Source of the DNA: Candidatus Saccharimonadota bacterium
GTDB lineage: Bacteria; Patescibacteriota; Saccharimonadia; Saccharimonadales; JACOTW01
Assembly (NCBI GenBank): GCA_016178135.1
Contig: JACOTW010000012.1
Coordinates: 1,064-65,063, forward strand
Direction of reading: 5' to 3'
Length of the DNA: 64,000 nt
In this document: positions 1 to 64,000 of the stretch, piece by piece
Numbering within the stretch: the stretch's first letter is position 1
Layout: each line of letters opens with the position of its first letter
Made by a program: the position numbers and the translations under genes
Notes under the pieces: model-generated
Seen by the model: the letters and a program-made list of their open reading frames with translations, nothing else
Databases searched by the model: none
What the model was told of the DNA's origin: nothing

Positions 1-2976
1 ATCAATGCCACGTTGAGTTTTTTTAACACTGCCCGACACGCCGCGGTCTATAAAATCCAAGGTTACGAATTTGGGCAGTTCACCATGTGATATTTGCCAA
101 GCTAGGGCGTATATCGCCAATTGTTGACTGCTACTTGCTCGTAGTTTGGCTTTTTGAATCGTGTCTACACTACTCATAGTTTTATAGTCCACGATCTCGA
201 TTCCACCACTTTCAGACGGTAAAATCGCATCGAATCGGCCAGTAATTGATAGGTTTATGTCTTTAACGGTAAAACTAAACGGTTTTTCTACGGCAATCGG
301 AATACGTTGTTCTTTAGTAGCTTGGGCATATAGTCTCTTTAGAGTAGAGTGAGCCTGCGTAAGCGATCTTTCGCGATGGCGTAATGAAGCGTAGCCAGCT
401 TTTGGCCACTGTGTTTCAAGCTGATTGATTAACTCGGTAAGCGATGGCAGTTTACCGGCAATTAAGCCAAGATTTATTTCCTCGACCAATCCGTGCATTA
501 TAGATCCGTAGCGTAGTGCTGGACTAGGCTCTTTAGGGATATTCAAAATGTAACAATAATAGAAGTCTAAGGGACAATCCAAATATTTTTGAGCCTGACT
601 AACACTTAAATGTACATGACCGTTATTGAGTATATTGTTGGGAACACGCAAGGATTGTAGGGGCTTATTACCGTGTAAATCTATTGCGTGAAAGGCGGCC
701 TTGTTGGCAGTGGCAGGGCTTGAAAAATCTTGCAAGTCTAATGCCTCGGTCAAAAATCTGGACGGTTTACGTATAGTTGAAGAAGAATGGTGTTCCGAAT
801 ACGTCAAGATTAACTCGTTTCTGGCACGAGTCATGGCAACATACATAAGTCGGCGTTCTTCAGCCATATGAGTATTGGCTTCACTTTCTTGACTTGTGTC
901 CTTACTGGATTTACTGGACTTACGCAAAGCTCCCCCATCCCCAGACCAATTCATCTCGGCTGGTAGCGGTCTGTATTCTCTCGATGTAGCTATGGCTACC
1001 TCTCCTTCAGTCAAACTACTATCTGCTCGAGCTGATTTGCCCTGGGAACGGGCGATTTTGCGTAAGTCCAGTTTAGCTTGGTGATGAGGAGCTTCGCGCG
1101 AATCCAATAGCTTTTCTGGTAGGATAATGCCCCGAAGATTCTCTCGTAGAGGAAATGATTCTTCAGAGCAGTCGGCAACATAGACTATCGGCCATTCTAG
1201 TCCCTTAGCTTTGTGTATGGTGAGGATGTTAACGAATTGATTTGCTAGATCCATAGTGTTATCTTCACCCCCTTCCCCTGCGGCCTGGAGTGCCGGTAAT
1301 GTTTCTATGAACTGAATAGCACTGGGTACTAGAGCAATCTGCTCAAACTCTTTCATGACCGCAAAAAACTGTCCCAATCTGCTGGCAACTATAGCTGAAG
1401 AAGCATCTTCTTCACTGATTTTGTAGAGGCGATCTTTATAGCCACTGTCATCTAATATTGCATAAGCCAATTGTCCAACGGTTGTGATGCCAATTTTTTC
1501 GTGCCAGATTTTTATCAATTCTATAGCACTTCTGGCTTCAGCCAATTCAGGTTCTTCGGAGTTGGTAATATTATCAAGTAAAGATTCGTGCTGGTTTTTT
1601 GTTACTGCGTTTAGGCCACTTAATGTTGAGGCGGGTATTGAGAATAGCGGCCCCAAGAGGGTGTGATATAGACTGGTGTTGTTGTGCGGATCAACAACTG
1701 TCTTAATTGACTCTAGTAACATGCGTACAGACGGATCTTTATATAGTTCATAGCGTTGACCAGTAACGGCGTGTTCAATATCAAGATAATCCAAATGTTC
1801 ATGTAAAAGCTGAATGGTAGTATTGCGACGGGCCATTATGGCAATTGATCCAGGTGAAGCTCCGGCATTTAGCCGTCGCTTGACGTCGTTGGCTATCCAA
1901 GTAAGTTCTTCGTCCAGGGTAGTGAATTTGTATGCGCGTGGTGGTTCACCTGACCTATCACTCACCAGTTGTTTATCTATGTTGAGGCGCACCTCAAGTC
2001 GATGTGGATTATTGTGCTGGATAAGCCGATAGGCGCTTGCCAGTATTTCTTTGGTTGAGCGATAGTTTTGTGTTAGGGCTATTTCTTTAGCTGCAGGATA
2101 ACGGTCTTTAAATTCCAAGATGTTGGCGAGTGTAGCTCCCCTCCAACCGTAGATACTTTGGTCATCATCACCAACCACGAACAAATTTTTTCGCGGAGCG
2201 GCAATTAGATCAACCAGCACTGATTGCATAGTGTTTGTGTCTTGAAACTCATCTACCATGACGTAGTCATAACTGTCTTGAACTTCTTTTAATACATTTG
2301 ATCGTTTTCTTAATAGCTCAATGAGTAAATAGATTTGGTCATCATAATCAATTACATTGGCTTCACGACAAAGTCGAATGTATGCTTCGTAAGCTTTAGC
2401 CAATTCTTGGTACTTGATCTTATTAAGTTTTTCCTCTGGTTGGCTAGTTGGCATATTTTCGACGTATTGATTATGGGTTTCGGGAGTTATTATCTGCTGC
2501 TTGAGTTGTGAAAAATAAGCAGCAAGATCACTGATTAAGCTATCTGGTCTGGCAAGTGGCGCAAAATATTCTAAACCTAATGCATCTACTCTTTCTCCTA
2601 AAAATACAATCTGCGCGCTCTGTCCTAAAACTATGAAATTACGCCCCAAACCAATATCTGCTGCATAACGCCTAAGCAAACTCTCGCCGTAGGCGTTAAA
2701 AGTCATTATTGGTAGCTCAAGTTCATATAATCCGCGTGAAGCGTTAACGCGGTCTAGCATTTCAGTGGCGGCTTTTTCAGTAAAAGTTAATGCCAATAAT
2801 CGTTTTGTCGGTACGCCTTTTTCGATGAGTCGATTAATTCGTTCTACTATAACACTGGTTTTTCCGGTACCGGCACCAGCTACTACCAATATTGGACCTT
2901 TTTCGGCAGTAATTGCTGCTCTTTGAGCATCATTAAATCTCTCGTATGCTGCAATAGAGTTATCCACAGGCTTCAT
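1..2976 (-). CDS. UvrD/PcrA-family ATP-dependent DNA helicase with C-terminal PD-(D/E)XK-like nuclease motif. The 3' end runs off the window start. Carries an in-frame family-A element.
   Basis: Own translation from ATG at 2976: MKPVDNSIAAYERFNDAQRAAITAEKGPILVVAGAGTGKT (Walker A), VDEFQDTN, QNYRS, TIHKAKGLEWP, EERRLMYVAMTRA, IEIVDYKT. Absent from the ORF track, presumably because the ORF has no stop inside the window. Confidence 0.85.
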   Translation of the reverse strand, partial: MKPVDNSIAAYERFNDAQRAAITAEKGPILVVAGAGTGKTSVIVERINRLIEKGVPTKRLLALTFTEKAATEMLDRVNASRGLYELELPIMTFNAYGESLLRRYAADIGLGRNFIVLGQSAQIVFLGERVDALGLEYFAPLARPDSLISDLAAYFSQLKQQIITPETHNQYVENMPTSQPEEKLNKIKYQELAKAYEAYIRLCREANVIDYDDQIYLLIELLRKRSNVLKEVQDSYDYVMVDEFQDTNTMQSVLVDLIAAPRKNLFVVGDDDQSIYGWRGATLANILEFKDRYPAAKEIALTQNYRSTKEILASAYRLIQHNNPHRLEVRLNIDKQLVSDRSGEPPRAYKFTTLDEELTWIANDVKRRLNAGASPGSIAIMARRNTTIQLLHEHLDYLDIEHAVTGQRYELYKDPSVRMLLESIKTVVDPHNNTSLYHTLLGPLFSIPASTLSGLNAVTKNQHESLLDNITNSEEPELAEARSAIELIKIWHEKIGITTVGQLAYAILDDSGYKDRLYKISEEDASSAIVASRLGQFFAVMKEFEQIALVPSAIQFIETLPALQAAGEGGEDNTMDLANQFVNILTIHKAKGLEWPIVYVADCSEESFPLRENLRGIILPEKLLDSREAPHHQAKLDLRKIARSQGKSARADSSLTEGEVAIATSREYRPLPAEMNWSGDGGALRKSSKSSKDTSQESEANTHMAEERRLMYVAMTRARNELILTYSEHHSSSTIRKPSRFLTEALDLQDFSSPATANKAAFHAIDLHGNKPLQSLRVPNNILNNGHVHLSVSQAQKYLDCPLDFYYCYILNIPKEPSPALRYGSIMHGLVEEINLGLIAGKLPSLTELINQLETQWPKAGYASLRHRERSLTQAHSTLKRLYAQATKEQRIPIAVEKPFSFTVKDINLSITGRFDAILPSESGGIEIVDYKTMSSVDTIQKAKLRASSSQQLAIYALAWQISHGELPKFVTLDFIDRGVSGSVKKTQRGID
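914..1071 (+). mobile_element. Family-A hairpin MITE-like element, copy A1 (158 bp), intragenic in helicase
   Basis: Termini CTGGACTTACGCAAAG ... ATTTTGCGTAAGTCCAG. Direct TTTA at 910-913 and 1072-1075. Confidence 0.9.
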
Positions 2977-2983
2977 TATACCA

Positions 2984-3553
2984 TCAGGCTCTATGGTTTT
3001 TTTTCGGACGAACTAATATAATTAACAGGGTTGCTAAAACAAAAAATAGTACGGAGTAAAATCCTACTTCTCCGTATAATTCAATTTTGTAACCTTCGTT
3101 GAAGTTTAAGACAAAGTAACTGATGGCTGTTGTGGTATAGGCGGCGACCGACAAAAGGGTTGTAGCTAAAATTGCTGCGCGGCTATATAAAGCGGCCGAA
3201 ACCAATATTGGTACAGCGTATAACATAACCGCTCGGCTGGCCATCCCTCGCTGGGTATAGACATTGAATGAGGCGGCTCCTATATCGACAAAAATAAGTG
3301 CAAAGACTAAAGCCTTATAAGCACCAGTGCTATTGATTTTATTTTTGGCGAGATACCAAACGACCGTGGATGTCAGGAATAAAATCGCTGTTACAATCCA
3401 GCGATTTAGCACGGCGTTAGGAGCTATTAATTTCCAGGCATCATAAATAATTGTCTGGGCAGCAAAAAGAAAAACATATAAAAAGTGAACACGCGCGAGC
3501 CTGACTGTGCTTGAGCGTAACCAGCTTTGTTTTTCTTTTTTTGCTAGTGCCAT
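2984..3553 (-). CDS. Hypothetical polytopic membrane protein
   Basis: ORF 2984..3616. The internal ATG at 3553 (MALAKKEKQ...) is preferred because the upstream part overlaps a repeat fragment. Several hydrophobic segments. Confidence 0.5.
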   Translation of the reverse strand: MALAKKEKQSWLRSSTVRLARVHFLYVFLFAAQTIIYDAWKLIAPNAVLNRWIVTAILFLTSTVVWYLAKNKINSTGAYKALVFALIFVDIGAASFNVYTQRGMASRAVMLYAVPILVSAALYSRAAILATTLLSVAAYTTTAISYFVLNFNEGYKIELYGEVGFYSVLFFVLATLLIILVRPKKNHRA

Positions 3554-3565
3554 GCATATCACTTT

Positions 3566-3595
3566 AACACGAATTTCGCACTTTTCCATCGCCTC
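3566..3595. repeat. Orphan fragment of the divergent family-A terminus
   Basis: AACACGAATTTCGCACTTTTCCATCGCCTC matches 6252..6280 (ACACACATTTCGCACTTTTCCATTGCCCC) at most positions. Confidence 0.5.
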
Positions 3596-3739
3596 AATAA
3601 TGGTAATGAGAAGCAAAAAGCCGCGTTCTATAAAGGCTCTAGGCTCAAACTCCAGCTCTACGAATCAGGGTAATGATGTCTAATTTAGGGGCACTGGATA
3701 GACCCCATATGACAACAAACTACACTTCTCAAGGCTAGA

Positions 3740-3897
3740 CTGGACTTACGCAAAGCTCCCCCATCCCCAGATCAATTCATCTTGGCTGGTAGCGATCTGT
3801 CTTCTCTCGATGTAGCTATGGCTACCTCTCCTTTAGCCAAACCACTCCCAACTCGAGCTGATTTAGCCTGGGAACGGGCGATTTTGCGTAAGTCCAG
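3740..3897 (+). mobile_element. Family-A element, copy A2 (158 bp), intergenic
   Basis: Perfect 16-nt inverted termini. Direct TAGA at 3736-3739 and 3898-3901. Confidence 0.9.
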
Positions 3898-3926
3898 TAG
3901 ACCTTGTACTCCTTCGCCGGGGTTGT

Positions 3927-4580
3927 TTAACCCAAGATATTGATAGACCGAGCTAGTACGAGGGCAAGAGTAAAAACTGATACCAAAGCCTGTATTCCCA
4001 TGAGTAGTTTGGCTTGGTGGGTAATGGGTTTAGTGTCCGCGGGCGCAAAGTTAATGCCGTTGGTTGTGGAAAGATATAAATAATCAATAAATCCGGGCTG
4101 CCAATTGGCAAAGTCATCACTCATATCTTGCTGAGTAAATTGAAAGTCTTTGTCGTGTTTAGACCACTTACTGCCAGTTAGGCCAGGGCTGTCGATTTCC
4201 CAATACCAAAGTGCGAAAACGATGATGTTTGTTAGGAATATGGCTACTGCCGCGACCAACAGTTCGCGGCCGGACAAACCCTGGCCGTTTGTAATTAGCA
4301 AACGTGCAACCAGAAAAAACGAAGTAATATTGGCCACCGAAATAAGTGCAAGTAATCCGGTCGAGAGCACGCGGTAAAGGGATTTTGCCTGAACATGGCG
4401 TTTCCTGGCGGTAAAACCGATAATAATAGCCAAAGTAATTTCAGTAACAACGATTAGATTGTGTGGTCCGTAGGTCAGCTCTTTGTTGATAGCCCAGACA
4501 ACGACCTGTAGGACTATAGCAACTGCTAGGGCCGATTGTGCGGCCCAAAGCTCATGGCTTGTTATAGGGTGAACCTTCAT
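3927..4580 (-). CDS. Hypothetical integral membrane protein
   Basis: 217-aa ORF with multiple hydrophobic helices. No motif recognised. Confidence 0.5.
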   Translation of the reverse strand: MKVHPITSHELWAAQSALAVAIVLQVVVWAINKELTYGPHNLIVVTEITLAIIIGFTARKRHVQAKSLYRVLSTGLLALISVANITSFFLVARLLITNGQGLSGRELLVAAVAIFLTNIIVFALWYWEIDSPGLTGSKWSKHDKDFQFTQQDMSDDFANWQPGFIDYLYLSTTNGINFAPADTKPITHQAKLLMGIQALVSVFTLALVLARSINILG

Positions 4581-4627
4581 TACATCTAATTATACGACGA
4601 TAATACGTGTCAGGCTAGAAAAAAGTA

Positions 4628-4702
4628 TGGCTGGGACGGTAGGATTCGAACCTACGAATGCCAGTACCAAAAACTGGTGCCTTACCACTTGGCCACGTCC
4701 CA
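4628..4702 (-). tRNA. tRNA-Gln (anticodon UUG), CCA encoded
   Basis: Reverse complement TGGGACGTGGCCAAGTGGTAAGGCACCAGTTTTTGGTACTGGCATTCGTAGGTTCGAATCCTACCGTCCCAGCCA. Cloverleaf with 7-bp acceptor stem and anticodon loop TTTTGGT. Confidence 0.9.
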
Positions 4703-4740
4703 TGAATTGCTAACTACTATATTTTAACGTCTACTGACGA

Positions 4741-4912
4741 TTTTTGGTACTGATAGCCAGTACCATATTAATGACTTTGTTGTCGAAAGCAACAACTGGC
4801 GGTGCCTTGTCACAATCCTACTGCCAGTAAACTGGCAATCGGTTGCGACCCCGCCTCAACATGGTGACATTCGTCAGCCAGGTTTCCGGCCTTGCAAAGT
4901 GCCACTGGCACT
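4741..4912. other. Hairpin-rich intergenic segment (unassigned, possibly a structured RNA or terminators)
   Basis: Four hairpins: TTTTTGGTACTG/CAGTACCA (4741-4765), TTGTTG/CAACAA (about 4776-4796), TGCCAG/CTGGCA (about 4822-4838) and AAAGTGCC/GGCACTTT (about 4888-4910). Confidence 0.25.
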
Positions 4913-4956
4913 TTTCACACTTGGCTACTCCCTATTAATACTAGAACTAGTACATT

Positions 4957-5424
4957 TTACATTCTGTTGCTGTTTAGAGCAATCTGACCCGTAGCCATTA
5001 ATATACATTTAGGGCGTCCATCTATGATTGGGTTTGATTCTCCTCTGTTGGTTGTGCCTGGAATATAGCGGTGCCATTCGCCTAGTAAATTAGTTTCATT
5101 ATCTTCACATACTTTTATAAGGCTTAATGCTACTGCCTCATAGACATGTCCGGCACTTTGTTCTATCTCTATCTCAGGATAAAGCAAACTAATCACCTCA
5201 CCCCAATCACGGGAATACGCTGTTAAGGCTATTTTTGACATATGACCGTATGTTTTTCCGTTGAGCCTATGACGCACAAAATTAAATAATACTTCTGTAT
5301 CTAATGGGGACGGGTTTGTAGGTACAATAATTGGAGGTAGTAAAAAGTCTGATCTCTCGTTGATCGGTATACCTTGATAGCCCAAAGTTTCGGGGTCGGG
5401 CGACGCCACTTCACGTGTGTTCAT
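4957..5424 (-). CDS. Hypothetical protein
   Basis: 155-aa ORF. No recognisable motif. Confidence 0.45.
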   Translation of the reverse strand: MNTREVASPDPETLGYQGIPINERSDFLLPPIIVPTNPSPLDTEVLFNFVRHRLNGKTYGHMSKIALTAYSRDWGEVISLLYPEIEIEQSAGHVYEAVALSLIKVCEDNETNLLGEWHRYIPGTTNRGESNPIIDGRPKCILMATGQIALNSNRM

Positions 5425-5673
5425 GTTTGCATTTCCATAGCTTTTTATAAGATGCCTATTATTCCACTATGCTCCGTTTCTAAAATGTGTCAAGTATTTA
5501 TATGGTTCATGACGTAAATTGCTTTAGAATGTCATGTTTGTCTCATTTAACTGATAACGAACATAAGGCGCAATGGTTCTAGGCCGGTATGTCCAGCCAG
5601 GATTATTACAATACGTCTCGTGCTATTTTAAAAATATAAACTCACCTGATTTAATATTGGCTTATCGACAGGG

Positions 5674-6168
5674 CTAAACCGCAAATATGTTACCAACTAT
5701 TATGCCGATCATGGTTGCCAAGCCACCTATTATGAAGATTTCTAAAGCACTTTTGATTGGTGGGACATCAACAACCTTGCCCTTCACATAACCTAGTGCT
5801 AACAAGCATATCAAGGCTGCAATTATAGCAACGTTTCTTGAATAGCTAATCGGGAAGAAGATAATGGCCAGTAATGGTACTAAGCCAGCAAGAAAATACG
5901 CCCAAAACATAATAATGCCACTTACTACGGGAACTCTAAAAGACTCACTTTTATCAAGTTGATGAGCAGATTTAGAACTAAGATACTGACCTGAACCCAT
6001 AGAAAGAGCTTCAACTAAAATAGTTACTACGCCAGCCAAGATAACCACCTGTTTATTGCGCGTGCCGGTGCTGATACCTACAATGACACCAGTTGTTGAG
6101 ACCAAGGCATCATTAAACCCAAACATAGCACTCTGTAGATATTCTTTTTGTATACTGGATTTTCTCAA
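5674..6168 (-). CDS. VIT1/CCC1-family membrane protein (iron/manganese transporter-like)
   Basis: FGFNDALVSTTGVIVG and EALSMGSGQYLSSKS resemble the conserved VIT-family segments. C-terminal TM helices. Confidence 0.65.
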   Translation of the reverse strand: MRKSSIQKEYLQSAMFGFNDALVSTTGVIVGISTGTRNKQVVILAGVVTILVEALSMGSGQYLSSKSAHQLDKSESFRVPVVSGIIMFWAYFLAGLVPLLAIIFFPISYSRNVAIIAALICLLALGYVKGKVVDVPPIKSALEIFIIGGLATMIGIIVGNIFAV

Positions 6169-6246
6169 GATTTAACCCCTAAATAACATTGTACTCCAGC
6201 AGACCTCTTTCACAACCCTCCAGGGGCACAACAAACCACAATGTTA

Positions 6247-6580
6247 TTCCGACACACATTTCGCACTTTTCCATTGCCCCAGTTCACTCCTAACTGGCTA
6301 CAAACTATTGATCTGCCCTCCATGTAGCTACAGCTACCTCTCCATCAGTTCAACAGTTTTCGCTCAGCTATAGCCATTCCAAAACAAAATGACCAAATTT
6401 TGAGTGATGGATGATGAGTCTAAAAACTAGCTTTCTTTGACTAAAGCATATCCGTAGATATGCTGCAGACAAAAAAGTAGTTTTTAGATCATCAGGCGCA
6501 GACAAAAATGGTCATTTTGTTTTGGGATGGCTATAGGCGCAAACTGGCATCAACGGCTAAGTGCGAAATGCGTGTCCGAG
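6247..6580 (+). mobile_element. Composite: divergent family-A element (termini GACACRCATTTCGCAC) interrupted by a family-B-like element
   Basis: 6251-6268 GACACACATTTCGCACTT is the inverted complement of 6559-6576. The interior aligns to A4 (GGCTACAAAC...GTAGCTACAGCTACCTCTCC...CAGTTTTCGCTCAG) up to the nested insertion. Confidence 0.7.
6368..6536. mobile_element. Family-B-like variant element (169 bp) nested inside the composite
   Basis: Termini CTATAGCCATTCCAAAACAAAATGACCA ... TGGTCATTTTGTTTTGGGATGGCTATAG. Confidence 0.75.
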
Positions 6581-6589
6581 TTAAGGTAT

Positions 6590-8482
6590 CTAAAGCTTGC
6601 AAATGGCTAGGGTACATTTGATTTTAACGGATTTTGAAGGACCAGCCGCACGATTACCGTCCCTGTCAACTGCAAAAACCCGATAGTTAAAGTTACTAGT
6701 TTTGTTTATATTGTCTGTGTAATATTGATCATCTGGCGAGTTGACGTATAGCTTAACGGCTGGCTTATTATCTGTACTGCGCCATACCTCGTATCCCTTG
6801 ATCTGGTTATCATCCGTAGCGAATGGCCAAGATACATAGATCTTACACTTAGACTTAGCCGAACAATTATTTTTCCACCAGTTTGTATCAAAACCACTTT
6901 TCATGCTCGCGTTACTTGGCCAAACCGGAGCATTACCACTAACGGTTTGCGTAGTCGTAACCGTAACTACGACACCACTGGATGTTGTATCTAGTCCTTT
7001 ATCATCAGTAGCTTTGGCTTTAAATGTATAGGTGCCTGCCGGATAGTTACTGATACTAAATGAATAGGGGGACGATGTATCGGTGCCGATTTTAGTATTG
7101 GCTGAATAGAATTCAACCTTGCTAATTGTACCATCTTGATCATTCGCACCGGCAGTTAGCGTGAAGTAAGCCGGAGCTACAATTGTTGCCGCTGGATTTT
7201 TTAGGGTTACTGTGGGGGCTATATTATTTGGTGGTGGCGGTGCCGACTTGGCTAATACCGTAATCGATAATGACGTACTGGCTTTATTGTTATTAGAAGA
7301 TGAAGAGTTATCAGTGGCAACTGCACGTAGGCTATGAGTGCCCGGAGCTAAGCCACTAACCGTCGTACTGTAAGGAGCTGTGTTGTTGACCGATATACTG
7401 GTGTCGCCGTTAAAAAACTCTACTTGCTTGATGGCTCCATCGGTGTCATTGGCATTCGCTGATAATGTAATGGAGCTTCCGGCAGCAAACTCTTGACCGT
7501 TGACGGGGCTTGATATGCTGATAGTTGGTGGTAAATTAGTGGTCGAGCCTTTATTATCGCCACTGGTTCGGCACGGTGTACGTGGTCCGTTGAGGTCCAA
7601 ATTCATTAAATAAGCGTCATAGTTTTTGATGGATGCATCTTTACAGCTGGCACTCGTAGGCCAACTACTGGCACCACCTTTATATTCAATTACAAAGACT
7701 GCCTTATTAGCGTTGACAAAAGGCTTGTAAGTATCACATTCATTATATTCATAACATTGCTCTACAATCGCAAAGTCATGGGCGCTTATTACAGATTTGC
7801 CGTTAGGCAGGTTTTTATTGACTAAATCGCCACTATTTTTTAAGGCTACTGATAGATTAAAGCTATGTCCGGTATTGGTAAGAAACTGTAGATAATCTAA
7901 AGTGGTTGTTTCGTTGAGTGGTATATTGCTGGCATTTGTATAGGCATCAACGTTATCTGGTTCTATGCCATCGCAACCCAAGCTACTCATGGTTTGGATG
8001 CGGTTATACATTATGGATCGTACATTGGCTGAACGTGTGTCAACAATAAGTTCGCCCTCCCATCCGGGAAGTTGTCCGAATGTATCACCGGGAAGAAATT
8101 GGCTATGATCTGGTCGCCAATCTTCATCCGTTCCGGCCGAAAAGTAACAAATAACAGTTATGCCCTTGGCCTTAATACTAGCAATTTGGGTAGCATTTGA
8201 GTTGAGGTAATCAAAATCATAAACTTTTGGTCCGGATTCGGCGTCCATGACTTTTTCGTTTGGTGCGCCTTGCAATAACCACGCGAAACGACTATTTGGT
8301 TCCACTGGCTTTAAGGTCGATGCGGCAGAAATGCTAAGTGTTAGATAGGTGCCTATTACCCCAAAAACTATTAAGGCAAGCCACCTTTTACTGATTTTGC
8401 TTATGAATTTATTGGATGACGACCGTAGTTGTTTGGTGGTATTAGATTTTTTTTGCTTAGCAATTTTTGTAGTTTTTTTCAT
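6590..8482 (-). CDS. Secreted GH114-like (endo-alpha-1,4-polygalactosaminidase-type TIM barrel) protein with Ig-like repeats and an FN3-like C-terminus
   Basis: N-terminal signal/TM. VICYFSAGTDEDWRPD ... GWEGELIVDTR ... GCDGIEPDNVDAY resembles the Glyco_hydro_114 pattern. Two repeated about-90-aa beta-rich modules. Confidence 0.6.
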   Translation of the reverse strand: MKKTTKIAKQKKSNTTKQLRSSSNKFISKISKRWLALIVFGVIGTYLTLSISAASTLKPVEPNSRFAWLLQGAPNEKVMDAESGPKVYDFDYLNSNATQIASIKAKGITVICYFSAGTDEDWRPDHSQFLPGDTFGQLPGWEGELIVDTRSANVRSIMYNRIQTMSSLGCDGIEPDNVDAYTNASNIPLNETTTLDYLQFLTNTGHSFNLSVALKNSGDLVNKNLPNGKSVISAHDFAIVEQCYEYNECDTYKPFVNANKAVFVIEYKGGASSWPTSASCKDASIKNYDAYLMNLDLNGPRTPCRTSGDNKGSTTNLPPTISISSPVNGQEFAAGSSITLSANANDTDGAIKQVEFFNGDTSISVNNTAPYSTTVSGLAPGTHSLRAVATDNSSSSNNNKASTSLSITVLAKSAPPPPNNIAPTVTLKNPAATIVAPAYFTLTAGANDQDGTISKVEFYSANTKIGTDTSSPYSFSISNYPAGTYTFKAKATDDKGLDTTSSGVVVTVTTTQTVSGNAPVWPSNASMKSGFDTNWWKNNCSAKSKCKIYVSWPFATDDNQIKGYEVWRSTDNKPAVKLYVNSPDDQYYTDNINKTSNFNYRVFAVDRDGNRAAGPSKSVKIKCTLAICKL

Positions 8483-8539
8483 AACCGTCCTATTCGTATT
8501 ATAAATAACATGAGTTCAAAATCCAGTATACTATAAATT

Positions 8540-9781
8540 ATGCGCATTATAGAGCCGCTTATGCTTGAGTCTATCAAAAAAAAGCATCGGCCAAGGCGAT
8601 TTGTAAGAATTTTTCTGCTTATTCTAGTGGCATTACTTATAGGTTACGGAGCTATTGCTTATACCAATCCCCTGCCACCTATATCGCCAGTAATGACCGC
8701 TAAGCTTGATTTAGTCAATGAACCAGTGCCTATACCTTGGTCCGCCCAAGGACAGGCCGCTATCGGCGCACAAGGTTATGGGGTACTTTCCGAGACCCCA
8801 CACCAAAAAGCCCTGCCCATGGCTAGCGTGGCCAAGGTCTTTACTGCTTATATGATATTGAAAAAGCGACCATTGGAGCGTGGCGCAATCGGACCTGGGA
8901 TCACTATTACTAATGCTGATATTGACATATATAACCATTACATAACACTTGGCGGATCCGTTTTACCGGTTTTTGTTGGCCAACAGTTTTCCCAATACCA
9001 GGCCTTACAAGCACTTTTATTACCTTCGGCAAACAATATCGCTGATCTATTGGGGAACTGGGCTTATGGGTCTGTTTATGATTATAGTGTGGCCGCAAAT
9101 GCGGAGTTAAAAGTTCTAGGTCTTCGTGATACGCATATCGCTGATGCTAGTGGTTTCTCTTCGGAGACAGTTAGTACGCCGCACGATTTAGTTTTGCTTG
9201 GCGCCATTGTTTTGGCTAATCCCGTTATCGCTCAAATTGTCGATTTGCCACGTATTCAATTACCCGCGGTAGGTACAGTAGCTAATACCAACAAGCTCGT
9301 TGAGAATCCGGAAATTATAGGAATAAAAACAGGTCATACTAACGAATCTGGCGGTTGTTTTTTGTTTGCCGCCCGCCACAAAGTTGTGCCTGGAGAATTT
9401 GTTACGGTTATTGGCGCTATTATGGCTGCGCCGGATATTATCACTGCTCTTGACGGTGCTATGCCCTTACTCGAGGCGACTTATAGGGGGTTTGCAGAGG
9501 TTACGCTCATAAAAAGCGGTCAAAAGATTGGTGAATACAGAATTCCCTGGGGTGGCAGGGTTAATGTGGTGGCTCAAGCAGACGTTCGTGAGGTCCTATG
9601 GAAAGGTACTAAGCCAACGATAACCAGTGGCCTTGAGTCAATAGACGGACCACGCAAAATCAATGATGAAGTTGGTCGTCTGTCCATTGATGGTGGGCCG
9701 CTCAAGGTGAGCATTCCGGTAGTCCTTGACCAAGCAGTTATTTCGCCGTCTATAAAGTGGCGAGCCACAAGGATTTTTTAA
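8540..9781 (+). CDS. D-alanyl-D-alanine carboxypeptidase (serine-type, PBP5/6-like)
   Basis: SxxK (SVAK), SxN (SANN) and KTG (KTGHT) motifs in the correct order. N-terminal TM. Confidence 0.8.
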   Translation: MRIIEPLMLESIKKKHRPRRFVRIFLLILVALLIGYGAIAYTNPLPPISPVMTAKLDLVNEPVPIPWSAQGQAAIGAQGYGVLSETPHQKALPMASVAKVFTAYMILKKRPLERGAIGPGITITNADIDIYNHYITLGGSVLPVFVGQQFSQYQALQALLLPSANNIADLLGNWAYGSVYDYSVAANAELKVLGLRDTHIADASGFSSETVSTPHDLVLLGAIVLANPVIAQIVDLPRIQLPAVGTVANTNKLVENPEIIGIKTGHTNESGGCFLFAARHKVVPGEFVTVIGAIMAAPDIITALDGAMPLLEATYRGFAEVTLIKSGQKIGEYRIPWGGRVNVVAQADVREVLWKGTKPTITSGLESIDGPRKINDEVGRLSIDGGPLKVSIPVVLDQAVISPSIKWRATRIF

Positions 9782-9833
9782 TGTGCTAATGCTTGCCCTT
9801 TCAGGTGTGCTTGCCCTAGAATCTATCCTGTAG

Positions 9834-10754
9834 ATGATAAAGACGAAAAAAATACAACTTGATGATTTCATTGTGCCGATTAATATCAATGGGCTGCATG
9901 GTAGAATGCTTCGTTTACCGTCGCCTAAAGCTAGAAAACGTGAAATCCTGCTAATTTACGGCCAGCATTCCAATTTGGAACGTTACTTTGGCTTAGCTGA
10001 ACTTTTTAATGATTTTGGCGGTGTTACGATGCCAGATTTACCTGGTTTTGGTGGCATGGGTAGTTTTTATAAGATTGGCGAAAAACCAACACTGGATAAT
10101 TTGGCAGATTACATGGCGACTTTTATAAAATTACGCTATCGTGGTCGACGCTTGAGTATTGCTGCTATATCATTTGGTTTTGCGGTGGTTACGCGTATGT
10201 TGCAAAAATATCCCGACATAGCCAAAAAAATCGATTTAGTTATCAGTATTTCTGGTTATGTTAGACATGATGAATTTAATCTTGGTAGATCAAGGTATTT
10301 TTTGTTGAGATTTGGGTCGTGGCTACTTTCGTCACGTTTATTATCTGTATTTTTTCGCAATATAGCCCTACATCCCTATGTTATTAGGGGTTATTATAAA
10401 AGATTTGCCGAGCTACCTCCTAAATTGTCGGCATCTGACCAGCAAAAAATAATTGACTTTGAGGTTTATCTTTGGCGTTGCAACGATCTAAGAACACATA
10501 TGTACACAACAAATGCTAGGTTGCGATTGGATAATTGTACAGGTTCAGTAAAAATACCGGTATGGTATGTGCATGCCGATATGGATGTTTCTCTGGACAG
10601 CGCTGTCGTGGAACAACACATGCAAGTAGTTTTCTCGGATTTTCACGCTGTGAGTGTTAAGCGCGAGGCCGGGAAATTTTATATTTTTGGAGATAAAAAA
10701 ACCGCACGGAAACTTATTTCTCCCCAACTTCGCCATGTTTTGCGCCAAATCTAA
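9834..10754 (+). CDS. Alpha/beta-fold hydrolase
   Basis: LLIYGQHS...MPDLPGFGGMG and a nucleophile-elbow-like AISFGF. Confidence 0.5.
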   Translation: MIKTKKIQLDDFIVPININGLHGRMLRLPSPKARKREILLIYGQHSNLERYFGLAELFNDFGGVTMPDLPGFGGMGSFYKIGEKPTLDNLADYMATFIKLRYRGRRLSIAAISFGFAVVTRMLQKYPDIAKKIDLVISISGYVRHDEFNLGRSRYFLLRFGSWLLSSRLLSVFFRNIALHPYVIRGYYKRFAELPPKLSASDQQKIIDFEVYLWRCNDLRTHMYTTNARLRLDNCTGSVKIPVWYVHADMDVSLDSAVVEQHMQVVFSDFHAVSVKREAGKFYIFGDKKTARKLISPQLRHVLRQI

Positions 10755-10871
10755 GACCTCTTTTGTTCCAGGCCGATTAACTGGACCTGTCGCGAAACTC
10801 GTGTCCGCGTAAAGCCAGCTAGTACTCGGGTACTCATTGCAAAAATGTTATAAAAACGTAATAATGATTGC

Positions 10872-11996
10872 ATGTCTTTCTGGCTTCGTTCAAAAAACAA
10901 AGAACCTGGAGTAGTTGAGGTTACCCTATCGAACCGAACAATTATAAGGGTATTTTTGTTGGCCATTATGTTTATCATTTTTTGGTCGGCTTTTCAGGAG
11001 GCCAGTCATGCCCTGTTGCTTATTTTTACTGCTTTTTTCTTGGCACTGGCGTTAAATGCTCCCGTCCACTGGCTAGCCGAGCGTCTGCCTGGTAAGCGTC
11101 GAGGTAATCGAACTACAGCAACCGCTCTGTCGTTTTTTGTAGTATTGGCATTGCTTATTGGATTCATAGCTAGTATTTTGCCTCCGCTGGTACGTCAGAC
11201 TAGCAGTTTTATAGATGTTGCACCAACTCTAGTTGATGACGTTAGAGACGAAAATACTAGTCTCGGGCGGTTTGTTCGCCACTACAAGCTTGAAGATCAG
11301 GTTGAAAAATTCTCCAGTCAATTATCAGATAGGCTTGATAATTTATCTGGTACGGCAGTTTCTACATTTAACCGTGTTACCAGTAGTATTTTTTCAACTT
11401 TAACTATTTTAGTTTTGACTTTTATGATGTTGATCGAGGGGCCAGCTTGGATGGCTCTATTGAAACGTTTAGTACCAGATGAAAACATGGTTCGAGTGGA
11501 CAATCTCGGCAACGAGATGTATCGAGTCGTTAAGGGATATGTTAACGGACAAGTTTTGCTGGCCGCTATTGCTTCAGTAATGATCTTGGTACCATTACTA
11601 ATTCTAAATGTTAGCTATCCGGTAGCTCTGATGGTTATTGTTTTTGTTTGCGGTCTTATTCCTTTGGTTGGCCATACGATTGGCGCGTTGATTGTCAGTA
11701 GCGTAGCGCTGTTTCATTCAGTTCCGGCGGCAATCATTATATTAGCCTACTATATTCTCTATCAACAGATAGAAAACTATATAATTCAGCCCAAGGTTCA
11801 GTCTAATTCAACTAATATGTCGCCACTGCTGGTATTTTCTTCGGTTATAGTTGGCGTTAGTTTTGGTGGTTTGTTTGGTGGCCTGGTGGCTATACCGATA
11901 GCTGGATGTGTTCGTATTATCGTCTTGGATTATCTCAACTCGCACAAGCTACTTAGCAAAGCCGAAGTCAACGAATCTATTAAGACAGTTGATTAA
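10872..11996 (+). CDS. AI-2E family (PerM/UPF0118) transporter
   Basis: 374 aa, about 8 TM. C-terminal GLIPLVGHTIGALIV and FGGLFGGLVAIP are typical of the family. Confidence 0.7.
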   Translation: MSFWLRSKNKEPGVVEVTLSNRTIIRVFLLAIMFIIFWSAFQEASHALLLIFTAFFLALALNAPVHWLAERLPGKRRGNRTTATALSFFVVLALLIGFIASILPPLVRQTSSFIDVAPTLVDDVRDENTSLGRFVRHYKLEDQVEKFSSQLSDRLDNLSGTAVSTFNRVTSSIFSTLTILVLTFMMLIEGPAWMALLKRLVPDENMVRVDNLGNEMYRVVKGYVNGQVLLAAIASVMILVPLLILNVSYPVALMVIVFVCGLIPLVGHTIGALIVSSVALFHSVPAAIIILAYYILYQQIENYIIQPKVQSNSTNMSPLLVFSSVIVGVSFGGLFGGLVAIPIAGCVRIIVLDYLNSHKLLSKAEVNESIKTVD

Positions 11997-13408
11997 ATTC
12001 TGAACCAAACTTGCCCTTGTTTTGTGTCGCGCACGCCGATACCTTCTCCTGCAAGCCTATCACGAAGTTGGTCTGATTTTACCCAGTTTTTGTTGTCCCT
12101 TGCCTTTTGTCTTTCACTGAGGGTTAGCTTTTGGGCATCTGATATATTGCTACGATTAGTTAAGTCTAGACCCAGAATCTGGTCAATATAGTCCAATAAG
12201 TTCTTAAAATAACTTAGCTGATCTTCTTCAATTGTGAAGTGCAACATATCAGCCGTTAAGTCGCTGACTTGTTTTAGTACCTCCGGCAGATTTATGTCAT
12301 CTTCGATAGCTTTCTTGATGCTCTCAAGGTGTTTGAGAAAATCTCCTTCAACCAGACCCGACTCGCCTTTGGTTCGCGTCTGGAATACTAAGTCTGCCAT
12401 TGCTCGGATATCTTTTATACGGTTTTGGGCGGCCTCGAGGTTTGTCCAGGTGAAATTGCTTTGGCTACGATAGTGGGATTGTAGAACCATCAGGCGGAAG
12501 GCTAGCGGGTCAAGATCATTGTCCTGTATATCTTGGAGGGTGAAAAAATTATTTAGTGATTTACTCATTTTTCTGCCATCAACCAGTAGATGCTCGTTAT
12601 GGATAAATATATTCGCGAGCGTTGGGTTGGCTTTACCTGCGGTGCTTTGAGCAATCTCGTTTTCGTGATGTGGAAAAATCAAATCTACGCCTCCGGTGTG
12701 AATATCAAAAGGTTGTCCAAGCGTGTTAGCACTCATAGCCGAACACTCGATGTGCCAGCCCGGTCGGCCATCAAGTTTCTTGCCGTCCAGTGTAAAATCC
12801 CAGATTGGTTCGTCCGCTTTTCCGATTTTCCATAGCGCGAAATCATGTGGCGAATCTTTATCGTATTCATCATTTTGAATACGTGCCGAGGAAGTATTAC
12901 TGTCCGTGATATCCAGTAGCTGGCCATACTTTTTGCCACTGTCTCGATATTCTTTAATCGAAAAATACACGCCATCGTCGGCTATGTACGCGAAGCCATC
13001 GTCATGAAGTTTTGTGATCAGGGCTTTCATATCTTCAATGCGATCGGTAGCATTTATAAACTTAATGGACTCTACATCACAGCCGACGCTCCGCATATCA
13101 TCCAGAAATAGTTTAGAATATTCGGTGGTTAGTTTCTTTAGCGCTTGTTTGGGGTCGAGATTGGGGTATTTTTCTTTACTTCGCTTGATAGTTTTATCGT
13201 CTACATCAGTAAAGTTCATGACATGATCGATCTCGTAGCCACTGGCTCGCAAGGTTCGACTCAGTGTATCGGCATAGATAAAGCTAGCCAAATTACCAAT
13301 GTGTATATGATCATAAACTGTCGGGCCACAAGAATAAATCGACACCTTTTTATTATTCAGTGGCGTAAAATCTTCAATCTCTCGTATAAGTGTGTTATAT
13401 AATCTCAT
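11993..13408 (-). CDS. cysS: Cysteinyl-tRNA synthetase
   Basis: CGPTVYDHIHIGNL (HIGH) and KMSKSLNN motifs. Confidence 0.95.
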   Translation of the reverse strand: MRLYNTLIREIEDFTPLNNKKVSIYSCGPTVYDHIHIGNLASFIYADTLSRTLRASGYEIDHVMNFTDVDDKTIKRSKEKYPNLDPKQALKKLTTEYSKLFLDDMRSVGCDVESIKFINATDRIEDMKALITKLHDDGFAYIADDGVYFSIKEYRDSGKKYGQLLDITDSNTSSARIQNDEYDKDSPHDFALWKIGKADEPIWDFTLDGKKLDGRPGWHIECSAMSANTLGQPFDIHTGGVDLIFPHHENEIAQSTAGKANPTLANIFIHNEHLLVDGRKMSKSLNNFFTLQDIQDNDLDPLAFRLMVLQSHYRSQSNFTWTNLEAAQNRIKDIRAMADLVFQTRTKGESGLVEGDFLKHLESIKKAIEDDINLPEVLKQVSDLTADMLHFTIEEDQLSYFKNLLDYIDQILGLDLTNRSNISDAQKLTLSERQKARDNKNWVKSDQLRDRLAGEGIGVRDTKQGQVWFRI

Positions 13409-14580
13409 GACTTGTCTGTAATTTTATCAAGTAATTCTGTGGCGATGGTTAGGCATTCGGTTTTGACTGCTTGCGCTGTGCGACTGTCCGTGACCTTGAA
13501 GCCACTGGCGTAAACGTGCCCACCACCGCCAAAATGAGATGCCAAATCGGCCGCGATGCTGGCACCGGCATTACATCGGATTGAACCGGTAATTTTGCCG
13601 TCATTATAAACTTTCAAGACTATCGCTACTTTTACGCCTTCGGTTTGTAGCATGTCTGTTTGAATAAGTGGGGCTGGATTGTATAGCGGACTGTATTTCA
13701 TTAGTTCATCATGCCCAATACTGACTAATGCGATTCTGTCATCGCTCAATAATTCAGTTCTGTCTATCAGGGTAGCTTTGTATTTAAAAATCGTTTTGGG
13801 CATCTTGGCCTGTGCGCGACGAGCTTCCTCGAGTTTTATTCTGTTAACTCCGCCCTCTATGAGGTCGGCCATAATTCTATAGGTATTTGGCGTTGTGCCT
13901 TCGCTGGAAAGCCCCAGGGAATCTGATAGGATTGAACTAGTGATATGGGTTTTTGCCTGGAGGTTGAGCGGCCAGTTTAGCTCATCGGCCAGTTTATAAA
14001 TCACTTCGCCGGTTGCTACGGCATCATGATCATTTATGACAAGTGTAGCGTAGGTTATGTCGCACTCCACATCAGTGTGATGATCGAGTACGATTACTGG
14101 CTTGGAAGCTACGATGCTTTTGTAGCTACTGTTGTCGAGTTTCTCCAGAAGGATTGCAGCACTAGTGTCTACTATGATGCTTAAGTCGATTTTGTTCGGA
14201 ATCTCCTTACTGACTCTGTCCCAGCCGTCCAAATGACGCAAGTATTCTGGAATATTTACACCACAATACAGAAATGTTTGCTTGCCTGCGTCCCCCAGTA
14301 TTTCCTCAAGTGCCAGGGCACTTCCCAGACTATCCCCATCCGGGTTATCCGCCTGGATTATTGCAATCCGCTCTGATTCATCAACCAACTTCTTAATACC
14401 CTGGTATAGCCCCCGCAAAACAAATTCGGGGGTTTTGGAGCCGATGATCTTCGAGTCAAAAACTGGCTTTTCTGAGGGAAGCATATCATTAGATAAGGTG
14501 AGTGAGGAAAGACAGCTTTTGACCGGAGAGGGCGGTTCAAAAAGCAGTGAATTTGTTTTGCGGGGGCTATAATTATTCAT
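13405..14580 (-). CDS. DHH/DHHA1 phosphoesterase (NrnA-like) carrying an in-frame family-B element after codon 3
   Basis: DNPDGDSLGS, DHH and GGGH motifs. ATG overlaps the recR stop (ATGA). Confidence 0.8.
   Translation of the reverse strand: MNNYSPRKTNSLLFEPPSPVKSCLSSLTLSNDMLPSEKPVFDSKIIGSKTPEFVLRGLYQGIKKLVDESERIAIIQADNPDGDSLGSALALEEILGDAGKQTFLYCGVNIPEYLRHLDGWDRVSKEIPNKIDLSIIVDTSAAILLEKLDNSSYKSIVASKPVIVLDHHTDVECDITYATLVINDHDAVATGEVIYKLADELNWPLNLQAKTHITSSILSDSLGLSSEGTTPNTYRIMADLIEGGVNRIKLEEARRAQAKMPKTIFKYKATLIDRTELLSDDRIALVSIGHDELMKYSPLYNPAPLIQTDMLQTEGVKVAIVLKVYNDGKITGSIRCNAGASIAADLASHFGGGGHVYASGFKVTDSRTAQAVKTECLTIATELLDKITDKS
14405..14571 (+). mobile_element. Family-B element, copy B1 (167 bp including both TA), intragenic
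   Basis: Termini TATAGCCCCCGCAAAACAAATTC ... GAATTTGTTTTGCGGGGGCTATA. Confidence 0.9.
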
Positions 14581-15182
14581 AACAACGTTCTTCCTTCCAG
14601 TGCTCGTCCAAGGGTAATCTGATCAGCATATTCCAGGTCTACGCCAACAGACAGACCGCGTGCCAAGCGAGTGATCTTTACTTTTTGATGGCCCATTTGT
14701 TGTTGAATATATAATGCGGTTGATTCGCCCTCAACACTTGCGTTAGTGGCCAAAATAATTTCCTTGACCTTATCTTCCCTAACGCGTTTAACTAGTTCAG
14801 TTATATGTAATTGCTCTGGACCAATACCGTCAATTGGCGACACTAGACCACCCAAAACATGGTAGGTTCCTCTAAAATGGCCGGTTTTTTCAATAGCGGC
14901 AACATCAAAAGATTCAGCAACTACTGCAACGATTTTTTTGTCTCTGCTTGGATCGGTGTAAAGTGGCGACAACGTTTGACCCTTTTCTACTAAAGCAAAA
15001 GTTTTTTGGCAACGCTCAATGCCGCTATGTAAGCTACTTAATTTTTGTGCTATACGTTCGGCGACACTAGGTTCGGCCTTCAGTAAATAGTAGGCATAAC
15101 GTTCAGCAGTGCGTGGACCTACGCCAGGTAGATCGCCCAATGCTTCGATCACTTCAACTAGTGCCTTGGGTAAAACTTGCAT
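14577..15182 (-). CDS. recR: Recombination protein RecR
   Basis: LPGVGPRTAERYAYYLL helix-hairpin-helix and Toprim-like ILATNASVEGE. Confidence 0.9.
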   Translation of the reverse strand: MQVLPKALVEVIEALGDLPGVGPRTAERYAYYLLKAEPSVAERIAQKLSSLHSGIERCQKTFALVEKGQTLSPLYTDPSRDKKIVAVVAESFDVAAIEKTGHFRGTYHVLGGLVSPIDGIGPEQLHITELVKRVREDKVKEIILATNASVEGESTALYIQQQMGHQKVKITRLARGLSVGVDLEYADQITLGRALEGRTLL

Positions 15183-15187
15183 AAAAT

Positions 15188-15481
15188 CTATAGGCCAAGA
15201 TCACCGAGCATGCCCATAAAAGGTTGCATTTTCTCGGCAGCAATTTTCTGGCTTTGCTGAAGCGCTTCCTTAACGGCATCTTCGACCCACCGTTCTAGTT
15301 GATGGATATCATTAAGATCAACAGCGGCAGGATCAATAGATATTTTTTTGACTTTCTGTTCGCCGGTAATCTCAATTTTGACGGCTCCGTCACCTTCTTC
15401 TACTTCAATGGTCATTTTTTGTAATTCTTTTTGTAGTTTTTTGACTTTTAATAACATTTTAGCTTGATCAAATCGATTCAT
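15188..15481 (-). CDS. ybaB: YbaB/EbfC nucleoid-associated protein
   Basis: 97 aa. Typical size and position upstream of recR. KLQKELQKM...GDGAVKIEITGEQKV. Confidence 0.85.
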   Translation of the reverse strand: MNRFDQAKMLLKVKKLQKELQKMTIEVEEGDGAVKIEITGEQKVKKISIDPAAVDLNDIHQLERWVEDAVKEALQQSQKIAAEKMQPFMGMLGDLGL

Positions 15482-15595
15482 AAATTATCTCCAATTAAAG
15501 TCCTATATATTGTAGCAGAATTAATAGGACTTCAGCACCTTTCTGCGTCTACTCACTATATTGTGGATAATCGGGATCTTGGAATAGCTGTGAAA

Positions 15596-15762
15596 TATAG
15601 CCCCCGCAAAACAAATTCGGGGGTTTTGGAGCCGATGATCTTCGAGTCAAAAACTGGCTTTTCCGAGGGAAGCATATCATTAGATAAGGTGAGTGAGGAA
15701 AGACAGCTTTTGGCCGGAGAGGGCGGTTCAAAAAGTCGTGAATTTGTTTTGCGGGGGCTATA
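15596..15762 (+). mobile_element. Family-B element, copy B2 (167 bp), intergenic
   Basis: Differs from B1 at 4 positions by manual alignment. Same orientation. Confidence 0.9.
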
Positions 15763-15765
15763 AGC

Positions 15766-16944
15766 CTATTGACGAATGAAGGCTGCTTTAGTTTCAGGCG
15801 CGTTTGGCCAAGCTATAAAATACTGGCTTATATGATAAAAACTAGTCAGAGCTACCGTGATAACAATAAGACCAGTGCCAATCGTATGGGCTAGTGGGTT
15901 ACGAGGAAAGACTGTAAGCCATTGTTGCAATAATAGGGCTAGGCCAGCCGCACCTATAATGTAAATGAATGGCATTAAAATCAATAGTTTTACTGGGCCG
16001 CCAATTGATACCAGTATAAAACCAATAATTGATACCGCAGCGAGTAGCCTGGTACGGTCCAGCTTGACACTAAACCAATAAGCGTAGAGACCAACCGCAA
16101 ACATCGTGATATTGAACACATCAAGTAATGGTATGGTTCCAAGCCAATGAGCTGGATCTTTGGGGCCACGCCAAAGCAGTTGCCTAGGTATGGCTAACGC
16201 GTTATCGAATACTTGTTTGATAGTTGGCCAATGGTCTGGCAATCCTAGTAGTGGTCTTAAGATTTCGGGCTTTAACCACACGGCTCGTAAAAGTGGAACA
16301 ACGAGTAGTAATACAGCTATAGTCCAGAGTACGCTAAGCCATAAGGGCATTTGGTTGAGCGTGGTAAATATTCGTTTTCGTTGCCAAAATAGCCCAGGCA
16401 ACACAAACCAGATTAAACCCGGTATGTACAGTAATAGTGTACCTATAATAGCTAGCCCAAAAAGTGTTATACTTGGCCACTTACCCTTCTTTAACCATAT
16501 ACCAAATAGCACCAAACTTAGTAAGGCAGTGTAAAGAATGTCTGGAGTTCCTAATCTTGCCGCGTGTAGAAGCCAGCTGGATGAGGCGAACAAAGCAGTT
16601 GCCATGAAGGCGATTCTTGTGGTATGCCATGATCGAATAATCAAGTAAAACAACCAAACAGCTAGCAATCCAAAAAGTGCACTCACGCTTCTTAGGACAA
16701 AGATACTATGACTACCAAATATCTGAATAACGGCGGTTAGTGCCGCATGTGGCAAGTTTAGGGGTTTGTTCGCTACTAGATTAAGGTTTGCGTTGTTGGC
16801 GGCATAGGATAGTTCGGATTGATGTGGTCCAATCGTCAATGAGCCAAGCTTAAACCAGAATAGGCCAACTATAAATAGTGTAGAAATGCCTATGATAAGA
16901 GCTGGTTGCCAATTATCGGCTATTATTTGACGAAGCTTATTCAT
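15766..16944 (-). CDS. Polytopic membrane protein, GT-C/ArnT-PMT-like glycosyltransferase candidate
   Basis: ORF 15766..17124. ATG at 16944 (MNKLRQ...) is chosen because residues 1-60 are translated family-A repeat. More than 10 TM helices. Confidence 0.5.
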   Translation of the reverse strand: MNKLRQIIADNWQPALIIGISTLFIVGLFWFKLGSLTIGPHQSELSYAANNANLNLVANKPLNLPHAALTAVIQIFGSHSIFVLRSVSALFGLLAVWLFYLIIRSWHTTRIAFMATALFASSSWLLHAARLGTPDILYTALLSLVLFGIWLKKGKWPSITLFGLAIIGTLLLYIPGLIWFVLPGLFWQRKRIFTTLNQMPLWLSVLWTIAVLLLVVPLLRAVWLKPEILRPLLGLPDHWPTIKQVFDNALAIPRQLLWRGPKDPAHWLGTIPLLDVFNITMFAVGLYAYWFSVKLDRTRLLAAVSIIGFILVSIGGPVKLLILMPFIYIIGAAGLALLLQQWLTVFPRNPLAHTIGTGLIVITVALTSFYHISQYFIAWPNAPETKAAFIRQ

Positions 16945-17032
16945 GAATTTCTTAAGTAGTATACATCGAAAAAGGAAAAACTGTTTGCAACCGGCTTGGG
17001 ACAAGCTGGTATCAACGGCTAACTGGACCTGT

Positions 17033-17182
17033 CGCAAAACTCCTCCATCCCCAGATCGAATTCTATCGGCTACAAACAGTTTTTCTTCTCTCGATGTAGC
17101 TACGGCTACCTCTCCTTCAGACAAAACAGTTTTCGCTCAAGATAATTCACTCTGGGAACGGACGATTTTGCGACAGATCCAG
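17033..17182 (+). mobile_element. Family-A element, copy A4 (150 bp, CTGTCGC subtype), intergenic
   Basis: CTGGACCTGTCGCAAAAC ... ATTTTGCGACAGATCCAG. Flanks are CTAA and TTAA. Confidence 0.85.
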
Positions 17183-17200
17183 TTAAGTTCAGTAAAAAGA

Positions 17201-18559
17201 CTACGTTTCGAACGGTTCAGTGTGTTTGCTGTCTAAGCTACGGAATCGTTGTTTTTCTCTGTCAAAATATAATTCTATACCGCCGGTAGGACCATTACGA
17301 TGTTTTTTAATAAAGATATCAGCGATGTTTTTACGATCTGTTTCAGGATTATAATATTCTTCGCGGTAAATAAAAGCTACGACGTCAGCATCTTGTTCTA
17401 TGGAGCCCGATTCTCGTAGATCGGCTAGTTGTGGGATCTGTGGGCTGCGACTTTCTACCGAACGACTTAACTGACTTAGGGCAAGTACAGGCACGTTTAA
17501 TTCGCGGGCTACACCTTTAAGCCCACGCGAAATTTCTGAAATTTCCTGTACGCGATTGCTGTCGCCACCGTATCTCGCTCCACCACTCATAAGTTGCAAG
17601 TAGTCTACTACGATTAGTCCGAGCGGTCTGGTATGAGCTTCTCGTCTAGCTTTGGTGCGCAAATCACTAATGGTTATGCCGGGCGTATCATCAATAAATA
17701 TCTGGGCCTCTGAAAGTGTGCCCATGGCTTGGCCGATTTTTTCAAAGTCCGAATCGGTAAGATTTCCGGTACGTAGTGCCCAGGCATCAACGCCTGATTC
17801 CATGGCTAGTAAACGGTCGACGAGCTGTTCCTTGCTCATTTCCAAAGAAAAAATCAACACCGGTAATTCGGCTTTCGTGGCGATATTATGCGCCAAATTG
17901 AGGGATAATGCTGTTTTACCCATAGAAGGTCGAGCGGCAAGTATAATTAAGTCTGATGCTTGGAAACCGGCTAATTTTTCATCTAGATCTTTATAGCCAG
18001 TAGGAACGCCGCGAATTTTTCCCTTATCTTTATGTAGTTCATCCAATCTATCAAAACTTTCGGTAAGAATTGTTTCAAGACTGACGATGTCTTGTTTGAT
18101 ATGTTTTTGGCTAACATCAAAAAGTCGGCTCTCGGCTTCTTCTACTAACTCTTGGAGGCTTCTGGCTTCATCGTAACCTAATCCACTGATATCTTGCGAG
18201 GCCTTGATGAGTCGGCGGCGAAGGGCTTTTTGAGAGACGATTTGTGCGTACTGTTCAACGTGTGTTGCGGTTGGTACAAAATTAGTAAGCTCACTAAGGT
18301 ATGAAGCTCCGCCGACAAGATCCAAAAAACCAGCACTTTTTAGCTGATCCGCAAGAGTTAAGACATCTATGGGGCTGTGTTTTTCGTATAGACTAACGAC
18401 TGCTTCGTAGATTCGTCCATGACGTTCTTCGTAGAAATCGTCGGCAGTTAGACTATCGGCAACTTTAACGATAGCGTCGCTATCAATCAATATAGCGCCA
18501 AGCAGACTGGCTTCCGCCTCTATATTTTGTGGGGGGATTCGAACTCCTTCGGATTCCAT
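17201..18559 (-). CDS. dnaB: Replicative DNA helicase DnaB
   Basis: PPQNIEAEASLLGAIL N-terminus, Walker A ARPSMGKT, and the SGSIEQDADVV motif. Confidence 0.95.
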   Translation of the reverse strand: MESEGVRIPPQNIEAEASLLGAILIDSDAIVKVADSLTADDFYEERHGRIYEAVVSLYEKHSPIDVLTLADQLKSAGFLDLVGGASYLSELTNFVPTATHVEQYAQIVSQKALRRRLIKASQDISGLGYDEARSLQELVEEAESRLFDVSQKHIKQDIVSLETILTESFDRLDELHKDKGKIRGVPTGYKDLDEKLAGFQASDLIILAARPSMGKTALSLNLAHNIATKAELPVLIFSLEMSKEQLVDRLLAMESGVDAWALRTGNLTDSDFEKIGQAMGTLSEAQIFIDDTPGITISDLRTKARREAHTRPLGLIVVDYLQLMSGGARYGGDSNRVQEISEISRGLKGVARELNVPVLALSQLSRSVESRSPQIPQLADLRESGSIEQDADVVAFIYREEYYNPETDRKNIADIFIKKHRNGPTGGIELYFDREKQRFRSLDSKHTEPFET

Positions 18560-18563
18560 GTAT

Positions 18564-20279
18564 CTACTCTAGCACTTCAGCGCCACCGAAGATATTGCTT
18601 ATGGTTCCCAGTGCTGTTGACGGCGCTTTGATCACTGGTTTATCAATGGCGGACTGTACATCCATGTTCTTAACAACAATACAATTTATGGAAATTTTTT
18701 TACCAGTTTGTTCATACAAAATGGATTCGATTGTCGCTTTATTTTTGGATTCGTTAAGTTGTTTTTGATGAAATGGAAAGCCGAAGCTAAGGGTCAATAC
18801 GTCATCATTTAATTCTGCGGAAGCCATACGCGCAAGGCTATATAGTGTGTTGTGTTTGTTTTTTATAGCTACTAACGCGGCCGGCCATATATTAGATTCA
18901 TGCAAAGTCTTCTCGTTCCCAGACTGGCCAACCTCGGCTGATTCGATATTTTTGTCAGATAAGATTTTTTGCGGTTCTTGTTTTTGGATGGTAGTAGTCT
19001 GCTGGGAGGTGGTTTTTTTGGTGTGGTTCTTTGGAGTTTTCTTGTGCGATACGGGTAACGTGGCTGGTGGTGCTAAGCTCGATTTATGCGAAATCTCCGC
19101 ATCCCCAGACCAACTAATCTCAAGCGGTAGCGGTCTGCCTTCTTTCGATGTAACTAAGGCGGCTACCTCTCCTTCAGTCAAACCACTATCTGCTCGAGCT
19201 GATTTAGCCTGGGAACGGGCGATTTTGCGTAAGTCCAGTGAATGATCTTCTGATTCACTTTTGGCTAGCCCAGTAGAATGCGAGGTTTTGCGTAGGTCTA
19301 GGGACTGCTTTGTTTTGGTATTCTCCAGGGCTGCTCCGATAAGCGTGATTTCCAGCGCCGAGGCTGGATCGTGAGCAGTTGGTACGGTCAGTAACTTTTC
19401 CAAGATTGAGGTAAATGCAGATGGCTCAAAAGACCATTCGCCATCCAGTAGATCATGGCGTAATTGTGCACTTAGTTGTTTGGCTATTTGACCAGGGTGA
19501 AAGCCTTGCTCGGATAGTTCGTCAAGCAGTTTAACTACTTCTTTTGCTGCACCTTCACTAACGACCTTTTTAAGTTGTGTTATAACTGCATTGGGAGCAA
19601 TTCCCAAAACTTCAATAACGTTATTCTCGCTAATATTTTTACCACTACTTGCTATTTGGTCGAGTAGGCTTATGCTATCACGGAATGATCCATCCCCGTG
19701 TTTAGCTATAAGCTCAAGAGCACCGTCGTCTATGTCAATATTTTCTGATTTGGCAATTGTGCGCAGATGTTGCGCGACTTTATGGGTTTCTATCGGTTTA
19801 AAAGTAAAACGCTGAGTTCTGCTGATTATGGTTTCCGGCAATTTGTGGGCTTCTGTGGTTGCCAAAATAAAAATAGCGTGCGCTGGTGGCTCCTCAAGCG
19901 TTTTTAAGAGAGCGTTGAAAGCTTCTCGGGTCAGCATATGTACTTCATCAATAATGTAAACTTTGTATTTCGTGCTGGTCGGGGTATTGTGTACTCGTTC
20001 ACGAATTTCTCTAATTTCATCAATTCTTCGGTTGCTCGCGGCATCAATCTCAATAATATCGAGATGCGATCTATCATCATCGTAAGGCAAATTATTAACT
20101 TCATGCGCTAAAATTCTGGCAATACTGGTTTTACCAGTGCCACGTGGTCCAGTAAATAAATAGGCGTGACTTATAGAGTTATTTTTTATGGCATTCTTGA
20201 GGGTCGTGGTGATGTGTTCCTGTCCCACTATTTCAGATAATTTCTTAGGTCGGTATTTCCGATACAATGCTTTCCCCAT
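18564..20279 (-). CDS. dnaX: DNA polymerase III gamma/tau subunit with in-frame family-A element
   Basis: YRPKKLSEIVGQEH, GPRGTGKTS, IIDEVHMLT, LLKTLEEPP. Confidence 0.9.
   Translation of the reverse strand: MGKALYRKYRPKKLSEIVGQEHITTTLKNAIKNNSISHAYLFTGPRGTGKTSIARILAHEVNNLPYDDDRSHLDIIEIDAASNRRIDEIREIRERVHNTPTSTKYKVYIIDEVHMLTREAFNALLKTLEEPPAHAIFILATTEAHKLPETIISRTQRFTFKPIETHKVAQHLRTIAKSENIDIDDGALELIAKHGDGSFRDSISLLDQIASSGKNISENNVIEVLGIAPNAVITQLKKVVSEGAAKEVVKLLDELSEQGFHPGQIAKQLSAQLRHDLLDGEWSFEPSAFTSILEKLLTVPTAHDPASALEITLIGAALENTKTKQSLDLRKTSHSTGLAKSESEDHSLDLRKIARSQAKSARADSGLTEGEVAALVTSKEGRPLPLEISWSGDAEISHKSSLAPPATLPVSHKKTPKNHTKKTTSQQTTTIQKQEPQKILSDKNIESAEVGQSGNEKTLHESNIWPAALVAIKNKHNTLYSLARMASAELNDDVLTLSFGFPFHQKQLNESKNKATIESILYEQTGKKISINCIVVKNMDVQSAIDKPVIKAPSTALGTISNIFGGAEVLE
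19078..19238 (+). mobile_element. Family-A element, copy A5, intragenic in dnaX (left terminus degenerate)
   Basis: CTCGATTTATGCGAAATCTCCGCATCCCCAGACC ... GATTTTGCGTAAGTCCAG. Confidence 0.8.
19286..19301 (+). repeat. Orphan family-A right terminus inside dnaX
   Basis: TTTTGCGTAGGTCTAG, 47 nt from A5. Translated as a second LDLRK. Confidence 0.6.
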
Positions 20280-20432
20280 TACATAGCATTATACGCTTTT
20301 AGTGCTAGGCGAGGTGTTGTTTTATTGCTTACGCCGAGTTGGCTGTTTGCCAATAGGCTCGTGTAGCCTTTAGGCCCTGGAATATGCCAGAAATAGCAAT
20401 TACACTACCGGCGATTTTTATGGTTTTACCGG

Positions 20433-20927
20433 CTATCGGATACTTTTTTCAATATTGAGGCCGATGACATTTAGACCCAATCCAAGTTGTTGTTTCAAGA
20501 TGCCTCTCTTGCCATTGATGTCAGGATGTACTTTGGGCGTTTTGTTGCTAACTCTGTCGTAGGCAGTGATTATCGCATTAGCCGTATTTTGCATCCCTAT
20601 ACCTACCATTATTGGTTTGGGGGCAAGTCCGCCGCCCCAAATCTTTAGTAAATAGTACCCAAGCTTAATTTTATCGCCAACAGCATCAATCACCTCACCT
20701 TTATCACTAGTAGTTCCGGTTTTTCTAGCTATTGTTCCGTCCACGCCATCAATACCAAATGCAACTGCCGCTTGAGCAATACCTATGGGATCGTCTAATT
20801 TCTCCGCCGCGCCCAAAGCTAAAACAAAGGCACCTAGGTCGAGTATATTGGCCGGTGTTAGCCAGTGGTTAGTTGCTTCCGCGACTCGTTGAAAAACATT
20901 TTGTTGATCAGTATCTGATGCTGACAT
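20433..20927 (-). CDS. CDP-alcohol phosphatidyltransferase family protein
   Basis: DGTIARKTGTTSDKGEVIDAVGD fits DG(x2)AR(x8)G(x3)D(x3)D exactly. Confidence 0.65.
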   Translation of the reverse strand: MSASDTDQQNVFQRVAEATNHWLTPANILDLGAFVLALGAAEKLDDPIGIAQAAVAFGIDGVDGTIARKTGTTSDKGEVIDAVGDKIKLGYYLLKIWGGGLAPKPIMVGIGMQNTANAIITAYDRVSNKTPKVHPDINGKRGILKQQLGLGLNVIGLNIEKSIR

Positions 20928-20976
20928 TGCTAAAGAATATAATCCATCGAATTTTCATGTTTCGGGGGCTTAATAT

Positions 20977-21486
20977 TTAGAGGGCGGCTTCTAGGGCGGC
21001 CCACTCGGCTTGAGAATCGTCTTCTGGAACATTGACGCTAACTTGATCGCCAGGCTTGGCTTTGAAATAAGTTACACTTGCCAAAAGAATTCGGAATAAT
21101 TTACCACCAACATCAACGTAGTAGTGGCCATTGTCGAGCTTTAAAAGCCCTACGACTTGCTTGCGGGCTATGGGACCGATTTGTTTATACAGAAACGAGC
21201 CATCCTCGGCTACGGTTAATTTTAGGATGTCGCCTTGGACAAGTTTGGATTTGCTGGCGTAATTGGCTGGTACGGGGTAGGTTTTGCCATCAGAACCAAC
21301 CATAGTTTGACCATCAAAAACACCTTCAATAACCTTACCGAGCGGTTCATCTTTTATAGATGCCGTTACTGTCTCATCATCACCAATCAAGCTCAATAGT
21401 AGTTCTTTTGCGGCGGCAAGACTTGTCTCGGCTTCTTGAATAAGTGCCCGCAATCTTTTAGTTTGTTTGTCTGATACGTCTAACAT
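20977..21486 (-). CDS. Hypothetical protein
   Basis: 169-aa ORF. No motif recognised. Confidence 0.5.
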   Translation of the reverse strand: MLDVSDKQTKRLRALIQEAETSLAAAKELLLSLIGDDETVTASIKDEPLGKVIEGVFDGQTMVGSDGKTYPVPANYASKSKLVQGDILKLTVAEDGSFLYKQIGPIARKQVVGLLKLDNGHYYVDVGGKLFRILLASVTYFKAKPGDQVSVNVPEDDSQAEWAALEAAL

Positions 21487-21650
21487 TATTTCTGTCTCTC
21501 TATAAGTATTTGTATAGCTACACCTATGACCTACCGTAACACGAAGATAGTGTCAAGTCAAAGATGCCACAAAAAACTGTGGATAAATGACGAGTATGTA
21601 GCCAAGACAACCACCTCAACAGAGCTATGTTTCACTTATCCATATGGATG

Positions 21651-21679
21651 TTGACAATTCAAACCGAAAGTAGTATCAT
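21651..21679 (+). promoter_or_regulatory. Sigma70-type promoter candidate for 21727..22689
   Basis: TTGACA (21651-56), 17-nt spacer, TATCAT (21674-79). GTAAGGAG Shine-Dalgarno sequence upstream of the ATG. Confidence 0.5.
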
Positions 21680-21726
21680 ATATTCAAAATCTCATAAGAT
21701 TAGGAAAGTAAGGAGTTATATCAGCT

Positions 21727-22689
21727 ATGGACGCTAAAAATGCATTTGAGGCTATAGAAGCAATTCGCGCTACTGTTCCTGTAGAAGATCAAGCTGGCCT
21801 AGACGCAGAGTACGCTACTCGTTTTAAAGTAATTGGTGAGGCTGTCGGTACGGTAGCTGTAGCTGAGACTGCTCCGGCTCCAGAAACCCAGCTAGAAAAG
21901 AAACTTCCAGACTTCTTAAATCCGGATATTAAACTTGGCGCTAAGGATCAACTAACCTTGATGCGGGAATTCTGGAACGACCTTGGTTATGTTGTGCCCG
22001 ACCTAAGCTCTGAACAAGAAACTCGACTTGAGGCAACTGTTGATTCAAGTTTGGGTAGCCGTGTAGTTCCTACCCCGTTGCTTGACTTGACTGGCCGAAT
22101 GCATGTAGCAGCGTCTGCTTCTGAATTATTCAAAAAGAATAGTTTCCATCCTGATTGCGAAGCACTACGGGCACCTGGTACAAGCTATACCTACGGCAAA
22201 CTAATGGCTAATCCCGAAAGCACCGTTAAAGTAGGTCGCAAGGAGTACGGCTTACGTTACAAGACGCCAGATGGTGAAATCGTTTCTCGCGCTAGTTACA
22301 TAGAATCTCTAGTGTCTGCCGGCCAAGCTGTCGTGGCGGAAGATGGAACAGTGTGGACATTCCCGGTCATGGATGTTCGTATGCGTGCTCCTAGAACTCG
22401 AAATTATGCCGCTAAACTACTCGAACGCATCAGTGCGGTTAGTACTCCCGAATCTCTCATTACTATGCAGTTACTGCACCAAGCGAACGGTACACCTAAT
22501 TCAGAATGGGAAGTAGATTTTGCCAACGAAGCCGTGTATGAATTAGACAAGAACGGTAAACTAGTTGCTCTGGTGAGCGTCACGAGCGTGGACTGGGATC
22601 CGGACAGTCGGCAGTTGTACTTGGACGACTGGGACGCGGGCAGTCGGAATGACAACTTTGGCGTTCGCGCCGAGGAGAGTGGGCTCTAA
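21727..22689 (+). CDS. Hypothetical protein
   Basis: 320-aa ORF with a good SD. No motif recognised. Confidence 0.55.
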   Translation: MDAKNAFEAIEAIRATVPVEDQAGLDAEYATRFKVIGEAVGTVAVAETAPAPETQLEKKLPDFLNPDIKLGAKDQLTLMREFWNDLGYVVPDLSSEQETRLEATVDSSLGSRVVPTPLLDLTGRMHVAASASELFKKNSFHPDCEALRAPGTSYTYGKLMANPESTVKVGRKEYGLRYKTPDGEIVSRASYIESLVSAGQAVVAEDGTVWTFPVMDVRMRAPRTRNYAAKLLERISAVSTPESLITMQLLHQANGTPNSEWEVDFANEAVYELDKNGKLVALVSVTSVDWDPDSRQLYLDDWDAGSRNDNFGVRAEESGL

Positions 22690-22949
22690 GGCTTTGGCCT
22701 TTTTGTCTTCCTTCTTCTTTTCTTTTGAACTTTGGTACAATCTAATTATCGGTGAATAGTAACCCGCTGTGTGCGGACTACCGTGTCATTGTTTTTAGTC
22801 AAAAAGCCAAGCGCAGCGAGTGTTTTTATAACCCACTGGACGGCTGACCAGGAGCAGGTTTACATTTTCTTTTAATTCAAGAAGTTGATTTTCTGTAGCC
22901 ATAGTCACTCCATATTAATCTAGTTTAATAGTAACGCCATGAGCAAATT

Positions 22950-22978
22950 AAAACCGCTCGGTGGTGCCGAGCGGTTTT
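22950..22978. terminator. Bidirectional rho-independent terminator downstream of rplL
   Basis: AAAACCGCTCGG-TGGTG-CCGAGCGGTTTT, a perfect 12-bp stem with A/T runs on both sides. Confidence 0.75.
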
Positions 22979-22995
22979 AATGATTCTGCCTTGAT

Positions 22996-23376
22996 TTAGG
23001 CGAGTTCTACTGTTGCACCCGCTTCTTCTAGGGTTTTCTTGGCGGCTTCGGCATCTTCTTTTTTGGCTTTATCAAGCACGTTCTTTGGGGCACCATCAAC
23101 TATTGCTTTGGATTCGCCTAGTCCTAGTCCGGTGATGTCCTTGACGGCCTTGATGACGGCGACTTTTTGGGCGCCTGCATCCTTGAGCACTACATCGTAC
23201 TCGGCTTTAACATCCTCTGCTGGAGTAGCATCTGCTACGGCTGGTCCAGCTACGGCTGCCACAGCGGCGGCTGGCTCGATACCAAACTCATCTTTTAGAA
23301 TTGTTTTGAGCTCATTGACTTGTAGGACTGTTAGCCCTACTAATTGTTCTGCGAATTTTTTTAGATCTGTTGCCAT
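22996..23376 (-). CDS. rplL: 50S ribosomal protein L7/L12
   Basis: Ala-rich hinge and [21 protein letters not shown]. Confidence 0.95.
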
Positions 23377-23416
23377 TTTATTATCCTTTCGGGGTTATAT
23401 ATAAATTATTGAATGA

Positions 23417-23941
23417 TTAGATACTAGCTTTTTGCGCTAATGCGTCTAATATGCCGTGCAAATTGCCCTGGAGTCCGTTGATGATTTCATTGGTTGGCGA
23501 TGCCAGCGTAGCTAGAACTTGAGCGATAAGCTCGTTTTTGCCAGGTAGGGTTGCCAGAGCCGTAACCTCATCGGAGGATAAAAACTTACCTTCACTAGAG
23601 ATCGCACCTACAAACTTTAAGGTTGGTTGCGTTTTGGCAAATGATGCCAAGGTTTGAGCTGGTGCTACCTCATCCTGGTCATTAAAGGCGTATATAAGCA
23701 TTCCGTTCAAGGCGTCAGTCGCAACATTTTTTAGATGTTCGGTGCTTTTGATTGCCTGAATAACCAAGCGATTTTTGACGACCTTGAGTGTTGTGCTGTT
23801 ATCGCGACCTGAACGACGTAGTTCTTGCATTGCCTTAACTGGCGTACCTTGGTAGGTAGCAATTACTGTCATCTTAGAATTAACCAGTAAACCAGCAATA
23901 TCTTCAACAACTTGATTTTTTTTATCTTTTGTTAGAGCCAT
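23417..23941 (-). CDS. rplJ: 50S ribosomal protein L10
   Basis: Position upstream of rplL. 174 aa. LRRSGRDNSTTLKVVKNRL. Confidence 0.9.
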   Translation of the reverse strand: MALTKDKKNQVVEDIAGLLVNSKMTVIATYQGTPVKAMQELRRSGRDNSTTLKVVKNRLVIQAIKSTEHLKNVATDALNGMLIYAFNDQDEVAPAQTLASFAKTQPTLKFVGAISSEGKFLSSDEVTALATLPGKNELIAQVLATLASPTNEIINGLQGNLHGILDALAQKASI

Positions 23942-24128
23942 TAGATCTCCTTTGGAGTAATTTCTAATTGATAGTTATTGTTGACATGATTCGCTTCGAC
24001 CATCACGAACCTTCAGTACCAAAAAGCCTCTGCATTACCAGAGGCTAAAACATGCTCACAAACAAAAATGTCGGCTTGCACCTCGGCGACAAATCAAGCC
24101 ACTAATGGCAGTCGCTGTCTTTGGTAAC
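23942..24128 (-). promoter_or_regulatory. Long 5' UTR of rplJ, candidate L10-leader autoregulatory RNA
   Basis: About 186 nt between the predicted promoter and the rplJ ATG. Contains hairpin GCCTCTGGTAATGCAGAGGC. The assignment rests on analogy only. Confidence 0.3.
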
Positions 24129-24134
24129 ACGGTA

Positions 24135-24163
24135 ATTCTATCTGTTAAAAAGCTTTTTGTCAA
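24135..24163 (-). promoter_or_regulatory. Sigma70-type promoter candidate for rplJ-rplL
   Basis: On the minus strand: TTGACA (24163-58), 17-nt spacer, TAGAAT (24140-35). Confidence 0.55.
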
Positions 24164-24255
24164 TCAAAAAAACCATCGTGGCGGGAAAGTGGGCTAAAAA
24201 AATTGCAAATTGTGCATTTATATATTATATTTGTCAATTGGAATTGAGGTAGAAT

Positions 24256-24564
24256 ATGCATTTTTCAGAAGCAAATTTTTCACGAGTAAATATGGACGGG
24301 GAGACTCTAGGTGGATTGGTGGAGAGTGTTTTGAGCGCCGCCACTAGTACCGATAGTCCTAATATTGAAATAAATCCAGAAGACGTGCGTGTTTTGACTG
24401 GTATGCTGATCGGGAGTCCTCCTATTGACGGAAATGAAGAAATCAGGCGTTTTGATGTCGTGCAGGCTGGTTATCGTCAGAACAATAATATACCCGTCGA
24501 TGGGCATGTGAAAAGGCTTTACGACATCTGGCGTTCTCTAAAAAGAAATATCAATGAAACTTAA
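24256..24564 (+). CDS. Hypothetical protein
   Basis: 102-aa ORF. No SD or motif recognised. Confidence 0.35.
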   Translation: MHFSEANFSRVNMDGETLGGLVESVLSAATSTDSPNIEINPEDVRVLTGMLIGSPPIDGNEEIRRFDVVQAGYRQNNNIPVDGHVKRLYDIWRSLKRNINET

Positions 24565-26900
24565 CTGACTTTGGATAGTTTGAATTGAGTGTAGCGCTCG
24601 GCGGCTAGACGAGCCAACTCTGGATCTTCAGAGGTGTTTACAAATTTCATGGCTTCGGCGAGTAATGGGTGAACCTCGGCGAGTTTTTCGTGCATTTCAA
24701 GTATCAATTTTCTATAACCGGAATGTCCCTGGGGACTGGTACGGAGCTCGTGCAAGTGAAATGCTTCTCTGGCGTTGTATGTAACCTTCCAGCGCATTTT
24801 GTGGCCGAGTAGCGTGGCATATTGAGCTTCCAGCGCAAAACCGGTGGCTTGAAGTTGACTGTAAAGTTTTAGGCTAAGCTCAAAACATGCCTCGAACTGT
24901 TCTGCTAATCCGGCATCTTCTATGATGCGAGGAGTTTCATACCCATAACGTGGTGTGAGAAATTGCCACTGTAGGTCATCTACCATACGATGTCGTTGCA
25001 AATCACGAAAAATACCATAATCACAGATTAAATCCCAGCTATAATGTGCTTTTTCCAGGGCTCTACCTGGCCTATGACGTCGGTTAAGCCGTTCGCCCAC
25101 ATAAGCTTCAAAAGCTTCTTCTTTGCGTTTTATGGACCATTTTTCCACTTCATTTTTAATGTCTTTTAAAGATAGATTACTGTGCTCGTAGAGCATGTCT
25201 GGAATAAGGTTAAGCTCATTTTTGGGCCAGAAGCTGGTTAGTTGAACGGCTTCGTTTTCGCCGGCATGATTATCCGGTAGATATTTTTTAGTAACTTCTC
25301 TGACTTTGGCGTAGGTATTGGCTCGATAGGCTATCAAGGCGCCACCCCTATCAGGCTTATCGGCACGCTCCAAAAAAGTCGGTATAACCTTACGACCATG
25401 ATCGAGGAGTTTCTGGCCCGTTACTTGAGCTTCAGGAAGCTCATCACTTAAAAGGTGCATTATAAGACTTTCCAAGGCTTGACCGGAAGCATAGATGCCT
25501 ACCGTGGACTTTGTGGCTACGGGTAAAACAGGGCGAACGGCATCACAGGCTTGAGCTCTAATTGCGCTTTTCCAGGCCCCATCGCGTTCTTGTTCTGGTA
25601 CTGAAGAGTGTTCCTGAAGATGGGCAGTCAATTTGCCTGCCATTTCGGAATAAAGGTCAAATATTTGATCCATAGTGGCGTTGTACGAGGCAGTTGTTTT
25701 TTGATCCAGGTTTTGAGGCGTGTAGTATTTGTATTGCCCATGTTCGTCTTTTTGATCAAAATATATGTATCGTGTTGATTGTTCTAGGTAAGATGCCAGC
25801 CTACCCCACTCTAATTTTTTGGTCAGTAAATTAGATGCACCTTCAATCACAACGTGCTGACCGACCAGTTGCTGGACAGAATCATCGCCAAAGGCGGTTA
25901 TGACGCGCTGGAGCAATTTTTCGTCTTTACCCAGAGCACCTGCGAATTCATCCAAAATAGTAATTCGCATATCATCGCCACGTCGACTTAGTCGAGCCAT
26001 CGCCGCGGCTATCGTAATGGGGCTTAATGTGTCGTTGAAAGCGTATACATTATCAGAAGTGCTAGTAACCGCGTCAGCCAAGAATGCTTCGCCGGCGGTG
26101 GTAATTTTGTAGCCGGTATTTGTCTTTTCAACGTACGGATTATCGATTTTTAGGGATAGATTAGTGGTTTTTAGTGCTGCGTCTGCGGTTTGCTTTTTTG
26201 GTTTTGGAGGCAACAAGGGTTCTATAGTTTTCCAAAGCATGTCCTGTACGGTGGCAATGCTCATTAGCTTTTCGCTGCGTACACAGTCAATACGCAGAAA
26301 ATCTTTAGGGAATAATTGGCATAAATCATCATAAACTTCGACGGCTAATTCTAGATGATTGAGGTCTGCTTCGTGAATATCTCGTTTGTTGGTCGTATAG
26401 CTACGTTCTGCTTTTTTGTCGACTAACTGCTGGGCGATTTTTGCTGGCACGCGCAGGACTATCGATTTATCAGGTCTGGGTATGCCAAGCATTTCAAACT
26501 CAAGATTATCCAGCCAGATAAAATATCCGCGTCGCTCTTCAGCATGCCGAAATTTCGTTCCCTGATGTGCCATATTGGAACCAGTAAATCGGTTAACTAG
26601 AACAACCTTACCTTCAGTCAGTGCCTGCTTGATAGCTGGAGCCGCCTGATAGCGATCCATCGCGTAAAAAAGCGATCCGGTATAAGGTCCCACTTCTTCG
26701 GCGCTACCATACTTGCCGTTCAGGTATTCCTTTACAAAAAAACTCGACGGTTGTTCGTATTGGGGAAAATCAAAAGTAGCAACGTCGTAGCCCTCTTTTT
26801 GCAAATGATCGGCCAATAGCTGAAACTGGGTACCCTTACCGGATCCGTCAGTTCCTTCAATAACCAGCATTAGGCCGTTACGAGAAGACTCGGTTTTCAT
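24561..26900 (-). CDS. Fusion protein: dTMP kinase (N-terminal about 210 aa) plus a large ThyX-like (flavin-dependent thymidylate synthase-like) region
   Basis: LVIEGTDGSGKGTQ P-loop at the N-terminus. C-terminal FRDLQRHRMVDD and NAREAFHLHELRTSPQGHSGYR resemble the ThyX RHR and C-terminal helices. Confidence 0.65.
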   Translation of the reverse strand: MKTESSRNGLMLVIEGTDGSGKGTQFQLLADHLQKEGYDVATFDFPQYEQPSSFFVKEYLNGKYGSAEEVGPYTGSLFYAMDRYQAAPAIKQALTEGKVVLVNRFTGSNMAHQGTKFRHAEERRGYFIWLDNLEFEMLGIPRPDKSIVLRVPAKIAQQLVDKKAERSYTTNKRDIHEADLNHLELAVEVYDDLCQLFPKDFLRIDCVRSEKLMSIATVQDMLWKTIEPLLPPKPKKQTADAALKTTNLSLKIDNPYVEKTNTGYKITTAGEAFLADAVTSTSDNVYAFNDTLSPITIAAAMARLSRRGDDMRITILDEFAGALGKDEKLLQRVITAFGDDSVQQLVGQHVVIEGASNLLTKKLEWGRLASYLEQSTRYIYFDQKDEHGQYKYYTPQNLDQKTTASYNATMDQIFDLYSEMAGKLTAHLQEHSSVPEQERDGAWKSAIRAQACDAVRPVLPVATKSTVGIYASGQALESLIMHLLSDELPEAQVTGQKLLDHGRKVIPTFLERADKPDRGGALIAYRANTYAKVREVTKKYLPDNHAGENEAVQLTSFWPKNELNLIPDMLYEHSNLSLKDIKNEVEKWSIKRKEEAFEAYVGERLNRRHRPGRALEKAHYSWDLICDYGIFRDLQRHRMVDDLQWQFLTPRYGYETPRIIEDAGLAEQFEACFELSLKLYSQLQATGFALEAQYATLLGHKMRWKVTYNAREAFHLHELRTSPQGHSGYRKLILEMHEKLAEVHPLLAEAMKFVNTSEDPELARLAAERYTQFKLSKVS

Positions 26901-27610
26901 AGTGCTTTTAAACCTTTTATCGTCCCCGGTAGAGCACGCTTGTCTTTATAGGCTCGCGGCAATAGCATTTCTGGCTGCCAGTTTTTTATAATTTCTTTGA
27001 GATTGGTTCCTGTTTGATACTTGCCACTAAAGCCATTGTGGCGGCCTTCTCCGTAACTGCCATCAACAGGTCCGGTTTCCAGAAAAACAGCTTGTGCTAT
27101 ACGTTCACCGACCGGTAAAAGCACGGTTTCGTGTTCGTTCAAATTATAAATTTCCAACGTTAAGCGATTAATGTAGCCTGGTTCAACCCAGCCGGCATCA
27201 AAACAAACAGCTATACCATTTCTGCCCCAGCTGGATCGGGATTTGACCTCGTAAGCTCCGGGTGGTTTAATCCCAAAAAATTCATGGGTGTGGGCCAAAA
27301 TTCGTTCGCCTGGACGCAGTGGAATTATAGGATGATTCGGAGGTATATTCTCTAATAATTCTACGCCATTATCGGTACACCAATCCTGATGCGGTATAGC
27401 TTGGTGAACTTCACCGAAATACCGATCCACATCATTTTCATCAAATGGATTGTAGACGTAACCCCTCTTGGCTTGCCCTGTGCGGTAATAGTAGTAGCCT
27501 AGCGTGACATCAAGGCTTGCGTGGGAAATATGCTTAGGATTGAATGGCGTGCAAACAATATGACCTTCCTCTATGGCCTGACGAATTTGAATATTGCTGT
27601 AAACTCCCAT
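26897..27610 (-). CDS. dcd: dCTP deaminase / dUTPase-superfamily protein
   Basis: SLDVTLG, SSWGRNGI, DAGWVEPGYINRLTLEIYN. Confidence 0.7.
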   Translation of the reverse strand: MGVYSNIQIRQAIEEGHIVCTPFNPKHISHASLDVTLGYYYYRTGQAKRGYVYNPFDENDVDRYFGEVHQAIPHQDWCTDNGVELLENIPPNHPIIPLRPGERILAHTHEFFGIKPPGAYEVKSRSSWGRNGIAVCFDAGWVEPGYINRLTLEIYNLNEHETVLLPVGERIAQAVFLETGPVDGSYGEGRHNGFSGKYQTGTNLKEIIKNWQPEMLLPRAYKDKRALPGTIKGLKAL

Positions 27611-27676
27611 GTCGTATATTGTACGGAATGTTTTGATATTTGCACAACCTTATGTGGAAATATTACAACTATTCTA

Positions 27677-27836
27677 CTGGACCTGTCGCAAAACTCCCCC
27701 ATCCCCAGACCAATTCATCTCGGCTGGTAGCGGTCTGTCTTCTCTCGATGTAGCTATGGCTACCTCTCCTTCAGTCAAACCACTCCCACCTCGAACTGAT
27801 TTGCCCTGGGAACGGGCGATTTTGCGACAGGTCCAG
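27677..27836 (+). mobile_element. Family-A element, copy A6 (160 bp, CTGTCGC subtype), intergenic
   Basis: CTGGACCTGTCGCAAAAC ... ATTTTGCGACAGGTCCAG. Direct TCTA at 27673-76 and 27837-40. Confidence 0.9.
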
Positions 27837-27873
27837 TCTAGAAGTCAATTTTCCTGAACCCAGAGTTTGATGA

Positions 27874-28875
27874 CTATATACCGGCTGTAGATACTGGAAT
27901 ACTTGGACCCATAGAGGTAGTAACGTACAGGCTTTTTAGGTAGATGCCTTTTAGGCCAGTAGGTTTGGCGGACTTAATGCTAGCCATCACTGTTTCGGCA
28001 TTTTGAGCTAATTTTTCTTTGCCAAAACTTACTTTTCCAATACCAAGATGAATTATGCCAGTGCCATCAACGCGATATTCAACGCGTCCAGCCTTGGCCT
28101 CTTTCACTGCCTTTGCTACGTCGGTGGTTACAGTACCACTTTTAGGGTTTGGCATCAGACCTTTAGGCCCAAGAATACGCGCGTATTTACCCAACTTGGC
28201 CATTACTTTAGGTGTGGCGATTAATACGTCAAAATCCATAGTTCCTTTATCTAGCTGTTGAAGGAATTCTTCACTACCAGCAATGTCGGCACCAGCCTTC
28301 TTGGCGGCTGTTACATCGTTTGCCTCACCAAATACGGCGATGCGGATATTTTTACCCGTACCAGCAGGCAAAGTAACGGTTCCGCGAATATTTTGATCTG
28401 CTTGCTTAGGATCAACACCTAGTCGTATGTGTAATTCGACAGTGGCATCGAATTTAGCAGGATTGGTTATGGTAGCTAATTCAAGAGCTTCCGGCAGTTC
28501 ATATAATTTATCTTCGATAATTTGATCATGTAGCTTTCTATAATTTTTGCTACGGCGTTCTAGGCGTGTGCGGGGTTTCTTTTGTGCTGGTTTTATTGTT
28601 GCTTTTGCCTCAACTGTTTTACGCTCTTCTTTCTCTTGCTTGGCTACCGTTTCTTGGATGGCTTTAATACTTCTTTTGCCTGATTTCGCGAGTGGCTTAT
28701 CGGTCGTAGCGGAGGGCTTACTGGACTGACTCAAAGCTCCTTCATCTCTACTGGACTTAATAACCTCGGGTGCCACTTCTTTGATTGTGGTTGATGTCTT
28801 TTTCTTGACGGCGGTTGTTGGTAGCTTACTTTTTACTTTTTTTTCGGTCATGTGCTTTATCCTTTCGTGGTTCAA
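27874..28875 (-). CDS. rplA: 50S ribosomal protein L1 with an about 105-aa Lys/Thr/Ala-rich N-terminal extension
   Basis: FDATVELHIRLGVDPKQADQNIRGTV and the C-terminal L1 core. Confidence 0.9.
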   Translation of the reverse strand: MNHERIKHMTEKKVKSKLPTTAVKKKTSTTIKEVAPEVIKSSRDEGALSQSSKPSATTDKPLAKSGKRSIKAIQETVAKQEKEERKTVEAKATIKPAQKKPRTRLERRSKNYRKLHDQIIEDKLYELPEALELATITNPAKFDATVELHIRLGVDPKQADQNIRGTVTLPAGTGKNIRIAVFGEANDVTAAKKAGADIAGSEEFLQQLDKGTMDFDVLIATPKVMAKLGKYARILGPKGLMPNPKSGTVTTDVAKAVKEAKAGRVEYRVDGTGIIHLGIGKVSFGKEKLAQNAETVMASIKSAKPTGLKGIYLKSLYVTTSMGPSIPVSTAGI

Positions 28876-28916
28876 GCCTTGATCGTTTATAGATCAAGTC
28901 CCACAAAATTAAATTA

Positions 28917-29342
28917 TTATTCTATTTCTACGCCCATACTTCGGGCAGTACCGGCAACTTGCTTGATGATTGATTCGATATTATCGGTATTCATGTCGCG
29001 GGCTTTTGTTTCGGCAATTGCACGCAGATCGTTTTGGTTAAGTTTTTTGCTAATTTTTTCGCTGTTGGGTTTTCCTGAACCTTTTTGAATACCTAAAGCC
29101 TTGCGGATCAGGTCGTCAGTTGGTGTGCCAACAAAGCGCCAATTCATAGTACGGTCTTCGTAAATGATTATATGAACCGTCAGGTCTTGACCCATCTGTT
29201 CCTTGGTAGCTTCATTAAATGGATTGATAAAATCCATCATATTTACGCCGTATTGTCCCAGCGTACTACCAACTGGCGGAGCCGCACTGGCTTGCCCGCC
29301 CTTAATTTTTATTTTCAAATTTGCTTTGATTGCTTTAGCCAC
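28917..29342 (-). CDS. rplK: 50S ribosomal protein L11
   Basis: IKGGQASAAPPVGSTLGQYGVNMMDF. Confidence 0.95.
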   Translation of the reverse strand: MAKAIKANLKIKIKGGQASAAPPVGSTLGQYGVNMMDFINPFNEATKEQMGQDLTVHIIIYEDRTMNWRFVGTPTDDLIRKALGIQKGSGKPNSEKISKKLNQNDLRAIAETKARDMNTDNIESIIKQVAGTARSMGVEIE

Positions 29343-29479
29343 TTTTTAACTCCGTTTATAGTATTAAATAGAACGCGTAACGCTAAAGATTAATAGGCTG
29401 AAGCAACACCATGGACTGCTTTAAGCGTGCTACGTACTACCGCGACCATAGGCCACTTATGTGTAACGCATAGATTGTA

Positions 29480-30526
29480 CTATATATCACCTCTGTTGTA
29501 CAGTCCTTCTTTGTGAAGTTTTGATCGTAAGTTACTTAGTCCCTTATTAAGAGTCTTACGGACTTCAGCGATATTGATCCCTAGTTTATCTGCTATTTCT
29601 TGTTGTTTCATTTTTTCTGTGCCGTCAAGTCCATAGAATAATTTGAATATTGTCATGGAGTTTTCTCCTAAGTCTGCTATTAGTTTGAGTACTATAGCGG
29701 TACTTTCGTCTTGAAGTACTCGTTCTTCAGGTCCGATGTTATTATCTGGCAAAGTGTCGCCAAACTCTACAGTGGCACCAGACTCACCAATAGAGTAATT
29801 CAGACTCATTGGCATACTGATTAGTTTTAGTCTGCGCATATCTGGTGTTAAATTGTTAGGACCATCGCTATATCGGATGGCTTGTCGTAACTCTTCCGAT
29901 ACTCCATCCGGTAGCCTGATTATGGATGCGGTGCTATATATATCTCTAACGATTGATTGACGAATCCAAGCGATGGCATAAGTGGAAAATTTGAAACCCT
30001 TTTCCCATCTGAATTTATCGACAGCGTGTTCTAGACCAAGGTTGCCGGCCTGGATTAAGTCCAGTAATTCCTTGCCTGGTGGCGTATGGTTATTGTAGGT
30101 TCTTGCTATTTTTATAACCAGTCGTAGATTTGACAATATGAACACCTCTTTGGCCCGAGCTCCGGTATCTATAATATCCTTGGTGCTGACTGAATGTTCC
30201 GTTGATGTTGTTTGTAGTCGTGCCTGGGTAATTCGGCCATATTCTATGAGCTGAGCTAGTGCTATCTCCTCGTCTTTTTCCAATAAAGGGTATTGACCTA
30301 CTTCATTTAGGTATAATTGAGTGGTGTCACTGATGTCACCTGTCGGGCTCCTTTTGACTGGTTGGCGACGGTCATAAATGTCTAAAAGCACGGCCTGATT
30401 GTCGATATAGTTAAGTTCCTCGGCGTTGGCTACCATTAAATTGGCTAGGGCAGCCACGACAAAATGGGCTTCTGCCGTATCGAGCATTTCCGGGCGTGTT
30501 TCTGGTCGAGACTCCGCGACTACCAT
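29480..30526 (-). CDS. Sigma-70 family RNA polymerase sigma factor (regions 1.2-4)
   Basis: YLNEVGQYPLL, NLRLVIKIARTY, DLIQAGNLGLEHAVDKFRWEKGFKFSTYAIAWIRQSI, and a C-terminal HTH QQEIADKLGINIAEVRK. Confidence 0.85.
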   Translation of the reverse strand: MVVAESRPETRPEMLDTAEAHFVVAALANLMVANAEELNYIDNQAVLLDIYDRRQPVKRSPTGDISDTTQLYLNEVGQYPLLEKDEEIALAQLIEYGRITQARLQTTSTEHSVSTKDIIDTGARAKEVFILSNLRLVIKIARTYNNHTPPGKELLDLIQAGNLGLEHAVDKFRWEKGFKFSTYAIAWIRQSIVRDIYSTASIIRLPDGVSEELRQAIRYSDGPNNLTPDMRRLKLISMPMSLNYSIGESGATVEFGDTLPDNNIGPEERVLQDESTAIVLKLIADLGENSMTIFKLFYGLDGTEKMKQQEIADKLGINIAEVRKTLNKGLSNLRSKLHKEGLYNRGDI

Positions 30527-30594
30527 AGAGATACTATACCAGGATTTTGACGCTTACAAAAATATCATAAACTAAACAAGACTTATGCGAGAGT

Positions 30595-31137
30595 TTATAC
30601 CCGTTTAACCTGCAAGCTGTCCAGTTCTACTGGAGTTTCGCGGCCGAACATGTTGACCAAGACCTTTAGCTTACCTTTTGTTGCATCAACTTCACTTATA
30701 GTACCGTCAAAACTTTTAAACGGTCCATCTGTAATACTCACAACCTCGCCAATATTAAAATCGATCTTGTGTTTGGGTTCTTCGCGACCCATACGCTTCA
30801 TAATCTTATCCATTTCATCAGTGCTAATTGGCGTTGGTTCTGATCCAGAGCCAACAAAACCAGTTACTGATGGCGTATTGCGCACAATGTACCAAGCGTC
30901 TTCACTCATTTTCATTTGAACCATTACATATCCTTGGAAAATGCGCTTTTCTACAACTTTGCGTTTACCATTTTTAACTTCTATCATTTTTTCTTTTGGC
31001 ACTAGAATTTGAAAAATTTTGTCTTTCATGTCCAGCGAATCAGTGCGCTGGCGAATAGATTCGGCGACCTTTTCTTCGTAGCCACTATATGTGTGAATGG
31101 CATACCATTGTTTTGCTATGTCGTAGCGATTTGTCAT
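30595..31137 (-). CDS. nusG: Transcription antitermination factor NusG
   Basis: WYAIHTYSGYEEKV and the KOW motif. ATG at 31137 is preceded by AAGGAG. The track start at 31167 is TTG. Confidence 0.9.
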   Translation of the reverse strand: MTNRYDIAKQWYAIHTYSGYEEKVAESIRQRTDSLDMKDKIFQILVPKEKMIEVKNGKRKVVEKRIFQGYVMVQMKMSEDAWYIVRNTPSVTGFVGSGSEPTPISTDEMDKIMKRMGREEPKHKIDFNIGEVVSITDGPFKSFDGTISEVDATKGKLKVLVNMFGRETPVELDSLQVKRV

Positions 31138-31154
31138 TAAAAAACTCCTTTTAT

Positions 31155-31297
31155 CGGATTTATGCAAAAATCTATCATTACCAGATTGAATAACTTCGAC
31201 CGCAAACAGTTTTTTTGCTTTAGATACATTTCCTTCAGATAAAACTGTTTTCGCTCGAGCTGATTAGATATGGAAAAGAGGTTGTAGCTCATTTTAA
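31155..31297 (+). repeat. Degenerate family-A copy (A7) between secE and nusG
   Basis: TCGGATTTATGCAAAAATC...CGCAAACAGTTTTTTT...CCTTCAGATAAAACTGTTTTCGCTCGAGCTGATT aligns to A4/A11. Termini are eroded. Confidence 0.5.
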
Positions 31298-31711
31298 TAG
31301 AATACCCCTAAATACTTTATCTAATCCGTAATCTGTAACGGCAACCGCTAAACCAAACACGATTGCAAAAATGAATACGGCAAAAGTTAGTCTGATAGTT
31401 TCCCTGCGTGTTGGCCAGGTAACCTGTATTAACTCTTTCCAGCTATTACGGAGATAGCCTAGTAGTAAAATACTTGACAATATCCGACCAATTGCTCGCG
31501 CTGGACGTGTCTTAAAAGGACGCAATAAAAATCTTAAGGGGCGTAGAATAGTAATCAAACCGATCCAGATAGTCCCAAAAGGCCTAATTGCTATCTTGGC
31601 AATTTTTGGCGCACGTCGGGATTTAAGAGGCTTATTGGCATCTTTTTTGGTTCGCTCACGAACAGTTTCAGGCTTGCGAACGCGACGTTTCTTTGTTGCC
31701 CCATTAGTCAC
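31289..31711 (-). CDS. secE: Preprotein translocase subunit SecE (extended N-terminus)
   Basis: C-terminal ELIQVTWPTRRETIRLTFAVFIFAIVFG. Position upstream of nusG. Confidence 0.75.
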   Translation of the reverse strand: MTNGATKKRRVRKPETVRERTKKDANKPLKSRRAPKIAKIAIRPFGTIWIGLITILRPLRFLLRPFKTRPARAIGRILSSILLLGYLRNSWKELIQVTWPTRRETIRLTFAVFIFAIVFGLAVAVTDYGLDKVFRGILLK

Positions 31712-31807
31712 TTTTTATACTCCCAAATTAAAACGCCTATCATATAGACAGGCGCGAACATGTCAATAGTAGCACAACTTATAATATCTGCCAACAACAA
31801 CGGCTTA

Positions 31808-32911
31808 TTATTGAAGATTAGGAACTACGATTGTGAATGTTGACCCTTTGTTTAGCTCGCTTTCCATGGATATTTCAGCATGTAACAACATGGCAAGCTT
31901 AGCGGTTATATAAAGTCCAAGTCCCGTGCCATTATTCTGTCTTGTGCGATAGTCTTCGCTCCGAAAAAATTTATCAAAAATTCTCTCCTGATCTGATTTA
32001 CCAATACCAATGCCAGTGTCTATTACGAAAAATTCGACGCCATCCATGTTAGGTTTTGCGCCAATCGTGATACTGCCCTTTTCAGTATATTTAATAGCGT
32101 TTGTTATGAAATTCTGTAAAATTTCATGTAAATATAACGGGCTGGATTGTAGGGCTTCCAGTGTTGGATCGATGTCGGTTTGAATACTAAGCCCCTTGCT
32201 GGCTGTTTCTGCTGCGTAATTTTGTGCCAAATCTAATAAAAAGTTATGCACATTGATCATTTCAATATCAACCGTTAATTTGCCACGTTCCGCGCGTGAT
32301 AGTGTTGCGAGATCATTGATCATGCTACTTAAGAAATTTATCTGGTCATGGGCTTGAGCCAGTGCTTTATTGATTCTTTCGGGTGCATCGGTCTTAGATG
32401 CAACGAGCCTGGCATTGCTAATATTACCTTCGGCAATAGCTATCGGCGTGCGCAACTCATGACTTATTACACTTATAAACTCATCACGTTCTTCTTCTAA
32501 TGATTTTTCATGGGTGATGTCGCGTAGCAATAGTACGTAGCCCTTAGTACCAAGTTTACCGAAACCAAGCTTGACAGGGGCGATACTAGTGTAAAGATTA
32601 ACTGTACTTTCATCAGGATACTTGAGTCGCCATTCTCTTGATGCTTCGCTTGTCTTTATTCTTAAGATACGCGACTGTAGATCAACGGGTTGATTATTCT
32701 TGTCAATGACACTTAGGACATTTCTAAGGTATTTACCGGTCATTGAGCTGTTTACGTCCAGAATATTTAAAGCGGCTCCGTTATAAAGAACAATCTTAGC
32801 GTTTTCATCAATAGCAATGACGCCATCGGCCATACTGTTTATCAATGAAATGAGACGTTCTCTTTCTAGATTGGCATTGTTAGCTTGGATCTTATGGGTT
32901 TCTGCTGGCAT
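31808..32911 (-). CDS. Sensor histidine kinase (PAS + HisKA + HATPase_c), no TM segment seen
   Basis: H-box SHELRTPI. N/G boxes NAIKYT, DTGIGI, GTGLGL. Start at ATG 32911. Confidence 0.8.
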   Translation of the reverse strand: MPAETHKIQANNANLERERLISLINSMADGVIAIDENAKIVLYNGAALNILDVNSSMTGKYLRNVLSVIDKNNQPVDLQSRILRIKTSEASREWRLKYPDESTVNLYTSIAPVKLGFGKLGTKGYVLLLRDITHEKSLEEERDEFISVISHELRTPIAIAEGNISNARLVASKTDAPERINKALAQAHDQINFLSSMINDLATLSRAERGKLTVDIEMINVHNFLLDLAQNYAAETASKGLSIQTDIDPTLEALQSSPLYLHEILQNFITNAIKYTEKGSITIGAKPNMDGVEFFVIDTGIGIGKSDQERIFDKFFRSEDYRTRQNNGTGLGLYITAKLAMLLHAEISMESELNKGSTFTIVVPNLQ

Positions 32912-32915
32912 ATAT

Positions 32916-33638
32916 TTAATTGTACACGAGTTTCGTATGAGCAAAATGAGGTTGTTTAGATCGTATAACGCGTCGTGCGTCAGCTACGTTTGGCAAGTAT
33001 AGAGCAAGTTCTGACCAAAATGGTTCACCGTGGCGCATGACTTTGGTATGAACAAGTTCATGGAGCAAAACGTAATCAATTAATTCCCAGGGAAGCTGCA
33101 TTAAAAAACAATTAAGAGTGATCTCTTTTTGCTGATTACAGCTTCCCCAGCGGCTAGCCAGCCGTTTTATTTGAACGTTGCGATACGAAAATCCATGCCT
33201 AGAAGCGTGTTCCGCGAGGCGACTGGGGAGTAACTTTTGGGCCTCGACTGTTAGAGCTTTGATCGCAACGCGTTCGGCGGCTTTTTGAACTTTTTGGCTT
33301 TCTATAGCAATTGACCTAGGGTAAATAACTCTTGCCTCATTGCCGACCAGCCTGGTTGTTATCCGTTGGCCAGCAACGGATGGTATAAAAATAAGGCTGT
33401 GAGCTTTACCGATTCGCATATTAGAGCTTAAAAGAGTACTACTGTTTGTCTGGTGTTTTAGTATCCAGTCTTGTTTGGATCGAGCAAATTCAATACCGGC
33501 CTTATACGGCAACCATTTAGGCATTGTTACCCTGATGCCACCGACAGCACTCAAGCTAATACGCAGATTACTACTCCCTCGTCGTTTGTACAGTTTAATA
33601 ATGCCGATCTCTGGCAAATCAAATTCTTTTACTGACAT
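32916..33638 (-). CDS. YgjP/DUF45-like zinc metallohydrolase
   Basis: HELVHTKVMRHGEPFW (HExxH). ATG at 33638 is chosen because upstream residues are translated repeat. Confidence 0.7.
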   Translation of the reverse strand: MSVKEFDLPEIGIIKLYKRRGSSNLRISLSAVGGIRVTMPKWLPYKAGIEFARSKQDWILKHQTNSSTLLSSNMRIGKAHSLIFIPSVAGQRITTRLVGNEARVIYPRSIAIESQKVQKAAERVAIKALTVEAQKLLPSRLAEHASRHGFSYRNVQIKRLASRWGSCNQQKEITLNCFLMQLPWELIDYVLLHELVHTKVMRHGEPFWSELALYLPNVADARRVIRSKQPHFAHTKLVYN

Positions 33639-33650
33639 GTTTTTATTATA

Positions 33651-33890
33651 CTGGGCCTGTCGCAAAATCCCTCGTTCCCAGGACGAATCAGCTCGAGCGA
33701 AAACAGTTTTGTCTGAAGGAGAGGTACCCAGGAGGTATAGTCCCCGCAAAACAAATTCGTGGGTTTTTGAAGCAATGATCTTTGAGCCAAAAACTGACTT
33801 TTCCGAGAGAGACATATCCTTAGATACGTTGAACGAGGAAAGGCGGTTTTGGGCCAAAGAGGGTGATTCGAAATTTTGCGACAGGCCCAG
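33651..33890 (-). mobile_element. Composite: family-A element (CTGTCGC subtype) carrying a nested truncated family-B element
   Basis: CTGGGCCTGTCGCAAAATCCC...GGTACCCAGGAG | TATAGTCCCCGCAAAAC...GATTCGAAA | TTTTGCGACAGGCCCAG. Direct TATA at 33647-50 and 33891-94. Confidence 0.85.
33736..33873 (+). mobile_element. Family-B subtype B' (right terminus missing), copy B3, nested in A
   Basis: 138 nt. Differs from B4 at 2 positions by manual alignment. Confidence 0.85.
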
Positions 33891-33978
33891 TATAGGACCT
33901 TCGTACTTTGTCGCCAATTCCAGAGTAATCCTGCAGCCCTCTAGGATTGGTCTGGGGTGATGAAAAAGTAGGAAAAAC

Positions 33979-34641
33979 CTATCTTATTACTATGTTGCGG
34001 CGTGAGTTGTTGACTCGACCAGCCATTGGGTTGGGGATAAGATTGACCAGACCAGGCTTGGCACGTCCGATGTTTGCGGTTGCAGTATCAATTAGACCTA
34101 GATCGTATAATTTTTTCATTATGGCTGATCGTTGCGTTGTGAAATTATGTTTGCCACTGACAACAATACATTCCTCTGTAGCATTAGGGTTCTGCATGGC
34201 GTTGGCTATTTGCTCAAAACTGGTGCGATCGAGGGGCATAGCGTAGCGGTCATCTATTTTTCGGCGATCTCGTTTTGCTACGCGCGTAAAGGCACTTTCT
34301 AGGTCAATTTGCAACCAAACCAACAGGGGGTGAGCTTTTGTCTTGCGGGCCATGTCTCGTAGTAATCGTCTTTGACTGAAACGCAGAGCGTTGACATCAA
34401 ACACGACGCTAATTCCAGCATTTAAAAATTCTTCTGTCATGTATTCCATTAGATGGGTTACTATATTGTTTTCTTGGCGATCAAGACGAGGCTTTTCGAA
34501 TAATTCATTACGAATCCTGTCGCCGTTTACGTGTGCGGCGTTAATCTCATCACAAAGTTGACGCGCAAAGTAGGATTTACCCGACCCCGGATAACCGTAA
34601 AGCAATATCAGGGCTGGACGTGTGAGACTTAATTTACTCAT
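33979..34641 (-). CDS. P-loop kinase/ATPase (AAA_33 / zeta-toxin-like fold)
   Basis: LLYGYPGSGKSYFARQL Walker A. ATG at 34641 is chosen because upstream residues are translated repeat. Confidence 0.6.
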   Translation of the reverse strand: MSKLSLTRPALILLYGYPGSGKSYFARQLCDEINAAHVNGDRIRNELFEKPRLDRQENNIVTHLMEYMTEEFLNAGISVVFDVNALRFSQRRLLRDMARKTKAHPLLVWLQIDLESAFTRVAKRDRRKIDDRYAMPLDRTSFEQIANAMQNPNATEECIVVSGKHNFTTQRSAIMKKLYDLGLIDTATANIGRAKPGLVNLIPNPMAGRVNNSRRNIVIR

Positions 34642-34701
34642 TCCTATTAAATTATAACAATTAGACAAAATTTGCAAAGTTTTGTTTCGGGTGATTATAG
34701 A

Positions 34702-34861
34702 CTGGACCTGTCGCAAAATCCCTCGTTCCCAGGGCGAATCAGCTCGAGCGAAAACAGTTTTATCCGAAGGAGAGGTACCAGGGAGGTACATCGAGAGAGG
34801 AAAAACTGTTTGCAGCCGAGATTAGTCGGTCTGGGGATGAGGGATTTTGCGACAGGTCCAG
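34702..34861 (-). mobile_element. Family-A element, copy A9 (160 bp, CTGTCGC subtype), intergenic
   Basis: Perfect termini. Direct TAGA at 34698-701 and 34862-65. Confidence 0.9.
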
Positions 34862-34882
34862 TAGAATACAACCGAACCGCGT

Positions 34883-35422
34883 CTATTTACGAAATCTACT
34901 TATATAATCTAAGGCGACGAAGCGTGTCATAGCTACTACCCCTTTTGCAAAATCAGTAATTGATTCCCTCATGCTTGTTACTGCAAACGGTATATCTTCG
35001 TCAGGCGATGGTTCTTCTTTGTAATCATAGTAATCATAAAAGTCATTCGAATCACGAATATTTTCTCCAGCATCAGCGATATAACTTTCTTGTATAGCCC
35101 AAGCTTTTTGGTCAAGGTGGTCCGCCGTTATGTCTAATAACACATCCACCGGACTTAGTACCGAGCCAATAAACGTTGCGCAGGCAAAACGTAGATTGGT
35201 ATTTAGATCACTTCGGTGGTCGCTCCTATCTAGGCGTGTGATAGAACACGTAATTGTCGGGACTATTTGAGGTAAAAAATTTGCTAACTTAAGATACCGA
35301 CCATGTTTGTAAAAATCTCCTAAGGTACTGGCTAATTCCAAATCAACAAACGTAGTGAAACCGTCATTCTTACCGGAGTATTCTGCTGAAGAACCATGGG
35401 TCATAAGCCTATTATAACACAT
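34883..35422 (-). CDS. Hypothetical protein
   Basis: 179-aa ORF. No motif recognised. Confidence 0.4.
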   Translation of the reverse strand: MCYNRLMTHGSSAEYSGKNDGFTTFVDLELASTLGDFYKHGRYLKLANFLPQIVPTITCSITRLDRSDHRSDLNTNLRFACATFIGSVLSPVDVLLDITADHLDQKAWAIQESYIADAGENIRDSNDFYDYYDYKEEPSPDEDIPFAVTSMRESITDFAKGVVAMTRFVALDYISRFRK

Positions 35423-35462
35423 TATGCAGTGAATCGGTTTTGTTCAGATTAAACCACGACCT

Positions 35463-36152
35463 GTGAGCAGTTATAGCCCCCGCAAAACAAATTCGTGGGT
35501 TTTTGAAGCAATGATCTTTGAGTCAAAAACTGACTTTTCCGAGAGAGACATATCCTTAGATACGTTGAACGAGGAAAGGCGGTTTTGGGCCAAAGAGGGT
35601 GATTCGAAAAGAGCTTATTATCTAACACAGTTTGACGCGCTGGAAGCTCTAGACAACGGTGTTGGTAATTGTTTTTCGAAAGCTATGGTTGCATGTGGAA
35701 TAATAGTATTAAAATATGCGGTTGAGCCGTCAATAGTTTATAAAAAGTCGATACATGGCTCTAAAGATACTGCGATTGATAAGCCTACGGACTCAAAAAC
35801 AGGCAAAAAAATCGCGCATGTGGTTGTAGCCGTACCCGGTTCAAATCCAACTACAGATAAATCTATTCCGGGCTTGAATTTTGGAGTAGCAGTTTCCCAA
35901 GGAGTTAAATTTACCCAAACAGATGCAGGTGAAATACTACAGGATTATAATGAACCCGGAGAATTTGTACGTGTTAATGAAACGGGCACAGTGATTGCTA
36001 CTGAAATTGCTACTGAACGGGGTATGTTTGGTGATAGGTGGCGGGATATTGCTCCAGATTATTTACAAGCTTTGGACAGACCTGACCTGGACATAGATCT
36101 CTTAATTGGTAAGCTCAAAGAATCATACCCAGATGATCAAGTTGCGGCATAG
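35463..36152 (+). CDS. Hypothetical protein. The first about 49 codons derive from family-B element B4. Possible Cys-His peptidase-like core.
   Basis: GTG start at 35463. No alternative ATG before residue 75. GNCFSKAMVAC ... AHVVVAV noted, but this is a weak motif. Confidence 0.4.
   Translation: MSSYSPRKTNSWVFEAMIFESKTDFSERDISLDTLNEERRFWAKEGDSKRAYYLTQFDALEALDNGVGNCFSKAMVACGIIVLKYAVEPSIVYKKSIHGSKDTAIDKPTDSKTGKKIAHVVVAVPGSNPTTDKSIPGLNFGVAVSQGVKFTQTDAGEILQDYNEPGEFVRVNETGTVIATEIATERGMFGDRWRDIAPDYLQALDRPDLDIDLLIGKLKESYPDDQVAA
35472..35610 (+). mobile_element. Family-B subtype B' copy B4 (right terminus missing)
   Basis: TATAGCCCCCGCAAAACAAATTCGTGGG...GGGTGATTCGAAA. Confidence 0.85.
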
Positions 36153-36229
36153 AAATATTTGAAACGGGTCATTATTAGCCAGAAATAAGCAAGTAATTTA
36201 GCCACATTTGTGGTAATTTAATCCAATTT

Positions 36230-36306
36230 TGGCAGGGGTGGAGGGATTCGAACCCGCGGCCTTTGGTTTTGGAGACCAACGCTCTAACCAACTGAGCTAC
36301 ACCCCT
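36230..36306 (-). tRNA. tRNA-Trp (anticodon CCA), CCA encoded
   Basis: Reverse complement AGGGGTGTAGCTCAGTTGGTTAGAGCGTTGGTCTCCAAAACCAAAGGCCGCGGGTTCGAATCCCTCCACCCCTGCCA. Confidence 0.9.
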
Positions 36307-36377
36307 GTATGAATCCTTACGAACAGAGTAATCATACCGAAATTACGCTATTTTGTCATCAGCTATTTTGTGTGTAT

Positions 36378-36584
36378 CTAGTGTTTACGCGGTTTTACTT
36401 CGTTGCGACCTAATGATTTTTTGGTTTCGACGTATAAGACATGTTTGCGCAGTACGGGATCATATTTGCGAAGAGATAATTTATCTGGCGTATTCATGGT
36501 ATTTTTGGTCGTGTAATAATGTCGGCCTCCACTAGCTTCGGATACCATACCTATGATTTTTCGTTTGTCGCCTTTTTTTGCCAT
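36378..36584 (-). CDS. rpmG: 50S ribosomal protein L33 (Cys-less form, C-terminal extension)
   Basis: [55 protein letters not shown]. Confidence 0.85.
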
Positions 36585-36628
36585 AACTCAAAAAGTTTAA
36601 CAGATTAGAATAGAATATGCAATATCTA

Positions 36629-36785
36629 TTGGTCTTACGTAAAATCTCTTGTCTCCAGGGTGAATCGGCTCGAGCGAAAACGGTTTTATCCGAAGGAGAC
36701 GTACCCGAGCACATCGATAGTCGATAGAACTGTTTGTAGTCGAGATTAGTCGGTATAGGAATAAGGGAGTTCTAGCTAAGTTCAG
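36629..36785 (-). mobile_element. Family-A element, copy A10 (degenerate termini), between tRNA-Thr and rpmG
   Basis: TTGGTCTTACGTAAAATC...GGGAGTTCTAGCTAAGTTCAG. Ends 3 nt from the tRNA-Thr 3' end. Confidence 0.75.
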
Positions 36786-36788
36786 GTT

Positions 36789-36863
36789 TGGAGCCGTTGA
36801 CGAGAGTTGAACTCGTGACCCCCTCCTTACCATGGAGGTGCTCTACCACTGAGCTACAACGGC
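36789..36863 (-). tRNA. tRNA-Thr (anticodon GGU), CCA encoded
   Basis: Reverse complement GCCGTTGTAGCTCAGTGGTAGAGCACCTCCATGGTAAGGAGGGGGTCACGAGTTCAACTCTCGTCAACGGCTCCA. Confidence 0.9.
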
Positions 36864-36928
36864 AAATTTAACCTGATAATAGTAGCAAATTTACTTCGTT
36901 TTTGCTACACTTTAGAACTGTTACGAGT

Positions 36929-37004
36929 GCCACCTTAGCTCAGTGGCTAGAGCAACACTTTTGTAAAGTGAAGGTCGTCGGTTCGAATCCGACAGGTGGC
37001 TCCA
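36929..37004 (+). tRNA. tRNA-Thr (anticodon UGU), CCA encoded
   Basis: GCCACCTTAGCTCAGTGGCTAGAGCAACACTTTTGTAAAGTGAAGGTCGTCGGTTCGAATCCGACAGGTGGCTCCA. Confidence 0.9.
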
Positions 37005-37013
37005 GTTTTAAAC

Positions 37014-37099
37014 GCAGGGTTAGTGAAGCGGTCAAACACGGCAGACTGTAAATCTGCTGGCTTATGCCTTCGTAGGTTCGAATCCTACACCCTGCACCA
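37014..37099 (+). tRNA. tRNA-Tyr (anticodon GUA), long variable arm, CCA encoded
   Basis: GCAGGGTTAGTGAAGCGGTCAAACACGGCAGACTGTAAATCTGCTGGCTTATGCCTTCGTAGGTTCGAATCCTACACCCTGCACCA. Confidence 0.9.
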
Positions 37100-37163
37100 A
37101 AGCCCTTATGCTGGCCTTGTCTATAAACTTGAGTTATACTAAAATTACATAAAGGAGTAAAAC

Positions 37164-37538
37164 ATGGCTCGCATCAATGAAGTACTACCAATAGTTGTCG
37201 ACCCAAATCATGAACGATTTGGACATATAGGTGAAATGGTTTTCTCAGGTGCTTCTGGTGACGGGACCTGCATCATTAAGTTTGAAGATGGAGAAGAAGC
37301 TCATCTTAATGATGGTTGGCTAACAGGTGTACCGCAGTTTGTAGCACCATTACGAACTGAAGAAGCTGGAGTTCGTCGACTTAAAGACGCATTACCAGAG
37401 ATGCAAAAAGCTCTTAGAGAGCTAGCCGACAAAGTAACTGAGCCGAGAAAGCAACCCCCAGCCGAGGAGACACTTACTACACGTGCAGGTTTCGTTGCCC
37501 TAATTAATAAAGTGCTTTTTGAGACAACAACCAAATAA
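37164..37538 (+). CDS. Hypothetical protein (island cassette 1)
   Basis: 124-aa ORF with AAAGGAG SD 7 nt upstream. Confidence 0.5.
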   Translation: MARINEVLPIVVDPNHERFGHIGEMVFSGASGDGTCIIKFEDGEEAHLNDGWLTGVPQFVAPLRTEEAGVRRLKDALPEMQKALRELADKVTEPRKQPPAEETLTTRAGFVALINKVLFETTTK

Positions 37539-37567
37539 TCCAGGGAGTTTTTTGTTATACTCAGTGT

Positions 37568-38103
37568 ATGGAGAAACCTAAACTACTGCTCATAAAAACT
37601 GGCGGAACGATCGATGGTTGCGTACCTGAATATATATAGAGATTGAGCAAATTGCTAATCTTTTCAATGATTCAGTTAACTTCAGCAAACACATTACTCA
37701 AAGCTTTAAAGCTGCCGTTCAGTTTTCAGAATTCGAAGTCTGCAAGAAGGATAGTCGTAGTATAACTGATAGCGACCGAAGAATTATAAGTGAGGTCATT
37801 GGGCGTGAATTTCAGCAAGGCACTAAGAAGTTTCTGATTACACACGGTACATTTACAATGTCTGAGACAGGTGAATTTCTCATAAACAATCTGCCTAAGG
37901 ATGTTCTGGCTAGTTCCACCATCATATTAACTGGCGCAATGTATCCATGGAACGTTTATGGGTCTGACGCCCCAATGAACTTGGGAGCGTCTATATCCCA
38001 ATTAATTTCCGAGCATGTCAGTGGTGTTTGGATCTGTATGCACGGAAAGTTATTTGACCCACGAAAAGTTAATAAAGATGCTGAAAAGCGTATATTTGAG
38101 TAG
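37568..38103 (+). pseudogene. L-asparaginase-like gene interrupted by a +2 frameshift in a (TA)4 tract
   Basis: Frame 2: MEKPKLLLIKTGGTIDG...EYI then a stop at 37637-39. The next frame continues ...FLITHGTFTMSETG...ILTGAMYP... Deleting one TA restores a 177-aa ORF. Confidence 0.7.
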
Positions 38104-38125
38104 ATCGAGCAAGCGCAAAAAGTAA

Positions 38126-38166
38126 AGTTCTGACCTCAGACATGACCCTGCACCAAAGCATAAGCA
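38126..38166 (+). repeat. tRNA-Tyr 3'-end-like direct repeat R1
   Basis: AGTTCTGACCTCAGACATGACCCTGCACCAAAGCATAAGCA. A 15-nt exact match (ACCCTGCACCAAAGC) to 37089-37103. Confidence 0.8.
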
Positions 38167-38189
38167 CTATAGACTGTGCTTATTTTTTT
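38160..38189 (+). terminator. Rho-independent terminator
   Basis: ATAAGCAC-TATAGACT-GTGCTTAT followed by TTTTTT. Confidence 0.7.
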
Positions 38190-38205
38190 GGCTACAATGT
38201 TGCAC

Positions 38206-39072
38206 ATGAATAAAAAACAACATGGTTTCAGTATCGTTGAATTGTTAATTATATTAGTCGTACTGGGAGCCATAGGGCTTGTAGGGTGGAAGGTTTTCTA
38301 TAGTTCCAGTAGCAATAACATTAACTCTAACACTGGCTCGCAGTCACAGGCTGCAAAAACAGGATCGGGAGAGGAGTCACAAGGCTCGATCTGGCAACAA
38401 ACTGCCACAGGTTGGGAAGCGATCAAAAAAGCACCAGATTGTCCAACTCAGCCAATGCTTAAAGCTCCAGCAGACATTAGTAAAGTCACGGCGATCTTGT
38501 ATCCAGGACAAACAAGAGGTGGTAACTACAAGCCACACGGTGGTTTTCGTTTCGATACTGCCAATGACAATATGGTTACAGTAACGGCTCCACTGGAAGG
38601 CTACATCGTGAAGGGCACACGTTATATTGCTGATGGAGAGAATGAAGTCCAGTATGGTTTTGATATTATGAACAATTGTGGAATTATGTATCGCGTTGGT
38701 CACCTGCGTGAATTACCTGGTAATTTACAGAAAATAGCTGATACATTTCCTGCCCCGAGTTCAAGTTCTATGAACACGAACGTAAACCCCGCAGTATTCA
38801 TAAAACAGGGCGAAGTGTTAGCTACCAAAGTAGGAATAATTTCGGCTCATAATACATTTTTTGACTGGGGTGTCTACGACTACCGCAAAGCAAATGAGGC
38901 CAGTAAGTCGGCAGCTTATCAATCGGCACACGCTGAGGACAAAGAGCTGGCATGGCATGCAGTATGTTGGTTACAAGATGGCTGGTTACCGAACACAGAC
39001 CAGACCAAACTGGTCGCCTTACCTGCAGGCGACCCAACAAGTGGCAAAAAAAGTGACTACTGTAAGCAGTAA
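38206..39072 (+). CDS. Type IV pilin-like protein (prepilin-type N-terminal motif) with an unassigned globular domain
   Basis: MNKKQHG|FSIVELLIILVVLGAIGLVG matches the class III signal / N-methylation motif G-F-(S/T)-x-x-E. Confidence 0.7.
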   Translation: MNKKQHGFSIVELLIILVVLGAIGLVGWKVFYSSSSNNINSNTGSQSQAAKTGSGEESQGSIWQQTATGWEAIKKAPDCPTQPMLKAPADISKVTAILYPGQTRGGNYKPHGGFRFDTANDNMVTVTAPLEGYIVKGTRYIADGENEVQYGFDIMNNCGIMYRVGHLRELPGNLQKIADTFPAPSSSSMNTNVNPAVFIKQGEVLATKVGIISAHNTFFDWGVYDYRKANEASKSAAYQSAHAEDKELAWHAVCWLQDGWLPNTDQTKLVALPAGDPTSGKKSDYCKQ

Positions 39073-39074
39073 AA

Positions 39075-39115
39075 AGTTCGGACCTCAGCAATGATGCTGC
39101 ACCAAGGCATAAGCA
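39075..39115 (+). repeat. tRNA-Tyr 3'-end-like direct repeat R2
   Basis: AGTTCGGACCTCAGCAATGATGCTGCACCAAGGCATAAGCA. Confidence 0.7.
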
Positions 39116-39134
39116 ATGTAATATAAAGGACATC

Positions 39135-39236
39135 ATGGACACAATTATCGTAATTCTGCTTGGTATCATTGTTCTTCAGCTTGGCTTGATTAGAATACGA
39201 ATCGACAAAGTTAACGATCATTCACGCAAAAAGTAA
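39135..39236 (+). CDS. Candidate 33-aa single-TM peptide
   Basis: MDTIIVILLGIIVLQLGLIRIRIDKVNDHSRKK. AAAGGA upstream. Below the ORF-track cutoff. Confidence 0.3.
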   Translation: MDTIIVILLGIIVLQLGLIRIRIDKVNDHSRKK

Positions 39237-39277
39237 AGTTCTGGTTTTTACCATAATACTCCGTCTAGTCATAAGTA
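39237..39277 (+). repeat. tRNA-Tyr 3'-end-like direct repeat R2b (degenerate)
   Basis: The preceding 19 nt CGCAAAAAGTAAAGTTCTG are identical to those at R1. Then ...ACCATAATACTCCGTCTAGTCATAAGTA. Confidence 0.5.
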
Positions 39278-39301
39278 TTTCACAATGTTACGATTGGTGT
39301 C

Positions 39302-39520
39302 ATGAAGTTAATAAAATATGTGTGGCTTGGCAGCATATTAGCTGGAATACTGTTATTTATCGATGATATAGCTGGGACCGATGTAGAAAATGGCGAAGGG
39401 TTGGTCGTAGCCAACAAAGGACTCCTAACAGGTATATACAGCTGGAGATTATTGGCATTAACAGGGATGGTTTTTTTAATAACTTCTTTATTGTTAGTTC
39501 TTAGGATGAGACGCAAATAG
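39302..39520 (+). CDS. Small membrane protein (2 TM)
   Basis: 72-aa ORF with hydrophobic N- and C-terminal helices. Confidence 0.4.
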   Translation: MKLIKYVWLGSILAGILLFIDDIAGTDVENGEGLVVANKGLLTGIYSWRLLALTGMVFLITSLLLVLRMRRK

Positions 39521-39559
39521 TTCTATCGGCGTCGATCACGCTGTACCAAAACATAAGTA
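39519..39559 (+). repeat. tRNA-Tyr 3'-end-like direct repeat R3
   Basis: AGTTCTATCGGCGTCGATCACGCTGTACCAAAACATAAGTA. Confidence 0.6.
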
Positions 39560-39587
39560 CTATCAATCTTTATGTTATTGTTAAGAT

Positions 39588-39827
39588 ATGAAAAAATTTA
39601 TTAGTTTTGCCGTCATTATAATCATATTTATTGCAGTTGGAGTTTACATATGGCAAAGAGATAAAAAAGACCCGCGAACTCAAGACGAAGCCACCAAACA
39701 GGCACAAGAATACAAGCCAGAAGGAACATGCACTCAAGCGTTGGTTTCAGCAGTCCATAAGGCAACAGGTGCAAAATATACATTTAATAGTGGCTGTCTT
39801 GCGCCCGGCTGGGAGCCAGAACGATAA
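39588..39827 (+). CDS. Small membrane-anchored/secreted protein
   Basis: 79-aa ORF. N-terminal MKKFISFAVIIIIFIAVGVYIW anchor. Confidence 0.45.
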   Translation: MKKFISFAVIIIIFIAVGVYIWQRDKKDPRTQDEATKQAQEYKPEGTCTQALVSAVHKATGAKYTFNSGCLAPGWEPER

Positions 39828-39901
39828 GGAATAAATTTCTGGGTTCTAGAGGACTGTCCTCTAACAGATAGTAAGGAGTTGGTTTCAGAAGGCCGTCCTC
39901 T

Positions 39902-39945
39902 AGATTCTGACCTCACCCAAGATGCGGCACCATTTGACAGTATGT
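39902..39945 (+). repeat. tRNA-Tyr 3'-end-like direct repeat R4
   Basis: AGATTCTGACCTCACCCAAGATGCGGCACCATTTGACAGTATG. Confidence 0.55.
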
Positions 39946-39968
39946 AATTCTAGCTGCAATATGAATGG

Positions 39969-40250
39969 ATGATTAGACATCTACGCTGTGAACCTGTTCT
40001 GGACTCGGAACTTGAAGATTGTTTTAATAATGTAGAAAGCTTAGTCGCAGCAAAAATAGCTGCAGAGCAAATATCAGGCACAAACCAGCGTGTGGATTTG
40101 GCTGCAGTCCGGATTATTGAAATTTTCAATAGAGCTGCCGATGAAGGTACGTGCTCCGCTCGTTTAATACTCAACTCCGAAGGTATTTTCGGGCCAGCCT
40201 GCCCACTTAGTATAGATGCATGCCCGTATCAAGCAGCTACTGAGAGTTAG
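39969..40250 (+). CDS. Hypothetical protein
   Basis: 93-aa ORF. Confidence 0.35.
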   Translation: MIRHLRCEPVLDSELEDCFNNVESLVAAKIAAEQISGTNQRVDLAAVRIIEIFNRAADEGTCSARLILNSEGIFGPACPLSIDACPYQAATES

Positions 40251-40331
40251 AAAAATCAATGTCATGCAGTAGGGTTTCCAATTACGAATAACCAAATAAT
40301 TGTACTGAACGGTGCAGCCAATTGGCAAAAA

Positions 40332-40526
40332 GTGCCGTATGCACCATACGAACAAGTGCCTGAGCGTGTCTGGAGGTTTGATGGAACTACAGATGTGCAT
40401 GCAGTTACAGGTAAGGGATACACATCACGTAACCGTTTATTGGTATACGCGGATGGTGAAGATACTAAGTTCACCCAAATTTTTGAAGACGAGTACGACC
40501 CGGCTCCAGAGACATCGCAGATATAG
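40332..40526 (+). CDS. Hypothetical protein (start uncertain; frame open from 40251)
   Basis: 64-aa ORF from GTG. Acidic C-terminus. Confidence 0.35.
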   Translation: MPYAPYEQVPERVWRFDGTTDVHAVTGKGYTSRNRLLVYADGEDTKFTQIFEDEYDPAPETSQI

Positions 40527-40544
40527 CCCCCGCAAAACAAATTC
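40522..40544 (+). repeat. Orphan family-B left terminus
   Basis: TATAGCCCCCGCAAAACAAATTC, 23/23 identical to the B1/B2 terminus. No matching right end nearby. Confidence 0.8.
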
Positions 40545-40568
40545 CCTCACACGGCTTTTATATAGAGT

Positions 40569-40607
40569 AGTTATCGACCTCGACCAAGACCCTGCACAAT
40601 GCAACTC
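40569..40607 (+). repeat. tRNA-Tyr 3'-end-like direct repeat R5
   Basis: AGTTATCGACCTCGACCAAGACCCTGCACAATGCAACTC. Confidence 0.6.
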
Positions 40608-40636
40608 AAAGCTAACCTAGATGCTATAATCGCACT

Positions 40637-40882
40637 ATGGAATTACTAGGATATATTGGCACAGTACTTACTATTACCGCCTTTTTGCCTCAAACTCTAC
40701 AAACGATTAAAACTCGTCAAACGAGAGATATATCCCTACTGACATATATTATTCTTGTGATTAGTGCTTTGGTATGGACGATATATGGTATCGGGACACA
40801 TGCCGCCCCCATTGCTATTACAAATAGCGTGGTCTTCTTGTCGAGCTCAGTGATTCTATTTCTCAAAATAATCGAAAAATAG
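40637..40882 (+). CDS. SemiSWEET / PQ-loop family small sugar transporter
   Basis: 81 aa, 3 TM. AFLPQTLQTIKT PQ motif. Confidence 0.7.
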   Translation: MELLGYIGTVLTITAFLPQTLQTIKTRQTRDISLLTYIILVISALVWTIYGIGTHAAPIAITNSVVFLSSSVILFLKIIEK

Positions 40883-40886
40883 CCCA

Positions 40887-40920
40887 AGTTTCAGTAATAA
40901 ACATGCACCATAACCGTATG
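40887..40920 (+). repeat. tRNA-Tyr 3'-end-like direct repeat R6 (degenerate)
   Basis: AGTTTCAGTAATAAACATGCACCATAACCGTATG. Confidence 0.45.
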
Positions 40921-40970
40921 TGTAATGGATAAATGACGTCAATCTGTTCTTTTTTTGCTAAGATGAATTT

Positions 40971-41527
40971 ATGATTGCAATACCACAGGAACTAATTAAG
41001 GAAATTTCTGATCGTAATAATTCTGGCGTTCTCCTAGTGGCCGTCGATGAGGTGCGGAGGTGCGGGGAAAAGTACGGCTGCAACAGAACTAGCTTCTAAG
41101 CTAGAGGGTAGTCAGATAGTACATATTGACGACTTCTATAAACCAAAGGAACAGAGGATGGAAATAACCGACCAAACTCCAGTTCACATTAATTTTGAGT
41201 TTGAACGGTTAAAACAAGAAGTGCTTGAACCTTTGGGGCGTTTGACCGTAGCTAAACCATACTTCTGCCGGGGAACAGCTCAAAGCTCAACCGAATGGTA
41301 TTGTTGTTGTTGAGGGCCTCGGGACATTGGGAACGGAGCTTAGAGACTATTTCGACTACAAGATTTGGGTCGACTCTCCCGAAGCCATAAGGCGACAACG
41401 AGGCATTGGGCGTGATACTGTGGAATGGACAAGAGTTTGGGACGAAGAATACCTGCCCCAAGATGCTCGTTATGTCAATGAACAGGCACCCCAGAATGTA
41501 GCTGACTGGATACTGAGAAATGAGTAA
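40971..41527 (+). pseudogene. Uridine-kinase-like P-loop kinase broken by two +1 frameshifts
   Basis: Frame 0: MIAIPQELIKEISDRNNSGVLLVAVD. Frame +1: CGGAGKSTAATELA...HIDDFYKP. Frame +2: NGIVVVVEGLGTLGTELRDYFDYKIWVD... Confidence 0.7.
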
Positions 41528-41582
41528 TATTGATACTGCAGCATCCTGGGGATAGGCAGCTTTGGCCAAGTCCAGCTAAAGT

Positions 41583-42236
41583 CTAGATAATAACTCGCTT
41601 GGGGCGTAGAACTCGGCGTGGCTTGGCTGAGCTAGAGACATGTTTCTTGATGCGTTCTTTTATTTGATCAGCTTCGGCCTGCATACCGGCAACTTCATAA
41701 GCGTGAGCTAATAATCCGTAGCTTTCCTGATTCGGCTCAAGTTTAACGGCTCGCTCTAGTTCGTCAAGCATGAGTTTGAAGTTACCCAGTTTTTCTTGAA
41801 CTTTTGCATAGGCAATATGTCTTGCGGCCAGCTCTTCTTCGAGCTTTAGTGCCTCCTCAAAAGCGGTGGCTGCTTTTTGGTAGTTTTCTGTTTCATAATA
41901 TATTAGTCCTAGATTGTGCAGACTTGAGGCCGTGGGCTCAATACTCGAAGCGATTTCAAAACAATCAATAGCGTCTTTGTATTCTCGTTGCTTAGCATAC
42001 AGAATACCTAAACGGTTGTAGGCGGCAGCGTTTTTTTCATCAATCTTAAGAATTGTCAGCAAAGCTTTTTCGGCCCTCAAAAATCTGTTTTCACGCATAC
42101 CCTGGTGAGCAATGTCCCAAAGCTTGCCTAGTTTATCGCTTATTTTACGCGATAGAACTGAAAGTTCTTCATCGCGAATGCGCGTATTGCGATAAACTAA
42201 AATTCCAAATCCTACCACCAAAGCAAGTTCATACAT
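41583..42236 (-). CDS. TPR-repeat protein with N-terminal TM anchor
   Basis: AAYNRLGILYAKQREYKDAIDCFEIASSIEP and further 34-aa repeats. Confidence 0.75.
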   Translation of the reverse strand: MYELALVVGFGILVYRNTRIRDEELSVLSRKISDKLGKLWDIAHQGMRENRFLRAEKALLTILKIDEKNAAAYNRLGILYAKQREYKDAIDCFEIASSIEPTASSLHNLGLIYYETENYQKAATAFEEALKLEEELAARHIAYAKVQEKLGNFKLMLDELERAVKLEPNQESYGLLAHAYEVAGMQAEADQIKERIKKHVSSSAKPRRVLRPKRVII

Positions 42237-42251
42237 GATTCCGTAATTATA

Positions 42252-43121
42252 CTACAGACTGACCATAAGTGAACTTAATAATAGCTTAATATTGGGTTTG
42301 TGTTTAAGCGATGTTTCGGCTTTAAAAAGTTCTTGCATTCGCAAATGCCAGCGTTTGCTCAAAGTCAAGTCGCCTTTTTCGATAGATTGAATCAGCGCCG
42401 CTCGGCTAACTTGTTTTAGTGCGTAGAAAAGCGAGGTAAGTTCTTCTTTTTTACCAACAAGACTATCGACTTCTATCAGTCGCTGATACGTGGTTGATCC
42501 CAGGAGCTTTTTAGCCAGATTCACATGTTGGTTCAATATGTTTTCTGTGTTTTGAGTCAAGAGGCTGTGCATTAGTCCAATCTGCCCACTACTTACGTGG
42601 TATGCTCGAACGATTTCTTGATTGGTAATTCCCTGCTTGCTAAAAAAATCAATAAGCTCTGTTTTTGATGGAGCGAGTAAACGGGCGTGCTGTACCCTTG
42701 AATATATCGTACTACGCAAACCACGTTCGCCATTTTCGGTTAGGATGATTCTTGTATCAAGTGGCGGCTCTTCTAGTATTTTTAAAAGAGCATTTTGAGC
42801 TTCTATGGTCATACTTTCTGAATTTTCTATTACAATAACCCGACGAATCGTTGCTTTGCCCGATGTTTTAAGTTGAAGAAAATGCCGCAAATCTCGTACA
42901 GCATCGATGCCAAGTGAATTTTCACCCCCCCGTAAACGCATGAATCCTGGATTGATAATAAGCTTGTCGAGCTTGACATCAAGTAATCTACCGGCAAGAT
43001 TTAATGCTACGAATTTTTTGCCCGCGCCATTTGGACCACTGATGAGCAGGGCGTGTGCTTGGCTTTTAATGAATTGCTCAAGTTGTGCGGAAACTGTTTT
43101 ATTTATTAATAAGTCCATCAC
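42252..43121 (-). CDS. holB: DNA polymerase III delta' subunit
   Basis: LLISGPNGAGKKF, AQNALLKILEEPP. Confidence 0.75.
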   Translation of the reverse strand: MMDLLINKTVSAQLEQFIKSQAHALLISGPNGAGKKFVALNLAGRLLDVKLDKLIINPGFMRLRGGENSLGIDAVRDLRHFLQLKTSGKATIRRVIVIENSESMTIEAQNALLKILEEPPLDTRIILTENGERGLRSTIYSRVQHARLLAPSKTELIDFFSKQGITNQEIVRAYHVSSGQIGLMHSLLTQNTENILNQHVNLAKKLLGSTTYQRLIEVDSLVGKKEELTSLFYALKQVSRAALIQSIEKGDLTLSKRWHLRMQELFKAETSLKHKPNIKLLLSSLMVSL

Positions 43122-44188
43122 GAATCCAGTAAATTAAAAAATTCTTCGGGTACTGGCACCTGAAATGTCATGTGCTTACCATTTTTCAGTGTAAGCTCTA
43201 GTTTTTCGGCGTGAAGGTATAGCCGATCAGCGGACTGGCCGTCGTATATCGTATCCCCTACAATAGGATAGCCTAGCTTTTTTAAGTGCACGCGTAGTTG
43301 ATGGGTGTGCTCAGTGCGCGGTTTTAGTTCAACTAAATCATAATTTTTTCCTGATTTAACAACATTGTATTCCGTTTGTGCCGTTTTGCCATTTATGCCA
43401 GTTCTAAATGTCTGTGGATGCTTAGGATTCCGCTCTATAGGCATATCAATAATCGCATGCGCAGGTATAATATGGCCAAAAACCACTGCTTTATAAGTTT
43501 TATATACCTTACGTGTAGAGAATTGCTTTTGAAGCCAGCTAAGCGAAGTATTGTTTTTGGCGCAAATAATAACCCCAGAGGTCGCCCTATCCAGACGATG
43601 AACAATCCCCTCTCGAGTTTGCATGGAAGATTTCTGCGAGTCCGATAAACTGGACTTACCCAAAGCTCCCTCATCCCCAGACCGACTAACCTCGGCTACA
43701 AACAGTTTTTCCTCTCTCGATGTACCTTCAGGTACCTCTCCTTCAGACAAAACTGTTTTCGCTCGAGCTGATTCGCCCTGGGAACGAGGGATTTTGCGTA
43801 AGTCCAGTAAACTAGTATTTTGTTGTCTAGCATGTTTATTCAAGTGATCGAATAGCCAAGTTGCGATGGTTGCTTCGGGATTGAACGCTCCTTTGCTGTG
43901 CGTCAACAACCCAGCTGGTTTATTTATAACAACACAGTCGTCATCTTCGTACAAAACCGGCAATTCTATTCTGGGTATATCTTCAGTTGTATTTGGATCA
44001 AAATCAATGTTAATTTGATCTTCTAACCTTAGTTTATATCCGGTTTTTTTGATCTCGTCTCCTACAGTTATAAACCCTCGGTTGCATAATTTTTGAACAT
44101 GCGCCCTACTGATTTGAGGTAATTTGTTATGTACAAAAACATCAAGCCTCTCTCCTGCAGAGGTTTTAGGCACCGTTACTTGTATCAT
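43118..44188 (-). CDS. rluD: RluD-type 23S rRNA pseudouridine synthase (S4 domain + RluA core) with in-frame family-A element
   Basis: N-terminal S4 domain (ERLDVFV...). Catalytic HRLDRATSGVIICAKN. Confidence 0.85.
   Translation of the reverse strand: MIQVTVPKTSAGERLDVFVHNKLPQISRAHVQKLCNRGFITVGDEIKKTGYKLRLEDQINIDFDPNTTEDIPRIELPVLYEDDDCVVINKPAGLLTHSKGAFNPEATIATWLFDHLNKHARQQNTSLLDLRKIPRSQGESARAKTVLSEGEVPEGTSREEKLFVAEVSRSGDEGALGKSSLSDSQKSSMQTREGIVHRLDRATSGVIICAKNNTSLSWLQKQFSTRKVYKTYKAVVFGHIIPAHAIIDMPIERNPKHPQTFRTGINGKTAQTEYNVVKSGKNYDLVELKPRTEHTHQLRVHLKKLGYPIVGDTIYDGQSADRLYLHAEKLELTLKNGKHMTFQVPVPEEFFNLLDS
43650..43807 (+). mobile_element. Family-A element, copy A11 (158 bp), intragenic in rluD
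   Basis: CTGGACTTACCCAAAG...ATTTTGCGTAAGTCCAG. Direct TAAA at 43646-49 and 43808-11. Confidence 0.9.
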
Positions 44189-44189
44189 G

Positions 44190-45275
44190 CTACGTACGCA
44201 ATCCTACGGCTTTTTGAACTTTAGCGAGTATTGTTTCAGCAATTTTACACATAGCGGTCTCGCTCATTGCCAACTTTTGCTCCAATGCTTTAGTATCAAC
44301 CATTTCTAATTTTGTCTGAAAATCCTCTAAAAATTGCCCCGTTAATATCGCGACGGCTTCTTTGAGTGGACCGTATTGCTTGGAACCGATAAATTCATGC
44401 TTTCTTCCGCCGAATAGCTCTAAAATATCCAATAAATTACTTATACCTGGCTGGGTAGTATAGTCATATTTGATCTCGCCTAGACTATCAGTAGTTGCGG
44501 ATTGAATTTTTTTGTGAGCTTGTTCCGGCGTATCATTTAAGAATATAACTCCCTTGCCCGATGCATCTGATTTACTCATTTTTTTAGCGGGATCAAGTAA
44601 ATCGCGTATACGTAGACCTTGGTCTTTGCCGAAAAATTCATGCTGCTCTTTAGCTGATTTCGGTACGATAAATAATTCACCAAACTTACTATTCATTCTT
44701 TCGGCAATATCACGTGTAAATTCCAGGTGTTGTTTTTGGTCATCTCCAACCGGTACGTATATAGCCCCATACAAAAGTATATCCGCAGCCATAAGTACAG
44801 GATAATCGAATAGCCCCATACTTACATGATTTTGTTGAAACGCATTCTTTGGATTAGCAGAAAAGGAATCTTGTCGAGCTGATTCACCCTGAGAACGAGG
44901 GATTTTGCGTAAGTCCAGTTTATCCTTAAACTGGGTCATGCGAGACATCTCTCCAAATCCAGTAAAACTATTCAGAATTATAGTAAGCTCACTATGTGCC
45001 GGCACATAACTTTGACGATAAATGTGTATATTTGGGTTGTCCAGCGGCAAACCAGCGGCTGCAAATACCCGCAGGTTATTCATAATGCCAGCCTGAAGTT
45101 GGCTGTGATCAATCGGTGTAGTAAAACTATGTAAGTCCGGAACGAACAAATTGATTTGATAATCATCGGCATGCCGTCGAGCCATATCAATTATAGGCAA
45201 AAGCGCCCCCAGATAGTTGCCTATATGTAGGTCATTATTAGCCCTAAGTCCGGTCAAAATCACTGGCTTATTCAT
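44190..45275 (-). CDS. trpS: Tryptophanyl-tRNA synthetase with a 15-codon family-A remnant
   Basis: HIGNYLGA (HIGH), KMSKS, YPVLMAADILLY. ATG at 45275 is chosen because upstream residues are translated repeat A13. Confidence 0.9.
   Translation of the reverse strand: MNKPVILTGLRANNDLHIGNYLGALLPIIDMARRHADDYQINLFVPDLHSFTTPIDHSQLQAGIMNNLRVFAAAGLPLDNPNIHIYRQSYVPAHSELTIILNSFTGFGEMSRMTQFKDKLDLRKIPRSQGESARQDSFSANPKNAFQQNHVSMGLFDYPVLMAADILLYGAIYVPVGDDQKQHLEFTRDIAERMNSKFGELFIVPKSAKEQHEFFGKDQGLRIRDLLDPAKKMSKSDASGKGVIFLNDTPEQAHKKIQSATTDSLGEIKYDYTTQPGISNLLDILELFGGRKHEFIGSKQYGPLKEAVAILTGQFLEDFQTKLEMVDTKALEQKLAMSETAMCKIAETILAKVQKAVGLRT
44874..44918 (+). repeat. Family-A right-arm remnant (45 nt) inside trpS
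   Basis: TCGAGCTGATTCACCCTGAGAACGAGGGATTTTGCGTAAGTCCAG followed by TTTA. Confidence 0.85.
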
Positions 45276-45327
45276 TGGTAATAGTATACACGAGTTACGG
45301 CGACAGCTAAAAACGATTGATTGTATA

Positions 45328-45484
45328 TAGGACTTACGCACTTTGTTACCAATGCCAGAGTGTAGCTGGGTGAGCGAAAACGGTTCAGGTTCTGGAGGGG
45401 TAGCCATAGCTACACCGAGAGAACATGGGCCGTTTGTAGCCACATAGGTTAAGTCTGGTGTGGTAAGAAAGTGCGTAAGTCCTA
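45328..45484 (-). mobile_element. Family-A element, copy A13 (157 bp), between rpsI and trpS
   Basis: TAGGACTTACGCACTTT ... AAAGTGCGTAAGTCCTA. Flanked by TATA on both sides. Confidence 0.8.
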
Positions 45485-45491
45485 TATAATT

Positions 45492-45899
45492 TTAACGCTT
45501 AGTGAACTGGCGTTGCTTGCGGGCACCTTTGAGGCCAAACTTCTTGCGTTCTTTTTCGCGTGGATTACGACTTAGTTGATCAGCACGACGCAGGGTACTA
45601 CGAAGGTCTTCGTTCATAAGAGCCAGGGCCTTAGCAATACCTAGACGGATGGCGTCAACTTGTCCGCTTGAACCGCCACCGGAAACCTTGGCGCTTACAT
45701 TGAATTTATTCTCTATTTCAAGAACAGTGAATGGACGTTGAAGTGCGTTGAGTAAATACTTACTATTTTCCAGGTAGTTTTCCGCTGGTTTACCATTAAT
45801 GACGATATCGCCCTTACCGGAAGTTAAACGCACACGTGCAGTGGCGCTTTTGCGACGCCCGAGTGCGTAGAAATAATTTTGCTTAGATGTAGTAGCCAT
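45492..45899 (-). CDS. rpsI: 30S ribosomal protein S9
   Basis: GGGSSGQVDAIRLGIAKAL...RKKFGLKGARKQRQFTKR. Confidence 0.95.
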   Translation of the reverse strand: MATTSKQNYFYALGRRKSATARVRLTSGKGDIVINGKPAENYLENSKYLLNALQRPFTVLEIENKFNVSAKVSGGGSSGQVDAIRLGIAKALALMNEDLRSTLRRADQLSRNPREKERKKFGLKGARKQRQFTKR

Positions 45900-46342
45900 T
45901 ACTTACCTTTCTTAACTGAATATTTTTCAGGCTTTTGGGCTTGATGATTATGTTCGCTACCGGCGTAAATTTTTAGTCGTGCCAAACGTTCGTCGCGCAA
46001 TTTATTGACTGGAAGCATTCCACGAATAGCCCTATATACTGGAAATGTCGGATCTTTGGCGAGTTTTTCGGTCAAAGTCGCGGTTTTTAGTCCGCCAGGA
46101 TAGTGGCTGTGGTGGTAATATTTTTTGTCCTCAAGTTTGTTGCCAGTCACTACTATTTTTTCGGCATTAATAATCACTACGAAGTCGCCACAGTCAATAT
46201 GCTTGGTGAACATCGGCTTATTTTTACCAGTTAGCAAGGTTGCTACTACTGAAGCCATACGACCAAGAGGCATTTCGGAGGCATCAATAACATACCACTT
46301 TCTTGCAACCTCAGACGGTTTGGCGCTATAAGTTTTCATCAT
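45899..46342 (-). CDS. rplM: 50S ribosomal protein L13
   Basis: KWYVIDASEMPLGRMAS... Confidence 0.95.
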   Translation of the reverse strand: MMKTYSAKPSEVARKWYVIDASEMPLGRMASVVATLLTGKNKPMFTKHIDCGDFVVIINAEKIVVTGNKLEDKKYYHHSHYPGGLKTATLTEKLAKDPTFPVYRAIRGMLPVNKLRDERLARLKIYAGSEHNHQAQKPEKYSVKKGK

Positions 46343-46810
46343 TTATTCCTTCTCCTCGGTCTTTGTTGGCTGTTTTTTGGTAGCAGCAGGTTTACTGGTA
46401 TTGGCTTTTTTAACAGTGGTAGCTTTTGCTACAGGCGCTTCTTTTAGATCATCAACAAAACTAATTCTGGCCATTTGACTGTTATCGCCACGACGTAAAA
46501 CAGTTCGCTCTATTCGCAGATGGCCACTTGTTCGACCTTTTAGCTTTGGAGCAATGTCGTCAACCAGCTTATGGGCCATTTCAACTGTCTGTAGATCGGC
46601 AATTATCTGTCGCCGATTATGAAGATCACCTTTTTTTGCTTTAGTGATCAGGTGTTCAACATAAGGGGCTACCTCCTTAGCTTTTGGCAAAGTAGTTTCA
46701 ATCGATTCATATTTAATGAGTGACTCTGCCAGACTCTTGATGAGTGCTGTTCGTTGATCGCGTTCTCTGTGAAACTTCCGACCTTTATATCCATGCCTAT
46801 GCATAGTCAA
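46343..46810 (-). CDS. rplQ: 50S ribosomal protein L17
   Basis: MHRHGYKGRKFHRERDQRTALIKSLAESLI. Confidence 0.9.
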   Translation of the reverse strand: MTMHRHGYKGRKFHRERDQRTALIKSLAESLIKYESIETTLPKAKEVAPYVEHLITKAKKGDLHNRRQIIADLQTVEMAHKLVDDIAPKLKGRTSGHLRIERTVLRRGDNSQMARISFVDDLKEAPVAKATTVKKANTSKPAATKKQPTKTEEKE

Positions 46811-46936
46811 CCTCCGGCTGTAATAATTCGGAATTCGTATAACGTATACTGGACTTGTACAGAGTCGCTTGCTCCCATACCAAAGGAGAGATATCTGAGT
46901 TTACTGTTTTACGTTCTACGCTACACGCACTGTTCA

Positions 46937-47881
46937 TTATAGTTCCAGTTCTGCCATTTTCTCTTTAGCTTCATCTAGGGCTTTGCTACCGAAACCTTTA
47001 AGTTCGCGCAACTCGCTATCACTAAGTGAAAAAAGATCCTTTAGTGTATGAATATCGTTATTAATAAGCGCATTTGTAGTACGCGCTGACAAATTTAGAT
47101 CTTCTATGGGTGTCATTAATTCCGCAGTATCATCGTTGTCAAATTCTATATGTTGGTCTTCTTTTTCTTTGGCATGTGGGGACGAGACTTCAATGCGAGT
47201 TTGACCGGCCAAGGCAGTGTATTGATTGACTAATATAGCCGATGCTTCTTCGAAAGCGTCGCTTGGGCTTATAGAACCGTCAGTGTCGATTGTTATAAGC
47301 AATTTGTCTAGGTCGGTCATCTGCCCTACGCGAGTATTCTCTATTTTGTAACGAACACGCAGAACGGGACTAAAGATAGCATCAAGTGCTATCATATCCG
47401 TATTTTTACGGCTAGAACCTTCTTCTATTGTCCGGTAACCTCTGCCAGTTTCTACTACTAAGTCCATGGTCAGATTTGATTTATCATCATCTATTGTGGC
47501 AATTAGATGTTCTGGATTTACGACTTCAACATCAGCATTTTTCTGGATATCTTTAGCTGTAACCTTACCCTTGCCATTCTTAACAATTCGCAAGGTTTGA
47601 GGTTCATCGCTAAAGATACGAAAACGAACACTCTTAAGATTAAGCATGATATCTACGATGTCTTCTTTTACACCTGGTAAGGTAGTAAATTCGTGCGAAG
47701 CACCTTCAACCTTGAAGGCAGTAATTGCTGCTCCGGCTATCGAAGATAGTAATACGCGCCGTAAACTATTACCAAGAGTCATTCCGTAGCCCGTGTGTAG
47801 GGGTTCGATGACAAACGTTGCGCTAGAAGGACCATGCTCATCAACGCTGACTAGTCCTGGGGTATGAATTATTTTTGACAT
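46937..47881 (-). CDS. rpoA: DNA-directed RNA polymerase alpha subunit
   Basis: N-terminal domain GYGMTLGNSLRRVLLSSI. C-terminal domain LNLSARTTNALINNDIHTLKDL. Confidence 0.95.
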   Translation of the reverse strand: MSKIIHTPGLVSVDEHGPSSATFVIEPLHTGYGMTLGNSLRRVLLSSIAGAAITAFKVEGASHEFTTLPGVKEDIVDIMLNLKSVRFRIFSDEPQTLRIVKNGKGKVTAKDIQKNADVEVVNPEHLIATIDDDKSNLTMDLVVETGRGYRTIEEGSSRKNTDMIALDAIFSPVLRVRYKIENTRVGQMTDLDKLLITIDTDGSISPSDAFEEASAILVNQYTALAGQTRIEVSSPHAKEKEDQHIEFDNDDTAELMTPIEDLNLSARTTNALINNDIHTLKDLFSLSDSELRELKGFGSKALDEAKEKMAELEL

Positions 47882-47900
47882 TGTTCTTTTCTCGCCTCCC

Positions 47901-48521
47901 TTAGCGTGAGTAATATTCCACGATTAGTTGTTCATTAATATCCGGCTCGGCCTCTTCGCGGGTTGGCACGCCGGTTACATTGATCTCAAACTTCTTACGA
48001 TTGACCTTTAGCCAGTTCGGCAACTCTGACGGAGCCGGACTAACATCATCAATTTTCTTGAAGTACTCGGTTGTTTTACTACGACCGCGAAGTACTAAAA
48101 CATCACCGGTCTGTAATCTAATAGAAGGTATGTCAACACGACGACCATTTAACATGAAGTGTCCGTGCGTAACCAGTTGTCTGGCAGCACGACGGCTAGG
48201 AGCAAGGCCAGCACGATACACGGCATTATCGGCGCGTTGTTCCAGGTATTGTAACAGTAATTGGCCTGATTGACCTTTTGTGCGGGACGCTTCTTTCATA
48301 AGTCTACTGAATTGCCGCTCAAGTAAACCATAGAGTCTTTTGACTTTTTGCTTTTCTCGAAGCTGTAATGAATACTGGCTAGCCTTGTTACGCATATTAT
48401 AGCCACCAGCCTGTTGTCCGGGTAAGGCTGTTCGTTTTGCTAGTGCTTTATGTGCCTTGGGATGCAGTGCATAGCCTTCTCGCCGACTCATTTTTACAAT
48501 GCTTTGAGTATCTCTAGCCAT
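47901..48521 (-). CDS. rpsD: 30S ribosomal protein S4
   Basis: YSLQLREKQKVKRLYG and S4 domain RQLVTHGHFMLNGRRVDIPS. Confidence 0.95.
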   Translation of the reverse strand: MARDTQSIVKMSRREGYALHPKAHKALAKRTALPGQQAGGYNMRNKASQYSLQLREKQKVKRLYGLLERQFSRLMKEASRTKGQSGQLLLQYLEQRADNAVYRAGLAPSRRAARQLVTHGHFMLNGRRVDIPSIRLQTGDVLVLRGRSKTTEYFKKIDDVSPAPSELPNWLKVNRKKFEINVTGVPTREEAEPDINEQLIVEYYSR

Positions 48522-48587
48522 TACAAATCTCCAGTTTCAACAATCTTGTACTAATCAAATTTTCTGTCTTATAGGTTCTATACATAC

Positions 48588-48983
48588 TTAGATCCTCCGC
48601 GCTTTCTTAGGACGAACGCCACCATGCGGTATGCCAGTTACGTCCTTGATGGCTTCAACCTGAATATCTAAGCCTTGAAGTGCCCGTACAGCCGATTCGC
48701 GTCCCAGCCCAATCCCTTTAATGTATACGTCAACCTTGCTCATTCCGTGTATTTGTTTAACGGCTTGTCCGGCCTTTTCAGCTGCGATTTGGGCAGCATA
48801 GGCGGTACCCTTCTTTGATCCGCGAAAGCCACAGCCGCCAGCACTTGCCGTAGTCAAAACACCACCTTTAGTATCAGTAAAACTCACTATGGTGTTATTG
48901 AAAGTAGCAAGTATATGCACCTGACCAATTGGAACTGGCCGCTTGGCCTTCTTTTTTTTGGATACTGTAGTTGATTCTGCCAT
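48588..48983 (-). CDS. rpsK: 30S ribosomal protein S11
   Basis: GQVHILATFNNTIVSFTDTKG...GIPHGGVRPKKARR. Confidence 0.95.
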   Translation of the reverse strand: MAESTTVSKKKKAKRPVPIGQVHILATFNNTIVSFTDTKGGVLTTASAGGCGFRGSKKGTAYAAQIAAEKAGQAVKQIHGMSKVDVYIKGIGLGRESAVRALQGLDIQVEAIKDVTGIPHGGVRPKKARRI

Positions 48984-48995
48984 ATTATTGATACC

Positions 48996-49382
48996 TTACG
49001 TCTTTGATGCTGATTTAGGTTGTGAACCACCAATAGCGGTTTTTTTACCGCGCTTAGTGCGAGCATTTGTACGAGTACGTTGTCCACGCACCGGTAAACT
49101 AGCTTTATGTCTGATTCCTCGGTAGCTATTAATGTCTTTGAGGCGCTTAATATTCGTGCTGACAATGCGTTGTAACTCACCCTCGACGGTATACTTTTCA
49201 TTAATTAAATCTTGGATGCGGGAAATTTCATTGTCAGTAAGATTTTTAACACGTACTGTTGGCTCAATTTTAGCTGAAGTTAGGATATCCGCACTGGATT
49301 TTGGCCCAATACCATACACATAAGTCAAGGCTACATGGACTTGCTTGCCGTCTGGAATAACTACGCCTGAAATTCTAGCCAC
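48996..49382 (-). CDS. rpsM: 30S ribosomal protein S13 (GTG start)
   Basis: ARISGVVIPDGKQVHVALTYVYGIG... Confidence 0.95.
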   Translation of the reverse strand: MARISGVVIPDGKQVHVALTYVYGIGPKSSADILTSAKIEPTVRVKNLTDNEISRIQDLINEKYTVEGELQRIVSTNIKRLKDINSYRGIRHKASLPVRGQRTRTNARTKRGKKTAIGGSQPKSASKT

Positions 49383-49408
49383 GAGATACCTCTTTTCGAG
49401 AGCTTAAA

Positions 49409-49551
49409 CTGGATTTACGCAAAACCGCTCGTTTCCAAAGTGATTCAGACCGACCCAAAACAGTTTTACCTGAAGGTACATCAAAAGAATAAAAACCGTT
49501 TGTAGCCGAACTGAATCGGCCTGGGGATGAGGGAGTTTTGGGTAAGTTCAG
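49409..49551 (-). mobile_element. Family-A element, copy A14 (143 bp, eroded), between rpmJ and rpsM
   Basis: CTGGATTTACGCAAAACCGCTCG...GGGAGTTTTGGGTAAGTTCAG. Confidence 0.8.
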
Positions 49552-49608
49552 CATACGACTAAATCCGACCGCTGTATTAGCTGCATTATATGTTCCATGC
49601 ATAAAATA

Positions 49609-49725
49609 TTAGCCCTGCCTTTGCTTATGCTTAGGTTTGAGCTTGTTAATAACATACAAACGTCCCTTACGACGAACAATTTTGTCGTCGGGACTGATTT
49701 TTTTAATACTTGCACGCACCTTCAT
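49609..49725 (-). CDS. rpmJ: 50S ribosomal protein L36 (Cys-less form)
   Basis: Own translation: [38 protein letters not shown]. Below the ORF-track cutoff. Confidence 0.9.
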
Positions 49726-49764
49726 GCGGATCATGCTCCTTCCAGCGATGACACACTGCTTACT

Positions 49765-49986
49765 TTATGATTTGCGATAGGTTATCCGACCCTTCGTAAG
49801 ATCGTAAGGTGTCAACTCAACCGTTACGCTATCGCCGGGTACGAGGCGAATATAATGTTTTCGCATCTTTCCCGCGACATGGGCTATGATTTGATGGCCA
49901 TTCTCGAGCTCCACACGGAACTGTGTTCCGGGCAGAGCTTCGATAATAATTCCGGTTAGTTCGATAACTTCCTTGTTTTTGACCAT
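49765..49986 (-). CDS. infA: Translation initiation factor IF-1
   Basis: [45 protein letters not shown]. Confidence 0.95.
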
Positions 49987-50056
49987 ACAAATATAACGTC
50001 ATTCGAGTGTATCAGATTACACTACAGATTGCAAAGGTTTTTTTGGTGAATCATAT

Positions 50057-51562
50057 TTATTTCTTTTTTGGTGAGCGTTTTTTGAACCCTAAACGTGCTA
50101 GTACGCGCCGTCCTTTAGGTGTCTTTAGGTCTTCAGTCTCATAGAAGTAGTCAGGCTGTTCGTACTGGTCATATGTGACCATGAGAGCTCGTGATTCCAG
50201 AGATCGTAACGTCTCGAGAGCTACGGCCACCAAAATCAGTATACTGGTACCGCTAAGCGCAATATTTGAACTCAAAAATACTTGTCCTATGATCGGCAAT
50301 AAGGCCAATATACCTAAGCTAAAAGCACCGAATAAAGTTAGTCGGTTTACTACTTTGCTTAGATATTTTTCAGTTTGCGTGCCAGAACGAATATCGGCGA
50401 TGAAGCCACCTTGTTTTTGAAGATTTTCGGCGATTTCCTTAGAATTAAAAGCAATACTTGTATAGAAAAATGTAAATGCAAAGATCAGCAGGAAATATAC
50501 AACCGGATAAACATAGGGCTCGAAACCGCCCTTGGCAAATGTCTGCGCCGATGGGTTCTGGAACCATAATATCAGCTTTTCGCCGACATTTTGGAGATGG
50601 GCGCTGTTATTGCCTCGTAGTAATTGACCGACAAAACTGGGAACGCTCAAAAACGCCACAGCAAATATAATAGGTATCACGCCAGCCGTAATAAGTTTAA
50701 CGGGTAGGACAGTCGTAACGCCGCCATAAGTACGATTACCTTGTACGCGTTTGGCATAATTGATAGTTATTCTTCGGGAGGCTTCATTAAGCATAACCAC
50801 CATAACGGTTACGGCAACCGTAACTACCGCAATAATAATTGTATAGACAAGTGCAGTTTTATTAATCGGTAGTTCCCTACCTAGGACATTGAGTTTGGAC
50901 CCTTGATTTATTACTGAATTTGCTAATTCAGTAATAGTTTTTGGCAAACTACTTACAATACCAACGGTAATAACCAGCGATATTCCATTGCCAATACCCT
51001 GTTCGGTTATTAGCTCGCCAAGCCACATGAGCAACATTGAGCCTCCAGTCAACGCGGTAATCATCAGCGCCCACTGCGCCAATGAAGTATTGGCCGTAAT
51101 ATCTCCGATACCACCTATTTGAGCTGCCGATTGACGAACAAGATAAATAGCGCCAACTGATTGAACAATAGCTAGAGGAAAGGCCATCAAGCGAGTGTAT
51201 TGATTAATCTTTTTACGACCGAATTCGCCTTCTTTGTTGAGCGCTTCAAGCTGGGGTATCGCCTTGGTAAGCAACTGCATAATAATAGAGGCATTAATGT
51301 AAGGTCCTAAACCGATAAGCATAATCGAGAAATTAGCCAAAGCTCCACCCGATAGAACATCAATAAAACTTAGTAGTTGGGGTGTTTTCGTCGATGTAAA
51401 AAGATTTTCTAGAACTTGTTTGAGGGTTTCAGGGCTACTAAGTGGAATAGGTATATGGGCCAAGATTCGAAAAACTAAAAGCATTCCAACGACAGCTAAA
51501 ATACGCTTGCGCATATCACTGTTGCCGAGTGCTTTCCAGATAATCTTCCAGCTCATTTTCAA
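50057..51562 (-). CDS. secY: Preprotein translocase subunit SecY (basic C-terminal extension)
   Basis: 10-TM pattern. LGPYINASIIMQLL, ITEQGIGNGISL. Confidence 0.95.
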   Translation of the reverse strand: MKMSWKIIWKALGNSDMRKRILAVVGMLLVFRILAHIPIPLSSPETLKQVLENLFTSTKTPQLLSFIDVLSGGALANFSIMLIGLGPYINASIIMQLLTKAIPQLEALNKEGEFGRKKINQYTRLMAFPLAIVQSVGAIYLVRQSAAQIGGIGDITANTSLAQWALMITALTGGSMLLMWLGELITEQGIGNGISLVITVGIVSSLPKTITELANSVINQGSKLNVLGRELPINKTALVYTIIIAVVTVAVTVMVVMLNEASRRITINYAKRVQGNRTYGGVTTVLPVKLITAGVIPIIFAVAFLSVPSFVGQLLRGNNSAHLQNVGEKLILWFQNPSAQTFAKGGFEPYVYPVVYFLLIFAFTFFYTSIAFNSKEIAENLQKQGGFIADIRSGTQTEKYLSKVVNRLTLFGAFSLGILALLPIIGQVFLSSNIALSGTSILILVAVALETLRSLESRALMVTYDQYEQPDYFYETEDLKTPKGRRVLARLGFKKRSPKKK

Positions 51563-51608
51563 CTACCCCCTGATATTTATACCTAACAATAGGCCTGTTT
51601 ATACAAAC

Positions 51609-52070
51609 TTAAGCCTTTTCAGTGGCTTTTTCTCGTCCGATACGAGGTACAGCCTGAAAATTACCACCAGCTTTCTGAATTGCAATTACAGCATTTTTGC
51701 TTGCCGCTTGCAATTTAACATCAGTTTTTTTTGTCACGTTACCCTTAACGACTAGCTTAACCTTAACATACGGACTAGATACTAAGCCTGCTTTTGTAAG
51801 GGTAAAATTATCTACTTGGGATCCGATGTTATTGATCTGTCCGGTATATACAACTTCAGCTTTTGGGCGAATACTACGAAATCCTCGAAGTTTTGGCAGA
51901 CGTTGCATAAGAGGATTTTGTCCACCCTCAAATCCAGGTCTAGTACCGCTACCGCGAGCATTTTGACCTTTCGTACCACGTCCAGCTGTTTTACCCTGTC
52001 CGGCAGCAATACCGCGACCAACTCTTTTGGCTGAACGATTAGAAGTGGTTTTTAATTCGTGATACTTCAT
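51609..52070 (-). CDS. rplO: 50S ribosomal protein L15
   Basis: KRVGRGIAAGQGKTAGRGTKGQNARSG-type N-terminus. Confidence 0.95.
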   Translation of the reverse strand: MKYHELKTTSNRSAKRVGRGIAAGQGKTAGRGTKGQNARGSGTRPGFEGGQNPLMQRLPKLRGFRSIRPKAEVVYTGQINNIGSQVDNFTLTKAGLVSSPYVKVKLVVKGNVTKKTDVKLQAASKNAVIAIQKAGGNFQAVPRIGREKATEKA

Positions 52071-52636
52071 TTTAAGACCTCTGATTTAGCTGACGATTTT
52101 TTTGTAGATTTAGCGCTGACAGCCGCTGCTGGCCTGCTGACTTTTTGCCTAGTAACCCAATTTTTTGCCGGCTCAATACTCTTTAATGCTTCAACTGTTG
52201 CGTAAGCAGTGTTGATTTTGTTAGTTGAACCGAACGATTTACTAAGGGCATTACCGATACCAGCAACCTCCAAAACGGTGCGCACTACACCGCCAGCGAT
52301 TAAACCCGTACCGGGACTCGCTGGTTTAACTAAGATGTGGGCGCCACTAACCTTGGCTTCAGCCTCATGCGGAACAGTACCCTTATATACGTTGATGGTG
52401 GTTATATTTTTCTTGGCAATTTCTACTGCCTTTGTTACGGCCGAAGTAACATCGGCACCTTTGGCGGTACCTATACCAACTCGATTTTTGTGGTCACCAA
52501 TAACTACTAGTGCACGGAAACGGAAACGACGGCCACCCTTGACGACGCGTGCCACGCGATCAATATGAACTACGCGTTCATCAAGTTGTTTTTCTTCTGG
52601 CTCTATTCTTGGCCGGCTTCGCTGATGATCTGCCAT
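52067..52636 (-). CDS. rpsE: 30S ribosomal protein S5
   Basis: VVHIDRVARVVKGGRRFRFRALVVIGD. ATG at 52636. Confidence 0.95.
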   Translation of the reverse strand: MADHQRSRPRIEPEEKQLDERVVHIDRVARVVKGGRRFRFRALVVIGDHKNRVGIGTAKGADVTSAVTKAVEIAKKNITTINVYKGTVPHEAEAKVSGAHILVKPASPGTGLIAGGVVRTVLEVAGIGNALSKSFGSTNKINTAYATVEALKSIEPAKNWVTRQKVSRPAAAVSAKSTKKSSAKSEVLK

Positions 52637-52637
52637 A

Positions 52638-52991
52638 TTAAAACTCCAATCCTGCTTCACGCGCTGCGTTAGCCAGAGCCTTTACGCGTCCATGATATAG
52701 TTTGCTACCCCTATCAAAGACAACTTTATTAATCTTAGCAGTTGCTGCCTTTTTGGCAATAGCGCTACCGATTGCCGTAGCTTTTTCTGTCATACTTCCG
52801 TTAATTTTACTACCAATAGTCGTACTATAAGCCAACGTTACATGCTTTGTGTCATCAATAATTTGGGCCGTAATGTGTCGATTACTGACAAAAACACTCA
52901 ATCGTGGTCGTTCAGTAGTACCAGAAACTACGGCACGGACACGATGTTTACGACGCGTAATGTTATTTAATTTTTGGGTAATTCTATTCAT
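52638..52991 (-). CDS. rplR: 50S ribosomal protein L18
   Basis: RKHRVRAVVSGTTERPRLSVFVSNRHITAQIIDD. Confidence 0.95.
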   Translation of the reverse strand: MNRITQKLNNITRRKHRVRAVVSGTTERPRLSVFVSNRHITAQIIDDTKHVTLAYSTTIGSKINGSMTEKATAIGSAIAKKAATAKINKVVFDRGSKLYHGRVKALANAAREAGLEF

Positions 52992-52993
52992 AA

Positions 52994-53533
52994 TTATTTA
53001 TCCTTACCTGACTTACCACTCTTACGAATTATTCGTTCGCCAACATATTTTATGCCTTTACCTTTATAAGGTTCAGGTTTTTTTAATGCTCGGATTTCGG
53101 CAGCAACTTGTCCTACCTGTTGCTTATTTATACCAGTTATAGTAATGATGTTCTGCTCTACCAAAGCCCCAACATCATCAGGAATCTTGTATATAACATC
53201 GTGAGAAAAACCAAGATTAAGCTTAAGGTTAGTGCCTGCCGGAGCTACACGATAACCAACTCCGTTTAGTTCAAGCTGCTTAGAAAAACCAGATGAAACA
53301 CCGACCACCATATTATCAACAAGCGAACGCATCAACCCATGTTTGGATCGTGTAACCGGTTCGTCATTGGCGCGTGTTACAAGGAGTTGATCACCATCCT
53401 GTTTGACTGTAATGTCAGGCATAGTAAATTGTACCAAACTACCCTTGGGGCCTGTAACTGTAATATTTTCTGGATCAACAGTAACTGTCACGCCGGTCGG
53501 TAGGGTGATCGGCTGTTTTCCTATACGACTCAT
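52994..53533 (-). CDS. rplF: 50S ribosomal protein L6
   Basis: MSRIGKQPITLPTGVTVTV... Confidence 0.95.
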   Translation of the reverse strand: MSRIGKQPITLPTGVTVTVDPENITVTGPKGSLVQFTMPDITVKQDGDQLLVTRANDEPVTRSKHGLMRSLVDNMVVGVSSGFSKQLELNGVGYRVAPAGTNLKLNLGFSHDVIYKIPDDVGALVEQNIITITGINKQQVGQVAAEIRALKKPEPYKGKGIKYVGERIIRKSGKSGKDK

Positions 53534-53575
53534 AACAAGAAACCTCCGATTGCGGTAGTAATTTGTAGATATAAA

Positions 53576-53733
53576 CTGGACTTACGCAAAATCGCCCGTT
53601 CCCAGGCTAAATCAGCTCGAGTTGGGAGTGGTTTGACTGAAGGAGAGGTAGCCATAGCTACATCGAGAGAAGACAAACCGCTATCAGCCGAGATGAATTG
53701 GTCTGGGGATGGGGGAGCTTTGCGTAAGTCGAG
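53576..53733 (-). mobile_element. Family-A element, copy A15 (158 bp), between rpsH and rplF
   Basis: CTGGACTTACGCAAAATCGCCCG...GAGCTTTGCGTAAGTCGAG. Direct TAAA at 53572-75 and 53734-37. Confidence 0.9.
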
Positions 53734-53811
53734 TAAAGTATTATCACAAGCCTCCATAAGACCTGTCCTAACCATTCTATATTCTACGTTATATGTTGCT
53801 TTACTCATCTT

Positions 53812-54201
53812 TTAGTATACCTTGCATATTAATTCACCACCAATACTCTGTTTTTTAGCTTGATCGCCAGTCATGAGTCCTTTGGATGTTGAAACAATTA
53901 CCATGCCACGTCCGCGTTTAACGACCGGAATTTCAGTAGCACCAACGTAATGCCTGCGACCAGGGCTACTTAATCGAGCAATCTCAGTAATTTTAGAATT
54001 GGTGTCAGCTGAATTGATTACAATACGTAGCGTTTTGCCAACAACGGCATCTTCAACGAACACGCCATTAATAAAACCATTATCTTTCAATAAGCGAGCT
54101 ACCGCTTCCTTTAACTTGGAGTGGGGTAATTGTATTTCGTTTTTGCGAACGGCAATCGCGTTACGGATACGTGACAACATATCAGCTATAGGATCAGTCA
54201 T
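53812..54201 (-). CDS. rpsH: 30S ribosomal protein S8
   Basis: MTDPIADMLSRIRNA. ATG at 54201. Confidence 0.95.
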   Translation of the reverse strand: MTDPIADMLSRIRNAIAVRKNEIQLPHSKLKEAVARLLKDNGFINGVFVEDAVVGKTLRIVINSADTNSKITEIARLSSPGRRHYVGATEIPVVKRGRGMVIVSTSKGLMTGDQAKKQSIGGELICKVY

Positions 54202-54322
54202 GGGCAACCTCCATTTGCGGCACCATAGGATCACTGCTATTACACATTATACCAATAATCCGTAAACAGTCATCGACGGTTGTTATCTTTAAAATTTCAA
54301 GATTTATATACATATCTTCTCC

Positions 54323-54592
54323 TTACCAGCTCGCCTTTGTTACACCAGGTATTTCGCCCTTACTGGCGTGCTCGCGAAATGCCAAACGACTCAAGCCAAA
54401 TTGACGCATATATCCACGAGGACGTCCGCTTTCTATGCAACGATTCTTCTGTCTAGTAGGTGACGAATTGCGTGGCAAGTAGTACAAGCCTTCGCGATCA
54501 CCCATAGATTTAAATTCAGCACGTTTGACCGCGTATTTATCAATCATTTTGGCGCGTTTTAGGTCGCGCGCGATACTGGATTTCTTAGCCAC
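54323..54592 (-). CDS. rpsN: 30S ribosomal protein S14 (long, Cys-less form; GTG start)
   Basis: [19 protein letters not shown]...[24 protein letters not shown]. Confidence 0.9.
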
Positions 54593-54736
54593 GAGAAGCC
54601 TCTTTTCGGAAGCCTAAAAACTCTTCGGAACCTTGGGCGGTCAGTTGTAGCAATACGAGGTTCGTACAATGCATAACGACTGACTTCAATAAGGTCGTAT
54701 CATTCGTTGCGTGTTCTATGCTATATGTTCTACGCA

Positions 54737-55339
54737 TTATTTCTTCTCCTTTTCAAATAATTTACTCTGGTTTTTTTCAAAAGGCATACCAAGTTTCTCT
54801 AGCAACGCTCTACTATGAGACGGTTCAACGGCGTTAATGACGATTATGATCTGTAGGCCGTGAGATGTTGTGGTTTCCTCAAAAGTTAATTCTGGAAAAA
54901 CTGATTGATCAACAATGCCGATACTATAATTACCTTGCGCGTCAAAAGCCTTGGCGCTTACACCGTGAAAATCGCGCAGTCGCGGTAATACTAGACTAAT
55001 GAAACGATCAAGAAACTCGTACATACGATCTCCGCGCAATGTTACTTTGAGACCGATTTTATTGCCTTCACGCAACTTAAAACCGGCGATAGAGTTCTTG
55101 GCGATTGTTCCAATGGGCTGAAGGCCAGTTATCTTACGTAAAGTATTTTCGGCGGTCTCCATCATCTTCTTGTCGTCCTTGGTGCGTCCCAAACCAACAT
55201 TCAGGACAACCTTCTCAATACTAGGTACTTGATGACGGTTCTTTAGTTTTAGTTCTTTATGTAGCTCTGCGACAAGTTGCTGATTGTACAGCGACTTTAA
55301 GCGTACAGTTGTAATGCTGGGATTTTTAGTTGCAACCAT
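54737..55339 (-). CDS. rplE: 50S ribosomal protein L5
   Basis: RLKSLYNQQLV...VVLNVGLG. ATG at 55339 is preceded by AGGAG. Confidence 0.9.
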   Translation of the reverse strand: MVATKNPSITTVRLKSLYNQQLVAELHKELKLKNRHQVPSIEKVVLNVGLGRTKDDKKMMETAENTLRKITGLQPIGTIAKNSIAGFKLREGNKIGLKVTLRGDRMYEFLDRFISLVLPRLRDFHGVSAKAFDAQGNYSIGIVDQSVFPELTFEETTTSHGLQIIIVINAVEPSHSRALLEKLGMPFEKNQSKLFEKEKK

Positions 55340-55391
55340 TACTTTATACTCCTGGATTGTTGGCATGTGTTAGTGAGTTTCATGTGGTAGT

Positions 55392-55757
55392 TCATTTTTC
55401 TGACCTCTTTTCAGAAACTTTTGGTAAATGAATTTCCTTACCGCTCTTCTTGAAGATTCGTGTTTTATTGCCGTCTTTGTCGATCTTGTAGCCAATACGA
55501 TCAGGTTGATTATTTGCTGGATCGGCAATTCCTACCTTACTTACCCAAATAGGTTTGGTAATTTCGACAATCGCGCCCTGCGGATTTGAACGATTGGGCT
55601 TAACGTGCTTCTTGACAATATTAATGCCCTCCACAGTTACCTTATTAAGGCTAGGATGAGTAGCTGTGATTTTACCGCTCTTACCTTTATATTTACCGGA
55701 GCGAACAATAACTAAGTCATCTTTTTTGAGGCGAATTTTATATACGGATTTATTCAT
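55392..55757 (-). CDS. rplX: 50S ribosomal protein L24
   Basis: KKDDLVIVRSGKYKGKSGKI KOW motif. Confidence 0.95.
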   Translation of the reverse strand: MNKSVYKIRLKKDDLVIVRSGKYKGKSGKITATHPSLNKVTVEGINIVKKHVKPNRSNPQGAIVEITKPIWVSKVGIADPANNQPDRIGYKIDKDGNKTRIFKKSGKEIHLPKVSEKRSEK

Positions 55758-56125
55758 TACAGAACCTCCGGTGCTAAGCTAATAATTTTACTATAGCCTA
55801 GGTCGCGAAGCTCGCGGGGAACAGGGCCAAAGATACGAGTTGCTTTTGGAAGCTTATCATCGCCAATAATCACCGCTGCATTATCATCGAAACGAATAGT
55901 TGAGCCATCTTTACGACGTATGGTGTCGCGAGTACGCACAACAACTGCCCTTACAACAGACTTTTTCTTCACGTTACCGCTAGGATTTGCTTGCTTAACC
56001 GTGGCAGTGATTATGTCGCCAACGCGAGCATAGCGTCGTCGTGTCCCACCGAGCACACGAATACACAAAATCTCCTTAGCACCGCTATTATCACAAATAG
56101 TTAGCCTGGATTCTTGTTGTATCAT
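55757..56125 (-). CDS. rplN: 50S ribosomal protein L14
   Basis: [27 protein letters not shown]. Confidence 0.95.
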
Positions 56126-56168
56126 AGCAATATTCCTTTCATAGTAAGTCGTGAGTCTGGTAATTGGT

Positions 56169-56477
56169 TCATTTCTTGGCCTTTTTTGCCGGTTCCGGCA
56201 TTAGGGTATTATTGGATTCTGGCTCTTCGTGACGAATCAAAGCTGGTTCAATTATTTCGGTCAATACGAAGCGTTTTCGAGCACTTAGCGGACGAGTTTC
56301 TTCTATGGAAACCTTGTCACCTATTTTGGCTTCATTAACTTCGTCATGAACCATAAACTTACGATTAACCGTATATCGTTTGCGGTAAAGCGGATGCGTC
56401 TTGCTTCTTTGCACAGTAACTACGATGGTTTTATTGGGCTTGTCAGACGAAACAATACCTACGAATGTTTTAGCCAT
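56169..56477 (-). CDS. rpsQ: 30S ribosomal protein S17
   Basis: [29 protein letters not shown]. Confidence 0.95.
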
Positions 56478-56677
56478 TACACGTTCTCCTTTGTGAACTG
56501 CTCACCGAGCACAGTCAGTATACGAGCAAGGTCTTTGCGTTTTTCACGCAACACCTTAACGTTCTGTACTTCGCCCATATGCAGTCGTCTTTTAAGTTCA
56601 GCTATCTCTTCGCGGAGCTTAGTACTCTCTATAGTAAGCTCTGTGGTTGGAAATTTACGTATTTCTGCGATTTTCAT
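56477..56677 (-). CDS. rpmC: 50S ribosomal protein L29
   Basis: MKIAEIRKFPTTELTIESTKLREEIAELKRRL. ATG at 56677. Confidence 0.9.
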   Translation of the reverse strand: MKIAEIRKFPTTELTIESTKLREEIAELKRRLHMGEVQNVKVLREKRKDLARILTVLGEQFTKENV

Positions 56678-56770
56678 AAATTCACTCCATTCACGATAAC
56701 GTGTCCACGTATCATATAATCGACAGTCGCAAAATATTTCCTGACCGTCATACATTCAGCGGTACGCATC

Positions 56771-57184
56771 TTAGGCATCTTCCTTTACTAAAAATTTGGT
56801 TTTAACCGGTAGTTTGTGGGCCGCTAATCGCATGGCTTCCCGTGCGACATCTTCACTTACTCCTTGCATCTCAAATAAGACCGTACCGGGTTTCACTTTC
56901 GCTACAAAAAACTCTGGATTACCTTTACCGCTACCCATCTTAACATCTTGGGGTTTGCGGGAAACTGGAGTATGCGGGAAGATTCGAATCCAGATTTTAC
57001 CGCCACGTTTTACGTAGCGAGTCATAGCCTGACGGGCAGATTCTATTTGTCTAGAAGTAATTCTTTCACCACCCTGTGATTGGAGCGCATACGAACCAAA
57101 AGCAATTTCATTGCCAGTAGTCGCAACACCACGTATTTTACCTTTGCGTACCTTGCGGTATTTGGTTCGTTTGGGCATCAACAT
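56771..57184 (-). CDS. rplP: 50S ribosomal protein L16
   Basis: [22 protein letters not shown] at 57184. Confidence 0.95.
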
Positions 57185-57185
57185 C

Positions 57186-57818
57186 TTAAGCAACCTCGCC
57201 TTTATAAATCCAGACCTTAACGCCAATCAATCCAGCGCCAGGATATTTTGCTGTTGCACTATAAAAATCAATATCAGCCCGAACTGTATGTAACGGAACA
57301 CTTCCCTGAACTTCTTTTTCGCGGCGCGACATCTCCGCGCCATTTAATCGACCAGCGATTTCGATACGTACACCCTTTGCGCCGGCGCGCATAGTAGCAG
57401 CTGCTCCGGCTTTCATGGCTCGACGAAAAGAAATACGGCGTTCAATTTGATGGGCAATGTTTTCGGCAACTAATTTGGCATAAAGCTCTGGCTTTTTAAG
57501 TTCCTCAATGTTCACGCGAACTGGTACAGCGTAAATCTTTTCAAAGGCTACTTTTAGTTCCTGTGCGCCACTTCCGCCTCGACCAATAACCACGCCAGCC
57601 TTCGCTGTGCTGATAGTTATAGATACCAAGTTAGGGGATCGTTCAATATCAACCTTATTAATAGCTGCACGGCTGCCAAGCTTATTCTGTATTAGGCGTC
57701 GTACGGCAAGGTCTTGCGTCAAAAATTGAGCATAATTACGCTTATTGGCAAACCACTTACTACGCCAGTCTTTGTTAAGCTGTAGTCGCATTGAGATTGG
57801 ATTTACTTTTTGTCCCAT
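57186..57818 (-). CDS. rpsC: 30S ribosomal protein S3
   Basis: [25 protein letters not shown] domain. Confidence 0.95.
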
Positions 57819-57848
57819 TATACGATTCCCCTAGAATTATTGAATAGA

Positions 57849-57991
57849 CTTGACTTACGCAAAATCGCTCGTTCCCAAGGCGAATTAGCTCGAGCGAAAA
57901 TAGTTTTGTCTGAAGATACATCGAGATATGAAAAACTGTTTGCAAGCGAGGTTATTCGGTCTTCGGATAGGACAACTTTGTATGAGTCCAG
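57849..57991 (-). mobile_element. Family-A element, copy A16 (143 bp), between rplV and rpsC
   Basis: CTTGACTTACGCAAAATCGCTCG...CTTTGTATGAGTCCAG. Direct TAGA at 57845-48 and 57992-95. Confidence 0.85.
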
Positions 57992-58077
57992 TAGAGGCCT
58001 ATGGGATAGCCCCCAGCGAATTACCAGATACGAAGACCTGTTATCTATTACCTGTAATCTGTAATCTGATAATTTCA

Positions 58078-58452
58078 TTATTTTGTCTCCTTGGCGACAA
58101 TAGGTTTTTTGGGTGTGCGCATTTCGCCGTCAACAATTACGCGAATATGAGCGCTACGACGCTGAAACGGCAGGGCGCGGCCTTGGGCTGCTGGACGAAA
58201 ACGCTTCAAACTTGGACCAGGTGTAACTTCTATAGAAACAATTTGTAATGTTTCGATCTTAAAATTATGATTATGATCAGCGTTTGCCCGAACACTTTCA
58301 ATAACCTTTTTTACTGGCAAAGCGGCACGGCGCGGAGTATGTTCAAGAATCGTTATCGCATCAGCTACACTACGGCCACGAACAAGTGAAGCTACAATTC
58401 CAAGCTTACGCGGACTCATACGAACACCTTTAGCAACAGCCTTAACTGGCAT
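58078..58452 (-). CDS. rplV: 50S ribosomal protein L22
   Basis: VRMSPRKLGIVASLVRGRSVADAITILEHTP. Confidence 0.95.
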   Translation of the reverse strand: MPVKAVAKGVRMSPRKLGIVASLVRGRSVADAITILEHTPRRAALPVKKVIESVRANADHNHNFKIETLQIVSIEVTPGPSLKRFRPAAQGRALPFQRRSAHIRVIVDGEMRTPKKPIVAKETK

Positions 58453-58453
58453 A

Positions 58454-58729
58454 TTACTTACCGCCCTTTGCTAATTTACCACCATGTTTGCGGAATTTAC
58501 GGGTAGGGCTAAACTCGCCTAACTTATGACCAACCATATTTTCAGTTACAAATACGGGTACATGAACTTTGCCATTATGTACAGCTATAGTTCGTCCGAC
58601 AAATTCTGGTGAAATAGTTGAAGCACGCGCCCAAGTCTTGATTATGGTGCGGTCTTCACTGCCCAGTGCACTTACCTTTTTGGCAAGTTTTGGATCTATA
58701 AATGGTCCTTTTTTTAGCGATCGCGACAT
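58454..58729 (-). CDS. rpsS: 30S ribosomal protein S19
   Basis: [15 protein letters not shown]...[23 protein letters not shown]. Confidence 0.95.
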
Positions 58730-58735
58730 AATTTA

Positions 58736-59572
58736 TTACTTCCTTCTAGCCGCATGACGACTGCGGACAATAAAGTTATTATTTTTCTTCTTAGAACGAG
58801 TCTTGTAACCCAGGGTCTTTTGCCCCCAGGGAGTTCGTGGGTCCTTACCGGTACCATGACGACCGCCATCACCACCACCATGCGGGTGATCAGCGGCGTT
58901 CATAACCACTCCTCGGACTGTTGGTCGAATGCCCTTATTGCGCGACCGGCCAGCTTTACCTATCTTGATGTTCTGGTGCTGTTCATTGCCAATACTCCCA
59001 ATACTTGCGGTACATTCAACATTAATCATTCGAACTTCACCGCTTGGCAGTTTAATTTGAGCGTAGGCACCTTCTCTAGCAACTAATTGAGCTCTATTTC
59101 CAGCACTTCTAGCAAGCTGGGCTCCTTTTCCTGGAGTAAGCTCAATGGCGTGTATCACACTTCCGACTGGAATACTTTTCAATGGTAAACGATTGCCATT
59201 TTCAATAGCTGCATCTTCACCCGTATTAACTATTTGACCGATTTTCATACCGCTGGCAGCAATAATATAATGATACTGGCCACTCTGCTCTTTAATGCGA
59301 GCAATACGAGCAGAACGGTTCGGATCATATTCAATCTGCTCAATAGTGGCAGTTATATTTGCGGGTAAATTAAAATTAACAAGACGATAAAATTGCCGAA
59401 CACCACCGCCTTTATGTCTAGTAGTAATACGGCCCTGATTATTACGACCGCTGGTTTTTTTCTTTACGACTAGAAGCGATTTGAGTGGTTTTTTGGTTGT
59501 AATGTCACTCATATCTTGCGTAGTCATACCGCGACGACCGGGAGTGGTTGGATTATAGGTTTTGATACTCAT
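58736..59572 (-). CDS. rplB: 50S ribosomal protein L2
   Basis: GRNNQGRITTRHKGGG...MNAADHPHGGGDG. Confidence 0.95.
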   Translation of the reverse strand: MSIKTYNPTTPGRRGMTTQDMSDITTKKPLKSLLVVKKKTSGRNNQGRITTRHKGGGVRQFYRLVNFNLPANITATIEQIEYDPNRSARIARIKEQSGQYHYIIAASGMKIGQIVNTGEDAAIENGNRLPLKSIPVGSVIHAIELTPGKGAQLARSAGNRAQLVAREGAYAQIKLPSGEVRMINVECTASIGSIGNEQHQNIKIGKAGRSRNKGIRPTVRGVVMNAADHPHGGGDGGRHGTGKDPRTPWGQKTLGYKTRSKKKNNNFIVRSRHAARRK

Positions 59573-59934
59573 GCTTTTTCCCTTTTGACGGTAGCTTTTA
59601 CTGTGGCTTTTTCGGCTTTCTTGTCGGCTTCTTCTTCAGCAGCAAAGATAGGAATATGGTCACCATTCTTTATGGTAACGTAGGCTTTTTTAAAATCGGA
59701 TTGCTTACCCCTGGAAACACGACCACCCTTGCGAACACTACGAGTTGCCTTGCCTTTAATATTTATGATATTTACCGAGGTAACGGTTACATTAAATTGA
59801 GTAGCTACAGCACCAGCAATAGTTTGCTTGTTTGCATCTTTTGGAGTGACAAACACGTAGACATTACCTAGCTGACTTTGCTTATAGGCCTTTTCACTTA
59901 CTCGCGGGCGCAGAGGCATAAGTTTATCGTTCAT
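59569..59934 (-). CDS. rplW: 50S ribosomal protein L23 (C-terminal extension)
   Basis: Position between rplD and rplB. YVFVTPKDANKQTIAGAV... Confidence 0.9.
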   Translation of the reverse strand: MNDKLMPLRPRVSEKAYKQSQLGNVYVFVTPKDANKQTIAGAVATQFNVTVTSVNIINIKGKATRSVRKGGRVSRGKQSDFKKAYVTIKNGDHIPIFAAEEEADKKAEKATVKATVKREKA

Positions 59935-60568
59935 GATTCACCCCTAGCCATTCATGCACTATATCAAGTGACTTCTGGCTCATTATAATCGAGTCGGCGT
60001 TCATAACGTCGTACACATTTAAATACTTAGCTTGAATTGCTTTTAAGTCAGGAATATTACTGGTTGCACGCTCTACTAAATTGTCTTTGACGCTTACCAC
60101 CAGCAATATTTTGCCTTTTGCCTCAATCTTATCAATCAATTTGAGGGTTGATTTGACTTTACCATCCTTGCAATCAAATGTTTCAATAATCTTTATGGCA
60201 TCAGAATCAGCTTTAAGACTTAGGGCTTGACGAATAGCTCGACGCTTAGCGTTGACATGCAATTTATGCGTATAGTTTTCGTTGCCAGTTGGACCAAAGG
60301 CCACGCCACCACCACGCCAAATAGGATTACGGCTAGATCCAAAACGTGCTCTTCCGGTACCTTTTTGCTTCCATGGCTTTTTACCACCACCACTAACTTC
60401 GCCACGGCTTTTTGTCTGGGCAGCATTTTCTCTACCATTCGACAAGTAAGCGACGTAAGCTTGTTTTAGCAATTCATGGTTCTCTGGCACAATGCCAAAA
60501 ACTGTCTTATCAAGCTTGGCGGATATTGTTGCCTTGTTGCCAGTTTTAGTATAAGTCGAGATAGCCAT
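59924..60568 (-). CDS. rplD: 50S ribosomal protein L4
   Basis: SRGEVSGGGKKPWKQKGTGRARFGSSRNPIWRGGGVAFGP. Confidence 0.95.
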   Translation of the reverse strand: MAISTYTKTGNKATISAKLDKTVFGIVPENHELLKQAYVAYLSNGRENAAQTKSRGEVSGGGKKPWKQKGTGRARFGSSRNPIWRGGGVAFGPTGNENYTHKLHVNAKRRAIRQALSLKADSDAIKIIETFDCKDGKVKSTLKLIDKIEAKGKILLVVSVKDNLVERATSNIPDLKAIQAKYLNVYDVMNADSIIMSQKSLDIVHEWLGVNHER

Positions 60569-60626
60569 TACAGACCTCTTTCGGTCGTATTTACGTTTAT
60601 ACTCTGTATTCTGTATCCTGATAAAC

Positions 60627-61241
60627 TCATGATTCTTGTCCTCTAATCATGACAATACCTTTGCGAGGACCAGGTACGGCCCCTGATATACCAATTATGC
60701 CCAATACTGGATCAACAATAGCCACTTTGAGATTTTTGACTGTTACTTGTTCATGCCCCATCTGACCGGCCATCTTCTTCCCTTTAAATATATGTTGCGG
60801 ATACATTGAGCCGATAGAACCAGGACGCCTATACGAACGGCCGCCATGAGTCTTGCGACCTCGATGAAAATTATGACGCTTTATGGTGCCGGCCCAGCCC
60901 TTACCCTTACTTGTGCCGGTGGCCTGTACGATATCCCCGATATTAAAAATGTCGGCTGATATGACCTCGCCGACTTTGATTTCTTCTTGAGTTTCTGTAA
61001 TACGAAATTCACGCACTACCTTGGGTTGTACTTTTGCAATCTTAAAATGACCGGCTAGTGCTTTACCAATTTTCTTGACCTCACCGTAGCCCATCTGTAC
61101 GGCACTATAACCATCGATTTCATTTGTTTTGATTTGCGTTATTGTGCAAGGACTAGTGGAAAGCAAAGTAACAGCCTGTACAGTACCATCGTCATCGATA
61201 GTACTAGTCATGCCAACTTTTCTTGTAATTAGTGCTTTCAT
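60627..61241 (-). CDS. rplC: 50S ribosomal protein L3
   Basis: TSKGKGWAGTIKRHNFHRGRKTHG. Confidence 0.95.
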   Translation of the reverse strand: MKALITRKVGMTSTIDDDGTVQAVTLLSTSPCTITQIKTNEIDGYSAVQMGYGEVKKIGKALAGHFKIAKVQPKVVREFRITETQEEIKVGEVISADIFNIGDIVQATGTSKGKGWAGTIKRHNFHRGRKTHGGRSYRRPGSIGSMYPQHIFKGKKMAGQMGHEQVTVKNLKVAIVDPVLGIIGISGAVPGPRKGIVMIRGQES

Positions 61242-61433
61242 AGTAAATCTTTGCTTATTATTTCCTGCTTATGAATCATGATCATGACACAAAAATACCT
61301 GGCACCTAGTGGTTTCTACCTCTGTTGTTTGGTAGACCTGCTAAATCACCAAGACCAGGAAACATTTATATACCAATAAAGAGTAGCAGATTACTACGAC
61401 TCCTGTCAATGTGTTGTGTATTTTACGTGGTTA

Positions 61434-61739
61434 TTAGAAATTAATATATATCCCGAATGGCATCCAGAAGCCTACTAACATCGCAATAAGAAGCACGGCA
61501 AATTCTATTTTGCGATCAATCTGAAAATGTTCATGACCGGCAAAAACAAGACCTGCCAACATGCCCACCGGAAGAGGAACCTGTATATCAGCTCCCCTGG
61601 TAACCTTGAGCCATAACGACCCAAGAATCAGATAAAAGACAAGTTTTAAAAAGAAGACACTGTCCAGCTCTTTATTGGTCGCTTGAGTTGCTTTCTTAAT
61701 CTGTATCTTCCGTTGAGCTTTGGTTTTTGATTTAGGCAT
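61434..61739 (-). CDS. Small membrane protein (3 TM), hypothetical
   Basis: 101-aa ORF with a basic N-terminus and then hydrophobic helices. Confidence 0.45.
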   Translation of the reverse strand: MPKSKTKAQRKIQIKKATQATNKELDSVFFLKLVFYLILGSLWLKVTRGADIQVPLPVGMLAGLVFAGHEHFQIDRKIEFAVLLIAMLVGFWMPFGIYINF

Positions 61740-61758
61740 AAGCGCTATTATATAGAAG

Positions 61759-62235
61759 TTATTTGATTATGCCACGTGTTTTGACAACGTCAAAAATCTT
61801 GTGAAATTGTGAATGCATTGGCGTTGGTATTGTATCGGCATTGAACCAGCCAATTTCAGATATCTTATGTGGCTCTTTATTGATAACAGTAGATGGGTCA
61901 ATACGCACTGAGTGTAGCAAGTATACCCAGTGGGTATTGTTGCCGTTGTGCTCCCTATGTGCATCACCTGCAGTTATAAACTCAATCTCTAAGGGGTCAG
62001 TCCCCAGTTCTTCCAGAACTTCACGTCTTACAGCATCCTCCAGCAATTCTCCCATTTCTACTGCTCCTCCGCCGATATCCCATCGGCCTTGTTCATCACG
62101 CGCTTTTGGACCGCGTTTTTGTAGCAACAGGTTGCCCTGGCCGTCATGCACAACAAAACACACAGTCACACCAATATGATCTATACCTCTGCGGTGGTCT
62201 GTTTCCTCATCTGCAACTTTTACCTTCCTAGTCAT
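61759..62235 (-). CDS. NUDIX hydrolase
   Basis: [24 protein letters not shown] fits the Nudix box GX5EX7REUXEEXGU. Confidence 0.85.
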
Positions 62236-62237
62236 GG

Positions 62238-62579
62238 CTACATCTTGATTTCGGCATCACAGCCAGCTGGAAGAGATAGATTCATGAGCGAATCAATTGT
62301 CTTTGGAGTAGGTTCCAGAACATCAATCAGACGTTTATGTACGCGCATCTCGAATTGTTCACGACCTTTTTTGTAGACATGTGGGCTTTTAACAACCGTA
62401 TAAAGGCTGCGTTGAGTTGGTAGCGGAATCGGTCCGGAAATAACGGCTCCGGTTCGCAGAGCGGTATCGACGATTTGCTTCGCAGCCTGATCAATAACCT
62501 TATGGTCATAGGCCTTTAGACGAATACGAATACGTTGCTTAACTTCCTTGACGGGTGCGTTTTTTTTGGCTTCAGCCAT
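62238..62579 (-). CDS. rpsJ: 30S ribosomal protein S10
   Basis: [26 protein letters not shown] at 62579 lies 7 nt after AGGAG. The track start at 62585 is TTG. Confidence 0.95.
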
Positions 62580-62700
62580 AATCAATCTCCTGGTTGTGAT
62601 GTAATATCTCTACAAACTTATTGAGAAGTATTGTAGCGACTTTTAGTCATCACGATTAGTTTATGGCTTTATTTTACACCATTCTTAGAACTAAGAGAAG

Positions 62701-63882
62701 CTATTTATTGATCTTTGTTACTACACCAGCACCGACTGTGCGACCGCCTTCGCGGATAGCAAAGCGTAGACCTTGCTCCATGGCAATCGGTTGTAGCAAC
62801 TTAACTTTAAAAGTTACAGTGTCGCCCGGCATAACCATTTCTTTGCCTTCTGGTAGCTCAACTTCACCAGTAACGTCGGTTGTGCGGAAGTAAAACTGTG
62901 GTTTGTAGCCTTTGAAGAATGGCGTATGACGACCACCTTCTTCTTTGGTTAAGATATAAACTTCAGCATCAAATTCAGTATGCGGAGTAATTGTACCTGG
63001 CTTAGACAAAACTTGCCCGCGTTCAATATCATCGCGTTCAATACCACGAAGTAAGATACCGGCATTGTCGCCAGCCTGACCTTGGTCAAGGCTCTTTTTG
63101 AACATTTCAATACCCGTTACGACGGATTTTTGAGTAGCACGAACACCTACAATTTCAACCTCATCATTAACCTTAACTACGCCTTGCTCAATACGTCCAG
63201 TCGCAACAGTACCACGACCCTTGATAGAGAATACATCTTCTATGGCCATCATGAACGGCTTGTCGAGATCTCTTTTTGGTTCTTCAACGTAATCATCCAT
63301 AGCTTTTACGAGCTCCATGATTGCGTCCTCATTGGCTGCATCGCCTTCAAGGGCCTTTGTAGCGGAGCCCTTGATGATTGGAGCGTCTTCGTCAAAGTCA
63401 TTCTTGGCAAGAAGTTCACGAATATCCATTTCGACTAGCTCAACTAACTCTGGGTCAGCAAGATCCATTTTATTCATGAAAACAAGTATCTTGGGTACAC
63501 CCACTTGCTTAGCAAGCAATACGTGTTCACGGGTTTGAGGCATAGGGCCGTCAGCTGCTGACACCACCAAAATAGCGCCATCGATCTGAGCGGCACCGGT
63601 AATCATGTTCTTGATATAATCGGCGTGACCAGGCATGTCAACATGCGCGTAGTGACGTTTTTCTGACTCATATTCCTGATGCGAAGTAGCGATAGTAATG
63701 CCACGAGCTTTTTCTTCTGGGGCGTTATCGATTTCATCATATTTGATTGCCTTATTTACGTCGCTTGGAAGTTTTTTTGCAAGCACGGCCGTTATAGCCG
63801 CCGTTAATGTGGTCTTGCCGTGGTCAACATGCCCCATAGTACCAACGTTTACATGCGGCTTGCTGCGATCAAAATTTGCCAT
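62701..63882 (-). CDS. tuf: Elongation factor Tu
   Basis: [27 protein letters not shown]. Confidence 0.98.
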
Positions 63883-64000
63883 AATTATACTCCTATTACT
63901 TCACTGATTAATTAAATTAATTTGGCGCAATTACAAAATAATAGCCAATGTGATTTACAGAAGCCATTGTACCGAATAACCTGTTTCTTGTAAAGTTTAT

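Follow-up and report, generated by a model that had tools for sequence, protein, structure and literature searches.

An IS630-type MITE nested in an older, related MITE of a Saccharibacteria genome, with a truncation that most likely arose in assembly

Nested MITEs are classical in plants (Jiang and Wessler 2001). Among prokaryotes the nesting of mobile elements is treated as routine (PMC3852290), and the closest counterparts of the locus analyzed here are the nested ("Russian doll") insertions of IS and MITEs, in which the guest is complete with its own duplication and the two halves of the host are contiguous elsewhere. Both properties are found in the present case, which lies in a window of 64,000 nucleotides from a Candidatus Saccharimonadota bacterium (GCA_016178135.1, contig JACOTW010000012.1), with the difference that host and guest are colinear relatives whose termini and target duplications are not the same (TNNA versus TA). 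The window contig holds the left end of the guest only, whereas a complete guest is present in GCA_040960765.1 (contigs L050 and L052) and at 6250-6577 of the window. The guest belongs to a family that we call B, which is like the IS630/Tc1-mariner-derived MITEs (Stowaway-like elements and the ISMma9-derived MITE; PMC3852290) in being short, hairpin-forming, TA-flanked and provided with IS630 ends. As for other IS630-derived MITEs, the ends of family B (23-32 nt) equal those of a 1.1-kb IS, the difference being that the IS partners are here seen in other CPR genomes only.

Two further systems bear on the truncated form of the element in the window contig. IDBA-UD scaffolding errors resemble what we describe below in being losses at repeat-induced contig ends that differ between assemblies of the same population, although one of the five losses found here does not fit a simple k-1 arithmetic. 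The SbcCD (Mre11-Rad50) nuclease is alike in distance, as the breakpoints lie 25-29 nt from the element end at an AT-rich mismatched stretch, compared with 20-27 bp for the nuclease (PMC6265447); the likeness is one of distance only, and the same distance follows from the k-mer size.

From the comparisons below we conclude that the event is of an ordinary kind, an IS630-type MITE having inserted into an older and related MITE, that the organism itself most likely retains the complete nested element (325 nt), as the sister genome does, and that the truncated form, in which the guest is cut at position 138 and joined to the last 17 nt of the host, most likely arose in assembly. We assign this reading as a whole a probability of roughly 0.75. 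A first-pass annotation of the window had proposed the nesting, the order A then B, and the outer TATA pair as target duplication, all of which stand, along with later internal deletions, which we do not retain as biology.

Layout of the nested element and its spacer

The element occupies 33647-33894 in the spacer between two genes on the minus strand of this groundwater bacterium, and its parts are listed below together with the neighboring features.

32916-33638, minus strand: gene for a YgjP-like/DUF45 metallopeptidase (Pfam PF01863, E 1.5e-40), its ATG 8 nt from the element
33647-33650, no strand: left TATA, 4-bp target-site duplication of the family-A element; direct repeat with 33891-33894, and the same TATA pair surrounds the intact element in L050
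33651-33737, plus strand: family-A left arm, A positions 1-87 (alignment of 12 copies), with the terminal inverted repeat at 33651-33668
33736-33737, plus strand: A's own TA (A positions 86-87), target of B2
33738-33873, plus strand: family-B2 MITE, IS630-derived, element positions 3-138 of 167 (both TA counted); left terminal repeat intact, right one absent in the window contig
33873/33874, no strand: join, probably a scaffold join; missing are B2 139-165, the second TA and A 88-143
33874-33890, plus strand: family-A right terminal inverted repeat, 17 nt, with the same private G as the left repeat; also present in L048
33891-33894, no strand: right copy of the TATA duplication
33895-33975, plus strand: older degenerate remnant of an A4-type MITE, filling the rest of the spacer
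33979-34641, minus strand: AAA_33 kinase-like gene, upstream

The outermost 22 nt on each side (33647-33668 and 33873-33894) form a perfect inverted repeat consisting of TATA and CTGGGCCTGTCGCAAAAT. Read on the plus strand, TATA is followed by the A arm, which runs from CTGGGCCTGTCGCAAAAT to GGAGGTA (33651-33737), and then by the B part, which starts with TAGTCCCCGCAAAAC and finishes with GGGTGATTCGAAA (33738-33873); GATTCGAAA finishes at 33873, TTTTGCGACAGGCCCAG occupies 33874-33890, and TATA 33891-33894. The join in the window can be written as GATTCGAAA followed by TTTTGCGAC, or as GATTCGAAA followed by TTTTGCGACAGG, with GATTCGAAATTTTGCGACAGG as the spanning string, and its counterpart in the intact form is GATTCGAAAAGTCGGGAATTTG adjoining CATCGAGAGAGG, also written GATTCGAAAAGTCGGGAATTTG...GGGGGCTATACATCGAGAG.

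BLAST within the window matched positions 1-91 of the chimera to the full A copy at 34698-34788 (92.3% identity, E 2e-27), and matched 33736-33873 to the B2 copy at 35472-35609 (98.6%, E 3e-52) and to the full-length B copies at 14405-14571 and 15596-15762 (80-81%). Outside the window the B2 part is 96.4% identical to a full B2 in another Saccharibacteria MAG (L004) and 100% identical to L048 1824-1933. The limits first proposed for the A arm, the B part, the 17-nt A end and the TATA flanks all hold in the sequence and in BLAST, with one refinement: the end of the A arm moves from 33735 to 33737, because the TA at 33736-33737 is A's own and the target of B. A progenitor was composed of the A copy at 34702 and the full B2 of L004 inserted at the TA, and its alignment with the chimera, which covers both families, shows a single 85-nt gap and 228/240 identities; measured against L052, 86 nt are missing at the join.

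Perfect 4-bp TNNA direct repeats (TAGA, TTTA, TAAA, TCTA or TATA) flank 8/10 full-length A copies, and the outer TATA is therefore A's target duplication, as had been suggested. The inner boundary is equally regular. In the alignment of 12 copies a TA stands at positions 86-87 of every A copy, and the junction in the chimera consists of this TA and the first base of B, which bears out the earlier claim that B inserted into A.

In relatives the AAA_33 stop is separated from the DUF45 ATG by 15-26 nt, compared with 340 nt in the window. The stretch 33891-33926 aligns with the end of the A4 copy at 45325-45361 (30/36 identical, z 7.4 against shuffles). Since relatives have only 15-26 nt and this A4-type end abuts the chimera, the spacer holds three MITE layers. 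The DUF45 protein of the window is 100% identical to MBI1857404.1, and relatives start at the same Met as the window gene. In the three assemblies the deposited DUF45 proteins are 212, 299 and 329 aa long (P0121, P0001, P0122), and their called starts fall within MITE sequence or downstream of a start that is missing (window 32916-33917); the relatives and the ATG at 33638 indicate that the true protein would be about 240 aa. Exact look-ups of the DUF45, AAA_33 and 229-aa products returned nothing useful.

The right repeat of the host A varies between strains. Comparison of 33874-33890 with L050 3902-3918 shows differences at 4-5 clustered positions: the window and JACPYE (GCA_016196105.1) have an A1-type repeat that complements the left one perfectly, and GCA_040960765.1 has an A2-type repeat (CTGGGCTTACGCAAAAC). 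Both types have a G that is absent from all other A copies. To judge from these sequences, the strain difference looks like conversion of one terminal repeat.

Families A and B and the IS630 origin of B

Family A is represented by at least 13 copies in the 64 kb, of 143-160 nt and with a near-perfect hairpin, and its terminal pattern has 9 matches in the window compared with 0.04 expected. The following copy served as reference.

34702-34861, plus strand: complete family-A copy of 160 nt with a TAGA duplication and a long hairpin

Family B consists of non-coding hairpin elements of 163 nt plus TA, or 167 nt with both TA, and its terminal pattern is found 8 times versus 0.18 expected. Every complete copy has TA on both sides, and the terminal repeat is perfect over 23 nt, followed just inside by a 5-nt mismatch next to a T-run. 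Both families fold as long hairpins (z -13 for A and -10.8 for B). Altogether 19 MITE-derived loci make up 5.8% of the 64 kb and lie among ribosomal, replication and tRNA-synthetase genes, so that about 6% of a housekeeping-gene window consists of such elements. An Rfam search gave no match at any MITE locus, a promoter scan gave no signal above shuffles, and searches of plasmid and phage collections yielded nothing useful. No paper on MITEs in Saccharibacteria or CPR bacteria was found in the literature searched, and neither A nor B is described in the papers and collections covered.

The origin of B can be traced through its ends. The 22-nt B end was located in 14 contigs from a range of CPR bacteria, in many cases at the contig end, and several of these contigs carry elements of 1105-1144 bp that are bounded by B ends and encode a protein of 342-348 aa with a DDE_3 domain (PF13358, E 3e-22) and NF033545 scores of 202 and 186 bits (cut-off 100). 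Over 32-34 nt the B ends are 90.6-97.1% identical to the IS ends in L002, L003 and L008. Because the B ends are the ends of an IS630-family IS with a DDE_3/NF033545 transposase, B is an IS630-derived MITE and, judged by these ends, a non-autonomous derivative of the 1.1-kb insertion sequence found in other CPR bacteria, the only genomes in which its autonomous partner was seen. No IS630 transposase was found in the window by tblastn, and its 20 largest ORFs are housekeeping genes. For family A no autonomous partner was found, as only chance matches to the A ends turned up in JGI metagenomes and IMG/VR. The 22-nt IS630-type end TATAGYCCCCGCAAAACAAATT is exact in Saccharibacteria, Kuenenbacteria, Minisyncoccia, CPR3 and other Patescibacteria (L001-L014), and the transposases are divergent. 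From the nesting, the two related MITE families of this reduced CPR genome can be placed in relative order, and one of the two is tied to an IS630-family element with ends that are conserved in several CPR lineages.

A local origin of the B part, by duplication or gene conversion, is rejected because the B2 copies are uniformly 96-99% alike, also when the MAG of another species is included. The B2 at L004 5771-5937 is 96-98% identical to window 33736-33873 and 35472-35611, and genes common to the L004 MAG and the window MAG are only 72-80% identical in DNA; the likeness of the B2 sequences suggests a recent horizontal spread of the MITE or its IS. Another subfamily, B1, has two copies in 14405-15762 that are 97.6% identical, in direct orientation, and bracket ybaB-recR (14577-15481), an arrangement that in its sequence layout resembles a composite transposon.

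A and B are themselves colinear relatives, with about 65% identity over about 105 nt and z up to 15 (compared were, for example, the A copy at 17023-17182 and the B copies at 14405-14571 and 35472-35611). They differ in the last ~10 nt and in the target duplication, which is TNNA (4 bp) for A versus TA for B. On this pattern MITE cores may change transposase system by gaining new ends.

Intact and truncated forms in three assemblies

The chimera locus carries the element in three assemblies, namely the window, GCA_016196105.1 (JACPYE; contigs L048 and L053; the sister MAG) and GCA_040960765.1, which was located by an exact-protein look-up and is 99.5-99.8% identical to the window. In GCA_040960765.1 the locus shows, in order, TATA, the A end and A arm, a TA, a full B2 with its two terminal repeats, the second TA, the other A arm and A end, and TATA, followed after 8 nt by the DUF45 ATG. 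The insertion point in L050 is GATG-TA-[B2]-TA-CCTCC, compared with one TA in A copies. The intact nested element, a 167-nt B2 with its TA duplication inside a complete A flanked by TATA, matches the predicted progenitor and is in place. The bases absent at 33873/33874 exist in L048 1740-1823 as well as in L050 3918-4003. A further complete nesting, unchanged in L056, is present in the window itself.

6250-6577, plus strand: independent, complete nesting, in which an A3-type element hosts a B3-type element at 6369-6535 that has its two terminal repeats and a TA at either end

The uninterrupted A4 relative at 45323-45482 has a single TA at the spot corresponding to the B3 insertion. It is clear from the intact allele and from this second case that B elements insert into A elements. 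No A-only allele was found, so the order A first is deduced from the logic of nesting and from the divergence of the copies (B2 copies 96-99% alike, A copies 75-92%), which agree with the order proposed earlier. We infer that a family-A MITE of ~160 nt with a long hairpin would have inserted at TATA and duplicated it, and that a family-B2 MITE would then have inserted at A's TA (positions 86-87), duplicating the TA.

The truncation was analyzed by comparing the window with L052 and with GCA_016196105.1, which has 5 mismatches to the window in 23,643 nt. B2 copies at three loci are involved: the chimera copy (B2a), the copy at 35472 (B2b) and the copy at 40522 (B2c).

35472-35611, plus strand: second B2 copy, positions 1-140; the following 139 nt are missing versus the sister assemblies
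40522-40546, plus strand: third B2 locus, 25-nt terminal repeat only; full-length in L052 9718-9884

The losses at these loci are as follows.

B2a, window: B2 positions 1-138 kept, 86 bases missing
B2a, sister MAG: 29-167 kept, 174 missing, including the DUF45 start
B2b, window: 1-140 kept, 139 missing, including the start of a 201-aa ORF
B2c, sister MAG: 1-139 kept, 155 missing
B2c, window: 25-nt terminal stub kept, 168 missing

None of the five losses is common to two assemblies, and the assembly from another study has all three B2 copies intact. The retained stretches are 138, 139, 140 and 139 nt in 4/5 losses, and the fifth keeps 25 nt. Microhomology is absent at 5/5 joins (L052 coordinates). 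The joins other than the one in the chimera are window 35611/35612 and 40546/40547, L048 1933/1934 and L053 ~5046, with losses of 139-174 nt; three of these four have an edge 27-28 nt from the B2 end, that is 139-140 nt from the other flank, the exception being 40546/40547, which has no edge at the k-1 coordinate.

MEGAHIT by default uses 141 as its largest k, and IDBA-UD may join contigs with a negative gap estimate by skipping bases, the overlap being unchecked, which would fit the losses. As B2 has at least three near-identical copies, MEGAHIT contigs at k=141 would stop about 140 nt into each copy, and the IDBA-UD scaffolder would join the overlapping ends on a too-negative paired-read distance, dropping 85 nt. 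Such a contig extends 140 nt into a repeat, and with a B2 length of 167 nt its end would leave stretches like those of 138-140 nt that are kept. This coincidence is directly visible in the sister MAG, where L048 ends exactly at the position of the window join at 35611, which is B2b position 140, and another contig ends at position 17, which is the position of a private SNP (157) minus 140. Compared with the other strains, the second B2 copy of JACPYE (L053 130-150) has G in place of C at position 157 and one TA more, its end reading ...GGGGGGGCTATATAAGCG. Moreover, B2a is preserved in complementary halves, 1-138 in the window and 29-167 in the sister MAG, which are identical where they overlap, and SRR12113417 yields a Logan contig that is 100% identical to the window and retains the DUF45 start and the A end that are missing in the sister MAG. 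The only family affected by losses is the one with identical stretches of at least 141 nt; the B1, B3 and A copies lack such stretches, and over the 20 kb that hold them the strains are colinear and no losses are found. He et al. 2021, whose assemblies were made with MEGAHIT 1.2.9 at default parameters and then the scaffolding function of IDBA-UD, are the source of the sister MAG, NC_groundwater_855_Pr1_B-0.1um_43_34; the accession series and the 100% identity to JACPYE suggest that the window MAG came from the same pipeline. Local scaffolding errors are known in CPR genomes scaffolded with IDBA-UD and were corrected with ra2.py in curated ones (PMC5220378).

Three observations run counter to an assembly origin. 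B2a has a private T at position 6 that should extend a k=141 contig to 146, unless it is also present in another copy; at the third window locus, with 25 nt retained and 168 lost, neither side is at the k-1 coordinate, and no strain SNP 140 nt from its junction was found there; and all five errors are losses, of 86-174 nt, which requires a systematic bias of the scaffolder.

The main alternative, that the 85-nt loss is a real deletion and one of several recent ones running outward from 25-29 nt inside the B2 end, is in our judgment unlikely. A possible cause would be a Mre11-Rad50/SbcCD-type nuclease that clips a transposase-bound cleaved end, followed by blunt rejoining to a resected flank. 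Agreement with such a mechanism is found in the five breakpoints, which lie 25, 27, 28, 28 and 29 nt from the B2 end at the 5-nt mismatch and T-run, as SbcCD breaks DNA 20-27 bp from a blocked end and favors meltable DNA (PMC6265447), and in the 25-nt stub at 40522, which k-1 arithmetic leaves unexplained. On the other hand 167 minus 140 is 27, so the apparent hot spot is the reach of k=141 contigs, and a sister contig indeed ends there: the left edge of the chimera join, at B2 position 138, is within 2 nt of the k-1 reach, and the junction coordinate of the sister MAG is also a contig end. It could be argued that de Bruijn contigs need shared k-mers for joins, so that a junction inside a contig would imply reads, but the joins are added by scaffolding after contig building and therefore need no k-mer support. 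Five unshared events against 5 SNPs would be an implausible rate, the starts of two genes go missing with the losses (DUF45 in the sister MAG, the 201-aa ORF in the window), and the assembly from another study lacks none of the three copies. The claim of the first-pass annotation that later deletions remove internal segments is not upheld for these reasons: one 85-nt gap fits the structure, but its left edge and those of the sister losses lie at contig-end positions for k=141, the joins are without microhomology, and no loss is common to two near-identical assemblies. Slightly less probable still is the stricter version in which recurrent blunt-ended B2 deletions would have an inner edge fixed 25-29 nt from the end by a nuclease "ruler"; if true, it would be a natural record of a host disarming MITEs and removing neighboring gene starts along with them. 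Misassembly within the de Bruijn graph through shared k-mers is ruled out, as the junctions share 0-1 nt, and scaffolding remains the candidate. A 4.9-kb inversion that would have split one B2 into 35472-35611 and 40522-40546 was considered, as the halves almost join, and was rejected: rpmG within the segment has the ancestral orientation, and sister genomes have two separate full copies.

Two other readings concern the nesting itself. The chimera might be a mobile third family that uses A's ends and arrived already nested, and both A terminal repeats are indeed intact and perfectly complementary, within an intact TATA duplication. The search for another chimera that the earlier annotation had called for turned up no second copy of either junction in the window or in the fetched B-end loci from other genomes, which argues against a third family, as does the presence of the element at the same locus in three assemblies; we regard this reading as very improbable. 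An A-end...B-end pattern at the chimera spacing was not found in JGI metagenomes either, a collection that is also without family A, and that scan is therefore uninformative. Least credible of all is a joining of the A and B parts by illegitimate or homeologous recombination between copies. The two families are colinear relatives, as described above, and full copies of both lie within 2 kb, but the join is not colinear, as A 1-87 is followed by B position 1 and not by a position around 90, which rules out homologous A-B recombination. The join is also exactly at a B terminus and a TA, and the intact allele has the other terminus of B and a second TA. We thus prefer the nested insertion with a truncation introduced in scaffolding. 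Repeat-linked scaffold joins in public MAGs can mimic transposon decay and remove gene starts, and MITE dynamics or pseudogenes inferred from such MAGs need read-level checks.

Other variable segments of the window

The A4 copy at 45326-45488 is absent from a 99%-identical strain (L052 14673/14675), where the site reads GATTGTACATTTTAACG. This presence/absence difference shows recent A-type mobility or an excision footprint. A segment of 1,041 nt (37104-38144) is present in the window and in JACPYE and absent from GCA_040960765.1; its start follows directly on a tRNA gene (37014-37096), a 15-nt direct repeat (CCCTGCACCAAAGC...) marks its limits, and with these boundaries it may be a small integrated element. 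Finally, 40884-41575 is replaced by a different 677-nt NUDIX segment in GCA_040960765.1 and in a Logan contig from SRR25508618.

Follow-up and report, generated by a model that had tools for sequence, protein, structure and literature searches.

Small non-autonomous modules have probably been inserted one after another at the 3' end of tRNA-Tyr in the Saccharibacteria genome studied here, by a recombinase that would act in trans. The initial annotation of the window (the whole stretch of 64 kb that was analysed) had proposed serial cassette insertion at tRNA-Tyr without a neighbouring integrase. Judged from sequence comparison this core reading holds, the annotation's interpretation as a whole being partly supported; the observation behind it is real, but smaller than claimed. 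We found no paper in the literature describing a tRNA-Tyr cassette array.

Organization of the array

The array is anchored on tRNA-Tyr(GTA) at 37014..37099 on the plus strand, a position confirmed by ARAGORN, which also places tRNA-Thr(TGT) directly upstream on the same strand (36929..37004). This pair is kept in relatives in either orientation, and it moves and inverts together with the array. The final 8 nt of tRNA-Tyr, CTGCACCA (37092-37099), are the core common to the motif copies, and the 3' end of the gene may represent an attB- or attI-like site.

All cassettes lie on the plus strand, and the small ORFs previously assigned to them are present in the ORF list. Cassette 1, nearest to the tRNA (37100..38155), has a promoter-like site at 37117-37145 and two genes, one for a 124-aa protein (37164-37538) whose homologues, only 8, all lie in different genomic surroundings and without the motif, and one that is asparaginase-like and N-terminally broken (about 37570-38103; Pfam Asparaginase, E 1.8e-11). 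Cassette 2 (38156..39104) has a promoter-like site at 38170-38198 and a single gene (38206-39072) for a 288-aa protein whose N-terminus carries a methylation signal like that of type IV pilins (Pfam N_methyl, E 7e-5). Cassette 3 (39105..39548), possibly two fused cassettes, contains a 33-aa ORF (39135-39236) and a 72-aa membrane-like ORF (39302-39520) with the half repeat R2b between them. The 79-aa protein of cassette 4 (39549..39932; gene at 39588-39827) has an N-terminal hydrophobic segment and matches no Pfam family above the curated cut-off, and no known Pfam domains were found in the 93-aa (39969-40250) and 64-aa (40332-40526) ORFs of cassette 5 (39933..40599). In the near-identical assembly GCA_016196105.1 a 141-nt repeat element stands in place of 40395-40543.

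Further out (40637..41527) follow a SemiSWEET gene (40637-40882; Pfam PQ-loop/MtN3) and, broken into three frames, a P-loop kinase-like gene (40971-41527). Both are without a supported repeat and are probably the oldest, decayed cassettes. The Pfam matches bear out the earlier asparaginase-like, pilin-like and SemiSWEET labels. The distal boundary of the variable region is a conserved membrane-anchored TPR gene on the minus strand (41583..42236; Pfam TPR families), after which come holB and rluD. A GC contrast with the flanks, suggested as a check, was not found, as the array (0.37-0.47) is no different from them.

Repeat copies in the window

Repeats were scored with an HMM trained on 112 copies, of which 107 come from other genomes, and a second time with a sequence-only covariance model (CM); all copies in the window are on the plus strand. 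The best one, R1 (38120-38157; HMM 28.4 bits, window-wide E 7e-8; CM 30.9 bits), has the core CTGCACCA at 38148-38155; directly 3' of R1 lies a plus-strand terminator-like hairpin with a T-run (ATAAGCAC...GTGCTTAT TTTTTT, 38160..38183). R2 (39072-39106; HMM 20.8 bits, window-wide E 2e-5; CM 23.8 bits) begins at the TAA stop of the pilin-like gene, carries the core CTGCACCA at 39097-39104 and is of a subtype, CCTCAGCAATGATG, also present in the metagenome arrays L106 and L160. In R3 (39516-39550; HMM 20.2 bits, window-wide E 3e-5; CM 25.1 bits; core CTGTACCA at 39541-39548) the 72-aa ORF ends in a TAG that shares its G with GTTC. R4 is diverged (39904-39933; HMM 10.6 bits, window-wide E 0.03; CM 15.3 bits, E 0.002; core CGGCACCA at 39925-39932), and the degenerate R5 (about 40571-40605; core CTGCACAA at 40592-40599) is 71% identical to R1 in register, while not significant alone with the lineage HMM (4.2 bits). 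Of the motif, R2b (39231-39248) retains just the 5' 18 nt and does not score significantly (4.3 bits); the 19 nt CGCAAAAAGTAAAGTTCTG reported as identical ahead of R1 and R2b do stand there in both cases, and R2b has 19 nt in common with the start of R1.

Neither HMM nor CM detected R6 (40887-40920) or an 'eighth' copy (41530-41550), so that the seven to eight repeats first described become four significant copies (R1-R4), one degenerate (R5), one half (R2b) and two unsupported. The right half of the consensus, at three mismatches or fewer, has two occurrences in the 64 kb where 0.02 would be expected, and both are in the array; the left half alone (5 found, 3.7 expected) is not above chance in the window. 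HMM scores run from proximal to distal as 28.4, 20.8, 20.2, 10.6, 4.2 and 0 bits. Two broken genes and a steady loss of repeat quality away from the tRNA make the array in the window look old; the largest array, L064, shows no such loss with increasing distance.

Direct, co-oriented repeats adjoining tRNA-Tyr could also result from local duplication or unequal crossing-over of the tRNA 3' end and spacer, with no mobility involved. In E. coli 178-bp repeats lie downstream of tyrT, and R1 has 15 nt in common with the tRNA and its trailer (ACCCTGCACCAAAGC, confirmed as exact at 37089-37103 and 38145-38159). We nevertheless regard this origin as highly improbable, as the units between the repeats are unrelated in sequence and coding content, which already contradicts it, while the motif accompanies different cargo in many species and cassettes are common to several arrays at different positions.

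Conservation of the motif and its linkage to tRNA-Tyr

The conserved motif is 35 nt long, AGnAnnGTTCTGACTTCGTnnAnnACG-CTGCACCA. The repeats had been described as degenerate copies of the tRNA T-arm and 3' half, a description that we abandon: identity to tRNA-Tyr covers only the last 8 nt (CTGCACCA; 15 nt in R1), and the other 27 nt (GTTCTGACTTCGTnnAnnACG) are a conserved non-tRNA arm common across species. Among the 112 distinct copies no conservation extends past +2 after CCA. The motif is present in 17 other Saccharibacteria species genomes and in 80 metagenome loci, these being the true matches among 120 loci from a scan not anchored on the tRNA. In each of the 14 genome loci with a called tRNA-Tyr (the window and 13 others) the copies, 32 altogether, lie downstream on the same strand, and the same holds for 31 of 31 metagenome loci in which tRNA-Tyr is found, out of the 80 true ones. 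The 8-mer CTGCACCA occurs 27 times in sense and once in antisense orientation in 146 kb of variable region, compared with 31 times in 1.8 Mb elsewhere. One motif-bearing cassette (L165) follows tRNA-Gly(TCC), a secondary site whose 3' end CCGCACCA agrees with 7 of the 8 core positions.

Upstream of 88 of the 112 copies runs an ORF of 40 aa or longer on the same strand, with its stop at -45 to +12 nt from GTTC and most commonly as a TAG overlapping GTTC; many copies in other genomes are also trailed by terminator-like hairpins. Such placement right after stop codons and before terminators, together with the strict co-orientation with the tRNA, speaks for a 3'-UTR or transcript-end element of a tRNA-linked operon, that is a stop-proximal signal with a tRNA-like ...CACCA end and then a terminator, which would process or stabilise transcripts. 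No dedicated recombinase would be needed, and none was found in the loci screened; cassettes would arrive by natural transformation, of which Saccharibacteria have been reported to be capable, and be joined by tRNA-gene recombination on one side and by short-homology or homology-facilitated illegitimate joining at the motif on the other. The likely ancestral arrangement, an array within a co-directional tRNA-Thr / tRNA-Tyr / tRNA-Thr(GGT) / L33 string, fits this explanation, as do the flanking tRNAs, which at 75-92% identity between species are good homology anchors, and the breakpoints, which lie in the core, the longest run of identical sequence.

We still consider a transcript-end element rather unlikely. 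RNAalifold predicts no conserved secondary structure for the motif, a hairpin drawn by hand (67% paired) was equalled by 18 of 500 shuffles, no Rfam family matches, and the motif was rejected as a tRNA mimic since it has no 5' acceptor-strand partner. Identity of 9-11 nt is far too short for the usual RecA-type recombination, and the cassette at the core-like tRNA-Gly end is left unexplained. Since each unit contains its promoter and the terminator lies beyond the core, unit boundaries are not those of transcripts, which argues against an RNA or cDNA origin.

Empty sites, filled sites and shared cassettes

In 23 loci the variable region ends at the TPR gene, which lies between 6 and 7233 nt away from tRNA-Tyr. 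Empty sites are seen where tRNA-Thr(GGT) lies within a few nt of tRNA-Tyr (L012, L015, L016, L019) or where the TPR gene follows after 6 nt (L040), while filled sites in other species hold 0.2 to more than 7 kb (up to 7.2 kb) of unrelated cassettes. Homology between genomes stops at tRNA position 0 to +3, the content of the variable region differs almost wholly between species, and of 90 cassettes only 13 are related at the DNA level to one in another array. The cargo includes YafQ, PIN/RHH and ParE toxin-antitoxin pairs, NUDIX-like, SDR and HAD proteins and small membrane or secreted proteins, as is typical of cassette platforms.

The same or similar cassettes recur in several arrays among different neighbours. 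One cassette is about 97% identical between L064 and L106 over about 370 nt with unrelated neighbours on both sides; identity sets in at GCTGCACCA and breaks off at the following GCTGCACCAAA, so that its limits coincide with the 8-nt core CTGCACCA common to the tRNA. Similarly, L013 has an extra DUF308 cassette between two that adjoin in L112, and a Zn-ribbon cassette comes first after the tRNA in L013, L093, L154 and L067, but in L112 and L106 another cassette precedes it. At the sequence level the cassettes thus behave as modular from core to core. These core-bounded breaks, with 9-11 nt of identity, would also be compatible with microhomology-mediated joining.

Search for a recombinase and for mobile forms

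In agreement with the initial annotation, neither a motif regex nor jackhmmer turned up an integrase-like ORF in the window, in a screen whose sensitivity is limited. Across about 2 Mb of related loci, regex, jackhmmer and Pfam likewise gave no recombinase and not even an integrase fragment; jackhmmer was started from XerD, gamma-delta resolvase and IS608 TnpA sequences, and Pfam was run on 40 variable-region proteins. Since jackhmmer missed a large serine recombinase in an unrelated locus (L205), the apparent absence of a recombinase from these loci is only moderately established. Circular cassette contigs were not found, and no phage contig carried the motif, the tRNA-Tyr end or the second module.

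A different possibility is that the cassettes are eroded elements (prophages, tycheposon-like or integrative mobilizable elements) which integrated serially at tRNA-Tyr and lost their integrase and most genes, leaving the repeats as attR scars. Precedents are documented in Prochlorococcus, where tycheposons show serial tRNA integration, partial tRNA copies between elements and degraded remnants (bioRxiv 10.1101/2020.12.28.424599), and where an island has multiple att-like copies near a tRNA (PMC2784084). The pseudogenes in the window array would agree with erosion, and several relatives have a 130-150-nt insert after tRNA-Tyr whose last 16-20 nt exactly repeat the tRNA end from the T loop on, a classic att duplication. 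Yet the spacing of the motif (median 484 nt, interquartile range 357-641, 86 intervals) is far too regular for random erosion, ORF stops abut the motif, small intact cassettes move as units, and integrase fragments are lacking from the 2 Mb. Moreover, 8 nt of the tRNA are repeated instead of about 40, the remainder being the conserved arm. An origin from eroded elements therefore appears unlikely to us.

Proposed mechanism

For serial insertion of modules with a recombinase in trans, we picture each module as a circle that would comprise the core CTGCACCA, often a terminator-like hairpin, a promoter, a small gene (occasionally two) and its stop, completed by the 27-nt arm GTTCTGACTTCGTnnAnnACG joining back to the core. 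The module core would recombine with the identical last 8 nt of tRNA-Tyr, setting the new module beside the tRNA, restoring the tRNA and supplying it with the module's terminator. Older modules would be displaced outward, each still with its terminal arm and core. The recombination step, the circular intermediates, the recombinase and the direction of array growth are inferred. The site-specific recombinase would be encoded away from the locus, and a tyrosine recombinase is our default guess, since an identical core of 6-8 nt fits one; against this, the site is one-sided (86% of copies lack an inverted arm on the right-hand side of the core), unlike the usual simple core site of such an enzyme.

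Of the two models first offered, serial integration at a tRNA attB agrees with the empty and filled sites and the core-bounded cassettes, but the supposed att scars are not copies of the tRNA 3' half. Integron-like as it is, the array does not qualify as an integron proper, having no intI and no supported attC fold, and its crossover is not at a GTTRRRY box. Belonging to neither, the array would accrete genes much as an integron or a tycheposon does, and its behaviour resembles integron-style gene capture that operates without a neighbouring recombinase gene.

Layout of the tRNA-Tyr locus

In the window ARAGORN places tRNA-Thr(TGT) at 36929-37004 and tRNA-Tyr(GTA) at 37014-37099, both on the plus strand. 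Just upstream of the pair lie tRNA-Thr(GGT), the L33 gene and tRNA-Trp on the minus strand; the stretch from 37100 to ~41550 carries small plus-strand ORFs only, and distal to ~41550 follows a conserved minus-strand block encoding a TPR protein, holB and rluD. Contig JACPYE010000006.1 of a Candidatus Saccharibacteria MAG (GCA_016196105.1) matches the window at 99.95% identity. Two arrangements of the locus were found among the relatives. In the first, exemplified by the relative's locus L129, the order is rluD-holB-TPR, Thr(TGT)-Tyr, variable region and Thr(GGT)-L33, all co-directional; the second, seen for example in the window, differs in that the block of Thr(TGT), Tyr and variable region is inverted. 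This inversion relative to TPR/holB and tRNA-Thr(GGT)/L33 is apparent from window 36929-41550 and L129 3839-12420, and each orientation occurs in about half of the species.

The variable region differs strongly in size, with tRNA-Tyr lying 6 to 7233 nt from the TPR gene and 118 to 6474 nt from L33. Empty sites were found in L012, L015, L016 and L019, in which the next tRNA lies within a few nt of tRNA-Tyr, as well as in L040, and homology between genomes breaks off at the last base of tRNA-Tyr (+0 to +3). An empty target in relatives together with insertion exactly at the tRNA 3' end, a feature of tRNA-targeting elements, is hence present here. In L129 we also noted an HNH endonuclease gene directly upstream of the tRNA-Thr/Tyr pair (3424-3834) and, inside the variable region, a full tyrosyl-tRNA synthetase paralogue on the minus strand (7962-9032; Pfam tRNA-synt_1b and SYY C-terminal domain).

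A 35-nt motif at the cassette ends

Copies from many genomes could be aligned to the consensus AGnAnnGTTCTGACTTCGTnnAnnACG-CTGCACCA-aa, in which a 27-nt arm of non-tRNA sequence is followed by an 8-nt core. The motif and tRNA-Tyr have only CTGCACCA in common, and the base just before it is G in the commonest motif form (67/112 copies) and C in the tRNA. The window was then searched with an HMM of 112 motif copies, 107 of which come from other genomes. The copies R1 (28.4 bits), R2 (20.8 bits) and R3 (20.2 bits) are significant, as is R4 with 10.6 bits (window-wide E 0.03), and a covariance model marked the identical four copies. R5 (4.2 bits) is not significant, and of the half copy R2b (4.3 bits) only the first 18 nt were matched. 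R1 to R5 were recovered by a repeat search as a single in-register family, and the 15-nt exact identity between R1 and the tRNA-Tyr end with its trailer was borne out. Of the seven to eight repeats proposed in the initial annotation, R1-R4 thus stand and R5 and R2b are relics, while R6 and the "eighth" went undetected by the HMM. No copy was found outside the array in the 64-kb window, and the repeat observation is upheld for four copies and two relics. The supposed likeness of the left half to the tRNA T-arm was not reproduced, as ungapped comparison with the tRNA gave identity in the last 8-11 nt only, and a GC contrast between array and flanks is likewise absent. The HMM score of the repeats falls monotonically with distance from tRNA-Tyr and two genes of the array are broken; the array in the window looks old.

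The tRNA sequence repeated, 8 nt or 15 nt in R1, suffices for a crossover core and is much shorter than usual att identity blocks, and in most copies conservation is absent to the right of CCA. The motif sits right behind genes: in 88/112 copies a same-strand ORF of ≥40 aa stops between -45 and +12 nt from GTTC, most commonly with a TAG that overlaps the G of GTTC. Many copies are followed by a terminator-like hairpin and then by a -10 box a few nt ahead of the next ATG. Several cassette genes have a TATAAT-like box just ~7-10 nt ahead of their ATG (window 38198-38206, 39127-39135, 40624-40637 and similar), a distance which suggests leaderless cassette transcripts.

The position behind stop codons bears on one alternative, namely that the motif has a role at the RNA level and that cassettes are joined through transformation and short homology, which may account for the arrays. 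The block is conserved in sequence and not in fold: RNAalifold predicts no consensus structure for it, and an attC-like or RNA hairpin as its defining feature was rejected, since a helix drawn manually (columns 8-15 with 19-27) is paired to 67% and equalled in 18/500 shuffles. A known RNA family was discarded as well, Rfam covariance models having matched tRNAs only in four related loci at E ≤ 0.1, and ARAGORN found no tmRNA.

Lineage-wide linkage to tRNA-Tyr

For a survey of genomes, 80 Saccharibacteria loci, one per species, were collected with L33 as anchor. The motif is present in 17 of them, L064 having 11 copies, and wherever tRNA-Tyr was called in a genome locus, each copy follows it on the tRNA strand (32 copies including the window). 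A metagenome scan by degenerate pattern, independent of any gene anchor, returned 120 loci, 80 of which hold true copies. tRNA-Tyr is on the contig in 31 of these 80, and in 31/31 the copies lie downstream on the tRNA strand; copies on both strands were seen in no metagenome locus. Spacing between motifs has a median of 484 nt, equal to the median unit size. Within the variable region the 8-mer CTGCACCA itself shows an enrichment of about ten times on the sense strand and is essentially missing from the antisense strand.

A terminator or REP-like intergenic motif dispersed over the genome was considered and rejected, as no dispersed copies occur in the 64-kb window or in 1.2 Mb of relatives' loci, where the motif is found downstream of tRNA-Tyr only. 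The possibility raised at the outset, that the repeats are shared terminator or UTR motifs found genome-wide, is therefore not realized within the window and the relatives' loci, the copies being linked to the tRNA. The unanchored metagenome matches are linked to tRNA-Tyr wherever this could be checked, save for one case at tRNA-Gly.

Cassettes as core-to-core units

As in integron-type arrays, the cassettes are co-oriented, mostly of a single ORF, and followed by one site each. We compared the 90 stretches bounded by detected cores, and only 13 of them resemble a cassette of another array at the DNA level. The clearest is a ~370-nt cassette with a 65-aa ORF that is ~97% identical in L064 and L106, two relatives' arrays: the identical stretch runs from GCTGCACCA|CGTTTT to the next GCTGCACCAAA, and the flanking arms and cassettes are unrelated on either side. 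A Zn-ribbon cassette stands directly after the genuine tRNA-Tyr in L013, L093, L154 and L067 and behind the motif of another cassette in L112 and L106; when L013 is compared with L112, homology begins at CCCTGCACCA. In L013, moreover, an extra DUF308 cassette separates two cassettes that are direct neighbours in L112. In L165 a motif-ended cassette (6526-7203) lies downstream not of tRNA-Tyr but of tRNA-Gly(TCC), which ends in CCGCACCA, a 7/8 match to the core. Judged from this arrangement, a near-match to the core can evidently act as a secondary site.

These units also speak to an origin by duplication. Downstream of E. coli tyrT lie immediately 178-bp direct repeats which carry the tRNA-Tyr 3' end and a small ORF, and here, too, direct repeats with the tRNA-Tyr 3' end and small ORFs follow the tRNA-Tyr gene directly. 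The E. coli units are, however, duplication copies of one another, whereas here the repeat is a motif shared across the lineage and separates genes that bear no relation to each other. An origin by tandem duplication of the tRNA end is contradicted by the unrelated proteins of the window cassettes and by the lack of a DNA-level relative in another array for 77/90 cassettes.

The promoter is internal to the unit, and the terminator comes behind the core as part of the following unit. Unit boundaries thus differ from transcript boundaries, which argues against a cDNA origin, and the placement agrees with a circular form of the DNA on which ORF, arm, core and terminator would adjoin one another. 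A search for circular cassette contigs revealed terminal overlaps in no short metagenome contig. The cargo across arrays comprises toxin-antitoxin pairs (YafQ, PIN/RHH, ParE), HAD, SDR, NUDIX-like, AAA_33/zeta-like and DUF308 proteins and the TyrRS paralogue, and in the window a pilin-like protein, SemiSWEET and several small unknown proteins. For the 124-aa protein of the first window cassette we found 8 homologues, which are uninformative as to mechanism; three of their contexts (L209-L211) contain neither motif nor tRNA-Tyr.

A second module after the core

In 16/112 junctions CGTTAGAAC is found exactly 20 or 40 nt after CCA, compared with 0.6 expected, and it also occurs at +20/+40 downstream of three tRNA-Tyr genes. 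It is embedded in a conserved string (...ATAGAGCATTnGGTACGTTAGAAC), and the +40 class holds an additional 20-nt hairpin. The second module is real. As GTTAGAAC is the inverse of GTTCTAAC of the motif, full junctions measure 57 or 77 nt. From its position and sequence, the module could be the right arm of the recombination site or part of a promoter, and TTGTGG-N17-TATAAT is readable in several copies. In the L064/L106 pair the crossover maps to CTGCACCA and not to the GTTAGAAC box; homology starts at CTGCACCA and takes in the 40 nt before GTTAGAAC.

Other repeats and inserts at the locus

Several further repeats were noted around the array. Two copies of a MITE-like repeat of 141 nt (TATAGCCCCCGCAAAACAAATTCGTGGG...GGGTGATTCGAAA) precede the tRNA cluster (window 35470-35610 and 33736-33873); the repeat is also found as a remnant at window 40524-40546 and in L001 at 6029-6190. 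In GCA_016196105.1 a reversed copy takes the place of window 40395-40543, within the cassette of the 64-aa ORF, a difference that stems either from variation in the population or from an effect of the repeat on assembly. A second short family with the core GAATCAGCTCGAGCGAAAACAGTTTTATCCGAAGGAGAGGTACC has at least 4 copies (window 33661-33728, 34701-34844, 36617-36727 and ~43600-43760). The last of these is reversed and lies in frame within rluD, extending its product to 356 aa, compared with ~288-298 aa in relatives, and leaving the frame intact.

In L011, L020, L036, L055, L071, L058, L008, L035 and L129 (3994-4144, 4944-5094), tRNA-Tyr and a terminator are followed by a GC-rich insert of ~130-150 nt with inverted ends, which closes with an exact 16-20-nt copy of the tRNA end from the T loop (GAATCC...CACCA). 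The structure of this insert resembles that of a miniature integrated element with classic att duplication; Rfam gave no match for it, and it is distinct from the 35-nt cassette motif. Finally, L141 (~3090-4075), compared with L013 (~7740-7770), carries a 985-bp insertion with 17-nt terminal inverted repeats (CCCATGACAGCAAGTAA) and a flanking TTCTGAC duplication, encoding a 91-aa gene and, on the opposite strand, a retropepsin-like 142-aa gene. It lies within a degenerate motif copy, so that a second kind of mobile insert uses the array.

Search for a recombinase and a mobile source

Recombinases were sought by a regular expression for catalytic motifs, by jackhmmer with three reference recombinases (2884 ORFs of all 212 fetched loci) and by Pfam (40 variable-region proteins, 30 of them the largest). 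In the true loci, none of the three brought up a recombinase of the tyrosine, serine or HUH type. No tyrosine-recombinase-like ORF was found in the window, the 80 genome loci (±10 kb) or the 120 metagenome loci by this screen, which is not exhaustive. The hunt turned up only a fragment of a Mutator-type transposase (L044) and, in the unrelated high-GC false-positive locus L205, a large serine recombinase; the latter was missed by the jackhmmer screen, which marks the limit of its sensitivity. The earlier statement that the window holds no integrase accords with the regular-expression and jackhmmer results, within that limit. A phage or plasmid source of the cassettes was likewise rejected: the IMG/VR scan with the motif gave 6 matches, at chance level and with low HMM scores, and there was no match at all to either tRNA-Tyr 3' end or to the second module. 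The cassettes may alternatively be ordinary integrative elements in a state of extreme erosion; empty targets at the tRNA end are shared with such elements, and mobility or replication genes or an element-borne integrase, as tycheposons have them, were found in no array.

Most simply, the arrays would be explained by a recombinase that acts in trans at the tRNA-Tyr 3' end: non-autonomous cassettes would enter one after the other by recombination within the 8-nt core, catalysed by an enzyme encoded elsewhere.

Comparison with known systems

The arrays resemble integrons in their fixed chromosomal entry point followed by co-oriented, mostly single-gene cassettes, in the single recombination site of each cassette right behind the ORF, and in cassettes that are highly diverse between genomes and include many toxin-antitoxin and unknown small genes. 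Integrase-less arrays exist among integrons too (CALINs; PMC4889954). The attC sites of integrons are imperfect palindromes of 57-141 bp between RYYYAAC and GTTRRRY with a hairpin fold (PMC3053210). In ~14% of the junctions here TTCTAAC of the motif is paired with a GTTAGAA box at a distance of 57 or 77 nt, each agreeing with RYYYAAC...GTTRRRY at 6/7 positions. However, the right-hand GTTAGAAC box is found in 16/112 junctions only, and the site is conserved by sequence, without a supported consensus fold, whereas attC folds as a hairpin. Boundaries fall at CTGCACCA, 20-40 nt upstream of the GTTAGAAC box, and not at G|TTRRRY. Further differences are the tRNA gene 3' end as entry point, promoters on the cassettes themselves, the Patescibacteria lineage as host, and that generic tyrosine-recombinase screens found no intI-like ORF beside the arrays.

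Tycheposons, which form islands in Prochlorococcus by targeting tRNAs and accreting in tandem (bioRxiv 10.1101/2020.12.28.424599), share with the present arrays a streamlined genome, a hypervariable island seeded at a tRNA gene, copies of the tRNA end between units and an adaptive accessory cargo; as in tycheposons, older insertions in the arrays would be displaced outward by newer ones. They are, in contrast, kilobases long, with their own tyrosine recombinase and replication genes and partial tRNAs that match a ~40-nt attachment site; our units measure ~0.25-1 kb, lack mobility genes and repeat only 8 nt of the tRNA, next to which stands the conserved arm of non-tRNA sequence. By analogy, the array would work like integron and tycheposon accretion at tRNAs. 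It belongs to neither class, because neither intI, an attC fold, a GTTRRRY crossover nor an element-borne integrase was found and only 8 nt of the tRNA are repeated.

Two recombinase-less systems come close in other respects. CIMEs and integrative mobilizable elements are att-bounded, lack a recombinase of their own, use the integrase of a helper and pile up in tandem at tRNA-type targets, as the non-autonomous DNA does here; both, however, are multi-gene islands mobilised with an adjacent ICE, compared with single-gene cassettes at which, or near which, no helper element was seen. Xer-dependent modules (IMEX elements, pdif modules of Acinetobacter plasmids) are small and moved by the host recombinase at short conserved sites, so that, as here, small gene modules lie between such sites and do not encode the recombinase. 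Yet the motif lacks the dif-like organization of two inverted 11-nt arms around a 6-nt spacer, and the arrays are found beside a tRNA gene instead of at dif or on a plasmid. What we describe would be of a known kind, site-specific cassette accretion, with a new recombination site.

Significance for Saccharibacteria

Saccharibacteria, like other Patescibacteria, are obligate epibionts with genomes of ~1 Mb in which few mobile elements have been recognised, and to our knowledge accounts of how they gain and lose accessory genes are scarce. The literature search yielded no description of a tRNA-Tyr array in Saccharibacteria, nor of integrons or integron-like systems in Saccharibacteria/Patescibacteria. 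Our broadest reading, which we hold tentatively and rate a little short of evenly balanced, is that the lineage would possess a cassette capture platform of its own, an independently evolved analogue of the integron and the first of its type in the Candidate Phyla Radiation. Its dock would be the last 8 nt of tRNA-Tyr, its site one-sided and 35 nt long, and its enzyme encoded elsewhere, perhaps of an unexpected kind or part of the host machinery (Xer, transformation-linked recombination); it would serve these epibionts with tiny genomes as a main trade route for accessory genes.

The locus is a conserved and easy-to-find hotspot, with tRNA-Thr/tRNA-Tyr on one side and tRNA-Thr(GGT)/L33 or TPR-holB on the other, at which, it appears, individual genes accumulate and are traded in the form of defined modules, among them toxin-antitoxin pairs, small surface or secreted proteins and transporters. 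The 35-nt motif offers a practical probe for accessory genes of Saccharibacteria in metagenomes. If the mechanism is true, the integron principle of a fixed dock and promiscuous cassettes would reach a new phylum with a new site chemistry, and the arrays would provide both a concrete handle on the responsible recombinase and a natural landing pad for the engineering of Saccharibacteria, which are hard to manipulate.

Follow-up and report, generated by a model that had tools for sequence, protein, structure and literature searches.

The question raised by this locus is how an essential gene came to contain, in frame, one arm of a mobile element, and what became of the rest of that element. The gene, trpS, lies on the minus strand at positions 44190–45275 of the window (the whole 64,000-nt stretch of DNA that was analysed). 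It encodes a tryptophan–tRNA ligase (TrpRS) of 361 aa that is identical to NCBI proteins MBI1857420.1 and MBI3338170.1 of Candidatus Saccharibacteria bacterium. Within it, the 45-mer TCGAGCTGATTCACCCTGAGAACGAGGGATTTTGCGTAAGTCCAG occupies positions 44874–44918, and TTTA directly follows it at 44919–44922.

We characterized the element family to which this segment was attributed, here called family A, by a repeat search and an nhmmer profile over the 64-kb window. It consists of ~158-nt palindromic elements (158–161 nt), with about 15 copies that are full or nearly so, plus several fragments. Full copies end in CTGGACTTACGC...GCGTAAGTCCAG, which form terminal inverted repeats, and seven copies are flanked by a perfect 4-bp T-N-N-A duplication (TTTA, TCTA, TAGA in three cases and TAAA in two). 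The family thus shows the features by which a miniature inverted-repeat transposable element (MITE) is recognized, namely a short, multicopy element with terminal inverted repeats or a hairpin, a target-site duplication (TSD) and no transposase coding. In the 158-nt subfamily, the element together with its TSD measures 162 nt, or 54 codons, and is free of stop codons in the frame in which genes read it. Another, sister subfamily, whose ends are GGACCTGTCGC, measures 160 nt, or 164 nt with the duplication (not divisible by three), and is found only outside long open reading frames (17023–17186, 27677–27836, 34702–34861 and 33647–33735).

Full in-frame copies are found at 914–1071 in a UvrD/AddA-like helicase-nuclease (UvrD_C domain), at 19078–19239 in DnaX and at 43650–43807 in an RluD-like protein. 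These three copies all read LDLRKI(A/P)RSQ..., and TrpRS uses the same LDLRKI... frame. The full copy nearest to the trpS segment is the one at 43650–43807 (plus strand, 158 nt, TAAA as TSD on both sides). It lies in frame in the rluD-like pseudouridine synthase gene (43118–44188, minus strand), where it contributes 54 extra residues starting with LDLRKIPRSQGESAR, and it forms one hairpin over its whole length (–31.8 kcal/mol, z = –6.4). Two further occurrences of the family were seen in other settings: a copy at 36626–36785 lies in a tRNA cluster, between the tRNA genes at 36233–36306 and 36792–36863, and a weak left-arm-like remnant at 28719–28775 (nhmmer E = 9e-5) lies in an open reading frame upstream of a ribosomal protein L1 domain, where it may sit 5΄ of the true rplA start and not in the protein.

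Beyond the window, the 54-residue peptide gave only 42 hits among 1.84 billion representative proteins; in public sequences it occurs in frame in a glycosyltransferase (twice), a TlyA/FtsJ methyltransferase, a DHFR, an epimerase, a DUF1361 protein and a lysozyme-like protein. The terminal 28-mer had no exact match in JGI metagenome contigs, and family A was not detected in the ~20-kb loci of five other Saccharibacteria. Therefore, the family is narrow in distribution but dense where it is present. No parent insertion sequence with the same ends and no long-range pair of terminus motifs was seen in the 64-kb window, and Rfam returned no family at the element coordinates.

To what extent does the trpS segment belong to this family? 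When up to three mismatches were allowed, the 45-mer occurred at two sites in the window, compared with 0 expected from 100 shuffles. The second site (43763–43807) lies within the full element of the rluD-like gene and differs at two bases, both synonymous third positions. The same arm of 12 other family copies matched the 45-mer at 35–43 of 45 bases, compared with 27–35 of ~44 for the opposite arm. The best match (43/45) was the copy in the rluD-like gene, 1.1 kb away, and the eleven others reached 35–41/45; two diverged family copies shared merely 11 locally matching bases. The nhmmer profile, which was made from six full family copies, matched positions 44869–44922 at model positions 113–166 of 167 (E = 1.5e-12). 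The proposal of the first-pass annotation that the 45 nt are the right arm of family A followed by TTTA was borne out by these arm matches and by the profile hit. The arm ('right' as read on the plus strand) at 44874–44918 is accordingly element-derived sequence.

The structure of the remnant is identical in a related strain that is ~99.4% identical in DNA and is represented by three independent assemblies (NCBI GCA_040960765.1 and two Logan SRA assemblies). Given that no match is expected in shuffled sequences, that the profile hit has an E-value of this size and that four independent assemblies agree, both a chance resemblance and an assembly artefact or chimera were ruled out, and we give them practically no weight.

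The boundaries of the remnant are informative with regard to its origin. It stops at the exact element terminus ...GTAAGTCCAG, and the adjoining TTTA on the plus strand (44919–44922; TAAA in the orientation of the gene) lies outside the element as a retained copy of the T-N-N-A target, forming part of the conserved GAT AAA codons for Asp118-Lys119. The locus thus combines a significant family match with a canonical terminus beside T-N-N-A. An intact member has both termini and both target copies, and trpS has one terminus and one TAAA, as a truncated remnant does. No nhmmer match to the other arm was found in or near trpS. We consider that a 158-nt element inserted at GA|TAAA in trpS and was then reduced by a one-sided deletion of ~123 nt, and we assign this reading a probability of roughly 0.7.

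That the terminus adjoins TAAA, a T-N-N-A sequence, argues for true transposition over the copying of an arbitrary block. Copying could be envisaged in the form of template switching or of filler DNA at break repair, by which the 45 nt would have been taken from the rluD copy with no transposition in trpS. This copy is the best match (43/45) and the nearest (1,111 bp), and it has the same orientation, frame and peptide. However, copying would need to begin precisely at the terminus and to place the block precisely behind a T-N-N-A, as true insertions do, and microhomology between the two upstream junctions is limited to 1 nt (TTTA|CTGGAC versus TAAA|CTGGAC). Moreover, copies of the same 'ACGAGGG' subtype are also found at 33647 and 34698, and the likeness to the rluD copy may be mere subfamily membership. 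We therefore regard copying as improbable.

At the protein level, the arm is read on the minus strand as TrpRS codons 120–134, LDLRKIPRSQGESAR, between QFKDK and GLFDYP, in agreement with the earlier statement that it is translated in frame in the loop after RMTQFKDK. The peptide begins directly after Asp118-Lys119, of which K119 is listed as invariant. Lys119 probably corresponds to Lys111 of Bacillus stearothermophilus TrpRS, which contacts ATP and stands where a mobile loop begins, and the offset in the PDB alignment (query residue 150 to chain residue 117 in 1i6k) agrees with this numbering. Solved TrpRS structures align to residues 1–119 and 146–359 only and skip the insert. In an AlphaFold2 model of the protein, the mean pLDDT was 83 and residues 124–147 fell below 50, and the remnant stretch is probably disordered as judged from this model.

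We compared the length of this loop among orthologs, as the first-pass annotation had suggested. In 84 of 121 Saccharimonadales TrpRS sequences, QFKDK and GLF(D/N)YP are separated by an 11-aa loop (consensus SAKLNEDRISV), and another 36 (about 30%) carry unrelated inserts of 14–89 aa at the same loop position. The loop of the TrpRS studied here is 34 aa long. Two relatives, P0053 (L004) and P0153 (L085), both from ENA sample ERZ27247837 and 68% identical to each other and to the studied TrpRS, have loops of 21 aa (LKREPFPTNPANSFQQNHVSV and SKREPFPDDPKDAFQQNHVSI) without the arm, with the signature (S/L)KREPFPxxPxxxFQQNHVSx. The studied loop ends in ...SFSANPKNAFQQNHVSM, and its distal 19 residues, QDSFSANPKNAFQQNHVSM (codons 135–153; 44817–44873, minus strand), are homologous to the 21-aa loops of these relatives. 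The relatives share this distal part only and lack LDLRKIPRSQGESA; a similar loop of equal length in a lineage free of family A, which would have spoken against an element origin, was not encountered. Because the 21-aa loop is found in arm-free TrpRS, the loop was expanded before the insertion.

The corresponding DNA reads GAT AAA TYA AAA CGA GAA CCN TTT CCT... in P0053 and P0153, and GAT AAA [CTG GAC ... TCA GCT CGA] CAA GAT TCC TTT TCT... in the studied trpS, and the unoccupied form of the site is GATAAATYAAAACGAGAA. Relative to the 21-aa state, 15 element codons were gained and two (S/L and K) were lost, for a net gain of 13; relative to the common 11-aa loop, the gain is 23 codons. The statement that 15 codons had been retained thus holds for the element codons, but the net gain is 13, since the loop was already 21 aa long. 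The P0053 and P0153 contigs, of 1.7 and 12.4 kb, share the gene order and gave no family A hit, and both the rluD site and the trpS site are empty of the element there.

A neighbour-joining tree of a reduced set of 57 taxa, built from the protein outside the loop, was star-like, and the studied TrpRS, P0053 and P0153 did not form an exclusive clade (0/100 bootstraps), nor did P0053 and P0153 group together. The nearest relative of P0053, P0137, carries the plain 11-aa loop. The lack of a clade for the expanded-loop proteins may reflect lack of resolution in the tree, or the loop segment may have been transferred between lineages by recombination. It is by the shared loop signature only that the 21-aa loop might be called 'ancestral'. 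Whatever the tree, the distal loop is, judged by its sequence, homologous to that of genomes without family A at this place, and it is this homology on which the size of the remnant depends.

The distal loop also bears on the possibility that the insertion is much older. It could be supposed that one old insertion was common to P0053, P0153 and the studied gene, such that the 10-aa extension and the arm are both ends of a single ancient element; P0053 and P0153 would then have lost 12–13 more codons, and the arm studied here would have been kept family-like by gene conversion. The loop signature common to TrpRS sequences that otherwise do not cluster would fit this course of events, and so would the alignment of S-x-R and R-(Q/E) in the two loop forms (...GE-S-A-R-Q-D-S-F versus S-K-R-E-P-F). 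At the position of the terminus (TAAGTCCAG), P0053 has TAATCCAG; next to it, the studied TrpRS and P0153 have a Lys codon, where a TSD-derived AAA would fall. However, the arm is 96% identical to the nearby copy, compared with ~26% base divergence in the neighbouring trpS codons, and the loop is evolving faster, not slower, than the rest of trpS. The trpS loop gave no nhmmer left-arm signal, no family A was detected in the P0053 and P0153 contigs, and gene conversion would require flanking homology, which an old decayed remnant would not offer. We consider a single old insertion unlikely.

The weak likeness of the distal loop (...TAATCCAG/TAATCCAAAG) to the element terminus TAAGTCCAG is not significant and comes with no nhmmer left-arm match. 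A relic of the left terminus in the remaining 24 nt of excess loop (TTGGATTAGCAG versus CTGGACTTACGCA) was likewise considered and rejected, as the similarity is weak by eye and had no nhmmer match; the idea is also superfluous, because P0053 and P0153 show that this stretch is older loop sequence.

A more far-reaching speculation, which we hold with equally little confidence, is that the hypervariable loop after Lys119 in Saccharimonadales TrpRS was built by repeated element insertion and trimming, with the arm as its newest layer. The older 10-aa extension, which also occurs in two TrpRS from non-sister lineages, may then be an earlier element-derived layer spread by recombination, and many of the 14–89 aa inserts elsewhere may have the same kind of origin. 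One other insert was checked, that of P0010, and had no repeat within its 21-kb locus, which was itself without repeats. If such layering were true, new loops in the proteins of these reduced genomes would come in large part from small palindromic elements.

Under the preferred reading of insertion followed by one-sided deletion, the course of events would have been as follows. A non-autonomous, MITE-like element would have inserted at the TAAA of the invariant Asp118-Lys119 codons, into a loop that was already 21 aa long in this lineage. Element and duplication would have added 162 nt (54 stop-free codons), so that a surface loop was lengthened and the gene was not killed; with the element intact, the gene would have encoded DK-[52 aa]-S-K ahead of the old loop. 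A later deletion of ~123 nt would have taken out the distal 113 nt of the element, comprising its centre and its entire second arm, together with the 4-nt second TAAA and 6 nt of trpS, which are the first two codons of the loop. Alternatively, a 126-nt deletion between CGA(G) microhomologies (GCT CGA GCG in the element and AAA CGA GAA in the old loop) may have been accompanied by one codon change. In either case, the 45 nt adjoining Lys119 would have stayed, as a weakly constrained and probably disordered stretch of 15 residues. The statement of the first-pass annotation that the rest of the element had been deleted is supported by the absence of the other arm from the nhmmer results, but the deletion would also have taken a target copy and about two trpS codons.

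The deletion junction was placed at about 44871–44876, with a breakpoint that is ambiguous by ~6 nt. Similarity to the family falls from 96% to background at one position of the remnant, which is the signature of a breakpoint and rules out gradual decay by point mutation. Over the arm, 2 of 45 bases differ from the rluD copy, compared with ~26% of bases between the neighbouring trpS codons and those of P0053 (codon alignment), and because of this difference we consider the arm to be young.

We infer a former full-length copy, a deletion of this size that occurred in one step, and the survival of only those alleles that preserved the frame. The 45 nt are indeed a multiple of three and in frame, as had been pointed out, but in an essential gene this reflects survivorship and is not a property of the decay. 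Intermediate-length remnants, for which a search had been proposed, were not found: 5.8 billion clustered proteins contained no full or intermediate-length insertion in trpS, and the sole other carrier of the remnant was P0001, which is 98% identical. The junction between trpS and the element had no match in JGI metagenome contigs, and a scan of a genome collection for TrpRS gave, among the matches listed, a best relative of 67% identity and no intermediate. A protein search with the loop and its immediate flanks brought up nothing beyond short TrpRS fragments. Shortened copies are also seen elsewhere in the window. The copy at 57849–57991 (143 nt) retains both termini and the TAGA duplication, so that it has a 15-nt internal deletion, and that at 49405–49553 (about 149 nt) has decayed, non-matching flanks. 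Shortened copies therefore arise outside genes too.

The remnant is presumably immobile, as a single arm is unable to form the hairpin: the trpS region gave a z-score of –1.1 and no end-to-end hairpin, compared with –6.4 for the full copy. A diverged relative of the family with termini TAGGAC...GTCCTA lies nearby in the rpsI–trpS spacer (45328–45484, minus strand), flanked by TATA. It is absent from the 99.4%-identical strain (contig L001, at about position 9950), so that there has been recent movement or loss in the family or among its relatives. The L001 allele, GATTG-TACA-TTTT, is one 1-nt indel and one substitution away from a clean empty site; insertion and imprecise excision both fit, and the allele may be an excision footprint. 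In the list of open reading frames, trpS reaches upstream across this element as far as a GTG (417 aa), probably a false start.

We further analyzed the selection acting on the gene and on the remnant. Between the two strains compared, dN/dS was 0.24 for the whole of trpS, and on this basis the gene is functional. Seven amino-acid changes distinguish the two TrpRS proteins, including R127S and N141D, and the arm itself contains one nonsynonymous (R127S) and one synonymous change. With very few changes in total, dN was 0.025 in the loop and 0.007 in the rest of trpS, and the difference in substitution density fell short of significance (Fisher P = 0.08). TrpRS as a whole is under purifying selection, and none is detectable on the remnant peptide. 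The earlier suggestion that elements decay inside genes by in-frame deletions under purifying selection is therefore consistent with the dN/dS of TrpRS, but no constraint is detectable on the remnant and the suggestion draws on one inferred event only. We regard such decay as a reasonable inference and not as a new principle.

The same data bear on whether the 15-residue peptide has been kept for a use in TrpRS, for example the binding of tRNA or a partner close to the catalytic Lys, which would be compatible with any origin of the segment. Both nucleotide differences from the rluD copy are synonymous, the peptide stands directly after the invariant Lys119 and the remnant was retained in both strains, as would be expected of an exapted sequence. 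However, two synonymous changes are compatible with chance, R127S separates the strains, and dN in the loop is ~3.5 times the value for the remainder of trpS. The predicted structure has a confidence below 50 in this region, and unrelated proteins carry this peptide simply through insertion of the element. Exaptation is thus highly doubtful.

We compared family A with known systems. Rickettsia palindromic elements (RPEs) are ~150-nt palindromes that occur in frame in unrelated housekeeping genes, where they encode a conserved peptide that surface regions tolerate (PMC10969869). Family A resembles them in that it consists of many copies of a ~150-nt palindrome in a small genome, in frame in unrelated open reading frames with a conserved peptide. 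It differs in its host, which belongs to Candidatus Saccharibacteria / Patescibacteria and not to Alphaproteobacteria, in its clear terminal inverted repeats and 4-bp T-N-N-A duplication, and in that the trpS copy is a one-armed stump. RPE copies are said to deteriorate with age, a finding attributed to Amiri et al. (2002, Mol Biol Evol). Family A thus works like an RPE but is not classed with the RPE families, in view of its host phylum and the absence of an Rfam family at the element coordinates.

Bacterial MITEs, such as Correia, ERIC, BOX/RUP, QMITE1 of Coxiella and Nezha, include some that make in-frame fusions (PMC10969869). With these, family A shares a short, non-autonomous and multicopy nature, inverted repeats, a TSD, a hairpin and, in its diverged relative, presence/absence polymorphism between strains. 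In contrast to them, it is very densely packed, with 15 copies or more in 64 kb, no parent insertion sequence is found in the 64-kb window, and the 158-nt subfamily has a length of 3n with its duplication and is open in the frame of the gene. With respect to the host protein, the insert is like the insertion loops of class I aminoacyl-tRNA synthetases, in which extra residues occupy a variable loop between conserved core elements. Unlike other lineage-specific loop inserts of synthetases, however, its DNA source can be named, and it is a mobile element. A full-text literature search on Saccharibacteria/Patescibacteria returned no description of such a palindromic in-frame family. Family A, of which the trpS stump is a truncated member, appears to be undescribed in the literature searched.

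These results indicate that a lineage of Candidatus Saccharibacteria holds dense, small palindromic elements that land in frame in essential genes, much as RPEs do. The trpS case pictures the aftermath of such an event, in which the bulk of the element is lost and what stays behind is a short, probably disordered peptide beside a catalytic residue. The remnant in itself is a modest detail, for which the family and the recurrently expanded TrpRS loop provide the more interesting context. In candidate-phyla genomes, remnants of this kind account for unusual lineage-specific inserts in conserved marker proteins, and they can lead alignment, phylogeny and gene calling astray, as with the several small spurious open reading frames that are called on copies between ribosomal protein genes.

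On contig L001, small open reading frames without a Pfam hit were found at 701–853, 1125–1244, 1681–1908, 5836–6063 and 8501–8641, between or overlapping ribosomal protein genes. At least that at 1681–1908 coincides with a family A copy, and these small reading frames were probably called in error on elements. The window also contains a second family of repeats, ~168 nt long (14405–14572, 15596–15763, 33736–33903 and 35472–35639), with copies at the breakpoints of synteny between the window and L001. One of its copies adjoins the truncated family A copy at 33647–33735, which suggests a nested insertion.

Follow-up and report, generated by a model that had tools for sequence, protein, structure and literature searches.

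The window, i.e. the whole stretch of 64,000 nt that was analysed, carries on its minus strand a ribosomal-protein operon in which rpsH and rplF are separated by a gap of 278 nt (53534-53811). As the original prediction had it, this gap holds a full-length copy of a 158-bp repeat, called family A below, at 53576-53733, with its TAAA duplication intact. Element and duplication make up 162 of the 278 nt. The other 116 nt are unique non-element DNA: the window has no second copy of them, and the element profile does not match them. The features of the locus are the following.

52994-53533, minus strand: rplF (ribosomal protein L6), complete
53530-53808, minus strand: bridging ORF of 92 codons, beginning with an ATG 3 nt past the rpsH TAA and ending in a TGA that overlaps the rplF ATG (ATGA)
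53534-53571, minus strand: non-element spacer on the rplF side, 38 nt, with the rplF Shine-Dalgarno GGAGG at 53543-53547
53572-53575 and 53734-53737: left and right copies of the target-site duplication TAAA, a perfect pair
53576-53733, plus strand: full-length 158-bp family-A element, reverse relative to the operon
53576-53590, plus strand: left terminal inverted repeat CTGGACTTACGCAAA
53719-53733, plus strand: right terminal inverted repeat TTTGCGTAAGTCGAG, with 1 mismatch relative to the consensus ...GTCCAG
53738-53811, minus strand: non-element spacer on the rpsH side, 74 nt, holding the first 24 codons of the bridging ORF and the motif ACGTAGAAT
53812-54201, minus strand: rpsH (ribosomal protein S8), complete

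The feature between rpsH and rplF is a copy of a non-autonomous palindromic MITE family of Saccharibacteria. A 33-nt probe taken from the element end gave 5 matches in the window, where 0 were expected (100 shuffles), and BLAST together with a profile built from the copies brought the count in the 64 kb to 11 full-length and at least 6 partial copies, a density of about 1 copy per 4 kb. Five full-length copies were found in the adjoining 19.6-kb locus L087, which is the left extension of the window, and the family also occurs in genomes of other Saccharibacteria, as well as in 28 more metagenome contigs. Its members are 158 bp long, with terminal inverted repeats of ~15 bp and 4-bp TNNA target duplications. 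Most copies end in CTGGACTTACGCAAA and TTTGCGTAAGTCCAG, the inverted termini expected of a MITE, while in a second type of terminus CTGGACCTGTCGCAAA is paired with its own complement. Perfect 4-bp duplications flank 16 of the 29 non-redundant full-length copies collected from the window, L087 and the 28 metagenome contigs; they are TAAA/TTTA, TAGA/TCTA, TATA, TTAA and TCAA, every one a TNNA. Since the flanks of the other copies vary within this TNNA pattern, TAAA is a true target-site duplication, located outside the element. For the three window copies with the second terminus, boundaries were corrected by eye, which gave two perfect TAGA duplications and one matching at three of four positions (TTAA/TTAG). 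The family falls into two subfamilies, and 11 of the 41 hairpin pairs show compensatory double changes, as in the apical GTAGC/GCTAC vs GTACC/GGTAC. The copy between rpsH and rplF is 95% identical to the copy at 3740-3897, and 93% identical to those at 914-1071 and 27687-27836.

Mobility of the family could be read from a comparison with contig JBFOMR010000191.1, which belongs to a sister strain, 99.0-99.7% identical to the window. The copy concerned belongs to the variant subfamily.

45329-45488, plus strand: variant-subfamily copy with termini AGGACTTACGC; JBFOMR010000191.1 has a collinear empty site

The filled and empty sites differ by 162 nt, between strains 99-99.7% identical. At another site, in rplA, the sister strain has a full in-frame copy, and a remnant of ~30 nt is found in the window. 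No transposase was detected among the 20 window ORFs scanned, and the only frames of the element encode a 52-aa repeat peptide which has no Pfam match. Paired termini 1.3 kb apart in loci L095 and L106 were considered as a candidate autonomous element, and rejected as two separate copies flanking host genes. Plasmid and phage collections gave no match to the element. With Rfam 15, the gap had no match at gathering score, and nothing was found at E <= 10 across 53400-53950. A literature search returned no MITE paper on Saccharibacteria.

Relatives of the L6 protein all belong to Candidatus Saccharibacteria/Saccharimonadales, and the next-nearest L6 among 5.8 billion proteins, after the two strains, is 81% identical. 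The rpsH-rplF copy is present and identical in both strains, which differ at other element sites. The insertion had been described as relatively recent, and the word holds in a relative sense only: the copy is 5-7% away from its nearest siblings, it is shared without change by the two strains, and the next L6 is as distant as stated. No empty allele of this site was recovered: the exact junction pattern was unmatched in JGI metagenomes, and contigs with an identical L6, S8 or InfA all come from the same organism, all of them carrying the element or breaking in it. The genome with locus tags HY003 (MAG GCA_016196105.1) was considered as an independent replicate and rejected, its contig JACPYE010000005.1 being 100% identical to the window over 6.66 kb, i.e. 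it is the window's own genome. The organism also occurs in the sequencing runs SRR12113388, SRR12113416, SRR12113417, SRR25508618 and SRR25508638.

Most full-length copies, including the one between rpsH and rplF, have one stop-free frame per strand, open from the first base. As a consequence of the palindromic termini, this frame reads LDLRK...LRKSS in both orientations. Element plus duplication amount to 162 nt, i.e. 54 codons, meaning that a copy landing at codon position 1 extends the frame rather than breaking it. All copies located within ORFs of at least 150 codons (10 of 10) begin at codon position 1, and about 1/3 of the full-length copies lie within ORFs of at least 200 codons. In-frame copies in genes include the following.

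914-1071, minus strand: copy in a UvrD/AddA-like gene (1021 aa, running off the left end of the window)
19078-19238, minus strand: copy in dnaX (18564-20279)
43650-43807, minus strand: full-length copy in a gene of the RluA pseudouridine synthase family (43118-44188)
44874-44918, minus strand: partial copy in trpS
Locus L095: copy in a FolC-like gene

The 62-aa insert of the RluA-family protein is missing from four Saccharibacteria homologues. By its predicted reading frames, the presence of in-frame copies inside essential genes shows that the ribosomes of the window organism must translate through the element hairpin. The antisense frames, on the untranslated strand, are also open in most copies, which means that open frames are largely inherited from a master copy, and less the product of selection after insertion. 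A protein search with the forward-orientation peptide returned short ORFs only and missed the dnaX and RluA-family genes of the window itself; having missed known in-gene copies, it is uninformative as to how frequent such copies are.

The original prediction had taken the copy for a hairpin in an untranslated spacer. This view is not supported: the copy lies in the element's open frame within the 92-codon ORF that runs from 53808 down to 53530, where it occupies codons 26-78 and begins at codon position 1. The public gene call for this ORF starts at the in-frame ATG 53757 and predicts a product of 75 aa. A tryptic peptide, APPSPDQFISADSGLSSLDVAMATSPSVKPLPTR, is encoded in the predicted ORF, whose product has no match to a Pfam family. 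When the 110 non-element nt of the ORF alone were shuffled, the frame remained open in 4.8% of the trials. The first ATG, at 53808, has no obvious Shine-Dalgarno. The GGAGG of rplF itself is situated 9 nt upstream of the rplF ATG, so that coupling may be dispensable for rplF.

We then compared the spacers of the S10-spc-alpha operons with those of relatives. Medians were taken over 16-27 relatives, and six junctions were found expanded in the window. In the list below, each is given with the spacer, the value in relatives, the bridging ORF and, where there is one, the element copy.

rplV-rpsC: window spacer 259 nt, relatives' median 0 (range -1 to 3); bridging ORF of 86 codons, 57818-58078, minus strand, with a TAATG overlap at each end; degenerate copy of 143 bp at 57849-57991, plus strand, with a central deletion and a TAGA duplication
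rplE-rpsN: window spacer 144 nt, relatives' median -1 (range -1 to 1); bridging ORF of 50 codons, 54585-54737, minus strand, without recognisable element
rpsN-rpsH: window spacer 121 nt, relatives' median 28; bridging ORF of 39 codons, 54194-54313, minus strand, without recognisable element
rpsH-rplF: window spacer 278 nt, relatives' median 36 (~20 in the nine closest); bridging ORF of 92 codons; full-length copy
rpmJ-rpsM: window spacer 226 nt, relatives' median 2; bridging ORF of 75 codons, 49375-49602, minus strand; degenerate copy at 49409-49551, plus strand
rpoA-rplQ: window spacer 126 nt, relatives' median 1; bridging ORF of 46 codons, 46797-46937, minus strand, with an in-frame remnant of the element end, ...PLVWEQATLYKSS

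All six expanded junctions are spanned whole by sense ORFs, the ends of which overlap or abut the flanking genes. Family-A copies are found in three of them, and a fourth (rpoA-rplQ) holds an end remnant. Pairwise similarity among the six spacers is marginal. For the three element-holding junctions, the probabilities obtained by shuffling the flanks only have a product of 6×10−4; taken one by one, the short bridging ORFs do not stand out against a best-of-three-frames null (P = 0.09-0.45). The two strains differ by too few substitutions for a constraint test on the bridging ORFs, with zero in 5 of the 6 spacers. In the atp operon of the same genome, copies bridge atpG-atpD and atpD-atpC, with ATGA/TTGA overlaps. 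These cases come from one and the same genome, given the identity of HY003 with the window, and the sample is biased, since it was found through a protein database, which contains called ORFs only. Copies located between genes outside such operons, for example 3740-3897, 27679-27836 and 3167-3323 of L087, are not spanned by a sense ORF.

The insertion had been placed in one of the most conserved operons of bacteria, a description which fails in this lineage, given the six expanded junctions. The related claim, that the rpsH-rplF spacer is normally very short, stands for the nine closest Saccharibacteria loci, where it measures 1-30 nt, but not for other Saccharibacteria, in which unrelated inserts of 88 nt to 6.7 kb occupy this junction; in the window itself, element and duplication account for only part of the gap. 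In three of these other genomes (L014, L023 and L028) the rpsH-rplF inserts are palindromic, 88-165 nt long, and have stops in every frame. A second arrangement was met in L023 (JBAQIV010000069.1, a Saccharimonadales MAG), where 8 copies of an unrelated repeat of ~105 nt are present within 20 kb, 93-100% identical to each other and 8 of 8 in gene sense. The junctions so filled are rplW-rplB, rplV-rpsC, rplP-rpmC, rplR-rpsE, rpmJ-rpsM, rpsK-rpsD, rpoA-rplQ and rplM-rpsI. Each copy holds an ORF of ~36 codons that overlaps or abuts its neighbours at both ends, its ATG meeting the upstream stop and its own stop the downstream ATG; a GGAG precedes that downstream ATG by 7-9 nt. The profile of this junction repeat had no match in the window, and the L023 repeat is therefore an analogue of family A, not a homologue.

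At the RNA level, the element folds in operon sense with -61.3 kcal/mol (z = -6.3), and the whole 278-nt gap with -85.9 kcal/mol (z = -4.2). Co-transcription with rplF had been proposed, and the element must indeed belong to the rplF mRNA: only 38 nt separate the element from the rplF start, and promoter-like sites are absent from the element and from the stretch between element and rplF. The gap has a sole promoter-like match, at 53769-53740, which lies upstream of the element; matches of this kind occur at background frequency. Terminator-like matches are likewise near background (4 found vs 1.2 ± 1.2 expected); a weak one lies inside the element, at 53607-53594, and none was found between element and rplF. 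In operon sense, a UUUAUAU begins 3 nt after the stem. The window's copies are split 7:7 between the two orientations relative to gene sense, a ratio that speaks against a regulatory role dependent on orientation in this family.

We propose, with a probability of about 0.55, that the element is selfish DNA and that translation through it, as part of a small bridging ORF, is what makes it tolerated. The copy would have landed in phase in a pre-existing spacer of ~116 nt, already spanned by a small ORF. Ribosomes leaving rpsH would re-initiate on the bridging ORF and translate through the element, and this would keep the -61 kcal/mol hairpin melted. Termination would take place on the rplF start codon, the ORF thus keeping ribosomes on the mRNA between rpsH and rplF. 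Given this ORF geometry, the read-through and the termination at the rplF start, the insertion should neither block nor uncouple the expression of rplF and the genes downstream. We infer translation of the bridging ORF, and with it the reason why the copy is tolerated; the best explanation for the locus would then be an element without host function of its own, whose persistence was allowed by the bridging ORF. The roles suggested earlier for the hairpin, as RNase III site, stabiliser or attenuator, appear less likely, since a translated stretch would be a poor candidate for a stable 75-bp duplex.

A rather unlikely alternative, though one with several points in its favour, is that the insertion is a neutral passenger: the 92-codon ORF would result from the intrinsic frame of the element plus luck in 38 flanking codons, and rplF would use its own Shine-Dalgarno. 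The GGAGG of rplF is indeed correctly spaced, the chance of open flanks is ~5% at rpsH-rplF and 9-45% for the short spacers, inserts devoid of ORF are tolerated at rpsH-rplF in relatives, and the antisense frames of most copies are open as well. Luck accounts poorly, however, for the bridging of all six expanded window junctions and of the two atp-operon ones, with stops that overlap or abut the next starts, while copies outside such operons are unbridged; the analogous architecture in L023 (8 of 8 copies) points in the same direction. Unlikely also is a role as an untranslated structured RNA, in which the 75-bp hairpin would serve as a processing site for RNase III or another RNase, or as a stabiliser, splitting or protecting the rpsH and rplF segments. 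In its favour are the very stable operon-sense fold and the pairs that covary across copies, and it has precedents, as the paired Correia termini are cut by RNase III and ERIC alters mRNA decay (PMC10969869); the ORF-less, unrelated palindromic hairpins at rpsH-rplF in three Saccharibacteria hint that such structures are harmless there, and possibly useful. Yet covariation is equally expected from a palindrome serving transposition, the family lacks an orientation bias, and Rfam gave no match, even at E <= 10. The copy is in frame in an ORF abutting both neighbours and so probably covered by ribosomes, and the same element sits in essential coding sequences, where cleavage would be harmful.

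An attenuator or terminator, in which the hairpin followed by UUUAUAU would terminate part of the transcripts and lower the expression of rplF and downstream genes, is very improbable. The U tract 3 nt past the stem and the weak terminator-like site within the element could be taken to suggest it, but the tract is short and interrupted, it comes from the target site and not from the element, and the number of terminator-like matches is near background; moreover the essential rplF, rplR, rpsE, rplO and secY are downstream, with no promoter predicted between them and the element. There is scarcely any chance that the ORF yields a functional small protein of 92 aa (or 75 aa). A gene caller does predict this product, and related peptides have been called in the genomes of other Saccharibacteria, but every such 'protein' is a further copy of the repeat, set between unrelated flanks, and the repeat encodes 58% of the product, which has no Pfam match and is missing at this locus in all relatives. 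Hardly more credible is an assembly artefact, by which the repeat would have been misplaced into the spacer. Such joins do occur, as the short contig L004 of another assembly is a chimera in which the flank of copy 914-1071 is joined via the repeat to the rplF side, and it was rejected as an alternative arrangement. However, two NCBI assemblies reproduce both unique junctions, as do independent Logan contigs built from several sequencing runs, and the duplication is intact. The Logan contigs end inside the element, 23 nt from its rplF-side and ~33 nt from its rpsH-side edge, as expected of an assembler meeting a repeat.

Translation through the bridging ORF may be one instance of a wider rule, which we put forward tentatively, as its chances fall somewhat short of even. 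Small repeats would settle, as translated relay ORFs, where a stop meets a start in the ribosomal-protein, rpoA and ATP-synthase operons of Saccharibacteria; such an ORF would start at the upstream stop, carry the Shine-Dalgarno of the next gene, end on its start, and so pass the coupling on. The family-A MITE would persist at such junctions only when in frame, as in ordinary genes. If this were true, selfish DNA would have a hitherto undescribed means of inhabiting the most constrained operons, and Saccharibacteria would make dozens of repeat-encoded junk peptides. Translation of the bridging ORFs would also provide a simple, testable rule for the tolerance of insertions in translationally coupled operons. 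Few known genomes are as small and streamlined as those of CPR, Saccharibacteria included, and to our knowledge they are not noted for repeat expansions. Family A nonetheless occupies essential genes and ribosomal-protein operons, despite a streamlined genome; streamlining need not exclude selfish DNA when the element is built for read-through.

The family is new for Saccharibacteria, and in its behaviour it is RPE-like. The Rickettsia palindromic elements (RPE; Ogata et al. 2000, as described in PMC10969869 and PMC3184786) are inserted in frame in unrelated, often essential genes. Both families are palindromic and multi-copy, measure ~105-150 bp, have an open frame and live in a small reduced genome, and frequent in-frame insertion in unrelated protein-coding genes is a trait of family A as well. 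The hosts belong to unrelated phyla, Alphaproteobacteria for RPE and Saccharibacteria/CPR for family A. Family A differs from RPE in that its terminal repeats are clear, its target duplications are 4-bp TNNA and one of its sites is polymorphic, filled or empty; its frame is open in both orientations, and its copies are also found in intercistronic ORFs inside operons. As the hosts differ, and as the likeness is one of behaviour, we call family A RPE-like rather than a member of RPE.

Other repeats are close in one respect or another. The Correia elements of Neisseria (NEMIS) are MITEs close in size to family A (about 104-157 bp). They are often transcribed together with their neighbours and form a long hairpin, but they duplicate TA, whereas family A duplicates a 4-bp TNNA. 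They also carry IHF sites and promoters and are cut by RNase III, none of which was found for family A; the copy between rpsH and rplF sits in an ORF. ERIC and the intragenic MITE ORFs of Enterobacteria, as well as QMITE1 of Coxiella, are co-transcribed intercistronic or intragenic repeats, some with frames fused to host ORFs (PMC10969869, PMC3184786); a systematic repeat ORF running from the upstream stop to the downstream start is not reported in the sources consulted. The nearest precedent for the Shine-Dalgarno-carrying L023 inserts, and possibly for the window spacers, is found in the REP2 repeats of Neisseria and the IR repeats of Borrelia. REP2 differs in being a promoter/RBS cassette upstream of genes, and not an ORF relaying translation between two cistrons. 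For annotation, the bridging ORFs, if translated, would carry a practical warning as well: dozens of 'hypothetical proteins' in such genomes are copies of repeats, and contigs break or turn chimeric at these places.

When the window was compared with L119 and L123, two loci of a sister strain (contig JBFOMR010000191.1; strains 99.0-99.7% identical), the indels coincided with repeat copies.

Indel sites between the window and L119/L123 (window positions)
45329-45488, a 162-nt site filled in the window and empty in the sister strain
28736-28750, indel
33873, indel of the second repeat family
35611, indel of the second repeat family
40545, indel of the second repeat family

The last three involve a second repeat family, GGGCCAAAGAGGGTGATTCGAAAAGTCGGGAATTTGTTTTGCGGGGGCTATA, which is polymorphic between both strains at 33.87 kb, 35.61 kb and 40.54 kb of the window and at the corresponding places of L123; weak matches to the centre of the family-A profile came from this same family. 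A larger difference is a segment of about 1.04 kb (37104-38144), present in the window and missing from the sister strain, which adjoins a tRNA cluster (tRNAs at 36233-37096) and contains small ORFs without Pfam match. A diverged family-A copy (36629-36785) within the cluster has a tRNA gene on either side (36233-36306 and 36792-36863); should these genes be co-transcribed, the copy would belong to a tRNA precursor transcript.

Copies were also found inside protein genes. In rplA, the sister strain has a full in-frame copy, whereas only a remnant of about 30 nt is left in the window. In both strains the conserved core of ribosomal protein L1 (window 27874-28854, L123 11676-12791) is preceded by about 90-100 extra N-terminal residues, and it is within this extension that the copy or remnant sits. 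The RluA-family synthase gene at 43118-44188, which carries an in-frame copy, encodes PRTEHTHQLR at a position conserved as P(K/E)TGRTHQ(L/I)R in four homologues; this gene may be decaying. The element is moreover a break or mis-join point in short-read assemblies of the window's organism, and one public contig, L004 (JBFOMS010052322.1), is a chimera in which two distant loci are fused via the element.

Insertions into the rpsH-rplF junction seem to recur across the phylum. Six Saccharibacteria that are more distantly related (L022, L025, L027, L032, L034 and L035) have the two genes split by 0.7-6.7 kb, and L020 has a 64-codon ORF at the junction. In three other loci rpsH and rplF are separated by unrelated palindromic inserts, AT-rich and 88-165 nt long, which are built from short tandem motifs (GAATGAAGTAT..., GATTTTGGAT..., GGAATAT...) and have stops in all frames.

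Palindromic inserts between rpsH and rplF
L014, 9913-10000
L023, 9836-10000
L028, 9905-10000

L023 (JBAQIV010000069.1, a Saccharimonadales MAG) also has, at 4385-19463, eight copies of a repeat of about 105-111 nt. They share 93-100% identity, all run in gene sense, and each fits one junction exactly, with ribosomal-protein or rpoA genes on both sides. Tandem ATGCAAC heptamers open every copy at the stop codon of the upstream gene, making an ATG available in all three frames, and the copy encodes about 36 aa (MQ..CNMQHGIIAFGTVSSHFAYPILPNPATE..). Its ORF stops on or adjoining the ATG of the downstream gene, 7-9 nt upstream of which a GGAG is found.

In the window, the motif RCGTAGAAY, a pattern picked after the data were seen, occurs 6 times versus 1.67 expected. 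Half of these sites lie no more than ~30 nt into bridging ORFs, the small sense ORFs that fill expanded ribosomal-operon spacers.

RCGTAGAAY sites in bridging ORFs
46913-46921
53781-53789
54727-54735

Finally, the stretches ending in the GTG start codons of rpsN (54586-54618) and rpsM (49375-49407) are identical at 27 of 33 nt (TTTAGGCTTCCGAAAAGAGGCTTCTCGTGGCTA versus TTTAAGCTCTCGAAAAGAGGTATCTCGTGGCTA), a likeness that points to a common insert end or to gene conversion.
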